64,000 nucleotides of DNA, taken from Amphiscolops sp. MND2022 (Eukaryota). The stretch lies in contig OZ076409.1 in assembly GCA_964187785.1 (NCBI GenBank), positions 30,816,001 through 30,880,000 of the forward strand, written 5' to 3'. The notes beneath the pieces were generated by a model that did no database searches, was not told where the DNA came from, and was given only the letters and a program-made list of their open reading frames with translations. Shown piece by piece: positions 1-64,000 of this stretch; the first letter of the stretch is position 1, and the number at the start of each line of letters is the position of its first letter. A program made the position numbers and the translations under genes.

Positions 1-621
1 AAAGTCCTTAAAATCAATGGTTTTGAGGACTTTTAATTTTGGGGTTTTGGTGGCCCGAATCGGGATTCCCCATACTACTCTCAACGACTTTGAAAAATTT
101 CAAGCTTTTGTGGTTTTGTGCCACTTTTCACTTTAGGCACTTAATCCGAAAAGGAAGAGGAAATATCTCCACAAATACATACGGTACGAATCTACTGTAT
201 TTTGGTAATGAATTTTATGGAATAAAAAAACCTGTATGTTTCGAATACTTTGCGGAATTTGAAAACAAAACACCGCTGAAAGATTAATTTTTCCCATATG
301 GAATATGGAATAATTTTTCTTTATAATAAATTTTATTTCAAATATCTATAAAACTATATATTATGTTCTTTAATAACCATATTAGAATGTTTTCGCGTGC
401 TGCCAACGTACGTTTAAAAGAAGTATTTTTTCCGGTATTTATAATTCATCTTTCTGAATGTCTAAGTATTTTCTCTCGAGAGCAAAGTTTTTGAAGATGA
501 TGTCTAAATAGATATCTAAGTAAATTTCTATCAGCTTGCTTCTTAACCACAAACACTTTATTTTCAATTCAAAATTTGCCTTATGCGAATGATTTGAAAT
601 TTTTTTTCTTTTGTTTTCAAG

Positions 622-663
622 ATGATTTACAGTTGTTACACTTGACTTTAGCTATAGCTCCTG
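622..663 (+). CDS. Candidate 42-bp upstream exon of the AK9-like host gene
   Basis: Strong polypyrimidine tract and AG at 620-621, donor GTATGT at 664. Open phase-1/phase-1 frame (xDLQLLHLTLAIAP) joins the exon at 10577 in frame. No homology support. Confidence 0.3.
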
Positions 664-786
664 GTATGTGAAAGTTTACGAGTTTCATGCATGTCACGCA
701 TCTCAAAATATTCTATACACAATGTTTTCTATTCAACTCTCATTAACCAGAATTACATATCCTGTATATCATGAATGATGGCTGTA

Positions 787-949
787 CAGTAAACCCTCGA
801 TTATTCGCCACCATCGGTCCAGCGCGAATTATGGCGGATAAGTAAGAGTGGCGGTTAATCAAGGGAGCTTAGACACGGGTGGTATAGCAAAATGTCCCCG
901 TAGATTTGTGGCGGTTGACCAAAGGTGGCGGATAATCGAGGGTTTACTG
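787..949. mobile_element. Tc1/mariner/pogo-type MITE (163 bp)
   Basis: 26-bp TIRs CAGTAAACCCTCGATTATTCGCCACC / GGTGGCGGATAATCGAGGGTTTACTG (1 mismatch), flanked by TA on both sides. Confidence 0.85.
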
Positions 950-1067
950 TATTTATCATGGTTAACTGTTTTAATGTACTAACCCAACAGTATCATGATT
1001 CCGGTTTTTGGAATCCAGAGCACTTGAAAACGAAATTTGGCAAGAATTGAATTTGTTTTAAAAAGCG

Positions 1068-1150
1068 GAAGACCCTTTCAACCAAATCCCATTCATCTTC
1101 CAAAATAATCATATTAGAAGACGGATGGGATTTGGTTCAAAGGGTTCTTC
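1068..1150. repeat. Short imperfect inverted repeat (tiny MITE or hairpin)
   Basis: GAAGACCCTTTCAACCAAATCCCATTCATCTTC ... GAAGACGGATGGGATTTGGTTCAAAGGGTTCTTC. Confidence 0.6.
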
Positions 1151-2434
1151 TGACGTAAATATAGTACTTATTACGAGTATCGGTCAAAAAAGTTTGTTTT
1201 TGATGTGCACGCTAAGTAGAGGTCCATCTTATAGAAAAGAAATTCGAAAGGAAAACCAGCCCAAATGCAATATTCAGATGTGCGAGGTAAAGTCTTAACG
1301 GATGCAACAACTTCTAGAGTTTTGTCTGCTGATAAACCAATCGAAACACATGGTACTCTCGTGGCTTGCTGGGTACAGTATGTGTTTATAACGGAGTGCT
1401 TTATAACGACGAGCATTTATAACGGATTTTTTTCCGAATTCCTGTCATATAACAAATGCTTGTAACGACTATCTTTATAATGACGGTTTTTATACCGACA
1501 TTAAAATCAGGGTCGATATATAAAAGCCCCCTATTGTAAGTGAATGCAAATTTTCATAAGAAACAGCTGTGAGCTTTCATTTCTCTGTAAATCAATCGAA
1601 AAAACGATCTCAGCCGGATTCATCTTATGTGCATTATCTAGAAGTCAAACTAAACAAAACACTAGCTATACCAAACCACTGAGTGTTCGATTTTCTTAGG
1701 GTAAAATTCGACCACCTGGTAAAAGTTATTGGGGGAAGTCGAAGAATTGCCATTGCAGTCTCGTTTGTGGCAATTTTCTGAGACTGCCCAATTATGTCTT
1801 GTTGGCAAACGTTCAAAATTATGTCGTGAGCTCTTCTCAGAAATTGAAGAATTTGTTCTCCAATATTCGTCGGAACGTCACCATTATCTGTTGAAACTAT
1901 AATGATTGACATTTGCGTCTCCGCGGTTTTTAGTCGGCGCTTTCGTAGAAAGAGCAGACTATAGTAGTTACTTTTTAAAGACTTTTTAGTGACTTTTTAG
2001 TCGGCGCTTTTCGTAGAAAAACGCAGACTATAGTAGTGACTTTTTTAAAAACCAACGAAGTGACAGATTTTATAAGCTTTATAAGCTGGCTTCCTTTAAC
2101 TGCCACACTAATGTAAGTTGTGCATAGAGGTTAATTAGGGTTTTTTGAGGTCTGCCAAGCAGAAGGACGTGGGTTCGAGTCTCGCCCTTGACCAAAATTT
2201 TCTTTTGTGTTGTTATTTCGGCTTTGTGAGACTTTTTTTCGCAAATTTTTTTCAATGATTCCAAAGGTTCCCCCTTCATTTTTTTTCTATTTTGCAAAAG
2301 AATGGATGTTCATAAAACCCCAAAGCCCCCCTTTACATTTTTCGGCACTATGCGACTTACCGGAGGCTAAAAAAAATTTCAAAAAAATCGGATTTTTTTT
2401 TTCAATTTTTTCCTCACGCGAGTACTCTAGAAGA

Positions 2435-3338
2435 GAATTAGTGACACTTTAATGCAGTGTAAGTAATAAATACGAGATCTAAAAATCTAAAATTGCAGTT
2501 TTGTGGATAGAAAAAAAACAGAAGAGCTCTCTGGAGCATAAGTTTGTTTAGAGCGACCTCTTGTGCATTTAAAATTCACTCATTGATATTTTTTCGTGTA
2601 GTATCTTTTAAAGATTTGTAAAAACCAAAAAATTGAATAAAGGTTGCGATTTATTTCGAGAAACTTTTTGAAATGGTACAAATATTCAGCAGCTCCTGTT
2701 ATTAATTGGTATTAAGTTTACACTGGGTCTACAAATTGAGAAATGCCGAGTTATTTGTTTCGGGTGAAAACTAGCTGACTCAGAATGCTACACAGAAAGC
2801 CACGTGAACAAATTGCATGGGGTTCAAATTTAAAAATTAGTTCTTATTTTTCAAGCTTTGTTAAAACGCAAGGCTGACATTTTTTGCAAACCTATCGTAA
2901 AATTTTGTCGAGACTTGTTTCTTTAATCTATCCCGAGATAGGTCTGTTAACTGTTTCTTCAGGATGGCAGGCGTGAGGAAGGTCGTTTAACAGAGATTTC
3001 ATTGTCTCTCTCAAAGTCGACTGCCCAGTAGTTACTTCAATCTAGTCTCCTCTAATTTACTGCACTGTTATATTAGATCATAAAGCTTTCTTGGGAAGTT
3101 TTTCATGCATGGTGAGTTGAGTTTGTTTTTAGTCGGCGCATTTTAGCACAAAATGAACGCGAGTGTTACAGTGGCAAGTTTTTCTCGTGTTGCCCTGTCA
3201 TATTTTTTTTAACGTAACATACAAAATTGGACAAGACTCCCCTTCGGTTTTTTAGGCACTGTGAGACTTTTCGGAGAATGTTTAATGTCTTCAAAGTTTC
3301 CCTCTTCATTTTTTGATATTTTGAAACAAATTGGATGT
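2435..3338 (+). repeat. ~900-bp dispersed repeat, copy 1 (near-identical to 12048-12959)
   Basis: Sequence from GAATTAGTGACACTTTAATGCAGTG to CAAATTGGATGT recurs with few substitutions at 12048-12959. Confidence 0.9.
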
Positions 3339-6200
3339 AATCCTGGGTGCCACACGGGGTCGAACGCCCTCGAGAAGTCAATCAGACATAATACTGTTCT
3401 CTTGGCAGGTTTTGGTTTGTTGAGTCCATCCGCAATCTCTTGCGTCATTTTCAACACCTGGTCTTGCTTTGATCTGAGTTTTCGGAATCCCGTCTGTTCA
3501 GGTTTGAGTTTTCTGTTTGACTAAATTATGAACATGAGTCTACTCTTCATTGGCTTTTCCAGTAGTGTCCCTACGCATGAAGTAAGGTAGTTTGGTCTAT
3601 ACGACCCAAGGTCTTCCGGGTCTTTTCCAGGCCTGAGTAGTGGAATGATGGTTGCTTTCTTCCACGTCGTTGGGAAAATGTTTTCTCCTAATGAGTGGTT
3701 CATTATGTCCAGCATGGCTTCCATGGCCTTGTCTGACATGTATTTAAGCATTGCATTGGTGATTTGGTAATCTCTTCTCTTGGCGCGCTTTTCGACTGCA
3801 CTTGGCTAATGCATTGTTGTAGTTCAGTTAAAGAGAATGGTCTGCAACATTTTTTGGCTTCCGGGCTGGACTTGCATTCACACTCACTCCTCAGTTTGCG
3901 TTTCAGTGGTTTCACGAAAGGTCTTCCTGCCTGTTCTGAATACAGGAGACCTTTGCGTGTTCTTTGATGAACCCGTTAGCTTTTCCTTGGCTATCTTCCA
4001 GTAGTTTGCCACCTTTGGCTGAAGCGGCTCCAGTCTTTGTCTCTGATTTCTGTCCATCTATTTTTAATATTTCTGCTTTAGCAGGAATGTTATTGTAACC
4101 TCAAAGTTGGTCCTTTTTTTTTTCAGTCGTCAAATTTCGTCCTACTGAATAATTCAGATATTTTGTTCGGCAGTGAGTGTAAGCGTGGGAAAGCTGCCGA
4201 CAACAATTCAATTCTAGTGCGATAGAACGAGCGAGTGGTAATTATCCATTCGTATGCTGACGTCATTGAGATGAAGCGAATGAGTGTTAATTATTCGTTC
4301 GTTGAGAGCTTCGCCTGCATTCAAATGCGAATGCGAAACTTCGTCTACGCTTAGTTATATTTTCTTTAGTCCGAGAAGAATTAAAGGCGGTGTAAACTTG
4401 TACAGTGATTAATTGTGCTCTAAGTAATGATTAAACAGGAGTGTATTGGTATTCCAGATATGATTCTTTTATTAATGATTTTTTGTTTTAAAAAAATAAA
4501 GATTAAAGCAGAAATAGTACTGAGCCCCGGAGGGGCCTATTTTTTAAATTGTTTTCCAGATCTTCAACGGGTTTGTTCTCATGTCCATCTGGTCCGCAAA
4601 CGAGCGCCAAGCTCGTCCGCTTTGCTTCTTTTACTTCCCTCTTCACTTCAAGGCATCTGTCTTTCTAGGTTTTTAGTTTTTTGGATTTTTAGGTTCGCGT
4701 TGAAACTCTCGGAACGCTCTGTTTCGTCTTTGAATTGCTTGCTTGCATGACGGAGTAAACCTTTTACTGGTTGTTCCAGATCTCTTAAATGGAATAGCGT
4801 TCTTTGCAGCTTCTAGAAGAGATTTCTGTAGCGATTCGCATTTAGAGTTTAGCTTTCCTGAGTCCGGTTTAGTTTCAGAGAGAAAACGGTCTGTTTGTTC
4901 CTCAAACAGAGTCCAGTTTGCTTTGCGAGTGGTAAATAGTGCTTTGCGAGTAGTGACGTCCCCTGCAGACCTATTTCCTGTACTTGGACATGTCCTCGTT
5001 CGGCTGTAGTCGTTCAGGGTCACTAACTCCTCGTCTTCCATACATTCTGCCAGTTGCTTGCCGAGTTTATTCTCTTCTACTAGATTATCCCAGTATAGGC
5101 TGTGGGCGTTTGCATCTGCGGCTATAATCGTGACAGCGTCCACTGGGAGTCTTCGGGGTGAGAAGTTTTGCGTTCGAGTCTTCTCTGATTGGTGGAATAT
5201 ATAGGTTTATGCATTTTAGGTCCTGAACAGCCCCTTTGACACTGATCCCTTGGACATTTGTAGTGTCATCATTTGCAACTGTCATGTTTTCTTTCAGTGG
5301 TCTATGTTGCAGACCTTCCTTGACTAGGGTCATTACTCCCTCTCCCTTGAGCGTTTCTCGTGACCGGCCTTTCTTCCGATCCTTTTTGTACTCCTTGTAA
5401 TTTTCAGTTTTGGTGTTTTGTTTTCGCTGAAAGGTGGGTTTCTTGAACCAATTGCTATGTCACATTCGGTTCGCTGTATGGGGATCCTTAGATCCTCTAC
5501 TTTCTCCGGACTTCTAATTCCATTACCGTTCCACTGTAGAATCTTGAACGTTTCTTTTCCCTTTCGTTTCGGTTCTCTTTCCTGGTCTTTCTGTTTAACG
5601 CTTTCCTCCTTTCGGTTTCGTAAGCAAGCTCTGCAACTCCAAGGCCCTATCTTCGATACTTTGGCTGTGTTGAGTCCCACACAGTCGAAGTGATGCCACT
5701 TGCTACATTCCGTGCATTGGATACACGATTGAGGAGCATATGTGCTGCAAATTCCACAAGGCCAGTTGGAAGGGTGTGCTTGTGTTGCGGCCCCAGAGGC
5801 TTGCTGTGTCGGCTGAGGCGGCAGTGGACGAGTCTGCCGTCCTGTCGACTGACATCCACAGTGCCAACGGTAGCCTCAGCAGCTGAGCAAGTACTGTCGA
5901 GTTAATCCTCAGCAGAGCTGATGGAACCAGTGTTGACAATCCACGCAAAAGATGGAGAGATGTCTTCGCTTCACTCCTTCTGTGCAGATTCTACAAGGCC
6001 ATCTTGGAGGCCCAGGATTACTTTTTTATCCCTGCTTAGTTGTAGCAGCCGTTACCCGTACGCGGGTCTACCAGGAACGGGACCCAAAAACGCGGATTCA
6101 TCTTCGTGTCGAAGAATAGTTTCCAGTCGTCCACTCGTGGAGTTGGGGCACCGCGATTAGGCGACAGGAATCGCCCTCGATTACCATGGCTTGTACCGTT
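3339..6200 (-). mobile_element. Decayed non-LTR retrotransposon (2A-like motif, two PHD fingers, APE endonuclease, RT); Ingi/I-like; RT truncated
   Basis: Minus-strand fragments: NPGP motif at ~6008-6019, two C4HC3 PHD fingers, APE motifs ILQWNGNGIRS and IIAADANAHS.YW, RT motifs FPTTWKKATIIPLLRPGKDP..SYRP and LCLIDFSRAFDPVWH. Many frameshifts and stops; a non-LINE insert occupies ~4060-4555. Confidence 0.88.
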
Positions 6201-6695
6201 ACTCGAGTATTCAGTTCAAGACAAAAGAGAATATCTACATAATTGTTTTCTACAATACCGGACAAGTTTTGCCTGGACTATAAATTATGGGCAAGCTTGT
6301 AAATTTATGGAGCACACATTAAAAATTGCTGTACCTCAATCCAACCTATCAAGATGGAATTCAGAGTTTTAGTTAATCAAAACGATCTTATCAAACAGTT
6401 ATTCTATCGACAGTTCGCTTGTACGAATTTTAGATTTTATTATTCTTCATAAAGGATTTTTAGGTGAATAAACTCTTAGGTGAAATTCCTTTTACGGTAC
6501 TCTAGTATCTCCGAATACCTACCGTTACATACACGAAATTTTGATTGTTATACTTAAAATACCGAGTACCGGAAATTTTTTACACGTCAAATCACTGGTT
6601 GAAAAATCCCAAAGGGTTCCGCCATTCAGTTTTTTCGGCACTGTGAGACTTTTTTCTAAAAGTTTTTGAAGTCTCGAAAAGGTCCCCCTTCAATA

Positions 6696-7260
6696 TTTAG
6701 TCGGCGCTTCATGAAGTGAAACGCAACTATACTAGTGACTCTTTTTTTAATCCACTCGAACTGACCAAATTAGTTCTACGAAACTTTTAGGTGTCAAATT
6801 GGACCATTTGACACAAGAAACTGAACTATAAAAGTTGTTTCTTTTTTCTCCAGCGTAACATACAATACCGGGTCAGACTGAAGGGTCCCTTTTAGTTTTT
6901 CTCGGCATTGTGAAACTTTCTCTCGAAAAATTTTATGTTTTCAAATGGTCCGCCTCATTTTTTCGATATTTTGCGACAGAATGGATGTTGAAAATCCCAA
7001 ATTGTCCTCTTTCAGTTTTTTGGCATTGTGAGACTTTTTTCGAAAAATTTTCAATGTCTTCAAAGGGTCCCCTTCAATTTTTTTGATATTTTGCAACAGA
7101 ATGGATGTTGAAAACTCCGAGAGGGTCCTCCCTTTTAGCCACTTCAGTCCAGCGTTTGGGTTTTTCGGGTACTGTAAAAGAGAATACTTGACACTTTGAA
7201 GTCTTTTTGCAATTTTTGAGCTTTAGATATGGCGCCGACTTATGCCGATTCCGGCATGTT
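6696..7260 (+). mobile_element. Helentron/HINE-like non-autonomous repeat copy
   Basis: 5' TTTAGTCGGCGC, 3' subterminal inverted GCGCCGACT followed by hairpin ATGCCG..CGGCAT and TT. Internal GGGTCCCC/TTTTCGGCACTGTGAGACT repeats are shared across the window. Confidence 0.6.
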
Positions 7261-8001
7261 ACATACAACTAGTTTACCCGTTCAATTATTTTGGATACTG
7301 AAGTCGAAGTGTCCATCAGCGAATCCTTTTGAGTAATGAGATTGAAGCTTTCGCAACGTGCTTATCATTTAAATATATCTTCTTTTGACTAAAAACATGA
7401 ACAAGGTTTTTTTGCCACGTTTTAAATGACTGTTTTGTCTTTTTCTAAAAGTCTAGAAGTCTTTTTTTTCTAGCTATTTTATCCGTTTTTGTCTCATTCT
7501 GAAAACCATTTATGCATTGAACATTTATTGTCTGAGTTCTGGGAACTGATTGTTTTATTCGATACTAATTAGAACAGAATTGGCTAAAATCAGAATTGGT
7601 TATCTGCGGCATGGGCCGTCAATCTAATTTGAACGACGTGCAATTGTTGAATGAATTCCCATGGTCTGGAATCACGCGCTCAGCCTCGCGACGTATAATA
7701 CTGGTTTTTGTTAGCCAAGGGAACGTGTAAGCAGCTACAGATTGCTCAAGTGTATTCAGTCTGTTCTGTTCGTAAACGAGAAAGCAGAGAATATAAGATC
7801 TGTATTTTCTGAAAAACTCTTTGCTCATCTTATAGCTTATGTATGATGAGTACCGAATAGTGACATATTGAACTGTCATTTGAAGACCATGAACGAAAAC
7901 TCTTAATTGTTATCATTTGAATTTCAAATACAGGTAATGTTTGTTCTGTTGGATCTTTTATGAAGTATTGCAAGTTGGTTATCAGTTTGATATACACAAT
8001 T

Positions 8002-10358
8002 TGTCGCGATCCGCTCTCCGTCGCTGTTTTGCATGTTGCTGCTGTATTCCTGGACTACCCAAATCACTTGGACATGGACACAGCAAGTACTATTAAACTA
8101 AACTAATTGAAATTGAATAACTTTACTTACAGTACAGTTAAGTGTATGGCGAACGATTTTTCCGAACAATAAGTTTGGAAGTACACGTTACGAAATATTC
8201 TTAGGGAATAGTTTAACCTAGTTAAAACTTTCGGCTCAGTGACTCTACGTGTGATTATTTTACTTCCGGTTACGTCTTCTGAAATTTCATACTGATCTAA
8301 ATAACAAAACATGAACAAAGTTTTAAAGGGAAATCATTTCTTCTTTGGCAACGTGGAAAGAAACATTGGGAATGATATCTAATCCGTAATTCCAACGGAA
8401 ATCAAACAATCTAAAATGAAAAGAACATACAAAATAGTATAGTGGAGTGTTTTCCGGTGTCAAAAACAGTTGTTAGAATTCACTTAAATCACAGCCAAGT
8501 AATTTAAGCAAAAAATTACAACGTTAGGGCTGCCTCACTCAACTAAGCCAGTAACTGGTGTTTCTATCTTTACGGACCAATAGCGTCGTCCCTTGGCCAA
8601 GATATTTGAGCTCAGTCCAATAATAACGTCGCCTTTGCGGCGCCGCTCAGTTGAGAGAAAGAGGATGAACGCCTACGCCCTCCACTGTATCTCAGCCAGC
8701 CTTCGTTCAGCTATATCTAATCTTAATACGTACGGAGCGCTTACGGAGCGATTTGTAAAATTGTAAAGCTACACCTAATCTTATTACGTACGGAGCGCTT
8801 ACGGAGCAAATTGTAAAATTGTAAGGCTATATCTAGTCTTAATACGTACGGAGCGTTTACGGTGCGAATTGTAAAATGATGAATATGAAAAGAAGCTCGG
8901 TACTAATTCTAAAAATGATTTTACAGGAAAACAACGTACTTTGGGAACATGATTCCTACATATTAAAAAACTGTTTTGTTAAGAGAAGGTTAAAGAGGTA
9001 CTGGAATAATACCTTCCTTGCAGTTTGTACTACAATCCAAATCAAACAATTACGTCTACCTTGCGTTGCGAATAATATTTTCCTAATGAGTGAACTCAAG
9101 ACCTCTTGTAGTAATCATAAATTACAATTTAATGTTAAAAACAGGATGCAACGTAGTTAGTACATTGAAAAATGTTGTTTTTTTTATACTGAACCACCTC
9201 TGTTAATTCTTGTGTTGAAAGAGTGTTCCTCAAGGTGTTTTCTCACTAATCTCTGTATTGATGAAGTGCGTAGTTTATATGTAAAATATTGCTTGCTGTT
9301 TGATATATAGCAATTTTTGTTGGCCGAAAGGCTTCCGTTAATTTGGAATTTGTTTTATTTATAACAATCATGTACCATGCATTTAGTTTAATCAGAATAT
9401 GTAATGCGTTTATTAATAACCAGTGTTCGTTGTTTCAGCATCATTTGTTCCCTTTTTTCAATGTTTGAACACCTTAACTTTCAAAATTCCTTGTTGCGTC
9501 CTAATCACGTCAGCATTTTTGAGTGTCATACTTTCGTCTGAAGATTTGAATCCCCAGTTCGAATTCTGACTAATTGATCACGCCGGCGTGCTTTCGTCGA
9601 TGAGAATGTCAGCAAGACTTTTATTTTGCCGCAATTTTGAGTTGAAACAGGAAATGGAATTGGTTGAACAAAATTGATTTCAACAGGAATTACGGAATGA
9701 TGACGCGGCTAGGAATTTCGATACCTGATTTTATGGTACGGGACTGAAATAATTTGAATCATTAGGGATTTTTTGTGAACACACTCGATATTTAGGATAC
9801 CTAGGAATTTTCAGGTGAGGAACAAATGATGCTAAGAAAGTATATATATGTTGAACTAACATGTAAATTCGGTTAAAAGTTGTTGACCACTTTATACTAA
9901 ATTGTTCCGTTAACCTCACGAAAACCTTTTCTTCGAAGAATTCACTCTTTGCCGAAGATTTCAACCTTTAACTAATATAAAATGACAACTAGAAGCCAGA
10001 AAACAAAGACAGTCACTGAGCTAGTTTCCGGGGAATTTGAAACTCCGACAGCAGAAAATAATCAACCTGAGAATCTAGTTGCATGTCCTAGTAAATTTCC
10101 TAGAAAACAGCCTTAAAACTTGGAGGAAATAAAATAAAATAAAATAAGAACGAAAATAATGTCTGATTTGGCAAAAATATTAGCTGAAAACCAAAAGGAA
10201 ATGATGAAACTTGTAGCACCGATAATTTAAAAATCATCTGCTCATCAAAATGCTCAAGACTCTGACTCTGAAACCAAAAACATCTCTGTTGCTCAAACGT
10301 CAACCCCTGTGAAAGCAAATACGACTGTACCTAAAACTCCCAATAAATAGTCGTAACA
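8002..10358 (+). mobile_element. Probable solo LTR (~2.36 kb) with decayed gag-like ORF start at its 3' end
   Basis: TG...CA termini (TGTCGC...CGTAACA); flanks CAATT/CACTT (5-bp TSD, 1 mismatch). Broken ORF MTTRSQKTK...LAENQKEMMKLVAP from 9982 runs to the end of the element. Confidence 0.55.
8709..8877 (+). repeat. 58-bp tandem repeat, ~3 copies, inside the solo LTR
   Basis: Units start at 8709, 8767 and 8825: AGCTATATCTAATCTTAATACGTACGGAGCGCTTACGGAGCGATTTGTAAAATTGTAA. Confidence 0.9.
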
Positions 10359-10576
10359 CACTTTGACTGGCCGTCATCAAGACCAGGGGTCAAGACTTGT
10401 GTAATGAAACTTCAGCGCAAATGAGAACAATTGAGTTTTCGTTCATGATCTTTAAATGACATTTCAATATGTCGCTATTCCTATAGGAAGACCACGCATC
10501 CTAAGAACTGTCTTCAGGGAGTAATATTATGCGACAGGAATAGTCGTGGAAACTTTAATATTCATGCGTTTTATAG

Positions 10577-10651
10577 AAGAAAACCCCCCGGCAGCTGCTT
10601 CGGGCGGTTTGAGAGAAATATCCGAGGCTCCAAATGAGAACGAAGACGCCG
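10577..10651 (+). CDS. AK9: AK9-like exon
   Basis: TTTTATAG|AAGAAAAC...GACGCCG|GTAAGA; joins the next exon in frame (G+TG=Val). Confidence 0.65.
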
Positions 10652-13600
10652 GTAAGATGGATGATGGCTGTAGTTTAGATTTACTCATTGTACCTAATTT
10701 CATTATTTTGCATTATAATAGTGCTACTGGTTTTCCCCAGAAACCAAATTTGTTGTTTTGTTTTCGGCTCCGTTGATTAGCTTCGTCTATATAAGTAGGC
10801 TTGTCTGTATTAGTGCAGACTAACTGGAGAGAAAAGTTGATTTATACACATCATCTATGCTTGTTTCGGGTAGCATATTTGAGGCCCAAAAAATTTAGGC
10901 CCGAAGCTAGTTTAATTAGAGGCCCGATCAATTCGGTGTTTATTAGCGTCAGATAATATTATGTCAGCCAATATGTACTTAACTTGATATTTGAAGAGGC
11001 TTCGCCCCCTCCGCCAAGTAGCAACATTGAGGCATGGCCATATGGCACGTCGCTTCGCTCCTGCACTTAGCATTACAGTGCATAGGCAAGCTATTTGCTG
11101 CTTGTCGTGGAATCCGGGACTTATGACGTAATTTACCAATTTTGCACGGTTAAAGGTATGGTCGTGGAATCCGAGGTATTGAAAGCACAAAATTGTGCTT
11201 TGAGCAAATTTAGCTTGCCTATGCACTCTAATGAGGGCACTAGGGGTATGTGAATATAGCTGACTACATTATAATAATTTTGATGAACAAATTTTCGGGC
11301 CTCAAGTAACATTTCATTATCGGGCCTCAGTTTTTCGGCCCTGAATAAACGTTCCCCTTGTTTCTACCACCTTTTTTGTTCGATTCCATTCTGTCGCAAT
11401 CAGTGTCTATCGTAGTTTGCAATTATCATTTAACATGCTGTGTATAGTGAAGTTGGCGCTTTTTACCATTTGTCTCCTCATTTGCAGTGTCTGAAGAAGA
11501 AGCGAATAATCCAGTGGATGAAGTTGATGAGAATCACCCTGAAGTTAAAGTACTTATTGCTGAGGCGGTCAAAATAGCAGAGTCCAAGGAACTCGAACTA
11601 CCCCCTGAAGTATATGCAGAGTGCATCGCCACTGCTGTCAAAAAACTAAGGAAAAAGATGAAGAAATTGTCTCCATTCACTCCTATGTAAGTGCACCCAT
11701 GTTTTTATATAATAAATATAGTAAACTCCGCTTGAAGTTGGGAAACTACTCCAATGTAAGTTTGTACGTACATGGAATCCTTTCGTAAAAAGAAATGATC
11801 GTGCTTTGATATAACTTTATGTTATCTGTTCATTTTGATAGCTCTGATGAAGAAATACCGTAAGTTTGTTCCAAGTCATCATGTCTCATTGAACATGCAT
11901 GGCACTTTTACCTATTCCAGCTGCAGGTTTGGCTATAATATCAAATTACCAAACTACATGTAATCCATTTCCTTTTACCCCGCATAAATTGTACTGTATT
12001 CTCCCTTTTTCTTGAAAATACTTTTCGTAAAACTTGATCAAATGCTGGAATTAGTGACACTTTAATGCAGTGTAAGTAATAAATACGAGCTTTAAAAATC
12101 TAAAATTGCAGTTTTGTGGATAGGAAAAAAAGCAGAAGAGCTCTCTGAAGCATAAGTTTGTTTAGAGCGACCTCTTGTGCATTTAAAATTCACTCATTGA
12201 TATTTTTTCGTGTAGTATTTTTTGAAGATTTGTAAAAACCAAAAAATTGAATATAGGTTGCGATTTATTTCGAGAAACTTTTTGAAAGGGTCCAAATATT
12301 CCGCAGCTCCTATTATTAATCGGTATTAAATTTACACTGGGTCTGCAAATTGAGAAATGCCGAGTTATTTGTTTCGGGTGAAAACTAGCTGACTTAGAAT
12401 GCTACACAGGAAGCCACGTGAATCAATTGCGTGGAGTTCAAATTTAAAAAATAGTTCTTATTTTTCAAGCTTTGTTAAAACACAAGGCTGACATTTTTTG
12501 CGAACCTATCGTAAAATTTTGTCGAGACTTGTTTCTTTAATCTATCCCGAGATAGGTCTGTTAAGTGTTTCTTCAGGATGGCAGGCGTGAGGAAGGTCGT
12601 TTAACAGAGATTTCATTGTCTCTCTCAAAGTCGACTGCCCAGTAGTTACTTCATTCTAGTCTCCTCTAATTTACTGCACTGTTATATTAGATCATAAAGC
12701 TTTCTTGGGAAGTTTTTCATGCATGGTGAGTTGAGTTTGTTTTTAGTCGGCGCATTTTAGCACAAAATGAACGCGAGTGTTACAGTGGCAAGTTTTTCTC
12801 GTGTTGCCCTGTCATATTTTCTTTTTTTTTAACGTAACATACAAAATTGGACAAGACTCCCCTTTCGGTTTTTTAGGCACTGGGAGACTTTTCGGAGATT
12901 GTTTAATGTCTTCAAAGTTTCCCTCTTCATTTTTTGATATTTTGAAACAAATTGGATGTTAAAAAAGTTCAAGGGGTCCCCCTTTTACATTTTTCGACGT
13001 AAGATGCGTTCTAATAAAGAGGAGGTTGAGGCTCGAAAATTTTGCTATATCCGATTTTCTGACGTTTTATCCGAACTACACTACGCTGTACATCGCGTTC
13101 TACGAAGGAGGAGGCGGAGGTTTGAAAATGGTTCGTTTTACAATTTTCAAAAACCGCAAAAAAACTAGAATCTTTTCACTATCACTGTTCACGGAAGGTT
13201 TTTTGGTTGGCATTTTCTTACAGTGACTAGTGTTTTCTCCAGTAGCTCTGATCCGTCCACTATTACGGAGAACTGATGGACCAAACATTATTCATAAGGA
13301 TAAGACCATTTGTCGTAAAGTCCCCCGTCAATTTTTTTTCTATTTTGCAACAGAAGGGATGTCAAAAAATCCTAAAGGCTCCCCCTTTAACATTTTGCGG
13401 CACAATGCGACTTACTGGAGACTTCAAAAAAGTTCGAAAAAACCATTCGGAAAATTTTTTCTTCATTCGGGTACTGTAGAAGAGAGTTATTGACACTTTG
13501 AAGTCCTTTTGCTATTTTTGATCTTTAGATCAGCGCCGGTTTGGGCCGTTCCCGGCTTGTTGTGTTAGTACAGTCTATTAGTTTACTAAAAGAGACTGAA

Positions 13601-16600
13601 CTTTTCTTCTGTAATATGTCAAAGAGCCAGAGTTTAAGAAGAGCATTTTTATACAATTAAATCGAAGGGTGTGTGTCGTAAGCATTATGATTGGATTGAT
13701 CATCATTTTGACAATTTTGGACTTGCTCACATCTTGAGTTTTCTCTAGTACCTACGTCTCGCAAAACTTCGGAATTTGTTTCCGGTCCCTCATCCGAAAC
13801 GTTCCATCCTCTTCTGGTCACGTGTCCTGAACCGGCCATAATGGCACTTTGAATTTGGGGTAAAACCTGATTACTAATGGCATCATTTATGGCCCTCTGT
13901 ATTTGAACACTGACACTGTTTATCACCTCATCCATCTCCCTAGATATTCTAGAATTCAATTCACTCGACAATCTAATAATCTCAGCATGAGAATTCGAAC
14001 CGGCTGAATTCTGGCCGTAATCGGCAATAATCCCTGAACTGGTATCTCTACGGTTCCGATACAAATTCTCGTCATTAATTCCAAAATTGTTACTAGTGGT
14101 AACCTCTACAGTTCATTCTCAGTGTTTTTGATACCCAGAGTTTGAAAACTTCTGTATATGAATGTGAAATATGTCTCAATCGTTTCACTCACCGGCAGAG
14201 GCGTATCGACAAATATACTGGTTGTGAAGTACAGCGAATCACCGGGGACAACAAAGACTGTTACCCGGCAGATGTAATCGACTACATGAAAGATAAGCGT
14301 CTTTTATCTGAACGAGGCTATGATGTAATGTGTCAGTTCCAAGAATATTGTTCGGAAAAATTGAAGAAGCCCCTACTCAACTTCCAAACTGATTTCATCA
14401 GCAGATTGTTCAAAGACACACATAGCTTCACGCGCATTGCTCAAATCAGCGAAGTGTTCAACGATTTGAAAAAAATACACATTCAGCTCTGTGAGGAAGT
14501 GAGGAAACTTTGCATCGACGTCAAAACTTTCATACGTTGGCTAAATTCAGGGCGTCAAAAAACTTATCGTTTCGATAAAACTAGCCTGGAAGACGCTATA
14601 ACTTCCTGGCTGAAAAAAATACAAAAGACAGCCAGAAGGAACAAAAAGAAAATCGATTTTCTACAATTCCCACCATGAAAAAGTTATGCGAAACCCAAGA
14701 TTTGGTGGAAGATGTTATAGAAAAAAGGTATGAAATAGACTCTCCATGGCACACGCTAACAGTCCAAGGAAAACTTTCGCATTTCAGTTACAGATCTTGA
14801 AAATTATCAGCCGGTGTGTCGAAAGGTGTGGGACACATATTACTTCAAGCACAAGAAAAAGATCCCAGAGCATTTGAGACCTTACTGGTAGCTTCAAATT
14901 TGTAAACGCGCAGTTTACTTTTGAAAATTTCCAGAACTTTGATTTACAAAGAGGTAGAAGAGTTCTGGGAGGTTTTTGAAAAGTGCTAATAGTGATAAAG
15001 TTTTGAAAAGGTAGCAAAATAAAGTCCTATTCCAACTTCATTTCCATCATAGCGAGTCCTATAAGATCTCAGTGATCACAGCAAGTCTGAGAGTAAATTC
15101 TCTGTCTGCTTGATGAGCTCTAAAACGGCACGCCAATAATAATAAACATTTCAATCAGATGCGGTATCATTAACAGTTGGCTTTATAAATGATTAGCCAA
15201 TCAGATTTTGATGCCTCTGCGTCGGTTTAAATCGAGCCATATTTCATGCCTACTCTTACGCTAGCAAGGTGTAGAATGTCTGAGAATAATTTTCCTGATA
15301 CTGAAAATGTTCCGGTTGAAATCGTTGCTTTCTTGAGCTTTAAAACGTTTGCAAATGTTACTTTGTTATTACAACGAACTTCTTGAAGCAGTTTAAAGTC
15401 GTTATCGGAACACATCAACTGGTTTTATGATCGTCAAAAAGTTTCACGAGCCATGGATTGTCTGTTGCAAGCTAAAATAACGAGCCATGGATTGCGAGCC
15501 CTAAAATAACCGAATTAGCCCCAAAGGGAGTCTGAGGATCCTTGTTTTATTATTAATTATGATACTATCAATATAAAATCACCTCAGACCTTTACGTAAG
15601 TGCTCTTTCGTTATCGTAACATTAACACTCGTGCCTCCCGATTTGCCGATTTGCAGGTTATACCAATGCTCTTCCGCGCAACTTTGAAAGCTAAATGAAA
15701 CCATATAGTTGAGGTACCTTTTCGGAAAACCATTGTCAAACTGAGTTGAAGGTAGTCTACAACGTGACGGATAACAGCACAGAGCCCAGTTCAGCCAAAT
15801 TTTAGTTTTGTCGCCCGCACTTCAGGCGTTGTCGAAGAACTGCTTCAAGGTACTTCTGTAGAAATGGTGAATTTTCAATTTAGTTCACAGCCTTTGGCGT
15901 TGTCGCAGGGTTTTTGCTAAATTGTTTCCCCAAAAGCCGTTGACACAGGGTCGCTTCGTAAACGAACGATTTTTAGCCCCAAATCATAGGGAAAAAGTCC
16001 GAAACTCGACCTGGAAATATATGATTCGCCGAAAGTCAATAAAACAATTATCAACATCTGGACAAGGCCCGTTTTGCGTAGGTCGCGTCAAGAGGTTCAT
16101 TATGAGGTACCATCACACCCGAATTGCGGCTGCGCGAGTGTTGGAATGCGTCGACTGCATGCTAAGAACTGCCAACGAAACACATTTGCAACCAGACCCC
16201 AGCCACAACATTGTCAAAGTAAGTGACAAAGCCCGATATGTTTCGTTTCCAGCCGAGTGAATGCAATCTTTGAATGGGAAAGTCGGGTCTCTGCAAAAAA
16301 TGAAATTTGAAACATTTCGTCCAGTTCAAAGTTGACATGCAGGATACTTTTGTCCGGGTACGTTGAAGCTTTTTTACGGCACGTGTGTTCGAACTCTTGC
16401 CCAGGGTCTTGACAATATACCAGTCCTAGAAACAGTACTTCGTGGTGCCGATGATAAAGGTTATATTCGATTCGAAAAGGTTGATGTTTTTCATGGCAAG
16501 CACTAGCAACAAGTTTAAAGTTCCCTCCAGTAGCTGGGAGACCCAGATTGAAACTTACATGCGTTCCTTTCGAAAACAGCCACACGAGAAGTTTTCATAA

Positions 16601-19600
16601 GAGGAAGGAGCGCTACAGTCGAAATTCTCGCATTGAGGTGCTTTGAAAGGAAGCGAAAGATGTTCGAGAGGTTATGCAAATGGTTTTGTCAATCCCCATA
16701 TTCAGCAGAGCTTCCGTGTAAGCGGCGAAAACAAGAAAAGTGCCCACGTACTTTGACATTGAGCGAATTAATTTCATCAGTTTACTACGCATTCTCTCTG
16801 ACAGAGGAGTTGGATAGCATCGATACAGACACCCGCCGCACCAACACAAACCAAGTCTTCTCACCAATTTTTGCAAAATGTCCCAGGCCACTTGAAAGTG
16901 GTTGACAACTTTCCAAAATATTATAGGCAAGTGCATCGTCATCGTTAGGTTGCTGTTTTTGGTCGGCGTTTTCGAAGAAAATGCATGATTCTTACAGTGG
17001 CTAGTTTTTGTCGTCAGTTGAACGCGATCTGTCCACTTTTTTGTTCAGTTGTTCAACTTTTTGGCCGGCTATTTTTCTGGGGTCTGAGAAGCTGCAGAGC
17101 GTCCGAACTGAACCACAAGATTTTTTGGCACTATGCGACTTTGTTCGGAAAATTTTTGAATTCTTTCAGAGGGTACCCCTTGAATTTTTGGAAGCTTTCG
17201 CTTTGTTAAAAACGTTTTATGAGCCTAAAGGTCTCTCGTTGGGTTTTTCGTCAATATGCGACGTTTTTTACCAAATCTTTTTTAAAAACAAATTTCTTCC
17301 GAAGGCAGGTTAGTTTTTTCTGTTATTTCCAGCTCAGAAAAAAACCTGTTTTCGAGTTTCGGGGACAACCCTTTCGTGTACTTTTTGGCACTGTGGAATA
17401 ATTGAAAAATTTCACAATAGTTGTTTCTCGAATATTTTTGAGCCTTAGATATGACGTCGACTTGGGCCGTTCCCGGCTTGTTCCGTTTTCTAACGTTGAC
17501 GATGGCAAGTTGACAGCTAACAATTGACACAAGTATTAAACAGATTTTCGATTTGAAGACTTGCACATTGTCAAAATTCAATCAGAAGGCACTGAGACAC
17601 GAGGCTGGAGAAGGACAAGTTTGTGTAAGATTACTCACGAGCCGCATCCCAGGCTAACAGTGGCCATTGAAAAGCCACGAGGAAGAAGTTTCACTCTCAA
17701 CTTTCCACCGATGATGAAGTTTAGCGAATTTTGTCTCTGCAGTATGAATTTTGAAAAATCAAGCACAATTATAGCGGTCCAAACTGCTTAAAGACGACCT
17801 CCTTTGCTCCAAGTGGCAGTCGAATGAGCCCTCCCTCCTCGACTGAAAACAAGCCTCTACTTCCTGGGAGGAGATTGACTGCGGTCAAATGGTTCTATTT
17901 GTTATAGTTGACAGAGGAATACCACTTCCAATAAACAGTCCTAGAAAATCTACCCCAACAATTTCGTTCACTGCGCCGAAATGAAGGTGAATGAAAGAAA
18001 AGGCTAAAGAAAAAGCTGAATTTTTCGAAGCTGCATAAAATGATCGAAAACTTGAATTACCGAGATGCTGATATTGTGGTTGTGACGTCTACCAAAGTTT
18101 CCGCTCAGCTCTCCAATTGGCTTCTAATCATTTTGAATTTTTTACTGGCTTGCTAGTTCTTGCACGTTGAATTATTGTAATGTCGTCTGGGTGTACGTTT
18201 TTCAGTCATTTAAATCTAAACGTGGACAGTAGTGAAAGCCAACGAAGGCTTTCAATTTGCTATTAATAATGCAATTTTTCATAAACACTTATTGTTGATA
18301 TTTCATAGCGAAGAGGCTCTTGTTTTTCCGATTCGTTCTCCATTCATATGTATTTTTCAAACCCCTCCTTGAATCGTATCCTTTCAGTGTTGTTCAACTT
18401 GAGCTCGTCTAAGCGGTCGGCCAGTAGTAAATGCGATAGCATTGATGGTTCCAATTGGTACTAGCGCTCTCTGGTTATAACCACATTTCTACATCTAGCC
18501 TCCAATTGTCTCAAATGGATGTAATTAAAGGCCACTGTGTGTAACATTTCCAGGTTCCTTGGATATCGAATGCTACAGCCTTCCCATTATTTCATTTCGA
18601 GACATAGACAGTTCCATTGTCTCGACGATTGTACGAAGGAACTCTCGTAATCATTAATATTTCCATTGATAATTTTGTTAGGAATATTGAAAACTGATGA
18701 ATGTATGGTTTTATGCCAGTTAATTGTTCTAGATGTAATTTGTTCAAATTTGTGCGTCCTATGTTAATGAAGACCTATGTAATTTAGGAGCAAATTGATT
18801 TTCAGAATTGTCAATCTTTTTTGCAGCAATGTTGAACCATCTGTACTTGATAAAAATGGTGCTTGTTCACCTAGTATGGTGCTAAAGTCCCGATGACGAG
18901 TTGTCAGGATCTCATTTCAACCAAACAACGCGCTTTTTGTTTTTTTTTCGTTCAGACACATTAGTGGACAATATAATGGTTGTTGTATTTCAACATCAAA
19001 TCACAAGGGTAATCAAGATGTACTGTACTTAAAGTGCGGGCGGCAGGTTGTTTAAAATTTGCATGTATTTCGCGTGGTTACTGGCACGAGTTTGTTGTTT
19101 TGAATGGTATTATCATGATGACGTTTATCGGATATGCTCTGACTCTTTTCAGTGTCGATACTATACGATTTGACCCCTCACTCGGATTATATCGGATACG
19201 CTCGAGCAAAATCACGGTAGAATTCACAGAGAATGAATCTCGTTTGTTTTCAATGTTTCTACGGACGCGACTGATGCTCCGTTTATTCATTTTTGGAAAC
19301 TGTTCCGCTCGAAATGATTCCGTTAAAATAAAGAGAAAACTTATTTGCATACTTGTGAAATAAGACAAAAGAAACGCTCAGTCCAATTTCCAGGTTCCTA
19401 TAGGATACCCTTTTGATGAAATTCAAACAATCTGTTTTTCGTTGTTTTCTCATCGGGAATATTTTAGTTTATCAAAAAAACGGTGTTTAAACCTTTTAAC
19501 AAATTCTTTTTTAGCTGCTTTCTTATTTTTTTAACCACCATTCTAGGTGACTATAGATACGGTATGCAGCTTTCGATATGCTGATACTAGACGCTTAGAC

Positions 19601-22600
19601 TTTTTAGGACAATAAAAACATTTCATCGAAAAACTCGAATTTTTCATTCAACGGCTGAAAAGACCATAAAGCACAAAATAACAGTCAAAGTAAGGTACGT
19701 ATACCTAAGAACAACTCAACAAAGTAATGTAAGAACATTTAAAAGCAATTGTAGCCAGTTTTAGTATCATAAACTCTTCATTACGTTACAGACTTTTTTG
19801 ACGGCTTTCTCAGCCAAAATGCTGGTTTCTCTCTCACTGGCACCCTGGGCTTGGGCCAATTGTTTGAGCTCCCCACGTGGAATGTACCGCATGCGGTCGC
19901 AAATTTGATGAAACAGGGCAATAAGCTGTTTCCGCAGTGGATCGTAAGGGCCTTTGGATTTCAAAAGTTTGACACGAATCTCGGACGATCTTTTGGCTTT
20001 CTTGGCAAGTGCGTCAACGGGTTCTTCTTTTGGTGGATTCTTCTTCTTGGCCTTCTTCGTTGGCTCGTAATCGTCAACATCCGGAAACGAGTCTTCATTC
20101 GCGAGGGATAGGGTGTCGGATGCGCTATTTTCTTTGTCCGAATCCTCGGTTCTGTTCTCCTCAGCTGCATCTGGGGTCAGTGCGTCTCTGTCATGAATGT
20201 CTTCGTCGCATCAATCTTCAATTTCATCTTCTCCTTCATCTAATTGTTCCTCCACATCCTCCTGAGGATCCTAAACCTCTGTCATGGGGTTTGGGGGGGC
20301 ATTGTCTGCAACATAACAGTTTTCAGGGTCCTCAATCAAGTTTAGTTGTTTGTCGAGAAACTTTATGATTTCTTCATCTGTGGCCGGTTTTAGGTAGTAT
20401 TTGTTTCTTGTGGCTTCAGAATGACCGGTATTTAGTTGGTAAAGGATCGCATCAGTGCCATCCACAAAGTTTGTTTTGTCCGGTAACTGTCCCAGGCTTT
20501 GCGAACGTTGTCCGGGTTGTAAAGCTTGTCATCAAAGGCGAAAAACCGTTTTATGGTCTCCTTGAGGTTCCTTGCTTAAAAAGTGAATTTTTTGTTACTT
20601 GGAGACGGGAAACGCAAACTTTGGGGCCTCCCCATCTTTTTCTTCAACAAATTTTTTGTGAAGGTCTTCGATCCACTTGCGGTTTTCTTCAGTTATTCGA
20701 ATGAAATTGGGGAAGTTGGACCCAGTTTTGTGCTCGAACGTTGTGAGTACTTTCTTATTTTTCATGTCATCAAATTCTTCTTTAGAAAGTTGCAACAAGG
20801 GTCCTATGCGGCAATTCGACTCCGAGTGCACCAGAAAGACGAGCAGGCTCAGATATTCCACATAAGTGAAAGCTTCCTGTGGATGATTTTGCAGCAGTTC
20901 CTTGACCATTTGCCTGAGATGGGCAACTTGATACAGGTTGGGTACTTTGTCAAACCTCTGTATCATCCTGCTGTTGACTTCTTTTGCTAATTTTTTAGCT
21001 GTGTTTCGTAGTAGTGTCCTCCATTCTCCAGTAATCAAGCCAGGGTTGAAACGATATTCTCTCTGCTTGTAGCACTTGCAATACTCAATGAGTCTAGACA
21101 ATTCTAAGAGGATCTTGCGCATGGTTTGAAAGGTGTAATTTTTCTCGGATTTAACCTGGTTGAACACAATCTTCAGGTGCATCGGCTTCCTGAAAAGTTT
21201 CGTCACATCCACAACTCTGATAAGGAAGTTTTTTTGGAAGCGAGTCAGAGGTTGGTCTCCTGCATCAATTCGGTTTTCATCGTACTCTGCGAGTAAGCGA
21301 CGAACTTGGGAGATGTTTCCAGATGGTGTGGGTATTAATTGGTTTGATATTAATTGGAAGTTCGTCCTTGGAATCTGCTCGCACACGAATAATTTGAGGA
21401 TTTTTGCAGGATTTTTTGTGTTTCTTTTTTCCAGTAAAACGTACACAACAACTGTTACACTGATACATCGTAGATGTGCAAATCTGCGTTCTGTGGAACG
21501 TTAAAAGAAATTGTGATCTCTTTTCGAAAGCTGGTGTGTCTTCGTCAGGTGCTGTCTCATATTGGCATAATTCCTGGAGCAAATCAGACAACTCTTGAGA
21601 CGATCCTGCTTCGGGCGTTTTCCTTTCAGAGCCAATTTTTGCATATATCGGAACTTCCTGCGGCTTCATTTTGTTTTGTTGGGCGTAACTGGTGTTGATG
21701 TGGATTGTTCATTCTCAATTGATGGCTCGTTATCATTGTTTGGGACTTGTTCGCCGACAATTTATGCATTTTCGTTGTCTGCTTCTTCTAGCATCTGACT
21801 GGTAACTCGACGAAGCGCATCGTTGGCAATTGGGGAATAACAATGTCCAGCAACTTCTGTGAGGTTCGACAACTCGTCGAAGCCTCGTTCTGACATATTT
21901 GTAGGGAAAGGTAATTTCGAAAATAAGAAATTTTCCAGCAATCAATCTTTGAAATTGTAAAATTTGACAGAGCGTCTCTTACATGTATAGTTTATTTACA
22001 GCTTATTGAAACAGCGACTATACGCAGTGACAATAATGTGCAAACAAGCTCATATGGTAATAATGCTATGACAACTTTGAATGGAGCGCTCTGGTTGGTC
22101 AGAACTGTATCAAATATTAGATTGAACTCACTGCATGAATGACGTCATCGATGCTAGTATTATAATTCCCTACTATTGGAACGTCTCTATTGTCTCATTA
22201 TGGCATCATTGCGTCTCTATAGCCACCTGACTAAAAACGTACCACGAATTGCATATGAAAAACGAACGTTCTTTTTAAATGTAGTTTTCACAGGTAAATG
22301 AAAGTGGTAAAATGAAAAAAATTCAAATCTTTCGAAAAACCTTAGAATTTTTGACTATACTATCCAACTCCCAGTAAACGGCCACAAAGAGACGCTTTAA
22401 CAGACCTCTCCGAATTTTCAGGTGTCGGATCGTCTATGATGAACATGACCGGTATTATGATTTTGGGACTGTCATCAACTAAAAGTATCAACCTACTTCT
22501 TCATTACGATACATATGCCGCAACGAACTAGCAAGATCTTGCTTGTTCGATTAACAGCCAATAAAAACGCGTTGTTATTTCAAATACGCGTTACGTGTTT

Positions 22601-25600
22601 TGCTCGTTACACTGTGTGATTTGGCGTTACGCGTGATGATCAAAATGCAGTAAATGACTACTTTACACTCTCTACAATTACGTACTTTGACTGGTTTCCA
22701 CTTCACACACGAATGGAAGCATCGTTTAGAGTCATGGCCGTTAGAAATCTGAAAGTTTATTGATACTTTTAATTGATGACATTCCAAAAATTGCGTATCA
22801 TATCAACACAGGTGATATCTACCGATGATCTTATTGGTATGACACACAACGGAAATAGTATATTAGGTAATTTTATTCCAGCTTCTTGCCGTTGATTCTG
22901 CCTCGACTGTTACTTAGTCTTCGAGTAATATTCATGCCTATAAACTTCTACAGTTGATACAAATACAGAGTCACTTACAATTTTGAAAAGAACCACAATT
23001 CTGCTGAGATACCTCCTACAAAAAGACAAAAGGCTGAGGAGAAAGTCCCGCTAGTCTGTCATCACCTGGGAACTTATGATAGAGTTAGATAAAGAGCAAA
23101 CAGCATTTATCATGAATTACGTGAGGGCATAGTGTCCAATTTGCCCGACGGAGAAAGAAAATCAAGCAGTGAGTAATCAAGGTGTATGGAAAATAACAAA
23201 CAGTGGGGTAAGGGTGAAAGCAACATTGAGAATATGGGAGTCCTTACTGGTGAGATCAGTCGTCAAATTTCTCATAGACTTGATGAAATAAGGTATGCCT
23301 TGGAATTTCAGATAAAAAACGCTATCAGTTAAGGAGTTCATCAAAGGGTCGTGCCCCAGAATCAGGTCGCAATTGAAACTCTCAGACATACCCCGACAAT
23401 GTGTGCTAACCCAACCAACCCACCACATACCCCCCCCCCCGAGGTCCATGTGAGAAAGCGTACCCCCTTCCCCTCGAGAAAGTGTTTCTTTTTTAACGAC
23501 AGTATGAGACTTTTTTCCGAAATTTTTGCTGTCGCCGAAACGTCCATTCTTAGGTTATTTGAGTTTGTGCAACCAACTGGCTGATGAGAAAGTGCAAAGA
23601 GAAACTCCACTCTTTTGCGTTTTTCGGCACTGTGAGTTTTTATTTATGCTTGCAATGGTCGAGGAAAGACCATTGTTTTTTTTCGGTTTTATGCGACTTT
23701 CCTGAATTTTTGCGGATCATCTGAGTTGCCCCTTAAATTCTTAGCAGAAACAGCGTTTTGAAACCACTAATGGCTCCTTAGATTTTTCGGCACTATGCGA
23801 CTTAACGAAGACATTTGAGAAAATGAAACCAAAAAGGGTAAAAAATTTTTCCCACTCAATTATTGTTTTTTTGAAGTTTTCAGTTCATGAAATTCGTTTT
23901 CCAAGCCTGAAGGATGACATATTCTGTTATTTTTTGGTCTTGTGGGAGTGTTTCCAATACCTGCACAAAAGACCTACGGTTTTATTGGCTCTATGCAATT
24001 TTTCTCGAAAAAATTTCGACTCGGTTAAAGTGATTTGACCCTTTGTTTTCAAAGAAGCTCTTGGCTTGGAAATTCCGTTCTGCGAGTTTAATACTTTTTC
24101 TTCGGAAATTTGAGACTTTTTTCCGTAGAATCCCTTTTTCGAAATTTTTTGGGTTCTCAAAAAATTGGGTTCTCTGATATTTCCAGTTAGAAAAAACCCG
24201 GTTTTCGAGTCGTATGTGCATCCGTTCGTGTATTTTTGGCTCAGTAAATGTGATATAATTTTGACAATCGTGTCCCAATCATGTATTTAAAAAAGTGTCT
24301 TTCTGAGTTTTTCGGCACTTTGAGATTTTGTTTGCATTTCGATTTTTTTCAACATGTACGTTTTTCTGATGTTTTCATTTAAGAAAAAGCTATTTTCGAG
24401 TCTCAAGGGTACTCCGGGTATTTTTGGCACTGTATGATAATTGACAAGTTTCATTAGTTGGTCCCCGAATATTTCAAACACTTCGCTCCTTTTGCTTCTT
24501 GAGCGGGGCTCCGACTTGGGCCATTCCAGGCTTGTTTTCTTTGAAGAGACATATGTTTTCCTTGCTATGGTGGAGCACGGGAAACCTCTGTCAGCCTGAA
24601 GGCAACTTTGTTTTCGACTCTATGAGATTCTTCAGAATTTTAAAAACAGTTCTGAACATGTTTCAAAGACTGCGCTTCTGGGGCTTCAAGTGAGGCGCAG
24701 ATTTTGGCCGTTCAATTCGTAATGTTGTTAGACTTGACTGTGGTTCGGCTCATTTCCCCGACCTTGAGTGTGCCATGTAGTGTAAATCAAGCAAGAAAAA
24801 ATTAAACAGCGCAATACTAGAACTTTTGATGATTAAAAATTTCCCTTCTCGAAAGCGCAGCTTCATGGATTTCAGTCGAATCTGGTCAAATCTCTCAAGC
24901 TGCATTTATAAGATTTCTAGGGTAATGCTTGAGCCATGGCTTGTTAAAGTAAATTTCGTTCATAACGTCAACGGTTAGAAAACATATCCCTTTATAAATT
25001 CAGTAATTCTTCAGCCTTATTAGAAATGTACTAACGTCATTCAGCAATAACGTCCTTGGGATATAACGTCACATTCCGACCCGCTTTTGGCCGTCCATGT
25101 GTCTGGATTACACTACAGTCTCTCCGTGGTAAAAACTTTTCTATCAAATTGTTATTCCATAGGAACGTTATATGTGGGTACTATCAATAACATTATCAAT
25201 GACTGTGAAGCGAATCAGATATCTATAGATATCTATAGATATCTGACTATAGTCAGGTTCATTGTTCAAAACACCTGTTTATGCCGTATTTGCTTTCTTT
25301 ACTTTTTTTGACAAAAATCTAATGTAATGGCATGTTTTCAACTAGAGTATTTTGCATTTCAAATACGATTTTGTTTCAAAGACACGGAGGGTACATCTTG
25401 GACGACTTTCCCCGCAACAGAGATCAGTGGACTGCTCTGCAAGATAAGGAGATTGTGATAGACGAGGTCATCTGCATGCAGGACAACAGCGAGGGCGGTC
25501 GGTACCTGCTCAAGAGATACTACGATCTCAACAAAGAGGAGATCGAGGCCAAAATAACTTTCCGCGTAGAGGAGGAGAAGAGGAAACAGGAAGAAATGGA

Positions 25601-28600
25601 GGAAGCTGTCAGGTTCGTCTTGCATTTCGATGTTATAAACTTCTCGCTATGATAATAAGTAGTATGAGGAATCTCGATCCTGGCCAGTCAGGCAGTTAAA
25701 ACAGTATACTTTCAAGGCAAATCATTAAAAATTAGCCTTTTTGCAACTAAAAAATTAACAGAAAACTTGAAGTTCGTCTAATCATTGAAAATAAGCATAT
25801 TTCCAATAAATATCATTGAAAATCAGCCATTTTTACTACTAAAAAGTAACAAAAATCATTGAACAAGTTTTTTAAATGAAAAATTTCGTTATGAAGGAAA
25901 TTCACTAACTTCTATGGTAGTAATATTATAAAACAATATCAACCACCAAACTTATTTTTCAAAGCCATACCTTCTGCATTCAAATGGTAACACAAGTGTT
26001 CAACAAAATAAACACCACACAAATTTTTAACGCAAAATAATAATTGTTCGTCCACGAATATACCAGAGGGAATAAATTGGAATATTGGCTAAAAACTCTT
26101 TGAAAAATTTTAGTGTAGCATTCAAGTGGAACATGTGCTGAAGCCGAGGAAGGGGGCTGATCTGAAACTAATAATTTCATTTCGTCCCCATTTTCGGCCT
26201 CATCATCTTAATACATGGTAAAAGATAATTTGCTTAATATCTTAACGGGATATCTGAGGGTTTTTTATGCAATCAACCCAGCAATCAGCATCTGCCAAAA
26301 CAGGTGGTTTCTCAATTTTCTCGGAACTGAGTCATCCTACTTAACCGACTCAGGAGATCAAAGTTATAGAATACATCCATACAAACATTTTTATTTCAAC
26401 CATTTTTTCAGTACTCGAACCCAATCTGGAATAGGTATAAAAACAGGCGTGAAAATAGGGTTTTCTTCATTTTTCACCAGACTCGTTGACTCGAAAAGTC
26501 AAGAGACCAAAATTGTAGATACCCAGAATATGAACAACTTTTGACTCTTAACAATTTTTCATACCTTGAACCTGGTGAAATGTAAAATATATCTTCGCCA
26601 ATTTTGAATGATCTCCGCCAAATATATCTCCGAAAATTTTTTATGTTGAATTCAATAATAAATAAATGGAGTGTTGTAGAATTTGAATATATTTGCTTTT
26701 ATCAGATAAAAGTTCTCATCTCAGTTCGAATGACCATAAAAAATAACCAAAGAAAAAAGAGTATTTTGTGGTAAATATATATCTGATCAAACAAGATATT
26801 TCTGAAGTTAATTTCACATCCTAAAAACTCAACAAAGTAACCAGCTGAATCAACAAATAAACCAGCTGAATCAACAGAGAAACCAACAAAGTAACCTGCG
26901 ACATGGCCAAGACGTAGAAATAATTGTGAATGAAAAAAACATACATTAAATTGAAAATAAAACCGATTGATAGTCTCAAAGAATATGTTGATAGTAGTAG
27001 TAAAGGAGGGGGGGGGGGTTTATGAACGTTTTTGGCTCCCAAGCGAAAATTTTCTAAGATAGATTTCTTATGCACGTTTTGGGCTCCCAACCGAAATTAT
27101 TCTAAGATAGATTTCGTGTGCACGTTTTGGGCTCCCAACTCGAAAACTTTCAAAGTCATAAAGCTCAAAGGTCAAACTGATTCTTTATTCAAAATGTGTG
27201 CCGTATGTCAAGCATTATTTACATTGCAAACCGATGAAGCTTCTTACTGCAATAAAAGTGAATAATCTTAGCATTAATGAAAATATGAAGCAGTCCAACC
27301 TTTTCTCTGCTGAACATGAGGCCTGAGGCCATTAAGAAGTAAAAGTAAAGAGATTTTGATAAACAGACAAAGTGAAGCCATGTTCGTTCCGGAAAACTGA
27401 AAAACACAGCGACAGCAGTATCTATGTACTTAGACTCTGGAAATTCCATGGAAAACTCCCATAAAAGGCACCTATGACACCTCCTATCATGAAATTGATG
27501 CAATTGTCCAGATAACGGTTGGCGAAAACGCCATTATTAAAGTATCCTCATTACAAATCAGAAGCGAACTCAGAAGAAAAATCAGAAAATTTGACTACTG
27601 TATTTCGCGAAATACCATTCAATTATTGGCTTGTTCTGTTTGCCACTGATGAAATTCGAGAATCTCAAAAAGAAGGTAATTCCGAGATGCCAGTCAGTGT
27701 TGCAGAGATGCTCGAAACACTAACAAACTCGAATGGTTGTCAGTTCATTTACAGGAAGCACAAAAACGGAGAGAATAGCGATGGTGAACTTAACGATTTC
27801 TGCCAATCCATGCCTTCAAACCACTCTCACATACTGCTCTACATTCCCTATTTTTCTGGAGCCGAGAAGTTGATAAAACAGTCTGTTTCTCAAACGCTAT
27901 CCAATGTACAAAATGCCAAAGTCAAACTACTAACCGTCTCTTACCCAGAAAACTTTATGAAAACGGAAATCTCAATGTTCCACGATGAATCGCTAATTAT
28001 CAGAGGCGAAAGGATGCAGAAGCTAATCAAAGTGAAAACAACTGAGACTTTGGGTTGTAAGTTTGTATCTTCATGGGAATTTGAGAAACACAATTCCCTA
28101 GGAAACTGTCCTGAGAGTGAGAAGGCACTTTACGTTTTCCAGAAACTTTTGCAGCTCGAGAAAAGTGACGCACCTTTCAAAGACACAATAATTTCCTACA
28201 TCGATCTTCTACAACGGGGAATGGGGCGACTTTTCCTTACGGAGCACAGCCGAACGTTGGACATTGACTTGGGTGTTTCAAATACTCAATGCACATGCTA
28301 CGAGTGTCTCTATCAGCCATTACATGAAACACAAGACGACCAAAGCACAAACTCTGAATTTTCTCTCTTCAATGAAGACACTATAATTAATACTTCATTT
28401 TTGTAAAAACTTTTCTAGAAATCAGTTGGATCCAATACATTTCTTTTCACGAAGTGAAAATGTTTTCAGCGCGAGAAATTTGTGAGAACTTTAACGCCGT
28501 AAATTATTTGTTCCCAAGAAACACTACAACTAAAAACGCATTTCTAGCAGTGTGCCGTTATCTGGATGAAAATGTTGATTTGAGAAAAGTCAATGCTTTA

Positions 28601-31600
28601 GCCCAGTCTGGAGGCAAAATAGGACCAGGAGACAGCAAACTTGACGACTACTTTAACTTTTCAAAGATATTGAGATTGCATGCAATTTTTCATGATGCTC
28701 ATGGCTACATGAGAAGTTTTGAGAACGTAGGACCTGGTTACGTTTATACCGTTACAAAAACTCAATCCTTTCGGAATAATATGCTTCTAGGACATGTCTC
28801 CGGAATAGCTTATTGGACGTTTGTCAAACTTTTCCATCGCGAACATTTCGACGCATTCCCTTTCTGAATTTTCATTTCTTACCTTGAACCTCTTTGAGTT
28901 CGGTCGCAACAGAACTAGAGCGAAAACGTTGCATTCGAAACACTAACGATTATGAGCACAATCGATACGTGTCGCAGCAGTGGATATTGTAGCGAGTTGA
29001 CGTTGAACGAAAACCCCCGAGATCAAGAAGATCAACTTGACTACGCTGATTTGTCTGGTCCAAATCTTGAAAGGATAATTTTCGATAACACTGATCAAGA
29101 AAGACCTCCCTTCAACTTCAATTGCTGTGACTCACGCGTGGAGAGATCGTTACTCCTAGTTTTCTTTCATTATGCTATCATACTCGCAGTAATATCTTTT
29201 TGTATAATTTTTCTGTCGCTTTGTGATTCAGAGAGCAAATTTGCATCAGGCGTCTTGGCACTTTTATCAGCTTGCGTTGGCCACGTTTTACCCGGTCCAA
29301 AACGATGAACAAAAGAATCAGCACTAACCCGCATTGCTTCATTTCAGTCGTCGGGCCTGCTGGCTGTGGCAAGACACGCTTAATTGGAAGAATGATTTCA
29401 AACCAAGAGAAAATTTTCCGACCGTCTTTCGATAGAATAATCTATTTTTACAAACACGATCAAGATTCCTACGAAAAACTTAGATTTGAGTGTTCGACTA
29501 AAGCTGTCGATCTTGACCTTGTTCAAGGTTTGGAGTGGAATGCTGTCGAGCGAAGCGAGGCTTTGAAGCAGAGAACTCTTGTTGTTATCGACGACTTGTA
29601 TGATGAAGCTGCTCAAACTAAAGAGTTTCTAGACCTAGTTATTGCTGGACGTCACAAAAACGTACATCTAATGGTTCTGCGACATAACCTTTTTCAACAA
29701 TGTAAAAACTCGAAGACGATCGACCTGAATGTCACTCAGATGATTCTGTTCAACAGCCCGCGAGATTTAGAGCAAATTGGAATCTTGGGTCGTCAACTAG
29801 GAGAGCGATCAACTTTAATGAAGGCATATAAAAGGGCTACGCAGGAACCATTCGGTCATTTGATGATTGATCTGGATGTTCGAAGCAATATAAACTTGAG
29901 ATATTGCTCTCATTGCTCTGCAGACGTACCAACTCATTTTTATTGTGCTACAGATCAACTTTTTGTTTCACTAAACGATGAATTCACAAAATTATTATAC
30001 TCTTGATTTATACCAAAAGTTTTCACCTACCCTGAAAAAGTTTTTTATTCTCCACTGTTCTGATGAGTTAATTAAATTTTTTTGTGATTGCATTTTCAAT
30101 GTAGTGAAGGGAAAAGTGAAACTTGAAAACAACATTCAACGAAAAATGGCTGTGCTTTCACGCGAAAAAACGAACATTGAAACAATTTGCACCAAGAGAC
30201 GCGTCTCTTTGAAACGAAAACGTCAAGTGTTAGGCTCTGACAGAGGAATGCGTTTGCTGAAACTAGTCATTCCGTCAGTTCTGAATCATTTGAAAAATTG
30301 CCATGACAGCAAGCAGTAGCTTACGCGATCTTATTTTAATCACTCACGAGGAGTATATATCCTTGAAGCAACAAGTCAAAAAGCCAGATGCTCGCGAAAA
30401 ACAAAAGCAACATATACTTTCAAATCTGGGTCAAGACACAGACTACCTTCACCGACAAGAAAAAGACATGGATGTTTCTGAACCCTCAAAACAGTCATCA
30501 GAGGACGCTCTAGTAGCCCAGTTGAATTTAAATTCAAGGTATCCCACAGAAAAAGATATCAGCAAAAGCAGTGAGAAAGTGAATGAAGCACGCCAAAAAC
30601 CGTCCGATCTAGTTTTATCGAATTTACTGGAATCTGGCGTCACGGGTGGTAAAGTTGAGAGGTCGAGGCAAATTTTGAAAAAGATTGAAGATTGTGAGCG
30701 AACCACATTAGATGATACCAATCATACCATAATTTTGGATCAACAGGACACTGGAATCAGTGTAGTAGAGTTTCTGTCAGCACTGCAGGTTAATACCAAA
30801 CAGCTACCGAAAAAGTTTTTAACTTTGGTTGAAGTTCTCAGACTTCCTCAATTTTTACTAGCAAACACTTATGCTAGGCATACTAGCAGTCAAAATCAAC
30901 ATCATATTAGACTTGCTGCCGGTGCCTCGCCTTCCAAGAAACTGAAGCTTGATAGCGAAACCGTACCTAATCAGTGGCTTACAAATTTCTGAAAATGGGA
31001 AACAAGAAGTGGGTTTGTGGATCATGCAAAAAAAGTCTCGGCAAAGGTTCCAAGAAAACTCCATCGCTTTGGTGCCACGTTTGCGGATGGATTCACTTCA
31101 AGTGCAGCGGGCTAACAGACAGCAAAGAATATCACGACAATTTTTTGTGTTCACATTGTCGAGAAAGCCGAGTCTTGCTCGATGATGAAAAGGACGGAGA
31201 CTATGCAGCTGCGTTTCCAAAAATTCATGATCACTACACGAATCCTGGAAATACATCAGCTTTTGGGAGTAGACGAAGCTTGATTAAAGCATCAAAGTTC
31301 CGGCCACAAGATGTAGACCGTTATTTAAACTCGAGCGAAACTTACACAAAATTCAAATTACCCCGAAAACGTTTTCCACGGTTGAAGGTTATTAGCTATA
31401 GACTGAACGAAATTTGGTCAATAGACTTGGCAGACATGCAAAAACTGGCAAACACTAATGCCGGCATCAGATACCTATTCGTCGCTGTTGACGTCCTGAG
31501 TCGTTACTTATGGGTTGAACCCATCAAGGTGAAAACGGCCCATGCGTGTAGGGAAGCTTTGAAAAAAATATTCGCCAAGAATGACAAGTCACGAAATCCC

Positions 31601-34600
31601 AAAATTTGTCGTGAAACACACCAACCAGAAAAAATTTGGGTCGACAAGGGTCGTGAATTCTCGGGCGAATTTGCCACTTTTTGCAGTCAACGTGGAATTG
31701 AGATTTATTCCACCAAAAGCGAGACAAAATCTGCTTTAGCCGAAAGAAACATCAGATCTTTGAAGTCGTTAATTTTCAAATACATGCACGAACATGACCA
31801 AAGTAGATATTTTGACAAACTTGATCAATTTGTGGCAATCATTAACAACCGAGTGAACCGTATGACAAAGTTGGCACCGTCTTCGGTTTCACAAAAGGAC
31901 GTCAACTATTTAGTTTCTCTCTGTCACACCAACGCCCAAAAGAAGCCAAAATTCAGAATTGGCCAACAAGTTCGCATTAGGCGCAAGATTGACACTTTTC
32001 ATCGAGGTTACAAAATACAGTTCACGGAAGAATTGTTTAAAATTGCGGCAATACCAACCAACAACCCTCCAACTTATATTGTCAAAGACTGCGACGGCGA
32101 AATTATACAAGGAAAATTTTACGAACCTGAACTCGTGCGATTCGCTCCAAATTGACTGTGTCAACGATGGACGGACTGTCAGCAAGTGTTGAGCATTCAA
32201 GTTGCAACCAAGAATTCACCATGAATCTCATTTCCAATGCTTCTATGGATACTTTTCCCGAAAACACATTGTCCAGTTTTACGACTCTTTTACCGACACC
32301 AATTCATCTTTCCGGCGAGTGGCAGGTGGCTCTACTGGAAATTGCTTGGCCCAATATTATCCAGAATGTGACTGTGGGAGAATTCACAGTATACAAACGA
32401 AACATCCAGTCGCCAGTCGAGAAGCGACCACGCAAGCACAACCGACCCGGTGCCATTTCAATGGCGATTCCTGCAGCATTCGAGCGTCAATCTCCTGCTT
32501 CGACTCTCCCGTTTTACACAGCTCCTGTAAAGCACCGCCTAAAACCGGGATGTTATACATCGGTCGATTCAATTTTAGCATCAATCACAAAAATTGCCAT
32601 GGGAGAAGAACAAATTGGAAGAAAACGAATCTCATCATCCCCTGACAATGTCTTATCACTTTTGTCATGGAAAGTTGACAATGTAACGAGAAAACTACAT
32701 GTTAAATTTTGCGGAAATCACAAACAATATGGGTTGAGAATTTTCACCGAGTCCAATGATTTGCGAAACATTTTGGGCACGAATGTAATCATTGATTGTG
32801 GTGAGTCACAAAAAGAAGCAGTGGAAGAGATCGATACAGAATCTGCATCAAACACAATTGTCAAGCATGTTGGAAAATGGCCAGTTGACTTGAATGCAGG
32901 CAGCCATACCATGTTTTTGTATTGCGACCTCGTGCAAAACCAAACATTGGGCGATAAGCAGACGGCACTCTTGCGATCGATTCCCGTTAAAAGTCTAGCT
33001 TTGGTGCAGACGTTGGGAGAGATGAATCACAAAAGTTTCAGCAATCTGCAGTGGAAACGCGTCATTAAATCGCAATTTCAGTCAATCAACGTCACGCTCG
33101 CCAATGAAATGGGTCAAAAAATTCCCTTCTTGAGTTGCGGTCGCACCAATGTGACTTTGGCTTTTAGACCAACACCTCGACACTGACCAGACATCGTTCA
33201 TTCTGAAATTTGTGAAAAGTACAGTCGCTCAAATTGACCAATTTAATTTCATTGGCTCCGGAATGGATGCCCATTACGATTCACAAATTAAAGCCAATAC
33301 TCACACAACATTCAGTGGACCAGCCAGACAGATGGGATCTGGGGGTGGCATTGGAGCTTTTGCTGTTCGAATGGGTCGTGTAGCCATTCCACTAGTTAGA
33401 AAGTACGTCTTACCTGTAGCAAAACAAGTCGGCAAAAACTTGATAGAAAGCGCCGTTCCGGAAATTGGACAGATTTTGTCAGGCAAGAAAAAGCCCAGCC
33501 GTAAGCTGTTGACTAATGTCGCCAAAAGGGCTGCCATTGAAACTGTAAAGACAAACTTGCCGAGCGGTGTTGCCCTTCGGCCGGGCGGCGGCGTCGGCGA
33601 GCGGAAACCCGGACCGCAGCGGTCGGCGGCGAAGGCAAAGAACGGAGTTACACGAAATGTCAAACAATCATCAGGCAATAGAAAGCGAAGTAATAGTCTC
33701 TCAAGCATTTCAAAAAAAGCGCGCGCCAAGAGAAGTCGGTCCGACATTTTGTCTGAAATTCAATTTTCCCAATAGACAAAAATTCAGAGAATGGCAGCAT
33801 CAGTTAACAACCTCTTTGTGGGAAACTCGACGGAAATTGCAAAACCAGTGACACACAGCGCTCTAGACTATTTCGAAAAGCCTAAAGTAATGATCAATTA
33901 CGAAGGGGCCTACGATCAAGAAGTATTCCCCCATGTTGGTTGTCGCGGACCACAGTTGGATTTTTTTGTTGCCGCTGAAGCAAAAAATTTGATTGACTTG
34001 AATCGCATTGTTCTCAGTGTTGAGGTGGCAATCTATCATGAGGATGGAAAGACAAAGGCAAAACCAGGTGACTTTGATGCAGTTTTTTCCAACAATACCC
34101 TCCACACGCTCTTTTCGCATGCAGAATTGTATCTCAATGGGAAATTGATTTCTCACAGCAACAATTGTTACTTACATTCCGCATTTGTGGAAACTGAATT
34201 AACCACCGACACTGATAGTAAAGCTTCATGGGCCAAATGTCAAGGCTACAATTATTTAGCCAAGTCCAGTGAGAAAGATCAAATGTTCAACAAGCTTGCA
34301 GCTGATTTTGCTCAACTGAAAGAATCCAAAATGCAGTTATGCGGTGCTCTCCACATTGATTTTCTGGATTGCGAAAAACTTTTACTGCCCAATGTCACCC
34401 TACATATTCGTCTTTACCGCTCGCCAAATAACACAATCATCCATCTCAAAGGCACCGATGATGAAGCAAAAGCGCACGACGGAAAACTTTTGGCCATTGT
34501 CGAGAAGGCTTCGCTTTTTGTGAGGAAGGTTGTAGTGACTGACAGTGTTAAATTGTCGATAGAAAGAGAACTGGTGAAAAGCGATGCAATGTATCCGTAC

Positions 34601-36240
34601 ATTGAGAGTTTGAACAAAAGTTTCATTATTCAAGCCGGGCAAAATTGTTTCATAAAGGAAAATGTTTTTGGCACCGAGCCAATTCGACGATTAACTTTGT
34701 GCATGGTTAAAAACTCCTTGTTCCGAAGTACGCCACTAAACGAGTCTCCTTTCTCATACCAAAAGTTCAACTTGCAAAGAGTGGAAATCCAAAGGGGCAA
34801 TGGTGTTCCTTTAGCTGGGACACCATTGGATACTACAAACAATGTGAGATTGTACTACAATACGATTACCGCTCTTGGATTCACCCAAAAGAGTAACGGC
34901 ATCAGCCTTGAGGATTATACAGACAACCATTTTTTTCTCGTGTTCGACTTAACATCAACTGAAGAAGCTAGCAAAACTTTCACACTTTTCCCCGAGCTAA
35001 CGGGATCCAGTTTGACTCTAAAGCTGTACTTTGAGAAAGCACTCGATGATGCTATTGAACTTTTTTTGATTGGAGAGCGATTTAGTCAAGTGTTTATTGA
35101 CTCAGCGCGCAACATAAAGAAAAACAGCCCGTTTGATGGATAATTCAACATTACAGCAGATTGTTCTACAGAATCCACATTTGAAACCAAGCTTTGCTGG
35201 TGTTTGGTCTGCAGACAATTTTCCCAAACAGCCAGGATGGACCGAACAACGGATAATTTTGCGGAGAGGATCAAAACATTCATTGTACTATAGACCTCGT
35301 TTGGTTTGGTTCCAAATTGTCAACACATCCCCATTGGGTGCAGTAGGAAAACATTGGCTGCTACTGGGAGCAGTCTCGACACAAAAGAAGAAAAATCTAG
35401 TTTTTGTTTGGGATTGTCTAGGTCAACCCTTGTCACGTTACAAAATTTTCGCTCAGCGTCTGAAGCTGCTGTACGGAAAGACAGGATTCTCGACAATCAA
35501 CCTGACCCTTCAAAACGCCAGCTCAAATCTGTGCGGGCTCTATTGTCTCTTCATGATTGACTACATTGCAAGGAATCCTACAAAAGCACCTAAGGAAATT
35601 GATCCAAAACTCAAACACTTTACAGAAGTTGAAATTATTCGTTTCATGAATGGTCAATATCATACATTGTTTAGATATACTGTAGTGTAAGACATCTACT
35701 TTTTGAATTTAAACGTTATATACCCTCGCCATTTTGCATAAATAGAAGCAGTATTGAGCTATTAGTTTTCATCTCCGCTACTGGAAGAATAATTCACTAG
35801 TTTAAATTCGGCACTTGAGCAAATTTTTCGTCGTTTCTGAGTTGAATAATACTCTCCATTAAATTGAGAACCATCGTCGTCGTCAGTCGACTCTTGTGCC
35901 TCATAATTAATGAATGGACAATCAAAGTGTGCATCGTGCTGCTCATCAGCCAAGTCGTCAGATAGAGTGTCCCAATCAACAACATCTGGTAATTCTTCAT
36001 CATCGTTAGAGCAAGAAGCTGATTGATTGAAGCCAGGATCGGGGGCATCTAAATTAACAATTAGGTTTATATCAATGGTGAATATAAAGTGATCGATACA
36101 TTTGGAATAAAACGGTACCAACTGAAATTTGTCAAGTCAGATTTTAAAGCTTGTTTCAGAGGACTCGCGTAGCTGGAAGCACGCGATGAGCAGCTGCCAT
36201 CGAGAGAGTCGGCATCAGTATCACTGTCAGAAGTGGGGAC

Positions 36241-36278
<38 letters not shown>

Positions 36279-39200
36279 AGCTCACTGATTTATCACAGTC
36301 ACTAGAAGAGTCCAACTCTTCGTCAGAAGCAACATTGACTAAAACCTCACGCTCTCAATACACAAAAAAATTTTTAAAATTAAAAAACGAAAAATACCTT
36401 GATCTGGAACTGGAATGGCATAATGACCATACGCTAGCGACGCAATCCCATCATTCAATATGTAGCGCTTGTCGTCAAAAGCACTCAATGCTATTTTCTC
36501 GACAGAATTAACAACAATTTGGTGATTGACGGACTTCAGTTGAAACATGGTCTTGGTTACTTGTTCTTTCGAGAGGAGGCACTTTTTGAAAAGATCATGA
36601 TGCAACGTCTTTTTAACAGACTTGGCAACGCCCTTTGCACTCTGTTTCTTTCCGCCCACGAAGTCGATGCTGTACAACTTGGATCTGAGACAGACGACTT
36701 CTCTCAGAACTTTGCCTTGGAGCTCATCCGTCATAGTTAAAGGGACTTTTTTGTTTGTTGGGTCATATAGAAAGTGGTCTTTAGGATAATCAGACAAGTC
36801 GAGAAGGTGTTTGAAACCGGCCATGTCTTGATACAAATTTTCTGTTTCGACGCAATAAAGCAGCGAATCCGTGTCTTTGTAGGCCAATTTCAACTTAGCT
36901 GCAGAATAGCGGGGTACCATTTGCTCATAATGGAATTTGTAAAGCGAAAGTTTGGACAAGTCAAGAATTGATGCTCCCACCGGAGTTGGTTTGTCCCATA
37001 GGACACTGCTCGATTTGAACGATACGCTGACCAGATTTTCATTGACGATATTGAATGATTTGAAAGATGGTTTTTGAATCATTGATTCAGCTTGTTGAAC
37101 GTTTCCCACAAAAGCAATTTTACTTCGCTTGCGCAGATTCTCCATTGTTGTTCCGAAACAAGCGTTGCTCATTAGCTTGAAAAAGTTTTTTCAAAGTCAT
37201 TTTCAGCCTGCTTACGCATGATGGTATTTTTTTCAATGTAGACACCCAACCATTTAATTTGATTAAACTCGCACACACGATGCAGTTTTTCCACAACCAA
37301 TCCATGCTTTACATAAAATTTCAAATTTTCGTAGTGACAGACGTAGTTTTTCTTGTCAAAGAGGGTTTCAATCAGTTTAAGGACTTTGTTCGGCTTCAAG
37401 CCAAAAGATTTAGCGTAAGCAGACAGCCATTGAGGCATAATTTGACGTTTCTCGGGTGCCAAAGGCAAGCCATTGTGAGTATCATGAAGTTCTTTTGGAT
37501 ACAGGAGGTCAACTTCGACAAAGAAACCGACATATGCATCAGCGGGAGTATCGAGAATTTGTTGCAATGTTATCGCGGTGTTCCATTTATAATTGCCTAT
37601 GGGCATCATTTTTTGCATTGTGCCCGCATATAGAGACGTGACATCAAAGAACGCTCCAAACGTTGTAGCTTTGCTAGGGTTGTGATGAGGTAGCAAATCG
37701 TTGTTGGCACAGAAATGTCGAATCTCGCCGACACCATTAACTCCACCCCTAATTCCACGTTCGAAAAACAAAAGTTTGTCAATTTCATCCAATAAGCCCA
37801 ACTTCGCATCCGTTGAGATCAGCATCGCGTCCCAACTGAGGTTCGGAGCTGAGTAGAAATGAGCCGGGTCAAGCTTGTACACCTTGAGACAAACCCTTCT
37901 AAATTTTTCAAAAATGTCAGCTAACAGAAAAACATCCGTTTGCAAGTAGAGATCGTGGTAATCTCCCAGATTCTTACAAGCAAAAGCTTCATAGATAGTA
38001 ACAGCTTCATTGTATTGGTCAGGAGTTATATCCACTGTCCCAGTGAGGGTATTTTTCCAATCAATTCCGAGGGGTGGCAACGGTTCATCAAACTTTTGGA
38101 AGCTGTCCAGAAAGCTGTATGGAAAAAAACCTTTTTTGGTCAGTTTTTCGAACACCTGATCAGGTACACCAGAAAAATGTTGACGAAGGAGTGCAAAATC
38201 GTCAGCCTTCAATGTCTTAGCCAATGATTCCAAACTTTGTGACATGAATTGCAAGCTGTCAAGGAATCGCAATGAATGAAACAGCCTGACAATTCTGTTC
38301 TTTTTGTCAGTGTAGCTTCCCACCGGCATAGATAAGTTAATTGAAGTAAAAGTCTCATCAGTTCTGGCGATTGCTGAAAGTTTTTCACCCTTCTCCAATT
38401 TCAAATTTTTCAACATATGATGCGAATCGTAGCGCGAAAAATTGTGGAAGAATACGGGCAGAAAATTTGTTGTTCTTGCTTGCAGGTTACACTTGGAGTG
38501 GGCCACGCCAAAGACTTTTCCAGACAAATGGCAATGGTGAATCACCCGTGTGGAAACTTCAGCTTCTTTACCGCAGATGCAACACTCGGCAAAATGCACA
38601 TTTAGGATCCTTTCGCGCTCAGCTTTTGGGATTTTGAGCCAACGGAACTTTTGCTTTTCTGAGTAACACCAGACAGACCATTGTCGTAAAGTGTTCAGGA
38701 GCTTCGATATAGAGTTTCGACCACGATAAAAGCACTCTTTCACAACTGCTCCAGCTAAAATTACCAATTGTAGTTGAAATATGGTTGATTAATTGTTGGA
38801 AAATATAAATGAAAACACTAACCCTTGTTATCGACCAGAACAGCACCGTAACTAGCAGGAAACTGTCGCTCAATCTCCCGCGTTTTCGTCGAGAGGCTGT
38901 GGGTTTCAGTTTGACAAACATTCAATGCCTCCAAATCAGCGTACACAACAAATGGACACTGCTGTGTTTTCTGCCAATTCACAAACTGGAGTAATCGGTC
39001 GTCTTTCGGCATTAGGATTTCCAAAGGATCGTTGGATTCACAAAAAGTGGAATGCCTGGCCATATTTTGTTTCAAAACTGGTTGGAAACAATTCCTGCAG
39101 AATCGACTTTTCGGACCAGTTGACCTTTTCCGCGGAGAGCGAGAAAGATGATGAATAAGGTTTGAAAAGTTTTTGATGAGACAATAGTGACTCCGTTTCC

Positions 39201-42200
39201 CTTCAACCAATCGCAAAAGATTAACTTTTCTTCTGTGACTTTTGTTTTTGCTACTGTAGATATTGATCAATTTTCTCCCATCTAACTGATAGACATTGAT
39301 TGAGCATCGGTTTCTAACTTCAAAGGATCGAATACCAGAGAGTGGCATGGGCATTTGTTTTGCATTAAAATGTAGCTTATGCACATTTTCCAAATGTGTT
39401 TTGGGTCGAAAGGCACGACCGACGAAAGAGAACAGCGCCGCGGCAACACAATACAGGAAGCAGAAATTGTCCTTTTTATTGACTATATTCAAAAGGCTTC
39501 TTTTCAATTTCTGCAGAATAGGGGGCGTTTTGATGTAGGAACCAGCAACCACAGTAGCACATTTTGCAGTCTTGATTTCAAATCTCTCCATTTTTTCCAC
39601 AACCCAGCCTGAGCCACCAGTAGCAAACACGTTGAGTTGGCTCATCAGTTGATCCAAGTGCTCCAAGAACTCCTCTTCAGTAAATTCCAGCGATAGCTTG
39701 GCCATGCTTGAATTGAAAAAAGCTTCGGTCGAATCGTCAACTAAAGGTTTGCGTAAACGCACGCTCATTGAAAACCCCATCTTCATGTTGCCTTCAACCT
39801 CCAAAATCGAGTTGACAAATCCCATAATTTTGTCTTTCAATGAAATCAAGCAATTGAAAGGTTCAATAAACAACGACTCCCCAAGTTTCAATCGATGAAT
39901 TTGGAAATGTGATTTCAAAGCTTTTGTTGAGAATGCGATAGTTGAAACATTTTCTGGAAGAGAGCGTTTGACGTTTCCAGTGGAATGCAACTCCTTCTCA
40001 TGCGTAGAAAGAGCTGTAGAGCAACCATAAAAACTGGGACATGTAGAACATCGGAATTGGTTTGTCATTTTATGGACGGAGCGTAAATGCCTCAACAAAT
40101 TCTTTGATTGGGTGAAACCTGTAGGACAGTGTTCACAGTGGAATATTTTGGTGCTCTGTTCAATATTTCCATGTTTTGTTTTCATATGATTGCTTAAAGC
40201 TCGCTGGGAAGCCAAAATCTTCCCACAATGTTGGCATGAAAAATTCATTCCAGAGTGAAACCTTTCAAATATTCACGGTGCCATTCCATATCAAGTTGAA
40301 ATTTCTCAAGATAAAAAAGAGCAGAAAACGTACTAGGAAATTCAACTACTTTTTTGAAGGAGAATGGCACCGTGAAGGAAAATTTGAGACAGTTTAGCTT
40401 TTCAATTTTCCGGAACAGTAAGAAATCGTAATTATGGGCTTTTAAGAGCGAAGATTTTCATTCACTTGTGAGCTCTGATTAAACATTCGATTTCTTTCAA
40501 AGTTTGTCCAAACGGTACTTTTCTATTCTATCTCTGTGAGAATGTCATGAAAGGACAGTCAGCAGTCTTCTGTATCAATAAGATTCGAAATCTTTCTAAG
40601 TTAACGTTTCTCTTGGTATAGAAACCATTAAGAAACCTTCATCGCTTTGCAATGTAAACAAAGCTTGACATATGGCACACATTTTGAATAAAGAATCAGT
40701 TTGACCTTTGAGCTTTATGACTTTGAAAGTTTTCGAGTTGGGAGCCCAAAACGTGCACAAGAAATCTATCTTAGAATAATTTCGGTTGGGAGCCCAAAAC
40801 GTGCATAAGAAATCTATCTTAGAAAATTTTCGCTTGGGAGCCAAAAACGTTCATAACCCCCCCCCCCCTCCTTTACTACTGTTGATAATTTGTTAATAAG
40901 AAAATACTTCTGCCGATAAAGGTTTCAATTAAGTATTTAGCTAATTTTTCGAATTTCTTTATTATATAAAATCATAGATTTCACAAATGGTTAAAATCAA
41001 ATTTGAATTACAATCACACGGATCAAAATGTTCATCAGTTGATCATGGAGAACTTAGACGATGAAAATTTAGAACGATCATGTTTTGTACTTCAAATTAT
41101 TAAATATGTTATATTAGAAATATAAAAAGTCAATGATATTCAAGTTTCTTCTTGGGTTGAGTTACCAGTAAATTATAAAAAAAATTAGTCAGTTATAATA
41201 TTAAAAAATGAAGAGCAATTTTGTTTTTGTGGTGTATCTTAGCTCATCTTCACCCGGTTGAAGATCATAAAAGTAGAACTTCAAAATATGCTATGTATTT
41301 GCCTACTTTGTGTGTAGGTGATTTAGAATTCCTTATGAAAGCGAAGATTTACCGAAGTTTGAAAAACTTTATAATTTGAATGTAAATGTCTTTGAATTTG
41401 TCAATTCCTTTTTGTCACCAGTCCATAATAAAAATTTTGAGTAGAACAAATAGACTTATCATTGTATGAAAATCACTATTGTCTAGTAACAAAATTACAG
41501 ACTGATAAATACAGATTCACACACGAAACATGTATTTAGAAGTTGTTTAACAGCATTTAGTTCACAAGCGATCCTAAAAGATCGTATAAAAAGATGTCAG
41601 AAACAACAACCAACCAAATCAGTTTTCGTTGGAAGGATCATCTGACATTTGAAGACTATCACATGAAAATACCAGTACCAATAAGAGTTCATGCAGATTT
41701 TGAATGAATTACCCAACCTCAAGATAACCACAAGGTGCTATTCACACAACATCCGGTTGCTGTTGGTTATTCTACAATATCACCATTCGGAAATCATCAT
41801 TACTCTTATTTTGCAACAGATTGTAAAGAATGGTTTATAGAAAGAATGTTAGAATTAGAAAATTTTGTCGAGCAAGTCCTTCGATACCAATATACCACTG
41901 CAAACAACTCCTCAAGAGGATGTACAATTCCCAGATGCTAAAGTGTGTTGGTTGTGTGGAAATTCATATGAGGAAGATAAAATTCGAGATCATGATCGTC
42001 TAACAGGAAAATACAGAGAAGGAGCTCATAATTTATGCAGTCTCTACTGTTAACAAAAGTTCAAATTTTGTTTCCTGTATTTTTCACAACTGTTCTGGGT
42101 ATGATTGTCTTTTAAATTTGGAGTAACTCTACCGAATCATTCAATCAAAACTATAATTCAACGATAATACCTAAGAATTTAGAAAATTATGTATCAGTCC

Positions 42201-45200
42201 ACGTAGGTTGCTTGCGTATCCTGGACAGTTACCGATTTTATTCTATTCTACAAAAACTAGTAGTATCTCTGGATACCTTTAGGTATATGGATTCCGAGGG
42301 TTTATTTGATATCTTATTCAAGAGAAAAATAGCCTATCCTCATGAACACTTTAATCTGAAAAATATAAACCAACCATTAAACCTAACCTAAGAACACTTG
42401 GTCAACACTAAATCAAACATATCCTTCTGACAATGATATAACACGTCCAAATGAAATTATTCGAAAATGTGAAACAAAGAATGGACAAGAACTTACTTTG
42501 AAATACCTAAAAATGGATGTTCTTCAGTAAACAGATATTTTTGAAAACGTCGTGGAAACATCTACGCAACAATATGGCATCAATCCATCGTACAGTTACG
42601 AGTTACAATTTTCATACGAGTCATGCGTCATCATACGGCTCAAGATAAAACGTATATGCGGTATTATACGTTTTTCAGCCAAAATTGCAGTATTTGAATG
42701 TCATGTAGTTATGCATCATCAAACAGCATTTGTGGTGTTTAATATGTTATTTTGCAGTGCTTTTCTAGTGTCTTTGGACCATTCAGTCATATTTGCATCA
42801 TAGTGGGTGTGTGTTATCGATATGAATAGAATGATGTAAAGTTGACGTTATTAAGTTTTTGTTTTTTTTAGGATTCTTTGACATTTGTAAAAGTGCTTCT
42901 CATCCTTTGTAATTTTGAAAAAGAGAACCAGAAAAAGAGACGATTCACATCAAAAATAACTCCCGTCAAGAGCAGTTGATCTAATTTCTACAAGCCTCTG
43001 TTAACCTTCTTCAGTTTTTCTTGTCTTTTCTAAGTTTGGATTTCCAATTTGAAAAGATAATTCAAATTCTTCCCCAGCAAATGTAACTTGTTTTCTACTA
43101 AACAAGATGGGAAATAAGAGTAACCGAAGGTCGAGGAGCCTAGGAACTCCTTTTCCTGACAGAGAAACCAGCTGAACTAGAGTTGATTCTCCAGAAACAG
43201 GTGAAAAAACTTTAACTGGTTCTAATTTGATTGTTCGAGAAATTTTTGGTGAACCTAACTTAAGAAACCAGCTAAGGGAGCCCAGCCAAATTAGAGACGA
43301 GTTACAAGTTTGGACACAAATCATCGAACGAAAAAAGTACTGAGAGGGTAGAAAAATGAGAGGGGAAATGGACAATACACTAGACGCAATTCTGAGAGAG
43401 ATAAAATCCTTTAAAAGTGCATCAACAGTAACAAACCCAAGGTCTGAAATTATTGGCACACAAAATATGCAACCTTCGGGATCCAAAATCGACACGTCTA
43501 TCGGAGTGCACGCATCTTATAACAATAATTTAAACTCAGGAGATGAGGATTATCCTCTTCAAACCTCCAAAATGAAAGATCTTAGACATCCATCCAAAAC
43601 ATTTCATTGAAGTGAAATGAACTTAGACGAAACACTAGTGTCATGAGAGGACTCTGGGGAAGAGGATTATCACTTTAGGTTGATAAAATTATGTTTAGGT
43701 GGATGAAATTAAACATGTGGCGACCGTGTGGTACCCTAAATTGCTTGGGGAACATGGTTTGCTGCGTAATTTTAGTAATTGGTGGTAACTCGGGCGTTAT
43801 AGTAATTTTTGGCTCTGTAAAGATCTGTACCGATTCGCGCAGAAACCTTCAAAAAACTTTGTCTTTATCCCAATCAACTAATCTCATTTCAAAACTGTAT
43901 TTACGTCTTGTTAATTTTCGACAAATCCTGGAGTATCTGTCAGGATGTGTACAGACTCTGCATGGAGTGCTCAACATGGGTAGTGATGCCACTGCCATTA
44001 TGCGTCAAAACAGAAACGATTTTTTGAGATGGTGTTTGGTATTTGCCAGGGTTCAATAAATCAACCAATTTTAGCTTTTTGTTGCATTGTTTTACTGGAC
44101 TTATAATTGTCGACTCCAAAATTTCAGTTTATTAGAATCATGAAAAGTTAGATTAAGTTTTAGTTGAATAAGTTTTGAAGTCGTAGAAGTTTTTGAAGCT
44201 TCTAAATTTGACAGGAATCAATTTTAGTGATGGAGCAATTAGGAGTACAGAAGTGTTTTAACCATTTTCACTGCTGTTTTCAAACTTTACTTGAACGCTT
44301 GTTTCCAAAGTTGCGTAAAGACGCCTCTTTTTTGAGCGTTAATCCATATCCACAAGATGACTCAAATATATCAGCTTCATTCGAAAAGCTTTCAAAATTT
44401 TTGGTGGCTTTCAACTTGTTCCTATTCCAACCAGTTGTCCACAGAAAAAAAAGAGCGTGTTGATGATTGGTTTTGATTTGTAGGAAAGCAGCGGAAGAAG
44501 AAGAGATTAGACGCCGCAAAGAAGAGGAGGAGGCAGCGAGATTGTTGGCTGAAGAGGAAGCTGCTAGGAAAGCGGCCTTGGGGGAAACCGAAGACGACGA
44601 AGAGGGAGGAGGTATGGAAACAACAGATGCAAAAGATGAAGGTTATATATCCACTTTATACCCCAGAGTGAAATTTCAATCATGATTGTATCAAAATATT
44701 TCCTCTTTGAATTAATCTGTTTTCGTCGAATGTGCACTCTCTGTTGTCTCTATTGGCCGGAGAAAACGGTCCGGCTCAACTTCTGATGGTCAAAAGTTTT
44801 GACCACCACTAATTTTAGGTTACAGGTTACATGACATTTCGTCCTATACACTTTCAACCTATGCATTTTCAACCGCTCACAATTTCAACCTATTGCATTT
44901 TCAACCGTCCGCAATTCGACCTTTATTAATTTTGGCTATTTAGTCTTAATTCGGTTGAGCTATTATTTCAATTAATGGTAATTGTTCATGAAGAAGCCAA
45001 AATTCGTCAAAATTGGCGTAAAAATTAGCACATTTCAATTTAGAAATGTATGAAAGTTAAAACCACCAAAATAATTATGTAACTAATTAGGATCCATTAG
45101 CCAAAATTAGTTTAGGTCGAAATTGCGGACGGTTGAAAATGCAAAAGGTTGAAATTATGAGCGGTTGAAATGGCAACGATTGAAATTGCATAGGTTGAAA

Positions 45201-48200
45201 TGGCATAGGATGAAATATCCTGACACCCTAATTTCAATCACGCCTCTACTTGTGATATCACTATGTGTAAGCATAGTGAATCTACGACGCCTCCGATCGA
45301 GACCTTATCCCCATGTTGAGCTTTCCTTGGGAATCTGTACAGATCTGTGAGCTAATTTTCCTTGAGGACCTGTAAAGATCGTGCCACTACTACGTAAGGA
45401 CAACTGCAGATCTGCAAGGATCTTTACAGAGTTTTAAAGATTTTCTGTACAGATTTTTTAAGGAAAATTTTCTCTGGACCTTCTAGTGAAACTATGTATT
45501 TCAATTTTTGGAATCATCGACAAGTATGTTAGTTCGACCAAGGGTCAGTCAGTTGAAACTCTCGATCACTGAAAATTCTCTAGCAGGAAAGCTTGTCCCC
45601 ATCACGGTAGTTTTGGTGTCTGGGTAATGTTCGCTATTGGTTATACAGGGTAATTTACTCAATTCACTTGAACTTTTCAGAAGTAGTTGTTCAACTTTGA
45701 GAGACTTGTTTGTCATATTGACTTCGTTTTGGGCGGATGAAGTATGACATGTGGCCACCGTGTGGGTTGATAGAGCTGTTGATAAAGTGGTGGTAATATT
45801 TTGGGCACATGGTTTGCTGGAGTAGTTTTAGTATTTGCTGGAAACTTGGAACACGTTATAATAATTTATTGGTCATTTTCGTATGGCTAATGTTTGACAA
45901 ATCCTGGAATATCTGTCAGGATCTTTACAGATCTGTACAGATTCGCACAGAAACGTTTTTGAAACTTAATTAAGGAGGCGTGTTTATCTTGTAGAGCACT
46001 TTTTAATCAACTAATTTCAACTTCGAAACTGTATTTATGACTAGTTAATTTTCGACAAATCCTGGAATATCTGTCAAGATCTGTACAGATTCGCAGGGAG
46101 TGCTCAACATGTCGTGTATTTCGCAGGTCGTGTATTTATCACTTTATTCAATCAGATACTCTTTGGATTTATTACCCTTGGCAATCAGGGACACCAGAGT
46201 ACTTTAATTTTTGAAAAAAAACAAAAATGAAACACGTTGTTTTTCAGGCCAAAAAGCTGATGGTATGCTGTTTTTATACTTCTTTGATAGTTTGTCTAAC
46301 CCCAAAAAAAGTTTTATGTAGAACTTTTATAACCCTGTTGCTTTTAGTCGGCGCTTTTAACCCCAATCGACCTGGGCGTTTTTTAAAATGTTCGACAAAT
46401 TTGCCAAAAAAATTCAATCATCAATATCTCCACAACTACGCGTACCAGAGGAACGAACTATAGCGCGTTTGAAAGGTCTGATATTGGGCTTTCATTTTGG
46501 TCAGGTGAGCCCCTGTCGCCGCGCGCCCCTTCCTTCAGAATTTTAGTCTCTTTTTCCGGTACCGCCGCTTCGCGGCAGTTCCGCACTTCGTGCGGCCCGC
46601 TCCGCGGGGGCTTGTAGTAACAACAGAATATTATAGGGGTTTGTTGCACCAGGACTTGTTGTGGAAGGGTATGTAGTTGGTTTTTTCTATTGATCAAAGA
46701 CTTTTGAGAAAACAGGATTTCGTCAAAATCTGAATTTTGAGAAAATCTAACTCTTTTTTTTGTGCAAAAAAAACATTTTTCTCAGCTTTGGAGATATATT
46801 CCCTTCTTCTAATGCTTGTGCCATTCAAATCAATCTAGGTATCAATTACTTGTTGAAAAAAAACTGTGCTAGAGAAAATGGGCTACTGGCAAAAGGAATC
46901 AGAATTTGTAAAAAAGGTAGGCTGCTTTAAAGCATCACTAGGTTCATTGGGGTTAATAGAAAACGTATTAGGAAACAGTAGTGGTTTTTTCAAAGTGACT
47001 GGGAAGCAGATCCACACAGGTTCTAATCCCATGCTGGACGAATTGTTTCTCAGCTTTGCAAAAGCAAACGAGACAAATGGTCTTTTTTGAGGTTTTTGGC
47101 TGTACGCTTTTTTCCTGAGAAGGACCCGTTTCGTTTTCATTTCGATTTGGAAAAATTATATTGGGAACCTGACGAGTGCCCGCTCGGGAATTTCTCAACG
47201 ATGTAAGATGGATAAGAATTTCTACAATAGTTGCTACTTCGCTTATTTAAAGGACTTTGCTCTTTTTGAGCCTCAAGCGGATCGTCGTTTTGACCTGTTC
47301 CCTACTTGTTTTTATCTACACCGAAAATGGTCTTTATAACTATATTTTATAACTAAGGACATGCTGCGATCACAACAGATTTTCAGCCATAATCACGCTA
47401 CGACTCGTTTCACGATTGCAATGATGTAGTGATATCGTACTATGAAATGTATGATAGAGTTGGTACAGATGGTCCGCGATGCACGCCAGAAACTCGCAAA
47501 AAGAAACTGCTACTTTACGCCCAATTCAAACCACTACATCGTGAAGTACCAGTAGCATTTGTAAACAAATGAATTAGAGAATGTGATTTCAGCCCGAGAT
47601 GAACATACAAGTTTAAGCGATTGCCGTAATAAAAAATTTTCACAACTACATTGTCAATTAGGGAAACACACTTTTAGTTTGGTTCCAAACACCTTCTTAT
47701 TTTTTCGTTTGTTTTTTAGCCAAGAGAACTGTATTTTGAACGTTATCAATTTCTCAGTACCAAAAATACCCCAAAGGATAAGAAGAGTCGGAAGCCACAT
47801 TTTCCCCAAATGGAAACACAAAAATCCATTTTTGGAAATACTTTTTTCAATTTTGTTTTCGGAAAAGTCATAGGAGTTTCCGGACAAGGAACTTGCAGCT
47901 CACAAAACTACCTTTTTTAAAGCCGAAATCATCAGCCTTGAGTTTCACTAAGGCGGAAATTTGAAAACCGGAGTTTTTCATGGAAACGTCCACACAGTTT
48001 TTAAAAACAGCGCTTTTTGAGTCTTAGTTATAGCGCCGACTTTAGACGTTCTTGTCTTGTTGAGTCGTTTCAGACGGGAGTAGTTTGTTTATATATATAC
48101 TTAAGGCAATCCACGTTTTGAGCCACCGCAATTACGATATCAAGATCAAACCCGTCAGTAGTTTGTCCCAAGTGTATATATGCAATACAAACCGACGGGA

Positions 48201-51200
48201 GGGGGTTTGCAAAAACCGTTTCTACCAAAGACTATGAGTCCCTCTCAGGACTCGAACCTCGCCGGTTGAAATGATGGCCCAGCGACCTAACCACTCTGCC
48301 ACGAGACCATAGAAACCAGTGCATGCAGGTTTCTTAAATAACGATCATTCATTCTTTCCGTAAAAGTTATCCGAGACGTTTGACCCTGTAGGAACATGAA
48401 CGTGACAAAGTTGATTTGGGTAGTGCTCTTGACCATCACGTTTATTGTTGCAATTCTTACTACTCCAATTTGTCCAGAAGATATTACAAGTTATTGCATG
48501 AATGATGGTTACTGCATTTACCTAGAAGAGTGTGTGAATGTGCGGATCTTTTCTATGGTATACCCGAAAATGCAAGTGAAAAATGTTTATATCAAATGTT
48601 CAATTGAACATTTAAAAAGACTCGAAGAACAACGCTCACTCTCACCAAAAATTTATAGAAGAGATGAACGATTAATTTTTTGGAACTACGTCTTGGCATT
48701 ATGTCACGAAATGGCACCTTCAGGCAAGATTATTCAGCTCCAACAAAAATTACCATACGACGGATCAATCAAGTCTACAAAAAGTCAAACGTTTACAGGC
48801 TAGCCATGGGTGTCCACGAATCTACTCCGTTGATTGCCGAAATTTATGAACCAGTCTGGGCAGGTCACGCGATCGAAGATTGTTCGCACAGGTATCATCA
48901 TCCAAGCAGATTCCAATGTTTCCTACGCTTTGAAATTCAAACAATCATTTGCTGATGATTTCATTTACATCAGATGTTTACTATCGTAATTGCGGTGGCT
49001 CACAGGGTGGATTGACTTGTCTCATTCGTAAAATCTAATCTGCATCGTCTCTGAAACAATTTCATGAGTTTGTCACAACAATTATCTACATTACATCCAC
49101 AACATTACTATGTCATTACATTGGAGCAATTACGTGTATACAATGTATCACACCAGTATTGTAAAATTGTTGCTGTTTCCTTCAGAAGAAGAACCAGGAG
49201 GGGCTACGAGCGAGGCGATAGAACCGACGTCAGAAGTGGACCCTGTGACTACAACAGACCAGTGTGGGTATAGTGGGACAGGGGCAGGGGATGCTACCAC
49301 CACAGAACAACCAGCAACCGATGAACCTGCCTCAGACACCGCCGCTGACGGTAAGTTTACTTCAGCCACTATATAATCGACATTACCTATCATTGTTCGA
49401 GTGCTGGCCCCGACATCAATATACTTATTCTCACTACTACCTTGCTGCATCGCCGTCTTGTCGTTTGATGAAGTTTTTGATTGAGGTAAACATCTCAATT
49501 TCAGAGAAAGCACAAAGGCTTAACAATGCTCAGCTTTGAATTAATCTATTGCTTGTGTCTGATCTGCACGGAAGCTTCATTCTGGGTTAACTCTCTTTTC
49601 AATTCTGTTCCTCCGAGGAAGTCAATATATTTTTAGTTGTTTATGGGAAAAATTTTATGGGAGATGGAATTCAATTCAAGATTTAAGTTAGTTCGAGTCC
49701 CGTTTACAGACAAAAGCACCTCACTCAAAAGCGCCCAATTTTAGTCATTAGTCCCCAATGCAAAGCGCCTAGCTAATGTTCATACTGATTTTTCTGGCTT
49801 TAATTAAAGGTCTTCAATGAAATAAATTTCGTCTGAGGCGCCCTTTGTCTGGTAGCCTCGAGTCCTACTTTAGGTTCAATTTTTCGTAGCCTAATTGCTG
49901 TGACTTTTCAATTTATTTGATGAACTTATTAAATAAAGGAGATGACTTCTAATGATGGTGGTTCTTCGAATCGACGTGGCGGCAACCTTGATTTACCCGA
50001 ATTTCGGTATCAAGACCAAACCTCAATCACCAAACAGGACAGCAAACGATCACAATCAGAGCTTAGCCCTATCAATGATTTTCTAAATATTGATGGAATA
50101 CAGGCACAAATTGAAGCAAGTATGGAGAATTCTTTCCAAAAATTCATTCCTTTGATGAAAGAAGATTTGTTGCCAAAACTCAAGGTGATGATCGATAATG
50201 CTTGAGAGCTATAACCGCCGTGACAACATTCGAGTACTCTGTTTACCAGAATGAGAAAGGGAAGACGATTGGCGAAACTTGTGAAGAAAGTCTCAAGAAG
50301 ATAATCGACCTTGCAACTGAAACTGGTGCTACAGATACCCCTGCTGACTTCTCTATTGCCACCCGATTATCTGGCCAGAACGGGAAATGTCGACATATAG
50401 TCGTAAGATTTGCCAAAAGAACTGCTCGTCTGGATTCTCTGCGGAGGAAGAAAATTTTGAAAAACAGACAGTACGAAGAACATCGCTGTCTTTGAAGGTC
50501 TAACTCAACCAAGAGTGCATTTTTTAATCTAATGAAGCAAGACAGGCGCAATTCCTGTGTATGGACTAGAGACAGTGTAATAAACTATACTTGGACGATA
50601 CTAATGATAATAATGTTCATCGTACACGAAGCCTCTGCGAAGGCGGAGAGGTTCTATGGTATATTATCAATGATGTCGAAGCTTGTTTCCGCCGGAAAGA
50701 GTAGCAACCATTTCTTACGAAATATAAAGAAAACACCCTCGAGGGAACGAAACCTTGCAAACGCAAGAACTAGTGTAGCAAAGCAAAATCCTTTTAGTTA
50801 ATATATTATACACTTAAACATCCGCTCTCGTTCGCACCATTTCGATGAGTTTTTAGTCTTTCTTCATCACTGTGTACGAGCTCCTCTCGCGATTTGCTTT
50901 TGGGAAAAATGGATGAAGTCAACTCCTGACCGCTCAATTTTCAACATACCCGGTTATCAAAAACTTTTGAGTTTAGCCACGACTAATAAAGCGAGCGGTG
51001 TTGTGATGCACATTAACGACGAAGTTTCTATCAAAAAACTAGACACTCAAACGAAGTTTGAGAACGTAAATTCAAATGTCAAAGAAACATGCAATTAGAA
51101 TGCTATTGAGCTGCATTTGTAATTCACCCTCTCTGAACAAAAATGTTTCTATTGCTGATGTTGTCGCATCCATCAAGATGCGATGGTTCCGTGGTGCAGC

Positions 51201-54200
51201 TTTGAAGAGGAACAGATGATAGACTCATTTCAACAAACTCTCTAAAACTCCACTGAACCCGTTTTATATGATGCCTTAAAACTCAATGTTGTTTAGTCTC
51301 GAAAGTCATGTAAATATGATATTTATAATATGGTTGTTGTGAATAGACCTTCATCACAGTGCAAACACGTACAATGAGTTATCTCATTGTCTAATCATAT
51401 ATTCTAAAGGTCCTGATGCGTCTAGATTCGTAATTAGATAGTAATCTACTTCTTAGCTAGTACAATTATGCGGTACTATGCGGATTGAAGTGTGACGTAT
51501 ACTCGTCATTATGCGTTTTTACTAGTACCATTATGCCGCATTATACGTTTCAAGGTGTAACGAGTATGCGGCATTATGCGCTTTTCATAAAAACTTTATA
51601 CGGCATCCTGCGGAACTAGTAGTGACGCATACTCGTCACTATGCGGTTCTCGCAGGACTTGCTAAACAACCCTAGCACGTGTTATAACGTTATCTAGAAG
51701 CCAATTCAATTACAAATGAAGGCCATCTTAAGAGATTCCCAGGGTTCATTAGTTTCTTTTCCCAAGCAATACTTTTATGATGTCATGTAAATGTGCTATT
51801 TTTATAATATAACGTCATTGGACGTAATTCTATTTTTGTCTCGATTTCATACAATGACTCCCATAAAAACGAGTGTCATGTTTTTTGGATTTTGTTCGGA
51901 GTTTCCCATCAGTGGGAAGTCATTAAGAATCCAACCCTCATCAAGTGCAGTTGCTTTCTCAAATAACTGTAAAACTTTGATTTCGTCACTGTAAAACTTC
52001 AACTTTGCTTCTCTTTTGGGATACAAGATTAATTCAAATTCTTCCCCAAAAGCCAGAAAACATTTTCACCTGAAACAACATGGGAAATAAAAGAAGCCGA
52101 AGGTCTAGAAGACTTGAGACACCGTCCCCAGACAGAGAAGTAGAGGTAACACAAATAGAAACCCCTAAAACAGGTAATGAAGCTTTAATTGATCTTAGTA
52201 ATGTTGCCCAAGGGAATTTAGGTGAAAATAGCTCCGAAAACCAGTTAACTGAACCTAGTCAAATAAGTAATGAGATGCAAGTCTGGACCCAAATCATGGA
52301 ACAAAAGAACAACGATAGGATTGAAAAGATGAGTGAAGAAATGGAAAACAAACTTGAGGCGATTCTAAAGGAAATAAAGTCCAATAAAAGTGCATCCACA
52401 GTAACTAATCCTAGATCGGATATAAACGAAATGCGAGAAAATCAACCATCGGGATCCAAATCGAGTAAATCTATAGGAGTTCATGCATCCAATAACGAAA
52501 ACTCTGATTCCGAGAACGACGACTATCCTCTTAGAGCATCTAAAATGAAGGACTTGAAACATCCTGTTAAGCCCTTCTTTGAAACTGAAACAGACTTAGA
52601 TCAAACAATACTTTCAAATGAAGAATCCGAACAAGAGGATTATCACAGATGTAGATAAGATTCTCTAGGAGCTGCACAAACACTGTGACCGAGCACTAGT
52701 TACAGGAGATTTGAACTTTGATCTCCTCAAAAACTCGCCCGTGAAAAAGTATCGTGAAACCTTGAAACAAAATGGCTATATGCAACTGATCGAAAAACCA
52801 ACTCGCGAATTCAAAAATACAATTTCTTTTTCGATCACGTTCTCATGAAAAACTTCGATGCACATTTCTTCGAGAGTGGTATAATCAAAATAGGCATAAC
52901 TGATCATCATGAAAACTTCGCTACGTTTTATCAAGAACGATTTTAGATTACAATTTTATCAAAAACGATAAGCAAAAAATCTGTTTCTTGGCAAGTTACA
53001 AGGAAATTTACACCATAACTGTACTGAACAAGATGTTAGCTGTTGCATGGAACTCTTTCTTTCCATTATCAAAGTACAGATCTTTTTGTTTCCAATATAC
53101 CAATCGCACAAAAGCGCCTAAAACCCCCTTGGTTTGATAATCTTCTAAGAAATCAAATCTCGCGACGAAATACGTTATACGTTCAGTTCTTTACGAATCT
53201 CGACAGATGATACGTACAAAAAGTTCAAAACTTCTCGGGTATGGGTAAAATCAATGTTAACGTCAAAGAAAAAAGATTATATTCAACTTTTCAAGAGTTC
53301 CCTCGAGGATTATTACAGACGATATTAAAATTGCGAATTGCTTGAACGAGCTTTTCGATACAGTTGGAGATCAACTTTTATCTAACAGGAACTCCAGCAT
53401 CAATTCAAACGTCGATCATATCGACCCTGTTCCTTTCTCATGCCTTTTGAGTACACATCACTTGGTGAAGTATCGTCAATACTGTCTGAATTGAAACCGA
53501 ATGAAGCGATCGGGATGAATGGAATACATTCTGAAGTATTTAAGGCGAGTTCTGATGGTATTGATCCGATTTAAGTTTGTCCATCAGGGAAGCCATGTTT
53601 CCAGGGTGTGCCAAAACTGTAAACTCTACAAATCCGATGATGCGCAAGACATAAATATTCATCAACCCTTTCCGGTGCTCCCAATTGTATCCAAAGTTCT
53701 AGAGAGAGTTGTGTACAGTCGGATGAACGCTTTGCTGGAATTTTTCGCTCTGCTGTCGCATTCCCAGGATGGTTTTCGATGTAAAAGATCTACCAATGAT
53801 TCAATACTTAGCATCACTGGAGGTTGAAGAGGGAAAAGCAAAGTTGCAGGTAAAGGCGTTTCTCTGGATTTGAGGAAGGCTTATGATACACTAGATCATA
53901 GCTTTTATTGGTAAAATTGAAGAAGAACGGCTTTCGTGGCAATTTTTTGAAGTGGTTCAACACCTATGTCTAATAGGAAGCAATGTGTTGTAACAAAGTG
54001 CAATCACTGGAAAAGTTTATATACAGGGGTGTTCCGCAAGGTTCCATCATTGGTCTAGTTTTTTCCTAATCAGCATGAACGATTTGGAATCTTTCTGTAT
54101 ACAGTCAAAACCTACTTTCTTCGCGGATGACGCAAATCTCCTAGTTACATCAACCAATAAAAATAACATCGGAAAAACTATGACTTTCTGTGAGATAATG

Positions 54201-57200
54201 CAGTTTGCGTTCAAAAAGACATCTTCATAAGATCAGAAACAAACAGAATACCTAGAAAAACTAGTGACTAGTAAGTTTTTGTTACCTTTCTACTCGAGTA
54301 ATTGGTAAAAATTCTCATTGCGTTATCGAGGAACAAAGGTCCTGAGTTTCCTAATTGAACAAAATCTGTACCCATTCGAGACCAAGCTCCTATCACCATA
54401 TACGTTGGAAGATAAAATCCACGAATTGAAAATTCATTCTACTTCTACCTGATGCTGACCTAATCCGAGCCATAACCACATAGTTAACGCTATTTTTATT
54501 CAAATGTACTGCCCGTTATCAGTTTGAATATATAGGACAGAGATCTTTTTCTGATCATCTCTTTTTGGAAAATGGTGAAGAAACTACAGGTTTCCTTGTT
54601 GAATATTGCCCCCGGAAATTAGTACGAAGGACCCCTTTGTGGGTTTAGGCGTTCTTCAACTGGCATCCCTGGGTTTTTTCACCAGTCTAGGACTTAGTTT
54701 TTTCCTCTTATTTCGGTTTCGGTCAACTCCTATGGCGTTATGCTGCTGGTTTTGATAAAAATTGAACAGCTCCAAAAACGGGGCTCTTATGCTGCAGCTG
54801 AAAAAAGTACCCAGAAAAAGGCAAAATAACTTCATCAGTATCTGTCTGACTTACTCTGAAGACATTTTCGAACATTTTTTCCTGGCTCATTTTCCTAGAT
54901 GAAGTTGTGCTTAAAGCGGAATGCCTCCGTTGAGTTTAGAACACTTAGAAACCACCAAGCTATGGCCCCAGAGGAAACCAAGTAAGCCGATCATTGTCTT
55001 CTCTTTCCCTTTTATAGGAACTCTCTGAAATCAGTATTGTTTCATTAGGTTAGGATCCGTTGAGATTGACACATCCTATCGGATCCCGTTCAATGTTGCT
55101 ACTCCCTTCGTTATTACATATGTATTTTAAATTGCAATGTTTTGAAAAAACTTTTAATAATAATAATGTTTATGTAAATGCTGTATAATATATACTGACC
55201 CATCTCATATGACATTAAACAATCTTTGCTGATACAATCAAAGATATGAAATACAGTGTGAGCCGGTTATAACATCACTGTTTATAAAGTCAAACCAGTA
55301 TCAGGAATTATATCGGTATCAAGAGTGCATAGAATCGGTCGATTGTAACGTCTTTGGTTTATAACTTCATTTTGACCCTATGCCGTACTTTTATCCGGAC
55401 AATACCATAAGTGATTTTTTCAAACCCTAAACGGAACTGGCATTGCCGTAAGACCAAATAATGAATTGACATTCTATGTTGTTTCAACCTTTTTGGCTGA
55501 AAAAGGGGCAAAGCCTAGAGGTAGGGCAATGGATTGCACATGTTGCGTAAAAATCACTCTTCATGTCGTGTTATGAGTTCGCGATTCATGTGCACTGTTT
55601 TTGGTAGAAATTCTTTGGGAATTCTTGTCTTGGCTAATTTGACTTTTGTTTCACTTTCACTATGTTGTGCGCAGAAAAATGGTCGGGGTTGTATTGTTCA
55701 AGTATAACCGCTGTCGAACTGACATCACCCACTCTGTAACTTTGTACTGCACTTAATGACCAGTTTCTCTTCGAGTTCCAAATTTTGAAATCGCTCATCC
55801 GGGTGCTTTCAATAAACAAGCGGCCCTCTACAAACTGAACATAAAGAATGATTTCCACGCACATAAAGCAGTGTCTGACATCTTTGTTCAGTATTTGCGA
55901 AAAAAGTATTTTGAGATAATTATTTAGTTTTGCTTCTCCAAACGATTGTGAAACATAGTATTCCACAATTCTCAGTATGTCAGCTGCTGGAATATGTGGA
56001 GTTGACCGCAGTGTCGAATAGAGTGGCGTAGCATTTTATGCTGCTGGTGTTTATCAAATTGCAAGTTACAAATGTTACATTTTTCAGATGCAGCATCCAA
56101 AAGTGATGAAGCAGCGAAGGATGGCATCCCATTTGACGCACCCGAAATGGAAGAGTTCAAAGGGAAGAGGCTGGAATTTGAGAGGGAATGGCCCGCACTT
56201 TCTGGAATCATATCATCTTCCTGTCCCATTGAGCCCAAAGTCATTGGCATAGACGAGGGAGTGTCACAGGAGGAAATCCAGGACACAGCTATTAAAGCCA
56301 TTGAAGGTAAATCTAGCTTACTGTAATGCTTATTTACTTCTGTGACTGAATACCATATACAATAGGTTCCTTGCTATGATCTGGGTGACTCTCTGGAAAC
56401 TGTTATGATGTATATGGAATTTTTGGATGCTTAACCCTAAATGGACCATGGTACGATTTCGTACCAGTTAAATTCTGCGAACTTCTTAAACGCACCAGCT
56501 GGCCGTATGGTGAAAAAATCTCTCGAATAAGATTTTCAGACAATTTTAGCATTGCACGCTTTTTCACGGAATATTGACACGATGTCTCCGAAATCATGAA
56601 AATGGGACCAATAAATAAAAAAAATTGAGCGCAGATTTTCCGTTTTTCCAGTTTTTGTTTCTGGCCCTTTTATCCCACTGGTATCAAGATTGGGTCAAAG
56701 TGACCTTAGCATGTTTTGAAACGTGCTGAAATGCAATCAGAGACACGAGGCCGGCAAAGTTTTTGCGCAAAGTCTGGAGCAAGTGCCGCTTCGAAAATCA
56801 AATTGAAAGCTCTGATTGTCTTTTTTCGAACGCGCTATGAATCGTTTGTCGGACTTGAATAGTTTAGGAGATATTGCGGTTTAAAATTTAAACACCAGAT
56901 TTTTGGATAGATCCGGCAATGTCCTGGCCCGTTAGAGGCACAACCTGTTGTTGAAAAATTTGTCATTCTTTGGTGTTAGTGATCCATTTTTGTAAATGTT
57001 CTACGTAGGTGCTAATGACATTACGAGATTTACTTTTTATTTTAACACACACCAGTCCAGAGTCTGGGAACCTTGGAGTGCATAACCTAACACTTTAAAC
57101 ATGCTTCTTTTTGGGAATCCAGAATTTACTCTCCAGCATGATATTGGGTTTAGCTTATTCGTGTTCAAATTTACAACGCAAAATTTTTCGAATTTCGAAA

Positions 57201-57511
57201 ATGAAGTTGTTGGATGTCAACATACAACTGTGGATTTCAAAAAGGTATGAAGTGGTTACTTCGGCTGGATTGGAAAACAGATTAGACGAAAAGTCTATAT
57301 AATAGTCGCGTTTAATTTCTTAGAGCGCCAACCAAAACTTGCTCGAGTATTGTCTAATCGTGTGCTGAAGGATTGCAGCTGCTGTTGTTTTGTTTATGTA
57401 GATCCTTTCCGCTACAAGCCATGGGAGTATACAGGGGTGGATATGGACGAAGAGGAGGAGGACTTCGAGAACGATCAGGATGGCGAGGAAGAGATAGGGG
57501 AAGATGAAGAG
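10577..57511 (+). CDS. AK9: Adenylate kinase 9-like host gene, partial and multi-exon (exons 10577-10651, 11488-11686, 25382-25612, 44484-44641, 49186-49350, 56088-56306, 57402-57511)
   Basis: All exons have AG/GT boundaries and compatible phases (1,2,2,1,1,1). The spliced product contains the adenylate-kinase-type motif GGYILDDFPRN and an acidic PFRYKPWEYTG.DMDEEEEDF segment that, from memory, resembles vertebrate AK9. Confidence 0.72.
11488..11686 (+). CDS. AK9: AK9-like exon
   Basis: TTTGCAG|TGTCT...CCTAT|GTAAGT; encodes SEEEANNPVDEVDENHPEVKVLIAEAVKIAESKELELPPEVYAECIATAVKKL. Confidence 0.8.
12048..12959 (+). repeat. ~900-bp dispersed repeat, copy 2
   Basis: Matches 2435-3338. Confidence 0.9.
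12740..13561 (+). mobile_element. Helentron/HINE-like non-autonomous repeat copy
   Basis: Starts TTTTTAGTCGGCGC and ends GCGCCGGTTTGGGCCGTTCCCGGCTTGTT. Confidence 0.55.
13674..14105 (-). mobile_element. LTR-end fragment with gag-like coiled-coil ORF (13657-14064)
   Basis: ORF ...IIRLSSELNSRISREMDEVINSVSVQIQRAINDAISNQVLPQIQ...NHNAYD reaches a CA terminus (TGTCGTA on + at 13674). A homologous remnant lies at ~23200-23385. Confidence 0.45.
14142..14678 (+). pseudogene. Unknown 178-codon intronless ORF fragment, probably TE- or virus-derived
   Basis: Long open frame with a CxxC near the start. A frameshifted, stop-containing continuation seems to run to ~14995, followed by AATAAA at ~15018. No family recognised. 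Confidence 0.35.
16957..17482 (+). mobile_element. Helentron/HINE-like non-autonomous repeat copy
   Basis: 5' TTTTGGTCGGCGT; 3' GACGTCGACTTGGGCCGTTCCCGGCTTGTT. Confidence 0.55.
19767..21795 (-). pseudogene. Tyrosine recombinase gene remnant (Crypton-like DNA transposon), frameshifted
   Basis: Joined minus-strand frames give SNCRIGPLLQL (R), FEHKTG (K), YNPDNVRKAW (xxxR) and TGHSEATRNKYY (H...Y), matching the R-K-(H)xxR-H-Y order. At least two frameshifts and one stop lie in 20460-20610. Acidic/basic C-terminal tail. Confidence 0.75.
25382..25612 (+). CDS. AK9: AK9-like exon (adenylate kinase domain segment)
   Basis: TTTCAAAG|ACACGGAGGG...GTCAG|GTTCGT; encodes HGGYILDDFPRNRDQWTALQDKEIVIDEVICM. 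Confidence 0.85.
25658..26992 (+). mobile_element. Left part of an older, decayed Maverick (possible terminus and polB N-terminal remnant)
   Basis: AGTAGT at 25658 followed by short direct repeats (AATCATTGAAAA..AGC). AT-rich broken frames (SDKSSHLSSNDHKK, FCGKYISDQTR) run to the TSD and continue in the polB remnant after 40886. Confidence 0.35.
26993..27245 (+). repeat. Left TIR of the Maverick (G-run plus ~2.5 copies of a 48-49-bp subrepeat)
   Basis: Reverse complement of 40630-40880; subrepeat TGCACGTTTTGGGCTCCCAACCGAAATTATTCTAAGATAGATTTC. Confidence 0.95.
27519..28406 (+). CDS. Maverick accessory protein of unknown function (first ATG 27687); possible HUH-like motif and C-terminal CxCxxC
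   Basis: 295-codon open frame inside the element containing NHSHILLY and CTCYECL. The start is uncertain and may be spliced. Confidence 0.65.
   Translation: MAKTPLLKYPHYKSEANSEEKSENLTTVFREIPFNYWLVLFATDEIRESQKEGNSEMPVSVAEMLETLTNSNGCQFIYRKHKNGENSDGELNDFCQSMPSNHSHILLYIPYFSGAEKLIKQSVSQTLSNVQNAKVKLLTVSYPENFMKTEISMFHDESLIIRGERMQKLIKVKTTETLGCKFVSSWEFEKHNSLGNCPESEKALYVFQKLLQLEKSDAPFKDTIISYIDLLQRGMGRLFLTEHSRTLDIDLGVSNTQCTCYECLYQPLHETQDDQSTNSEFSLFNEDTIINTSFL
28460..28867 (+). CDS. Phospholipase A2-like protein (parvovirus VP1u-type; PLA2 of adintoviruses)
   Basis: KIGPGDSKLD...HAIFHDAHGY resembles the GPG Ca-loop and HD..Y catalytic motif of viral PLA2. Confidence 0.7.
   Translation: MFSAREICENFNAVNYLFPRNTTTKNAFLAVCRYLDENVDLRKVNALAQSGGKIGPGDSKLDDYFNFSKILRLHAIFHDAHGYMRSFENVGPGYVYTVTKTQSFRNNMLLGHVSGIAYWTFVKLFHREHFDAFPF
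28952..29308 (+). CDS. Small Maverick membrane protein with two predicted TM helices
   Basis: Acidic N-terminus, then hydrophobic LLLVFFHYAIILAVISFCIIFLSL and FASGVLALLSACVGHVLP. The stop overlaps the ATPase start (ATGA). Confidence 0.75.
   Translation: MSTIDTCRSSGYCSELTLNENPRDQEDQLDYADLSGPNLERIIFDNTDQERPPFNFNCCDSRVERSLLLVFFHYAIILAVISFCIIFLSLCDSESKFASGVLALLSACVGHVLPGPKR
29305..30006 (+). CDS. A32/FtsK-like genome packaging ATPase
   Basis: Walker A GPAGCGKT, Walker B LVVIDD, GRH arginine finger and HNLF motif; ATG at 29305. Confidence 0.95.
   Translation: MNKRISTNPHCFISVVGPAGCGKTRLIGRMISNQEKIFRPSFDRIIYFYKHDQDSYEKLRFECSTKAVDLDLVQGLEWNAVERSEALKQRTLVVIDDLYDEAAQTKEFLDLVIAGRHKNVHLMVLRHNLFQQCKNSKTIDLNVTQMILFNSPRDLEQIGILGRQLGERSTLMKAYKRATQEPFGHLMIDLDVRSNINLRYCSHCSADVPTHFYCATDQLFVSLNDEFTKLLYS
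29978..30319 (+). CDS. Small basic Maverick protein of unknown function (conserved type)
   Basis: IKFFCDCIFNVVKGKVKL...KRKRQVL...LLKLVIPSVL pattern recalls a small Polinton protein commonly found after the ATPase; overlaps both neighbours. Confidence 0.75.
   Translation: MNSQNYYTLDLYQKFSPTLKKFFILHCSDELIKFFCDCIFNVVKGKVKLENNIQRKMAVLSREKTNIETICTKRRVSLKRKRQVLGSDRGMRLLKLVIPSVLNHLKNCHDSKQ
30303..30992 (+). CDS. Maverick hypothetical protein (229 aa) with C-terminal NLS-like PSKKLKL
   Basis: Intact ATG-started ORF packed between its neighbours (17-nt overlap upstream, 2-nt gap downstream). Confidence 0.8.
   Translation: MTASSSLRDLILITHEEYISLKQQVKKPDAREKQKQHILSNLGQDTDYLHRQEKDMDVSEPSKQSSEDALVAQLNLNSRYPTEKDISKSSEKVNEARQKPSDLVLSNLLESGVTGGKVERSRQILKKIEDCERTTLDDTNHTIILDQQDTGISVVEFLSALQVNTKQLPKKFLTLVEVLRLPQFLLANTYARHTSSQNQHHIRLAAGASPSKKLKLDSETVPNQWLTNF
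30995..32155 (+). CDS. Retroviral-like (RVE, DDE) integrase with N-terminal PHD finger
   Basis: Catalytic WSIDLAD, WVDKGREF and AERNIR; C-terminal KFRIGQQVRI...GKFYEPEL; N-terminal CGSC...CHVC.WIHFKC...FLCSHC (C4HC3). Confidence 0.96.
   Translation: MGNKKWVCGSCKKSLGKGSKKTPSLWCHVCGWIHFKCSGLTDSKEYHDNFLCSHCRESRVLLDDEKDGDYAAAFPKIHDHYTNPGNTSAFGSRRSLIKASKFRPQDVDRYLNSSETYTKFKLPRKRFPRLKVISYRLNEIWSIDLADMQKLANTNAGIRYLFVAVDVLSRYLWVEPIKVKTAHACREALKKIFAKNDKSRNPKICRETHQPEKIWVDKGREFSGEFATFCSQRGIEIYSTKSETKSALAERNIRSLKSLIFKYMHEHDQSRYFDKLDQFVAIINNRVNRMTKLAPSSVSQKDVNYLVSLCHTNAQKKPKFRIGQQVRIRRKIDTFHRGYKIQFTEELFKIAAIPTNNPPTYIVKDCDGEIIQGKFYEPELVRFAPN
32167..33186 (+). CDS. Minor capsid (penton-like, single jelly-roll) protein
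   Basis: N-terminal F.MNLISNASMDTFPENTLSSFTTLLP.PIHLSGEWQVALLEI and C-terminal FLYCDLV...GDKQTALLR...SINVTLANEMG.KIPF are typical of Polinton minor capsid. Confidence 0.9.
   Translation: MDGLSASVEHSSCNQEFTMNLISNASMDTFPENTLSSFTTLLPTPIHLSGEWQVALLEIAWPNIIQNVTVGEFTVYKRNIQSPVEKRPRKHNRPGAISMAIPAAFERQSPASTLPFYTAPVKHRLKPGCYTSVDSILASITKIAMGEEQIGRKRISSSPDNVLSLLSWKVDNVTRKLHVKFCGNHKQYGLRIFTESNDLRNILGTNVIIDCGESQKEAVEEIDTESASNTIVKHVGKWPVDLNAGSHTMFLYCDLVQNQTLGDKQTALLRSIPVKSLALVQTLGEMNHKSFSNLQWKRVIKSQFQSINVTLANEMGQKIPFLSCGRTNVTLAFRPTPRH
33263..33775 (+). CDS. Basic virion core / membrane-active protein candidate
   Basis: HYDSQ...FSG...QMGSGGGIGAF..RMGR.AIP motif with amphipathic helices and an Arg/Lys-rich C-terminus; lies between minor and major capsid genes. 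Confidence 0.75.
   Translation: MDAHYDSQIKANTHTTFSGPARQMGSGGGIGAFAVRMGRVAIPLVRKYVLPVAKQVGKNLIESAVPEIGQILSGKKKPSRKLLTNVAKRAAIETVKTNLPSGVALRPGGGVGERKPGPQRSAAKAKNGVTRNVKQSSGNRKRSNSLSSISKKARAKRSRSDILSEIQFSQ
33791..35143 (+). CDS. Major capsid protein (double jelly-roll, hexon-like)
   Basis: 450 aa, beta-rich; motifs NNTLHTLFSHAELYLNG, KLLLPNVTLHIRL, VFDLT and LTLKLYFEKAL are typical of Polinton MCP. Confidence 0.93.
   Translation: MAASVNNLFVGNSTEIAKPVTHSALDYFEKPKVMINYEGAYDQEVFPHVGCRGPQLDFFVAAEAKNLIDLNRIVLSVEVAIYHEDGKTKAKPGDFDAVFSNNTLHTLFSHAELYLNGKLISHSNNCYLHSAFVETELTTDTDSKASWAKCQGYNYLAKSSEKDQMFNKLAADFAQLKESKMQLCGALHIDFLDCEKLLLPNVTLHIRLYRSPNNTIIHLKGTDDEAKAHDGKLLAIVEKASLFVRKVVVTDSVKLSIERELVKSDAMYPYIESLNKSFIIQAGQNCFIKENVFGTEPIRRLTLCMVKNSLFRSTPLNESPFSYQKFNLQRVEIQRGNGVPLAGTPLDTTNNVRLYYNTITALGFTQKSNGISLEDYTDNHFFLVFDLTSTEEASKTFTLFPELTGSSLTLKLYFEKALDDAIELFLIGERFSQVFIDSARNIKKNSPFDG
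35136..35690 (+). CDS. Adenain-like (Ulp1-fold) cysteine maturation protease
   Basis: FAGVWSAD, IVNT...GKHW (His), WDCLG (Asp) and Q...SNLCGLYC (Gln/Cys). Confidence 0.92.
   Translation: MDNSTLQQIVLQNPHLKPSFAGVWSADNFPKQPGWTEQRIILRRGSKHSLYYRPRLVWFQIVNTSPLGAVGKHWLLLGAVSTQKKKNLVFVWDCLGQPLSRYKIFAQRLKLLYGKTGFSTINLTLQNASSNLCGLYCLFMIDYIARNPTKAPKEIDPKLKHFTEVEIIRFMNGQYHTLFRYTVV
35762..40248 (-). CDS. polB: Protein-primed DNA polymerase B; predicted exons 40248-38823, 38754-36398, 36338-36123, 36048-35762; one frameshift at ~37186-37191
   Basis: Three C2H2 fingers; SGW and DNFCF...HYCLI region; ExoI YADLE, ExoII FHNFSRYD, ExoIII YLQTD; EndoVII-like CCIC..HHCHLSG..AH..CN; Pol motifs DVTSLY, KLMSNACFG and YKDTDS; C-terminal DDKRY...GHY. 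GT-AG introns of 68, 59 and 74 bp restore the frame. Confidence 0.93.
36242..36277 (+). repeat. (CTG)12 microsatellite, poly-Ser on the minus-strand polB tail
   Basis: Read directly from the sequence. Confidence 0.95.
40272..40376. promoter_or_regulatory. Long stem-loop just upstream of the polB start codon
   Basis: Perfect 15-bp inverted repeat TTCACGGTGCCATTC / GAATGGCACCGTGAA plus inner stem AGTTGAAATTTC / GAAATTCAACT. Function unknown. Confidence 0.55.
40630..40880 (-). repeat. Right TIR of the Maverick
   Basis: Reverse complement of 26996-27245; ends ...CCTTTACTACT followed by the TSD GTTGAT. Confidence 0.95.
40887..42595 (+). pseudogene. Decayed pPolB of an older, different Maverick, interrupted by the intact element
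   Basis: Fragments across frames: SSWVELP, WCILAHLHPVEDHK, VHADFE, VCWLCGNSYEEDKIRDHDRLTGKYREGAHNLC, FHNCSGYD, LRILDSYRF, KIAYPHEHF, YLKMDVLQ*TDIFEN. Many stops. Confidence 0.88.
42600..43673 (+). mobile_element. Decayed LTR related to 51162-52647, with broken MGNKSNRRSR... ORF
   Basis: ORF from ~43108 is clearly homologous to 52080-52647 (KSASTVTNPRS, DYPL..SKMKDL.HP) and ends GAGGATTATCAC. Left boundary uncertain. Confidence 0.65.
44484..44641 (+). CDS. AK9: AK9-like exon
   Basis: TTTGTAG|GAAAGCAGCG...GATGAAG|GTTATA; coiled-coil KAAEEEEIRRRKEEEEAARLLAEEEAARK. Confidence 0.8.
44816..45233. mobile_element. MITE with long TIRs built of TTTCAACC subrepeats
   Basis: TGCATTTTCAACCGTCCGCAATT.CGACCT mirrored by AGGTCGAAATTGCGGACGGTTGAAAATGCA. 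Confidence 0.8.
45309..46111. mobile_element. Non-autonomous TIR element (partial second copy at ~43675-43980)
   Basis: CATGTTGAGC...GAATCTGTACAGATCT at left is mirrored by AGATCTGTACAGATTC...GCTCAACATG at right. Confidence 0.6.
46361..46952. mobile_element. piggyBac-type MITE inserted into the 5' end of a HINE-like repeat
   Basis: TTAA TSD at 46357-46360 and 46953-46956; TIRs CCCCAATCGACCTGG / CTAGGTTCATTGGGG. Confidence 0.7.
48102..49019. mobile_element. TIR element carrying a tRNA-like segment and a signal-peptide/EGF-like ORF remnant
   Basis: TIR core CAATCCAC....TGAGCCACCGCAATTACGATA / TATCGTAATTGCGGTGGCTCA....GTGGATTG. Confidence 0.7.
48237..48308 (-). other. tRNA-derived (SINE-head-like) Pol III promoter segment
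   Basis: Minus strand GGTCTCGTGGCAGAGTGGTTAGG (A box) ... GGTTCGAGTCC (B box); anticodon arm not canonical. Confidence 0.6.
49186..49350 (+). CDS. AK9: AK9-like exon (low complexity, acidic)
   Basis: TTCCTTCAG|AAGAAGAACC...GCTGACG|GTAAGT; phases match both neighbours. Confidence 0.7.
49942..54200 (+). mobile_element. Decayed CR1/L2-type LINE (ORF1, APE, RT), interrupted by a solo LTR
   Basis: ORF1-like IVVRFAKR; APE IIHLNIRS and TGDLNFD; RT fragments VLPIVSKVLERVVY, QDGFR, FLDLRKAYDTLDH, GVPQGSI and FADD. Many frameshifts. Confidence 0.85.
51162..52647 (+). mobile_element. Solo LTR (1486 bp) with perfect 5-bp TSD and an intact ~189-codon ORF (from 52080) running off its 3' end
   Basis: TG...CA termini; TSD GATGT at 51157-51161 and 52648-52652. 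Removing it restores the LINE APE frame (...SIADVDKIL*ELHKHCDRALVTGDLNFD). Confidence 0.85.
56088..56306 (+). CDS. AK9: AK9-like exon
   Basis: TTTTTCAG|ATGCAGC...ATTGAAG|GTAAAT; encodes AASKSDEAAKDGIPFDAPEMEEFKGKRLEFEREWPAL. Confidence 0.8.
57402..57511 (+). CDS. AK9: AK9-like exon
   Basis: TTTATGTAG|ATCCTTTCCGC...GATGAAGAG|GTGGGT; encodes PFRYKPWEYTGVDMDEEEEDFENDQDGEEEIGEDEE. Confidence 0.8.
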
Positions 57512-58482
57512 GTGGGTAACCGAATGAACCAATCCACTTTGTTCTTGCGAGAATCACTCTCTTCACAAAACTTTTTGCTGTTTTTGGGAATACGAAATGA
57601 AAAACAAGCCGCGAAATGCCAAAGTCGGCGCCCCGCTAGAGTTTCAAAACAGAACAAGTTTCTCAAATACGCAAAGGTCACTTGTTGAAATTTCACCAAT
57701 TTTTTAGTGCCGAAAAATACCCAAAGGCACGAGGCCCGAAAACTTGTTTCCAACTGGAAAAAGCAAAAAACCTATTTTTGAAATTTTTTGATGGAAAAAG
57801 TCCTATAGTGCTAAAACGGGAGAGTAGTTGGGAAAACGGCCGGGTTTGCAACGGGGTAGGATTGTCACCCTACAGCCGGGTTTGCAACGGGGACATGTAG
57901 GAGTAGCTTCTTTTGGTTAGGATTTCATTCGCCGGTTGGAATGAACGGCGAAATTGATTCGGCGCTCGGAAAACGTTTGTTCGGCGGTCAGAATTGTGTC
58001 GGAAAAACCATTCTTCCAGCGCTGTGGAATACTTCGCTGCCCGTTCCTTTCACTTCGATACTCGGGAATGGTTTAGGATTCAACGCTTGAAATTAGTTTT
58101 TTCCCCAAAAAATTTCAAAATCCTATCAAATTACGAAGTTCCTGCAGGAGAAGCGTAGACGTTCTTACTATTCGATTGAATGTCCAAAAGAACTATCCTT
58201 GTCATTTTGGTGCAGGTGAAGTGTAGAGCGGTGGTGGATTAACTGATAATTTCAAGTTTAGAACAAGCTGTACAAAACATTCCCAACTTGGTATCAGCTA
58301 TTGAAACGTAATATTGCAACTATGCTTAGCTTAGAGGAATGTTTTTTAGCCATGTTTGCAAAAGTTCTCGTGTAAATGGAAAGCTCTACTCAACTGAAAT
58401 GCTGGTGCTGGAGTTTTCTTCAATAGCTAATATCTTCCTCCTTTCAAACGTCTTTCTTGGTGAAGGTCTAAACTTTCATGTT

Positions 58483-58964
58483 ATTAGTCGGCGCTTTTAT
58501 TAATAAAAGAGCCCGACTAATACAGTCACTCGTCTTTTTTAAGACAGACTCGTAGCGACGAACGTTAAAATTAACGTTCAACTACTAGTTACAGTTCTAC
58601 TAAAATACTGGCAGCGCATTTAAGATAGTGCAAAGGGTCCCCATTTCAGTTAGTCCATTTTCATCGTAACCTACAAAACCGGCCGAGACTAAAGGGTCCC
58701 CCCTTTTGATTTTTTTTCGGCACTATCCGACTTTTTTTCGAAAATTTAATGTCCCAAAGGGTCCCCCCTTTGAGTTTTTTTTGATATTTTGCAACAGAAT
58801 GCATGTTTATAAATCAAAAGGGTCCCCCTTTTACATTTTTCGGCACTGTGCGACATTTCCCGAAAGATAAAAATTTTCAAAAATTTCAAGTTTTTTTCCA
58901 AAAAAATGTTTTGCGCTTTTTGAGCCTTAGATATAGCGCCGACTTTAGACGTTCTCGTCTTGTT
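58483..58964 (+). mobile_element. Helentron/HINE-like non-autonomous repeat copy
   Basis: 5' TTAGTCGGCGC; 3' GCGCCGACTTTAGACGTTCTCGTCTTGTT (subTIR, hairpin, TT). Confidence 0.6.
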
Positions 58965-59599
58965 CAAACTGCTATCACTTCGTTTCACCTACAAAATAGT
59001 GAAACTGTTAGTACTTATTCTTCCAAGCTTTTTGGTTTCTTCGCTAAAAGGAAGCACTTGCGAATATTTCCAAAATTATGGTTAGTTACGATTTTACTTT
59101 ACAATATTGCGGTTACAAATTACTGTTAAATCGTCGTTTTTTTTAGGAAAGAAGAATTTTATTGGATTTATATATTTTATCAACCCATATTCGCTGGGCA
59201 CTTTTGTTGTTAGTCGCAGTTATCGAAGCATAAATCCCATATTGCGCGTGGATATTCATCGAAGGCTTTTTCGTCAACATAACCCTGTAAGGGAGAGACT
59301 GTGCTCGGAGAATTGAATCGTGGTATGACTAATTTCATTTTTCTATGATAGTCGGCAGACGGAGTGAAAATTGGTTTCAATTGTTCTGACACAGTGACGG
59401 CCCACAGACAGACATTGCCTATCTTAGCCACTTCTGGAAAACATTTTATGTAAAGATCCGAGGTCCCACACCAGAAAATTATTTGAATCCTGAAACAGAT
59501 GGTACACATCTTTTTCGGAAAAGGGAATTGCTATTCCCTTTGAAAAATTGAATTTCTTATGGACCGCCTTGTTTCGAAATTGATTCTTCCAAAATTGTG

Positions 59600-60820
59600 T
59601 CGCGCACTTCACGCCAATTTTGAAGTCGATCGGAGCGGTCGGATTTGAGAAAATGACTTTTGTTAAAAAATGACTTCTTCCAAAAGTGAAAATTGAGTGA
59701 ATTATCTCAACATTCGTGTTCGTCAGCATCCAACGGACATCACAAAGTGATTCTGCACTGCATATTGTTAACTGCAAGAAAGTGATACTTCCACGGTTCC
59801 ATGTTGTTTGTTTCTTGAAAACTTTTCCTTTTTTCATTAAAAAAAGAAGGGAAGTGATTTTAAAAATATCCGTTTTCTGGTAAATTTCATGACTTGATAT
59901 TCACTCCCATTGTGAAGACTTGTAAAAGTTTCCAAAATTAACTTTTCGATTATGTTTATAAGACACCAAAACGTTTTTATTTCACAAAGTTTCCCTCACT
60001 ATGAGGAGGGTCTTGAACTTTTCGAAAAAAATGAAAATACTTTTGGACCCTTTTTTTTCAAAATAATTTTTTTTCACTATTGTCTCGCGCACGTACACGC
60101 CAATTTTGAACTCGATTGAAACCAGCCCCTTTTGAGAAAAATGACTTTTGTTAAAAATTGACCTTTTTTGAAAAAATGTATGTTAAGAAAATTATGTCAA
60201 CATTCGAGTTTGCCAGCGTCCAACGGACGTTACCACACGATTCTGCATACTCTTTATTTTAAGGAGGTGATATTTTCATTGTTCCATCCTTTTTGTTTCT
60301 TGGAAAAAGAATCAATGTTTTAATGAAAAAAAATGGCGAAAAGTGCTTGCCAAAATTTCCGTTTTTTCGTAAACTCCGTGACTATTGATATTCACTCCTA
60401 TTGCGGAGACTTGTATAATTTTCCAGCGTTGACTTCTTGAGTTTGTTCATCATACACCAAAACGTTTCTATTTCACATAGTTTTTTTTTACTATTAGGAA
60501 GGTCTTAGTTTTTTCCGAAATCGTCCAGCGCACGGCACGTTAATTTTGAACTCGACCGGACCAGCCGTTTTTGTGAAAAATGATATTCGTTAAAAATTGA
60601 CTTTTTTCGAAAATAGTAAAATGAGTCAATTGTCTCATGATTAGAGTTTGCCAGCGTCCAACGGACGTTACTAAACAATGTTGCATACTCTTCACTGCAA
60701 GGAGGTGACTTGTTCATAGTTTCATCTTTTTCATTTTTGAGAAATGTTCAGGTTTTTGATGAAAGAAGGGCAAAAGTGGTTTTAAAAAATGTCCAGTTTC
60801 TCGCAAACTACGCGACGTTT
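59600..60820 (+). repeat. Diverged tandem array of ~440-490-bp units (~3 copies)
   Basis: GCGCAC...AATTTTGAA.TCGA...GAAAA.TGA...GTTAAAAA.TGAC...CCAACGGAC recurs at ~59600, ~60086 and ~60527. Confidence 0.75.
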
Positions 60821-63800
60821 AATGTTTTGAAATTTGATTTGGTCAATGCTTGTAAAAGTTTTCTGATTATTGTCTCGTATGGTTTTTTAATGCCTGAAGG
60901 AGCTGCTTTCTTCGAAAGTTCTACTGTTCCAATTACGGTGTTAGTTGAATGTTTTGCTGGTTAGATGAGTGTTTCCTGTTACAATCTCTTGATGTGTTTC
61001 TTTTCTATTCGATGCGCTTTCTCCATCATTTGTGTCGTTGCTGGTTAGTAATTATCGTTTCGCGTGGTTTCTGACGTTGTGGTTTTTTTTCACTCAAGTG
61101 GGCATTTTCTTCATCCGGAGGTTACGGCAATGGGGACTCTTGATGTTTTTGCACATCCCATGATTCTCCCAAGATTCCATCTCTCTCCAGATTTGATTTT
61201 GTGTTATGCGTATCCTTGAGCAATGGTGTTTCCACAAAAGACACGTGATTTGCTCTGGATGATGAATTTCCTCGACGACTTTTTTTGCAGAATGGTACGT
61301 GCTGGTACCGATAACTTGGTGATTTTGTTGAATAGAATTTTGTGCAGCAATTTTTCTATTTTTGTTTCCCACTTGAACGCTGGAATGTTCTCTCGTTTTT
61401 CTTTTTAGGTCTTCCTTCCTCTGTTGCTCAATGATGACTATAGTGTTTCGAAATTGCGTTTCGTAAACAATAAATCTCTGAGACGTGACGAGTGTCAAGA
61501 CTAGCCATTGCTGCGAACGTTACTCAAATTTAGGGAAAATTTTCAACAAACAGAATCAAGTTTTCTATTTCGTCTTGTCTCTGATCGTTTATAGTAGTCT
61601 TGAAAGGTGCCACGTGGAAATCGCATTTGACTACCCTTGTGCATTAGGTTTTCATTTATGGCCTTTTTCGCATTTTGTTTTACATAAAAGATAAAAGGAA
61701 CCTTCGCTACAAAGAACAAATGCCGCCAACTTTGGTGCTGATTTGTCACTTGTTTTAGACTTGCATGTTTTTCCTCGGGGTGAACAATTACTACAGTGTG
61801 TGTTCACAAATTCATACAGACTAATCAAACGATACCACCAAAGAAACAACATTTTAACCAGACCACCCAAGAAGCACATTTTAAACAGACAGTGTCTTCT
61901 GATTTTACGATTCTATTTCTCACGCTCAAAATGTCCTTCTCTAACGACTTCACTCTGACAAATCGTTGGCTCTTTTGGTCACTTTTCCCATTTGTCAAGT
62001 AGACTCGTTCGAGCTATAATAGAAACCTATGACAGCACAGGAACCCTCGTGTATCTAAAGTTATTCAAAAAAGAAAGGACGACTACATATTCTTGCGCAG
62101 AAGTAAACCTGACAAAAGAAATGCTTGGAAAGTTGTTTTCGAGACTGATTTCGAATTTACAACCAAACCACCAGGTAACTCTGGAAATGGGCCAAACCCA
62201 GCTACGAAGGTGACGAAGTCTTGAGGTATCTTTATCAATTCGGGAGAGGAGTACAACGACGAAAATAAACAGAACATTGACCCCTAAAATATGGTGGAGG
62301 CCATGTTTTTGATGTCTCCTGATTATTTCAAACACTTCAGTAAAAATTTGCGATTTATCATGTTCAAGGAAAAGGCCAAAACGAGTTGATTTTCCTCTAA
62401 AACAGATTTTTTGTTCGGTTTACACCCACACGCAAATGAAGGTTTATGTAACATCCAAGCAGACAATCAATATCACGTTCTTGCTCAAAGTTCTGGAGAT
62501 AATCAACCCGATGGTCAACCTAAAAGGTATTAGTTACCGTACATACATACTAACTACTATTTTACGATTATCAAACAGTGAAGAGAAGGAAGTGTATATT
62601 GAAATATTTGAGCGTTTGGATCAAAGAGTTCAATAAAAAGGAGGTTTAGCCAATTCAAGCTGGAAACCTGAAAAATTTTGCTTCCAGTGTGTTTGTCAGT
62701 GCAAGAATTTGACAAGGCCGTACAAGTCAGTTCAGGAGTCAAACAACAATGCAGCGGTTGGAAAGTGTTACGCTCGAACCGTCTCGTGGACATCTTCTCC
62801 TCATTGCAGATTTGTGTCAATTTGGTGATGGTACTCTCAGTTTAGCCCATGTTCTAACTTTTCTTCGAATGAAAACAACTGAAAATTAAAAGTAACTCAC
62901 ATTGAATGTTTCTTTTTACAAAGCGCAGCAAGTCAGTTTCAATAACGAGAAAATGCTAGCAGTATGAACACAATAGAAAGCAAACAAGTTTGATTTTTGA
63001 TTTAGTAAGGTCATGCTAGAATCATCCGTCAAAACTTGTCGAATTGTCGATGTTGACAGCAAAAGTCTTTCAGCGTTTTTGGGCGTGCAACTTTGTTTTC
63101 ACTTGTCACATTACTACACACGACCTAGTGTCTACCGGACTTGTTTTAATGCTCCGAATTAACCACAATAAATCTTTTGGTCGGCAGTAGAATTGAAAAT
63201 TTATCTGCTGTTGAAAAACCGCTAAACCTAACTTTGAGACAATTAGAGTTTTGTAGACACTCAGAGCGGAAAGGCTTACCCTTTTCTTGTTGTTGGATTC
63301 TGAATACCGTTTTTGGATACTTTTCGATTCGAATCAATATAAAACGTTGAAGCTCTTTCTGTTATAAATAGTTGAAGATGAAAATGTCAGTGTTCCTCAC
63401 AAGCGACCCTGGAAACGTTAGTTCAAAAGAAACGGCAGCATTGGTGAGCATCGGGGTATAAAAATCATGCTAAGCTTGTTGAGTACTGGTCAGATCGAAA
63501 ACAATCGGAAAACGATTACTGAATCAATGAAAGTAATTCCATGTGCACCAGAGGCAAACGCATCAACTGTTGATAAGAATACACTTTTCTCATCATTTGT
63601 CGCCAATGATGTTCCTGCTACAGGTTATCTATTCGGATGCATGCTATCTCGTTCAACCTTTGTTTCTGATAATTGAAAATAATTGTAGGTTTTGAGCCGA
63701 GGAAAGCTTAGAAATTAATGCAAAACTTCGAATGAGTTTTTGATAAATACATCCTCTTTGCTCCATCTTCGGCTACCTGTTGGAATCAGAAACGATTTTG

Positions 63801-64000
63801 ATAAAACCTCACTATGCTGACACAATGCAGATGTTTTTTGACATAGTTTTTTTCCTATGGCAGTAACAACTGTGCAATTAGTTGATGTAGTTTTGTAGTT
63901 TTTGAAGCATCATCGTAAATCAAAACAAATTAGGGCTTGGATCTCACGAAGAGAATGCGCAAAGTAACTCCACTGAGCAATTGTTTGTCACATGGAAACA

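Follow-up and report, generated by a model that had tools for sequence, protein, structure and literature searches.

The locus studied here raises the question of whether a polymerase gene that lies in pieces within an otherwise open Polinton (Maverick) has decayed or is divided by introns that the host would splice. The window is a 64,000-nt stretch of the Amphiscolops sp. MND2022 assembly GCA_964187785.1 (contig OZ076409.1, 30,816,001 to 30,880,000, forward strand); coordinates run from 1 to 64,000, position 1 being 30,816,001 of the contig. We put at about 0.77 the probability that the element is a young Polinton whose three GT-AG gaps in pPolB are spliceosomal introns inherited family-wide, the replicase then needing the host spliceosome.

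A young Polinton in an AK9 intron

The element is a real, integrated and young Polinton in an intron of AK9. Its surroundings and ends are as follows.

25382–25612, plus strand: host AK9 exon 5' of the element; donor GTTCGT at 25613; PDB 9d2f match, E = 1.9e-10
26987–26992: left target-site duplication, GTTGAT
26993–27249: left terminal inverted repeat, with AGT repeats at its end, a run of G and 2.8 units of a 48-bp subrepeat
40626–40880: right terminal inverted repeat
40881–40886: right target-site duplication, GTTGAT
41040–42600, plus strand: older, heavily decayed Polinton-type pPolB adjoining the insertion site; 26–43% amino acid identity, E down to 4e-20
44484–44641, plus strand: likely following AK9 exon; phase-compatible, without a PDB match

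The element extends over 13,888 bp (26993 to 40880) between the two copies of the target-site duplication (TSD), which is perfect, as had been claimed, and it is as compact as the 13.9 kb first given. The terminal inverted repeats (TIRs; 26996–27249 against 40626–40880) are 96.5% identical over 255 columns, the left end carrying one additional AGT and each TIR holding the 2.8 copies of the 48-bp repeat. About two mismatches had been reported over the outer 200 bp or so; we count two in the first 200 and seven further differences in the inner 55. These dimensions fall within those that define Polintons, namely TIRs of 100–1500 bp (255 bp here), a TSD of 5–8 bp (6 bp) and a length of 13–25 kb (13,888 bp).

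The predicted host intron spans 25613 to 44483 (18.9 kb). Its placement in AK9 stands on the upstream side, where the exon matches AK9 (9d2f), but not by homology on the downstream side: no AK9 match came from a PDB search with the three candidate exons downstream, which are assigned to AK9 by splice phase and composition only. The co-orientation described earlier is correct, the plus strand carrying both the host exons and the structural genes. Insertion in an AK9 intron is in itself ordinary. AK9 is an animal cilia gene. The decayed older polymerase next to the element was overlooked in the first reading.

The plus strand of the element carries the packaging, integrase and capsid genes.

27687–28406, plus strand: ORF of 239 aa, without family; frame open from 27516, 5' end uncertain
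28460–28867, plus strand: ORF of 135 aa with a GPG..HD motif; identical copy on 12 contigs
28952–29308, plus strand: ORF of 118 aa, C-terminal half hydrophobic; possible membrane protein
29305–30006, plus strand: packaging ATPase of A32/FtsK-like type with Walker A and B motifs
29978–30319, plus strand: ORF of 113 aa; identical copy on 11 contigs
30303–30992, plus strand: ORF of 229 aa, without assigned function
30995–32155, plus strand: rve integrase; D-D-E motifs, weak N-terminal PHD-like finger
32167–33186, plus strand: likely minor capsid protein, from Atlas features and place in the module
33263–33775, plus strand: basic ORF of 170 aa; possible core protein
33791–35143, plus strand: double jelly-roll major capsid protein
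35136–35690, plus strand: Ulp1/adenain-like cysteine protease; His-Asp-Cys motifs present

As the preliminary description had it, the ORFs for the ATPase (Pox_A32 above cut-off, E = 1.9e-6), integrase (rve, E = 6e-11), protease (Peptidase_C48 above cut-off, C5 weak) and capsid proteins are all open. The minor capsid (penton) candidate is identified from Atlas features only, scoring 0.97–0.98 including the Sputnik V18/19 cluster, with a recognition value below the tool's threshold. For the major capsid protein, the structure model is a double jelly roll (pLDDT 84.7) and matches the capsids of PBCV-1, EhV and virophages at E of about 1e-14; no capsid relatives were found in viral_contigs. Retrovirus-like integrase, packaging ATPase, cysteine protease and double jelly-roll major capsid protein are all among the genes by which Polintons are recognized. 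The GPG..HD motif of the 135-aa ORF may correspond to that of viral PLA2; it was seen by eye, and the ORF gave no Pfam, PDB or fold match, its model being of low confidence (pLDDT 57.5). The ORF at 27516–28406 had no usable Atlas or Pfam match.

Sister proteins with 95–100% identity occur on up to 12 contigs, and the family is therefore young and multicopy. Proteins of the window are repeated letter for letter on 12, 11, 6, 5 and 3 contigs, and the eight structural and accessory proteins (1,958 aa) hold just 3 private residues relative to the sisters listed, which agrees with the recent insertion proposed at the outset.

The divided polymerase gene

The Polinton polymerase, pPolB (PF03175, E = 5.7e-10), is colinear with full-length relatives and broken in the window copy, where five pieces are set apart by three gaps (68, 59 and 74 nt) and one frameshift.

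38823–40248, minus strand: predicted exon 1, encoding C2H2 fingers, the N-terminal domains and the first part of the exonuclease
38755–38822, minus strand: predicted intron 1; 68 nt, GTTAGT..TTTAG, phase 1
36398–38754, minus strand: predicted exon 2; exonuclease and polymerase core, with a frameshift at about 37185 and a motif-B substitution at about 37150
36339–36397, minus strand: predicted intron 2; 59 nt, GTATTT..TTTAG, phase 1
36123–36338, minus strand: predicted exon 3; Ser-rich, phase-1 frame open
36049–36122, minus strand: predicted intron 3; 74 nt, GTTGGT..TTTAG, phase 1, CTAAT 16 nt from the end
35765–36048, minus strand: predicted exon 4; acidic tail, beginning at a conserved PDPG motif

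All three gaps run from GT to AG, lie in phase 1 and are 72–76% AT, against 50–59% in the exons; with GT donor, AG acceptor, in-frame junction and AT-rich body they have the make-up of U2-type introns. Host donors in the window likewise read GTT.. or GTA... A branch-like motif lies close to the acceptor in intron 3 only, those of the other two being 38 and 45 nt upstream. A GT..AG pair of gap-1 length occurs in exact register at 14 of the 4,284 positions of the gene, and a loose pair at 217 of 4,284. Summed, the exons give about 1,430 codons, compared with 1,401–1,457 aa in full-length intronless relatives. By eye, Cys and His motifs are visible in exon 1 and likewise in the relative P0211, and a Pfam search with the N-terminal stretch gave nothing; TP-vOTU domains at this end of pPolB have been described as a Polinton trait (PMC11161782). 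No relative is significantly similar to exon 3, and the match of exon 4 to P0212 is weak (E = 0.06). Two other explanations of the gaps were rejected: group I or II self-splicing introns (the gaps are 59–74 nt long and gave 0 Rfam matches at the gathering score) and, at gap 1, programmed frameshifting, because 68 extra bases separate consecutive residues.

Among named relatives a protein of Convolutriloba macropyga comes closest (53% identity), and from this one named cluster the host is likely an acoel worm; at a greater distance follow named beetle (insect) and coral proteins (38–42%) and single-frame relatives in viral_contigs (34–35%); no protein longer than 942 aa was found closer than 63% to the window pPolB. 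For sisters and families the evidence consists of predicted protein sequences, and the DNA was read at intron 1 in two loci (the window and L005) and at introns 2 and 3 in the window alone; loci L009–L011, with matches of just 35 residues, were left out of the comparison.

Within this scope, ORF ends in sisters and related families point to all three gap sites. At gap 1, the alignment of intronless relatives runs to 38824 and picks up again at 38755, the flanking residues being numbered consecutively (478/479 in P0211, 472/473 in P0212, 476/477 in P0215). Of 43 sister proteins, none extends as far as exon 1; six have their start upstream of 38700, each of them at 38743. L005, at 63% amino acid identity, has at the intron-1 codon a 111-nt phase-1 intron (GTTGGT..TTTAG) with a stop inside and a sequence otherwise unlike that of the window. 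Descent of the intron-1 bearers as a single clade was rejected (p-AU 0.002) with quick trees, the kind used throughout, and a single gain would therefore also require precise loss. Of intron 2, 20 sisters reach the upstream edge, where the next residue is Gly in 18 and Ser in 2, both compatible with a kept GT; beyond exon 2 they diverge into 17 different tails of 6–20 residues, and families at 74–77% identity terminate likewise. For intron 3, the sequence that follows the AG begins exactly with PDPG. Six relatives (P0212, P0359, P0496, P0372, P0383 and P0392) hold this tail and the core in one ORF, the exon-4 piece matching P0392 at a BLAST E of 1e-5. Among cluster representatives of the exon-4 piece, 7 of 9 have PDPG and similarity begins there; the residues just before it are L/S/T then G/A/D in 6 of 7, as expected from an AG acceptor. 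From these signals and sites we infer that the three gaps are spliced.

Lesions and alternative readings

A single polB frameshift had been taken for the only clear lesion. That count does not hold: the three gaps behave as introns, and the true lesions are one frameshift near 37185, in a homopolymer run, and a substitution in motif B near 37150, present in 0 of the 8 listed sisters that cover the site. Since 20 of the 23 sisters reaching the break read straight through it, programmed frameshifting near 37185 was rejected. Given both lesions, the window copy is likely unable to replicate alone, unless they are assembly errors.

In the picture of the preliminary description, an intronless Polinton would have had its polymerase broken by mutation after insertion, with the gaps as insertions acquired during decay and the last piece as junk or a small gene of its own. 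We find this very improbable. Polinton core genes are described as intronless, many sisters are fragmented, one break in the window copy is a real frameshift and exon 3 lacks homology support, but decay predicts a private insertion, whereas gap 1 is common to all informative sisters, L005 has a gap of different sequence at the same codon and phase, and the three gaps are alike in GT-AG ends and phase. Only slightly less doubtful is a shorter polymerase that ends near intron 2, introns 1 and 2 being real and the acidic last piece separate or reached by alternative splicing. The ORFs of some relatives do stop right past the core (P0211), and the tail motifs are absent from 81 of 86 long, distant pPolB matches; against this stand the six relatives joining core and PDPG tail, the start of conservation at the acceptor, and an exon-4 frame that in the window copy has no ATG 5' of the motif.

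Other readings concern what the copy and its family are. The window copy could be whole, a competent latent virus whose frameshift and motif-B change are long-read assembly errors, which we consider distinctly unlikely: the break does sit in a homopolymer run at which at least six other proteins (one sister, several distant families) end or shift, and the structural genes are all open, but the motif-B change is a substitution seen in none of the eight sisters, and the three further private residues are consistent with slight neutral decay. Somewhat easier to entertain, if still unlikely, is a family that is an intragenomic transposon making no particles, its capsid genes open merely since the copies are young. 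The element is known here as integrated sequence, and intron gain would suggest a long stay in the host nucleus; yet the major capsid protein is full-length across families 40–88% identical, which would need long purifying selection. It seems to us rather far-fetched that an old radiation of animal Polintons consists of spliceosome-dependent, capsid-making DNA viruses, their frame-breaking polymerase introns staying at fixed sites through many families while still being gained and precisely lost, and splicing serving as a switch by which replication is licensed in certain host cell types (the germline only, to take the P element as an example).

For the young Polinton with family-wide introns that we prefer, host RNA polymerase II would transcribe two convergent units. 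The plus-strand unit, free of introns, would yield the proteins for packaging, integration and the capsid; the minus-strand unit, spliced three times, would give a polymerase of about 1,430 residues, so that the elements would depend on the host splicing machinery to copy themselves. Under the established Polinton model, copying by the polymerase would begin at the element's ends, and insertion by the integrase would leave the 6-bp duplication. Sister copies could supply polymerase in trans to the window copy.

Significance and comparison with known systems

The element type itself is known; what sets the window element apart is a pPolB with predicted spliceosomal introns that its family likely shares. 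Surveys score the intactness of Polintons by open, intronless ORFs (PMC8097293) or run prokaryotic gene callers that assume the absence of introns (PMC10120064). An intron-split family would be scored dead in every copy by such surveys, and live elements could thus be mistaken for dead. If true, introns at the same codon in diverged, still-spreading families would mean that the replicase has long been expressed through the host nucleus and spliceosome. The introns would also serve as simple RT-PCR markers separating RNA from DNA, making expression and virion formation of animal Polintons easier to test.

Papers on vertebrate (PMC8097293) and nematode (10.1101/2023.08.22.554363; 10.1101/2022.07.12.499685) Polintons describe intronless core genes, with introns only in nematode cargo genes. 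The window element has in common with them its length of 13.9 kb, TIRs, a 6-bp TSD, genes for pPolB, rve integrase, ATPase, protease, the major capsid protein and, likely, the minor one, and two modules facing inwards. It differs in its three predicted spliceosomal introns, in an ATPase grouped not with pPolB but with the capsid module, and in the weak PHD-like N-terminus of its integrase. Intronless core genes are a described, non-definitional Polinton trait, from which the three GT-AG gaps in pPolB depart.

The small gene with the PLA2-like motif, seen by eye, may be a counterpart of the PLA2X virion accessory gene of alpha adintoviruses. An animal host and a PF03175-type PolB are common to both (PMC8502044), and with its PF03175 match and 38–42% identity to insect and coral proteins the window pPolB may be of the alpha class. 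The main text of the alpha adintovirus paper makes no mention of a spliced PolB (PMC8502044). Maverick-polinton-like elements of dinoflagellates do have introns within full-length elements, in the form of introners, young copies of transposons that generate introns, most of them acquired once the element had integrated (PMC11957031). The sites seen here, in contrast, are kept across families 55–78% identical, and the two known intron-1 sequences are unlike each other.

The adenovirus E2B polymerase and terminal protein and the Drosophila P element are cases of nuclear mobile DNA that obtains its replication or transposition enzyme through host splicing. Adenoviruses use short leader exons and are not known to have an integrase, and P-element splicing is germline-regulated. 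The P element and the window Polinton are alike in a host-spliced enzyme, predicted in the case of the Polinton, and germline regulation is a feature of the P element.

The element and its surroundings

The element belongs to the Polinton/Maverick group, and the insertion itself is ordinary. Two GTTGAT copies flank it (26993-40880), its terminal inverted repeats (TIRs) align with 9 differences in 255 columns, only 2 of them within the first 200, and eleven ORFs run head to tail on the plus strand from 27687 to 35690. ATPase, integrase and protease were identified by Pfam, and a 450-aa protein has the predicted fold of a double jelly-roll capsid. The host exon upstream matches AK9 and a downstream candidate exon joins it in phase over an 18.9-kb intron; the candidate found no match in a database search of its own. 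No second copy was detected by blastn within the 64-kb window. A preliminary description presented a near-complete young Polinton whose sole clear lesion was one polB frameshift. Its ends, target-site duplication, TIRs, ORFs and AK9 setting hold, whereas the polymerase has to be redrawn as five pieces with three intron-like gaps.

Three details of the element deserve mention. The left end (26993-27001) is one AGT unit longer than the right, a difference that slide-back protein priming might produce. At its N-terminus the integrase has a PHD-like finger (30995-31180, plus; best E 0.003 against PDB PHD fingers, and 0.021 for Pfam PHD, below its cut-off) that could read chromatin for site choice. 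Where the frame of the first ORF starts, another open frame of ~70 codons (27435-27650, plus) overlaps it, and the 5' part of that ORF may therefore be broken; the overlap could reflect a frameshift or an extra exon.

The family has expanded in a young burst and shows slight decay. Copy number was gauged through exact protein look-ups: the capsid cluster holds 56 members at 90% identity, and five window proteins recur unchanged elsewhere, the 135-aa protein on 12 contigs, the 113-aa protein on 11, the protease on 6, the likely minor capsid protein on 5 and the integrase on 3. Because the window's private capsid and private ATPase alleles sit on one contig each, this suggests that the other contigs are other loci and not re-deposits of this one. 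Among the 13-14 sisters (close same-family proteins) listed per cluster, 8-13 are full length, and only 3 window residues across 8 proteins lack a match in any listed sister. The closest named relative is an acoel protein from Convolutriloba macropyga (53%), and on the basis of this one cluster the host is likely an acoel too. The surroundings contain the following features.

4676-5875, minus: LINE-like retrotransposon ORFs, PHD-finger and endonuclease
19770-21708, minus: cluster of open frames (301, 147 and 143 aa), no Pfam match; by eye the longest resembles a tyrosine recombinase
26212-26544, plus: AT-rich frame open over 110 codons, immediately to the left of the element; no Pfam match
~41040-42600, plus: older, heavily decayed Polinton-type pPolB adjoining the insertion, 26-43% aa identity to full-length relatives
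63297-63998, minus: decayed remnant of another Polinton's major capsid, continuing past the window end

The old Polinton, or a site beside it, is the likely landing place of the young element; the 110-codon frame may also belong to the old one.

Predicted introns in the polymerase gene

The polymerase gene, pPolB, lies in five pieces on the minus strand.

38823..40248, minus: predicted exon 1
38755..38822, minus: predicted intron 1, 68 nt
36398..38754, minus: predicted exon 2, exonuclease and polymerase core
36339..36397, minus: predicted intron 2, 59 nt
36123..36338, minus: predicted exon 3, with a 13.7-copy triplet repeat encoding a poly-Ser run (36242-36282)
36049..36122, minus: predicted intron 3, 74 nt
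35765..36048, minus: predicted exon 4, PDPG tail piece

The AT content of the three gaps is 72-76%, and each breaks the frame when unspliced; they run antisense to AK9 and are therefore not AK9 splice sites. We regard the first as a predicted intron with a probability of about 0.93. It starts with GTTAGT, ends with TTTAG and is in phase 1; an exact GT-AG pair of this kind occurs at 14 of 4,284 positions of the gene. Residues of the full-length relatives P0211, P0212 and P0215 are consecutive across it, and in the P0213 alignment 3 residues fall unaligned. A related locus, L005 (63% identical), carries a putative 111-nt phase-1 intron in the same codon with a differing body. None of 43 distinct sister proteins (at least 85% to a window piece) reaches into exon 1, and all six that begin upstream of 38700 start at 38743. 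No protein longer than 942 aa was nearer than 63% among 8,000 candidates scored, which is what splitting of all copies would predict.

Gap 2, a GT-AG gap directly after the polymerase core, is very probably an intron: in the 20 sisters reaching it, a Gly or Ser codon is retained, after which the sequences split up into 17 different short tails. Gap 3, which ends immediately ahead of the PDPG motif, is probably one too. Six relatives carry this motif in the polymerase tail within a single ORF, and a profile-free search with the exon-4 piece returned 9 representatives, of which 7 contain the motif and 6 show acceptor-like residues ahead of it. Against the introns, however, homology searches gave exon 3 no support, the exon-4 match to P0212 is weak, and the tail motifs are absent from 81 of 86 long pPolB relatives.

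The frame break near 37185 sits in a homopolymer run and is read across by 20 of the 23 sisters reaching that point; near 37150, polymerase motif B carries a substitution that all 8 listed sisters spanning the site lack. Because of these two changes, the window copy is predicted to be unable to make a working polymerase, unless both are assembly errors.

Intron history and comparison with known elements

For the exon-2 core, a quick 46-row tree was labelled from ORF starts and upstream residues (16 bearing intron 1, 19 spanning its site, 11 unlabelled), the labels being checked as DNA for the window and L005. Two changes of the intron-1 label suffice on this tree, against a mean of 11.8 after shuffling, with 0 of 500 shuffles as low. 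A single clade of intron-1 bearers was rejected on a 23-row tree (p-AU 0.002), since intronless P0211 and P0340 nest among the bearers. A single gain plus one precise loss explains this most simply; two gains at the same site are a possible alternative. Two loci with 47% identical pPolB (L007:2832 and L008:2381) have a distinct gap that resembles an intron (GTAAGT..CAG) and contains an in-frame stop, and because this gap differs and sits further downstream, the predicted splitting of pPolB has more than one origin.

In the mainly open-access literature, as far as its available text extends, we found no report of an animal Polinton whose polymerase gene has conserved spliceosomal introns; Kapitonov and Jurka 2006, Pritham 2007, Repbase and supplements may record some. 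The available portions of earlier accounts describe intronless core genes beside intron-bearing cargo genes (10.1101/2022.07.12.499685), an assumed absence of introns in endogenous viruses (PMC10120064), EMALEs with no introns (PMC8547959), introners in dinoflagellate elements (PMC11957031) and group I introns in PLVs (PMC12220804); portions of PMC11161782, 10.1101/2023.08.22.554363, PMC5718144, PMC8502044, 10.64898/2026.07.28.741278 and 10.64898/2026.10.13.758929 were also compared. The main finding here is a predicted, family-wide spliced structure of pPolB. In intact vertebrate Mavericks, by contrast, the ORFs are described as intronless (introns were not seen there, according to the accessible part of PMC8097293), whereas the pPolB of the present element is predicted to contain introns.

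Follow-up and report, generated by a model that had tools for sequence, protein, structure and literature searches.

Mavericks/Polintons are usually described as elements whose own genes are not spliced. According to the sections of Barreat and Katzourakis 2021 (PMC8097293) that we draw on, no introns were seen in the genes of intact vertebrate elements. The nematode Mavericks are described, in the portions of the preprint used here, as having intronless core genes and introns in captured cargo genes (Widen et al., bioRxiv 10.1101/2022.07.12.499685). Introns of a different kind are known from dinoflagellates, where Maverick-Polinton-like elements carry young, repeated introners that were mostly inserted after integration (excerpts of Gozashti and Corbett-Detig, PMC11957031). 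Group I introns are also known in such elements (PMC12220804, in excerpt).

Here we describe a Maverick/Polinton from an animal genome in which the gene for the core replicase, a protein-primed polymerase (pPolB), is interrupted by introns at conserved positions and is very likely spliced, as judged from its sequence and that of its relatives. Splicing would also add a conserved, unnamed tail at the C-terminus. ORF-based annotation stops at the GHY motif, so this C-terminal module is hidden from it.

The element and its genes

We analysed a window of 64,000 nucleotides from Amphiscolops sp. MND2022 (contig OZ076409.1, positions 30,816,001 to 30,880,000). It contains a Maverick/Polinton of 13,888 bp (26993-40880) that encodes a pPolB. 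The left terminal inverted repeat (26993..27242) starts with AGTAGTAGT and the right one lies at 40634..40880; the arms are 247 nt long and 97% complementary, as expected for the long terminal repeats of this class of element. The ends consist of AGT repeats (AGTAGT), an end motif that is typical of Mavericks/Polintons. The target-site duplication, GTTGAT, is present on both sides (26987..26992 and 40881..40886), and its length of 6 bp is the one used as a criterion for Mavericks (PMC8097293, sections drawn on here).

Three genes expected of a Maverick/Polinton were identified with Pfam, all on the plus strand: a packaging ATPase (29227..30006; PF04665, Pox_A32, E = 2.3e-6), an rve integrase with an N-terminal Cys/His finger (30971..32155; PF00665, E = 6.2e-11), and an adenain-like cysteine protease (35118..35690; PF02902, E = 7e-5, and PF00770, E = 0.005). 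The fourth is the pPolB itself, which is recognized by PF03175 (E = 1.7e-13) and by its homologues. The first-pass annotation had called this gene a viral-type DNA polymerase and had missed the type of element that it belongs to. The pPolB gene is on the minus strand and converges with the protease gene; as that annotation had noted, the two stops are 71 nt apart (spacer at 35691..35761).

The capsid genes are less certain. The probable major capsid protein, a candidate for the double jelly-roll type (33776..35143, plus strand), has no match in a Pfam search. It has an Atlas feature score of 0.98 to clusters in which 30% of members have PF21738 (DJR-like). The ORF at 32131..33186 (plus strand) was without a Pfam family in our search, and we list it as a candidate minor capsid protein from its position, which is the usual place of that gene. 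We also considered a phospholipase A2 (PLA2)-like reading of the ORF at 28391-28867 and dropped it, as it had no match in Pfam or the PDB.

A polymerase gene with three probable introns

All features of the pPolB gene are on the minus strand. Exon 1 (38823..40248) begins with an ATG at 40248 and encodes C2H2 zinc fingers (PF00096, E = 4.7e-6) and N-terminal domains. Intron 1 (38755..38822; 68 nt, GTTAGT...TTTTAG) separates it from exon 2 (36398..38754), which encodes an Endonuclease VII-like insert (PF02945, E = 7.9e-6), the exonuclease, and the polymerase core. Intron 2 (36339..36397; 59 nt, GTATTT...TTTTAG) begins 8 codons past the GHY motif. It would be followed by exon 3, or tail exon 1 (36123..36338), which encodes a Ser/Asp-rich linker with a poly-Ser repeat. 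Beyond intron 3 (36049..36122; 74 nt, GTTGGT...CCTAAT...ATTTAG), the putative exon 4, or tail exon 2 (35762..36048), contains PDPGF, DWD, CPFINYEA, a basic cluster, and LVxYS, and it ends with a stop codon at 35764-35762. The tail exons have 71 and 94 full codons, or 165 altogether, which bears out the claim of about 165 Ser/Asp-rich residues beyond GHY.

The three GT-AG introns had been proposed in the first-pass annotation, and we found all of them where it placed them. Each is in phase 1 and restores the frame to the next ORF. The introns have a GC content of 24-28%, against about 41% in coding DNA. Together with the GT-AG ends and the restored frame, the pyrimidine-rich 3' ends and the conserved positions are what is expected of U2-type spliceosomal introns. 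At the site of intron 1, six pairs of GT and YAG in the window could join the frames, and the pair that had been chosen is the one that matches uninterrupted relatives without a gap.

The annotation overlooked a frame break within exon 2 (37172..37190). Here ORF 38788-37172 meets ORF 37190-36339, which is in another frame, and no intron separates the two. We considered a fourth intron or a programmed frameshift and rejected both: the ORFs overlap, there is no spare sequence, and the window's length at this place is found in none of the 11 other closest copies (and in 8 of 18 more distant ones). The break stems from either a mutation or an error in the assembly, and the window copy probably makes no full-length polymerase.

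Conservation among close copies

We fetched 30 close copies, including the window, out of 41-42 matches per search. The splice sites are kept in nearly all of them: for intron 1, GT in 30/30 and AG in 29/30; for intron 2, 27/30 for each; and for intron 3, 29/30 for each. The lengths of intron 1 (62-71 nt) and intron 2 (41-64 nt) drift through all frames. In tail exon 1, whose length ranges between 192 and 225 nt, 28 of the 30 copies have a number of nucleotides divisible by 3. Because the copies are related, these counts are not independent, and we also counted distinct lengths other than the window's. For tail exon 1, 9 of 11 such lengths keep the frame (p = 0.0014); of the lengths of intron 2, 2 of 8 do so, and of those of intron 3, 0 of 2. 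Tail exon 2 keeps the frame in 26 of 30 copies, which is not significant by distinct lengths (4/8, p = 0.26), and a stop is present in 5 of the 30.

We then asked how the tail exons change, by counting changes that are common to at least 3 of 18 more distant copies. In the predicted frames, the ratio of non-synonymous to synonymous changes is 0.44 (p = 0.018) for tail exon 1 and 0.33 (p = 0.001) for tail exon 2. The ratios in the four other frames are 0.69-1.84 and are not significant; the catalytic core, as a control, gives 0.04. Pairwise dN/dS values (0.54 and 0.29) reuse the same changes repeatedly, so we relied on the count of shared changes instead. These sequence comparisons indicate that the tail exons are under purifying selection. 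The first-pass annotation had named conserved splice sites in sibling copies and a bias towards synonymous change in the tail exons as checks, and both are seen here.

Divergent families and the likely gain of intron 1

To look beyond the close copies, we used a protein search of the same genome, in which we scored 150 of 2387 candidates and chose 20 loci at about 60-85% identity. These fall into about nine to ten lineages in a tree of 21 rows from this genome and 20 of 120 outside proteins. Tail exon 2 was matched by tblastn in 19 of the 20 loci. In all 19 loci that have the motif, the AG of intron 3 ends exactly 5 nt ahead of the P of PDPG or IDPG, as it does in the window. A phase-1 donor lies downstream of GHY in all 19 loci that we could read, and intron 2 starts 6-10 codons past GHY in every family read. 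A phase-1 solution with both intron 2 and intron 3 was found in 17 of 19 loci, with introns of about 55-85 nt; L105 and L109 gave no such solution, and the motif is not clean in L110. In one family (L098 and L099), an open frame of 93 residues runs through the region of intron 2, whose presence in these loci is therefore uncertain. The donors in these families are GTTAGT, GTGAGT, GTAAGT and the like. The donor of intron 3 in the window had been rated the least certain of the three, and other families have GTGAGT, GTAAGT, or GTTAGT in the position to which it aligns.

Intron 1 has a narrower distribution. In 11 of 19 readable loci, a GT and a YAG are found at the same codon and in the same phase, and they bound introns of 62-88 nt with unrelated sequences. 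In the other 8, the frame is uninterrupted and aligns without gaps, with the same number of residues. (L108 is unreadable by motif, yet it shows GTTAGT...TTTCAG at this site.) We set the intron-1 labels on the tree by eye, and codon-level reading confirmed 19 of 20. The carriers and the window form one clade (support 100/98) that is nested among non-carriers, in a tree with a midpoint root only. That the carriers form one clade suggests that intron 1 was likely gained a single time. We infer that intron 1 is the youngest of the three, with a single gain within the clade. Its nested pattern of presence and absence in families that reside in the same genome would make this a mappable case of intron gain within a mobile element.

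All 15 genome matches to the DNA of intron 1 lie inside Maverick copies, so at that sensitivity it is not a dispersed introner. Introners are recognized by the same sequence repeated at unrelated sites, which we did not see for intron 1.

The host genome is 1.07 Gb, and its myosin genes are intron-rich. Among 15 inferred host myosin introns, 7 have GTAAGT, GTGAGT, or GTTAGT donors; all 15 are at least 242 nt, as the method misses short introns, so this sample does not cover host use of introns of 60-90 nt.

The C-terminal tail

Outside this genome we found 3299 relatives of the polymerase, of which we list 120. Among these 120, 113 have the C-terminal anchor, 12 extend at least 60 residues, and 10 have PDPG in frame; most end 1-20 residues past GHY. 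An uninterrupted tail with PDPGF, DWD, and FIxxEA is found in seven of those listed (P0015, P0017, P0020, P0025, P0028, P0030, and P0052), two of which (P0017 and P0052) are on contigs of several hundred kb. Two RefSeq models, P0023 and P0152, have the same tail fused in frame to pPolB. Some of the close relatives listed (P0001 and P0003-P0005) are database proteins that end in intron read-through. Also, P0016 and P0019, which we know as proteins only, run into a stop or continue as hydrophobic read-through at the position expected for intron 3, and this suggests that intron 3 is more widely shared than intron 2.

We compared 18 tails that were selected by their PDPG: 16 have FIxxEA, 15 a basic cluster, 14 an acidic motif resembling DWD, and 7 LVxYS. 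The first-pass annotation had pointed to KRRK as a motif like a nuclear localization signal. The exact KRRK occurs in just 1 of the 18, which weakens this claim, although the basic cluster is common. A likeness of KRRKIC to the peptide cofactor of the adenovirus protease was set aside because it is not conserved.

The more distant relatives from metagenomes show none of the tail motifs in any of 23 usable loci (out of 80; the rest lack the anchor or 450 nt of downstream sequence), which implies that the tail marks one clade. Because most relatives end soon after GHY and the metagenomic loci lack the motifs, pPolBs in general do not depend on the tail for catalysis. Within the clade, we infer that it is an ancestral part of pPolB. 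No relative was confirmed among viral contigs.

The tail is predicted to be disordered. In the AlphaFold model of P0025, pLDDT stays high until about residue 516, shortly after GHY, and residues 517-601, the whole tail, have values below 50. We had considered that the tail might fold back on the polymerase, and the model, with pLDDT below 50 in the tail, does not show this. Pfam has no name for the tail, and its best score in the Atlas was 0.78, with all scores below 0.9; SPT6_acidic, at 0.76, is a weak lead. A text search of the literature for the tail string "FIDDEA" gave no results.

How the gene might be expressed

We think it very likely that the three conserved GT-AG interruptions are constitutively removed by the host's spliceosome to give one main protein, with the tail. 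In the proposed scheme, pPolB would be transcribed in the nucleus by the host's RNA polymerase II, and the spliceosome would remove the three introns to yield one main mRNA. The product would be the catalytic core followed by an acidic tail of about 170 residues, predicted to be disordered, whose conserved islands may act as short linear motifs. There is a possible analogy in the acidic-hydrophobic short linear motifs, which bind transcription and chromatin factors and among which the TND-interacting ones pair a short helix with an acidic linker (PMC9987994, parts drawn on here). By this analogy, we tentatively suggest, at somewhat less than even odds, that the tail serves in nuclear import and in docking on a host nuclear factor. 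It is similarly speculative, and a guess that we would not favor over its negation, that the partners of PDPGF, acidic-DWD, FIxxEA, and LVxYS are chromatin or transcription factors of the host and that the basic cluster is a nuclear localization signal. If so, the tail motifs could lead to the host partner of Maverick replication, which is poorly known.

The first-pass annotation had put forward a different idea, that retention of an intron acts as a switch. If intron 2 were retained, then the unspliced transcript would give a tail-less enzyme and the spliced transcript a tailed one, at different stages. Intron 2 is well placed for this: it sits where the fold ends, 6-10 codons past GHY, and retention would leave the whole core, as in most relatives. 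With intron 2 retained, translation would soon meet a stop in 29 of 30 close copies and 17 of 19 divergent loci, and the donor in the window, GTATTT, is unlike the ones common in the host. However, an early stop is what one expects from a phase-1 GTTAGT donor followed by AT-rich sequence, and intron 1 has the same property. The read-through peptide is not conserved in length or sequence: 29 of 30 close copies would add 6-20 unrelated residues, most other families 8-16, and one family 93. The donor of intron 2 looks weak only in the window's family, as the others mostly have strong donors (GTTAGT or GTGAGT), and in outside relatives the tail is not interrupted by any intron. AATAAA and ATTAAA are absent from the coding strand of intron 2. 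If intron 2 were retained while intron 3 was spliced, the stop would be well upstream of the junction, which usually triggers decay. With neither the read-through peptides nor the donor strength conserved, we consider the switch unlikely. The broader proposal, that host splicing controls the replicase by giving a bare enzyme upon retention of intron 2 and a nuclear docking tail upon full splicing, is improbable to the same degree; if it were true, the host's splicing state would set where and when the element replicates.

Two further readings were weighed. The tail exons could be a separate small gene or transcript that starts past GHY; in favor of this, selection on them is much weaker than on the core (0.33-0.44 vs. 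0.04). But pPolB and the homologous tail share one reading frame in the seven uninterrupted relatives and in the two RefSeq models named above, a phase-1 donor follows GHY in every one of the 19 loci read, and tail exon 1 of the window has no Met. We therefore regard a separate gene as very improbable. The breaks could instead be decay, assembly errors, or introners inserted after integration. The copies do carry frame-breaking indels: in a comparison with ten near-identical copies, 13 of 15 events are in homopolymer runs (counting the window's break once per copy). And introners are reported in Polinton-like elements of dinoflagellates (PMC11957031, in excerpt). On the other hand, the same positions and phases recur over lineages with only 60-85% protein identity, and the matches to intron 1 are confined to Maverick copies. 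The recurrence of positions largely refutes this last reading, to which we give hardly any credence. Constitutive splicing thus remains our preferred reading, and introns at conserved positions in the replicase would imply a long history of nuclear transcription with splicing by the host.

Comparison with known systems

Adenovirus offers an example of a protein-primed viral polymerase that needs host splicing. In its E2B transcripts for the polymerase and the terminal protein, a short upstream exon supplies the start, while the introns of the window's pPolB split its body and C-terminus.

Like the adintoviruses (Starrett et al. 2021, PMC8502044; Buck et al., bioRxiv 10.1101/2024.03.25.586562; both in the parts drawn on here), the element is animal-associated and has a divergent PolB. 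The window's pPolB is 47% identical, over the C-terminal 254 residues, to PolB of an adintovirus from the Parasteatoda house spider (P0064). Unlike the tailed pPolB, that protein ends 4 residues past the anchor, and we found no mention of PolB splicing or an acidic tail in the portions of these two papers that we draw on. The 394-residue integrase ORF matches PF00665 only in Pfam, without a chromodomain; since it lacks the C-terminal chromodomain, the element is not classed as an adintovirus under the definition of Starrett et al. and Buck et al. At the N-terminus of PolB, where that definition expects an OTU-like domain, a profile-level Pfam search gave no OTU match.

Among the relatives listed, the closest one with a name is P0023, which is 65% identical to the window's pPolB and comes from the acoel Convolutriloba macropyga, probably an animal of the same kind as the host. 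This protein and P0152 (LOC142335839 and LOC142351740) have the same tail motifs in one reading frame; both are RefSeq models, known here from protein only, and may themselves be spliced. The other tailed relatives, such as P0015, P0017, P0020, P0025, P0030, and P0052, are unnamed or "uncharacterized" proteins. In the literature that we covered, conserved spliceosomal introns or an acidic tail are not reported for the pPolB of an animal Maverick, though such introns may be annotated in Repbase or in supplements.

As far as the sections cited at the outset go, the element resembles vertebrate Mavericks in its terminal inverted repeats, 6-bp target-site duplication, pPolB, integrase, ATPase, protease, and candidate capsid genes, and in its two convergent modules. 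Unlike them, it interrupts pPolB with three conserved introns and would extend that protein by a tail at the C-terminus. Intronless core genes are a descriptive trait of Mavericks and not a criterion for them, and the window element does not share this trait. With the nematode Mavericks, as portrayed in the portions used, it has in common the core gene set and the presence of introns inside the element, but its introns are in the core replicase. The dinoflagellate elements, judging from the excerpts, are similar in having spliceosomal introns inside full-length elements. Unlike those introners, the introns of the window's pPolB are probably unique to the gene, conserved in position, and inherited with the element.

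Maverick families in the host genome

Many Maverick families are co-resident in the host genome. Near-identical copies fall into groups and sit on different contigs; this suggests that there have been several recent Maverick expansions.

In the flanking host DNA, the diverged repeats D1-D11, of 30-300 nt each, form one dispersed family (window positions 2200-25000 and 58400-59000). A 58-nt unit is also present in three tandem copies at 8709-8882.

Repeats within the element

Both terminal repeats (26993-27140 and 40737-40880) have a G-run that follows the AGT end, and within each of them a unit of about 48 nt occurs two to three times. Within the polymerase gene, an AGC repeat (36240-36280, minus strand) encodes the poly-Ser run of the first putative tail exon. 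This repeat grows or shrinks between close copies of the element, with the frame kept. At L106 and L107, two of the divergent Maverick loci from the same genome, a GAT repeat encodes poly-Asp runs that differ in length. A short upstream ORF (40255-40300, minus strand) ends immediately 5' of the polymerase ATG.

Other open reading frames

The start of the integrase ORF (30971-31160, plus strand) carries a C4HC3 motif of the kind that characterises PHD fingers; this region had no Pfam match at E 0.01, and Pfam did not identify a C-terminal chromodomain in the ORF. A 158-amino-acid ORF (28391-28867, plus strand) matched neither Pfam nor PDB entries. It bears a GPGD...HD pattern reminiscent of parvovirus-type PLA2.
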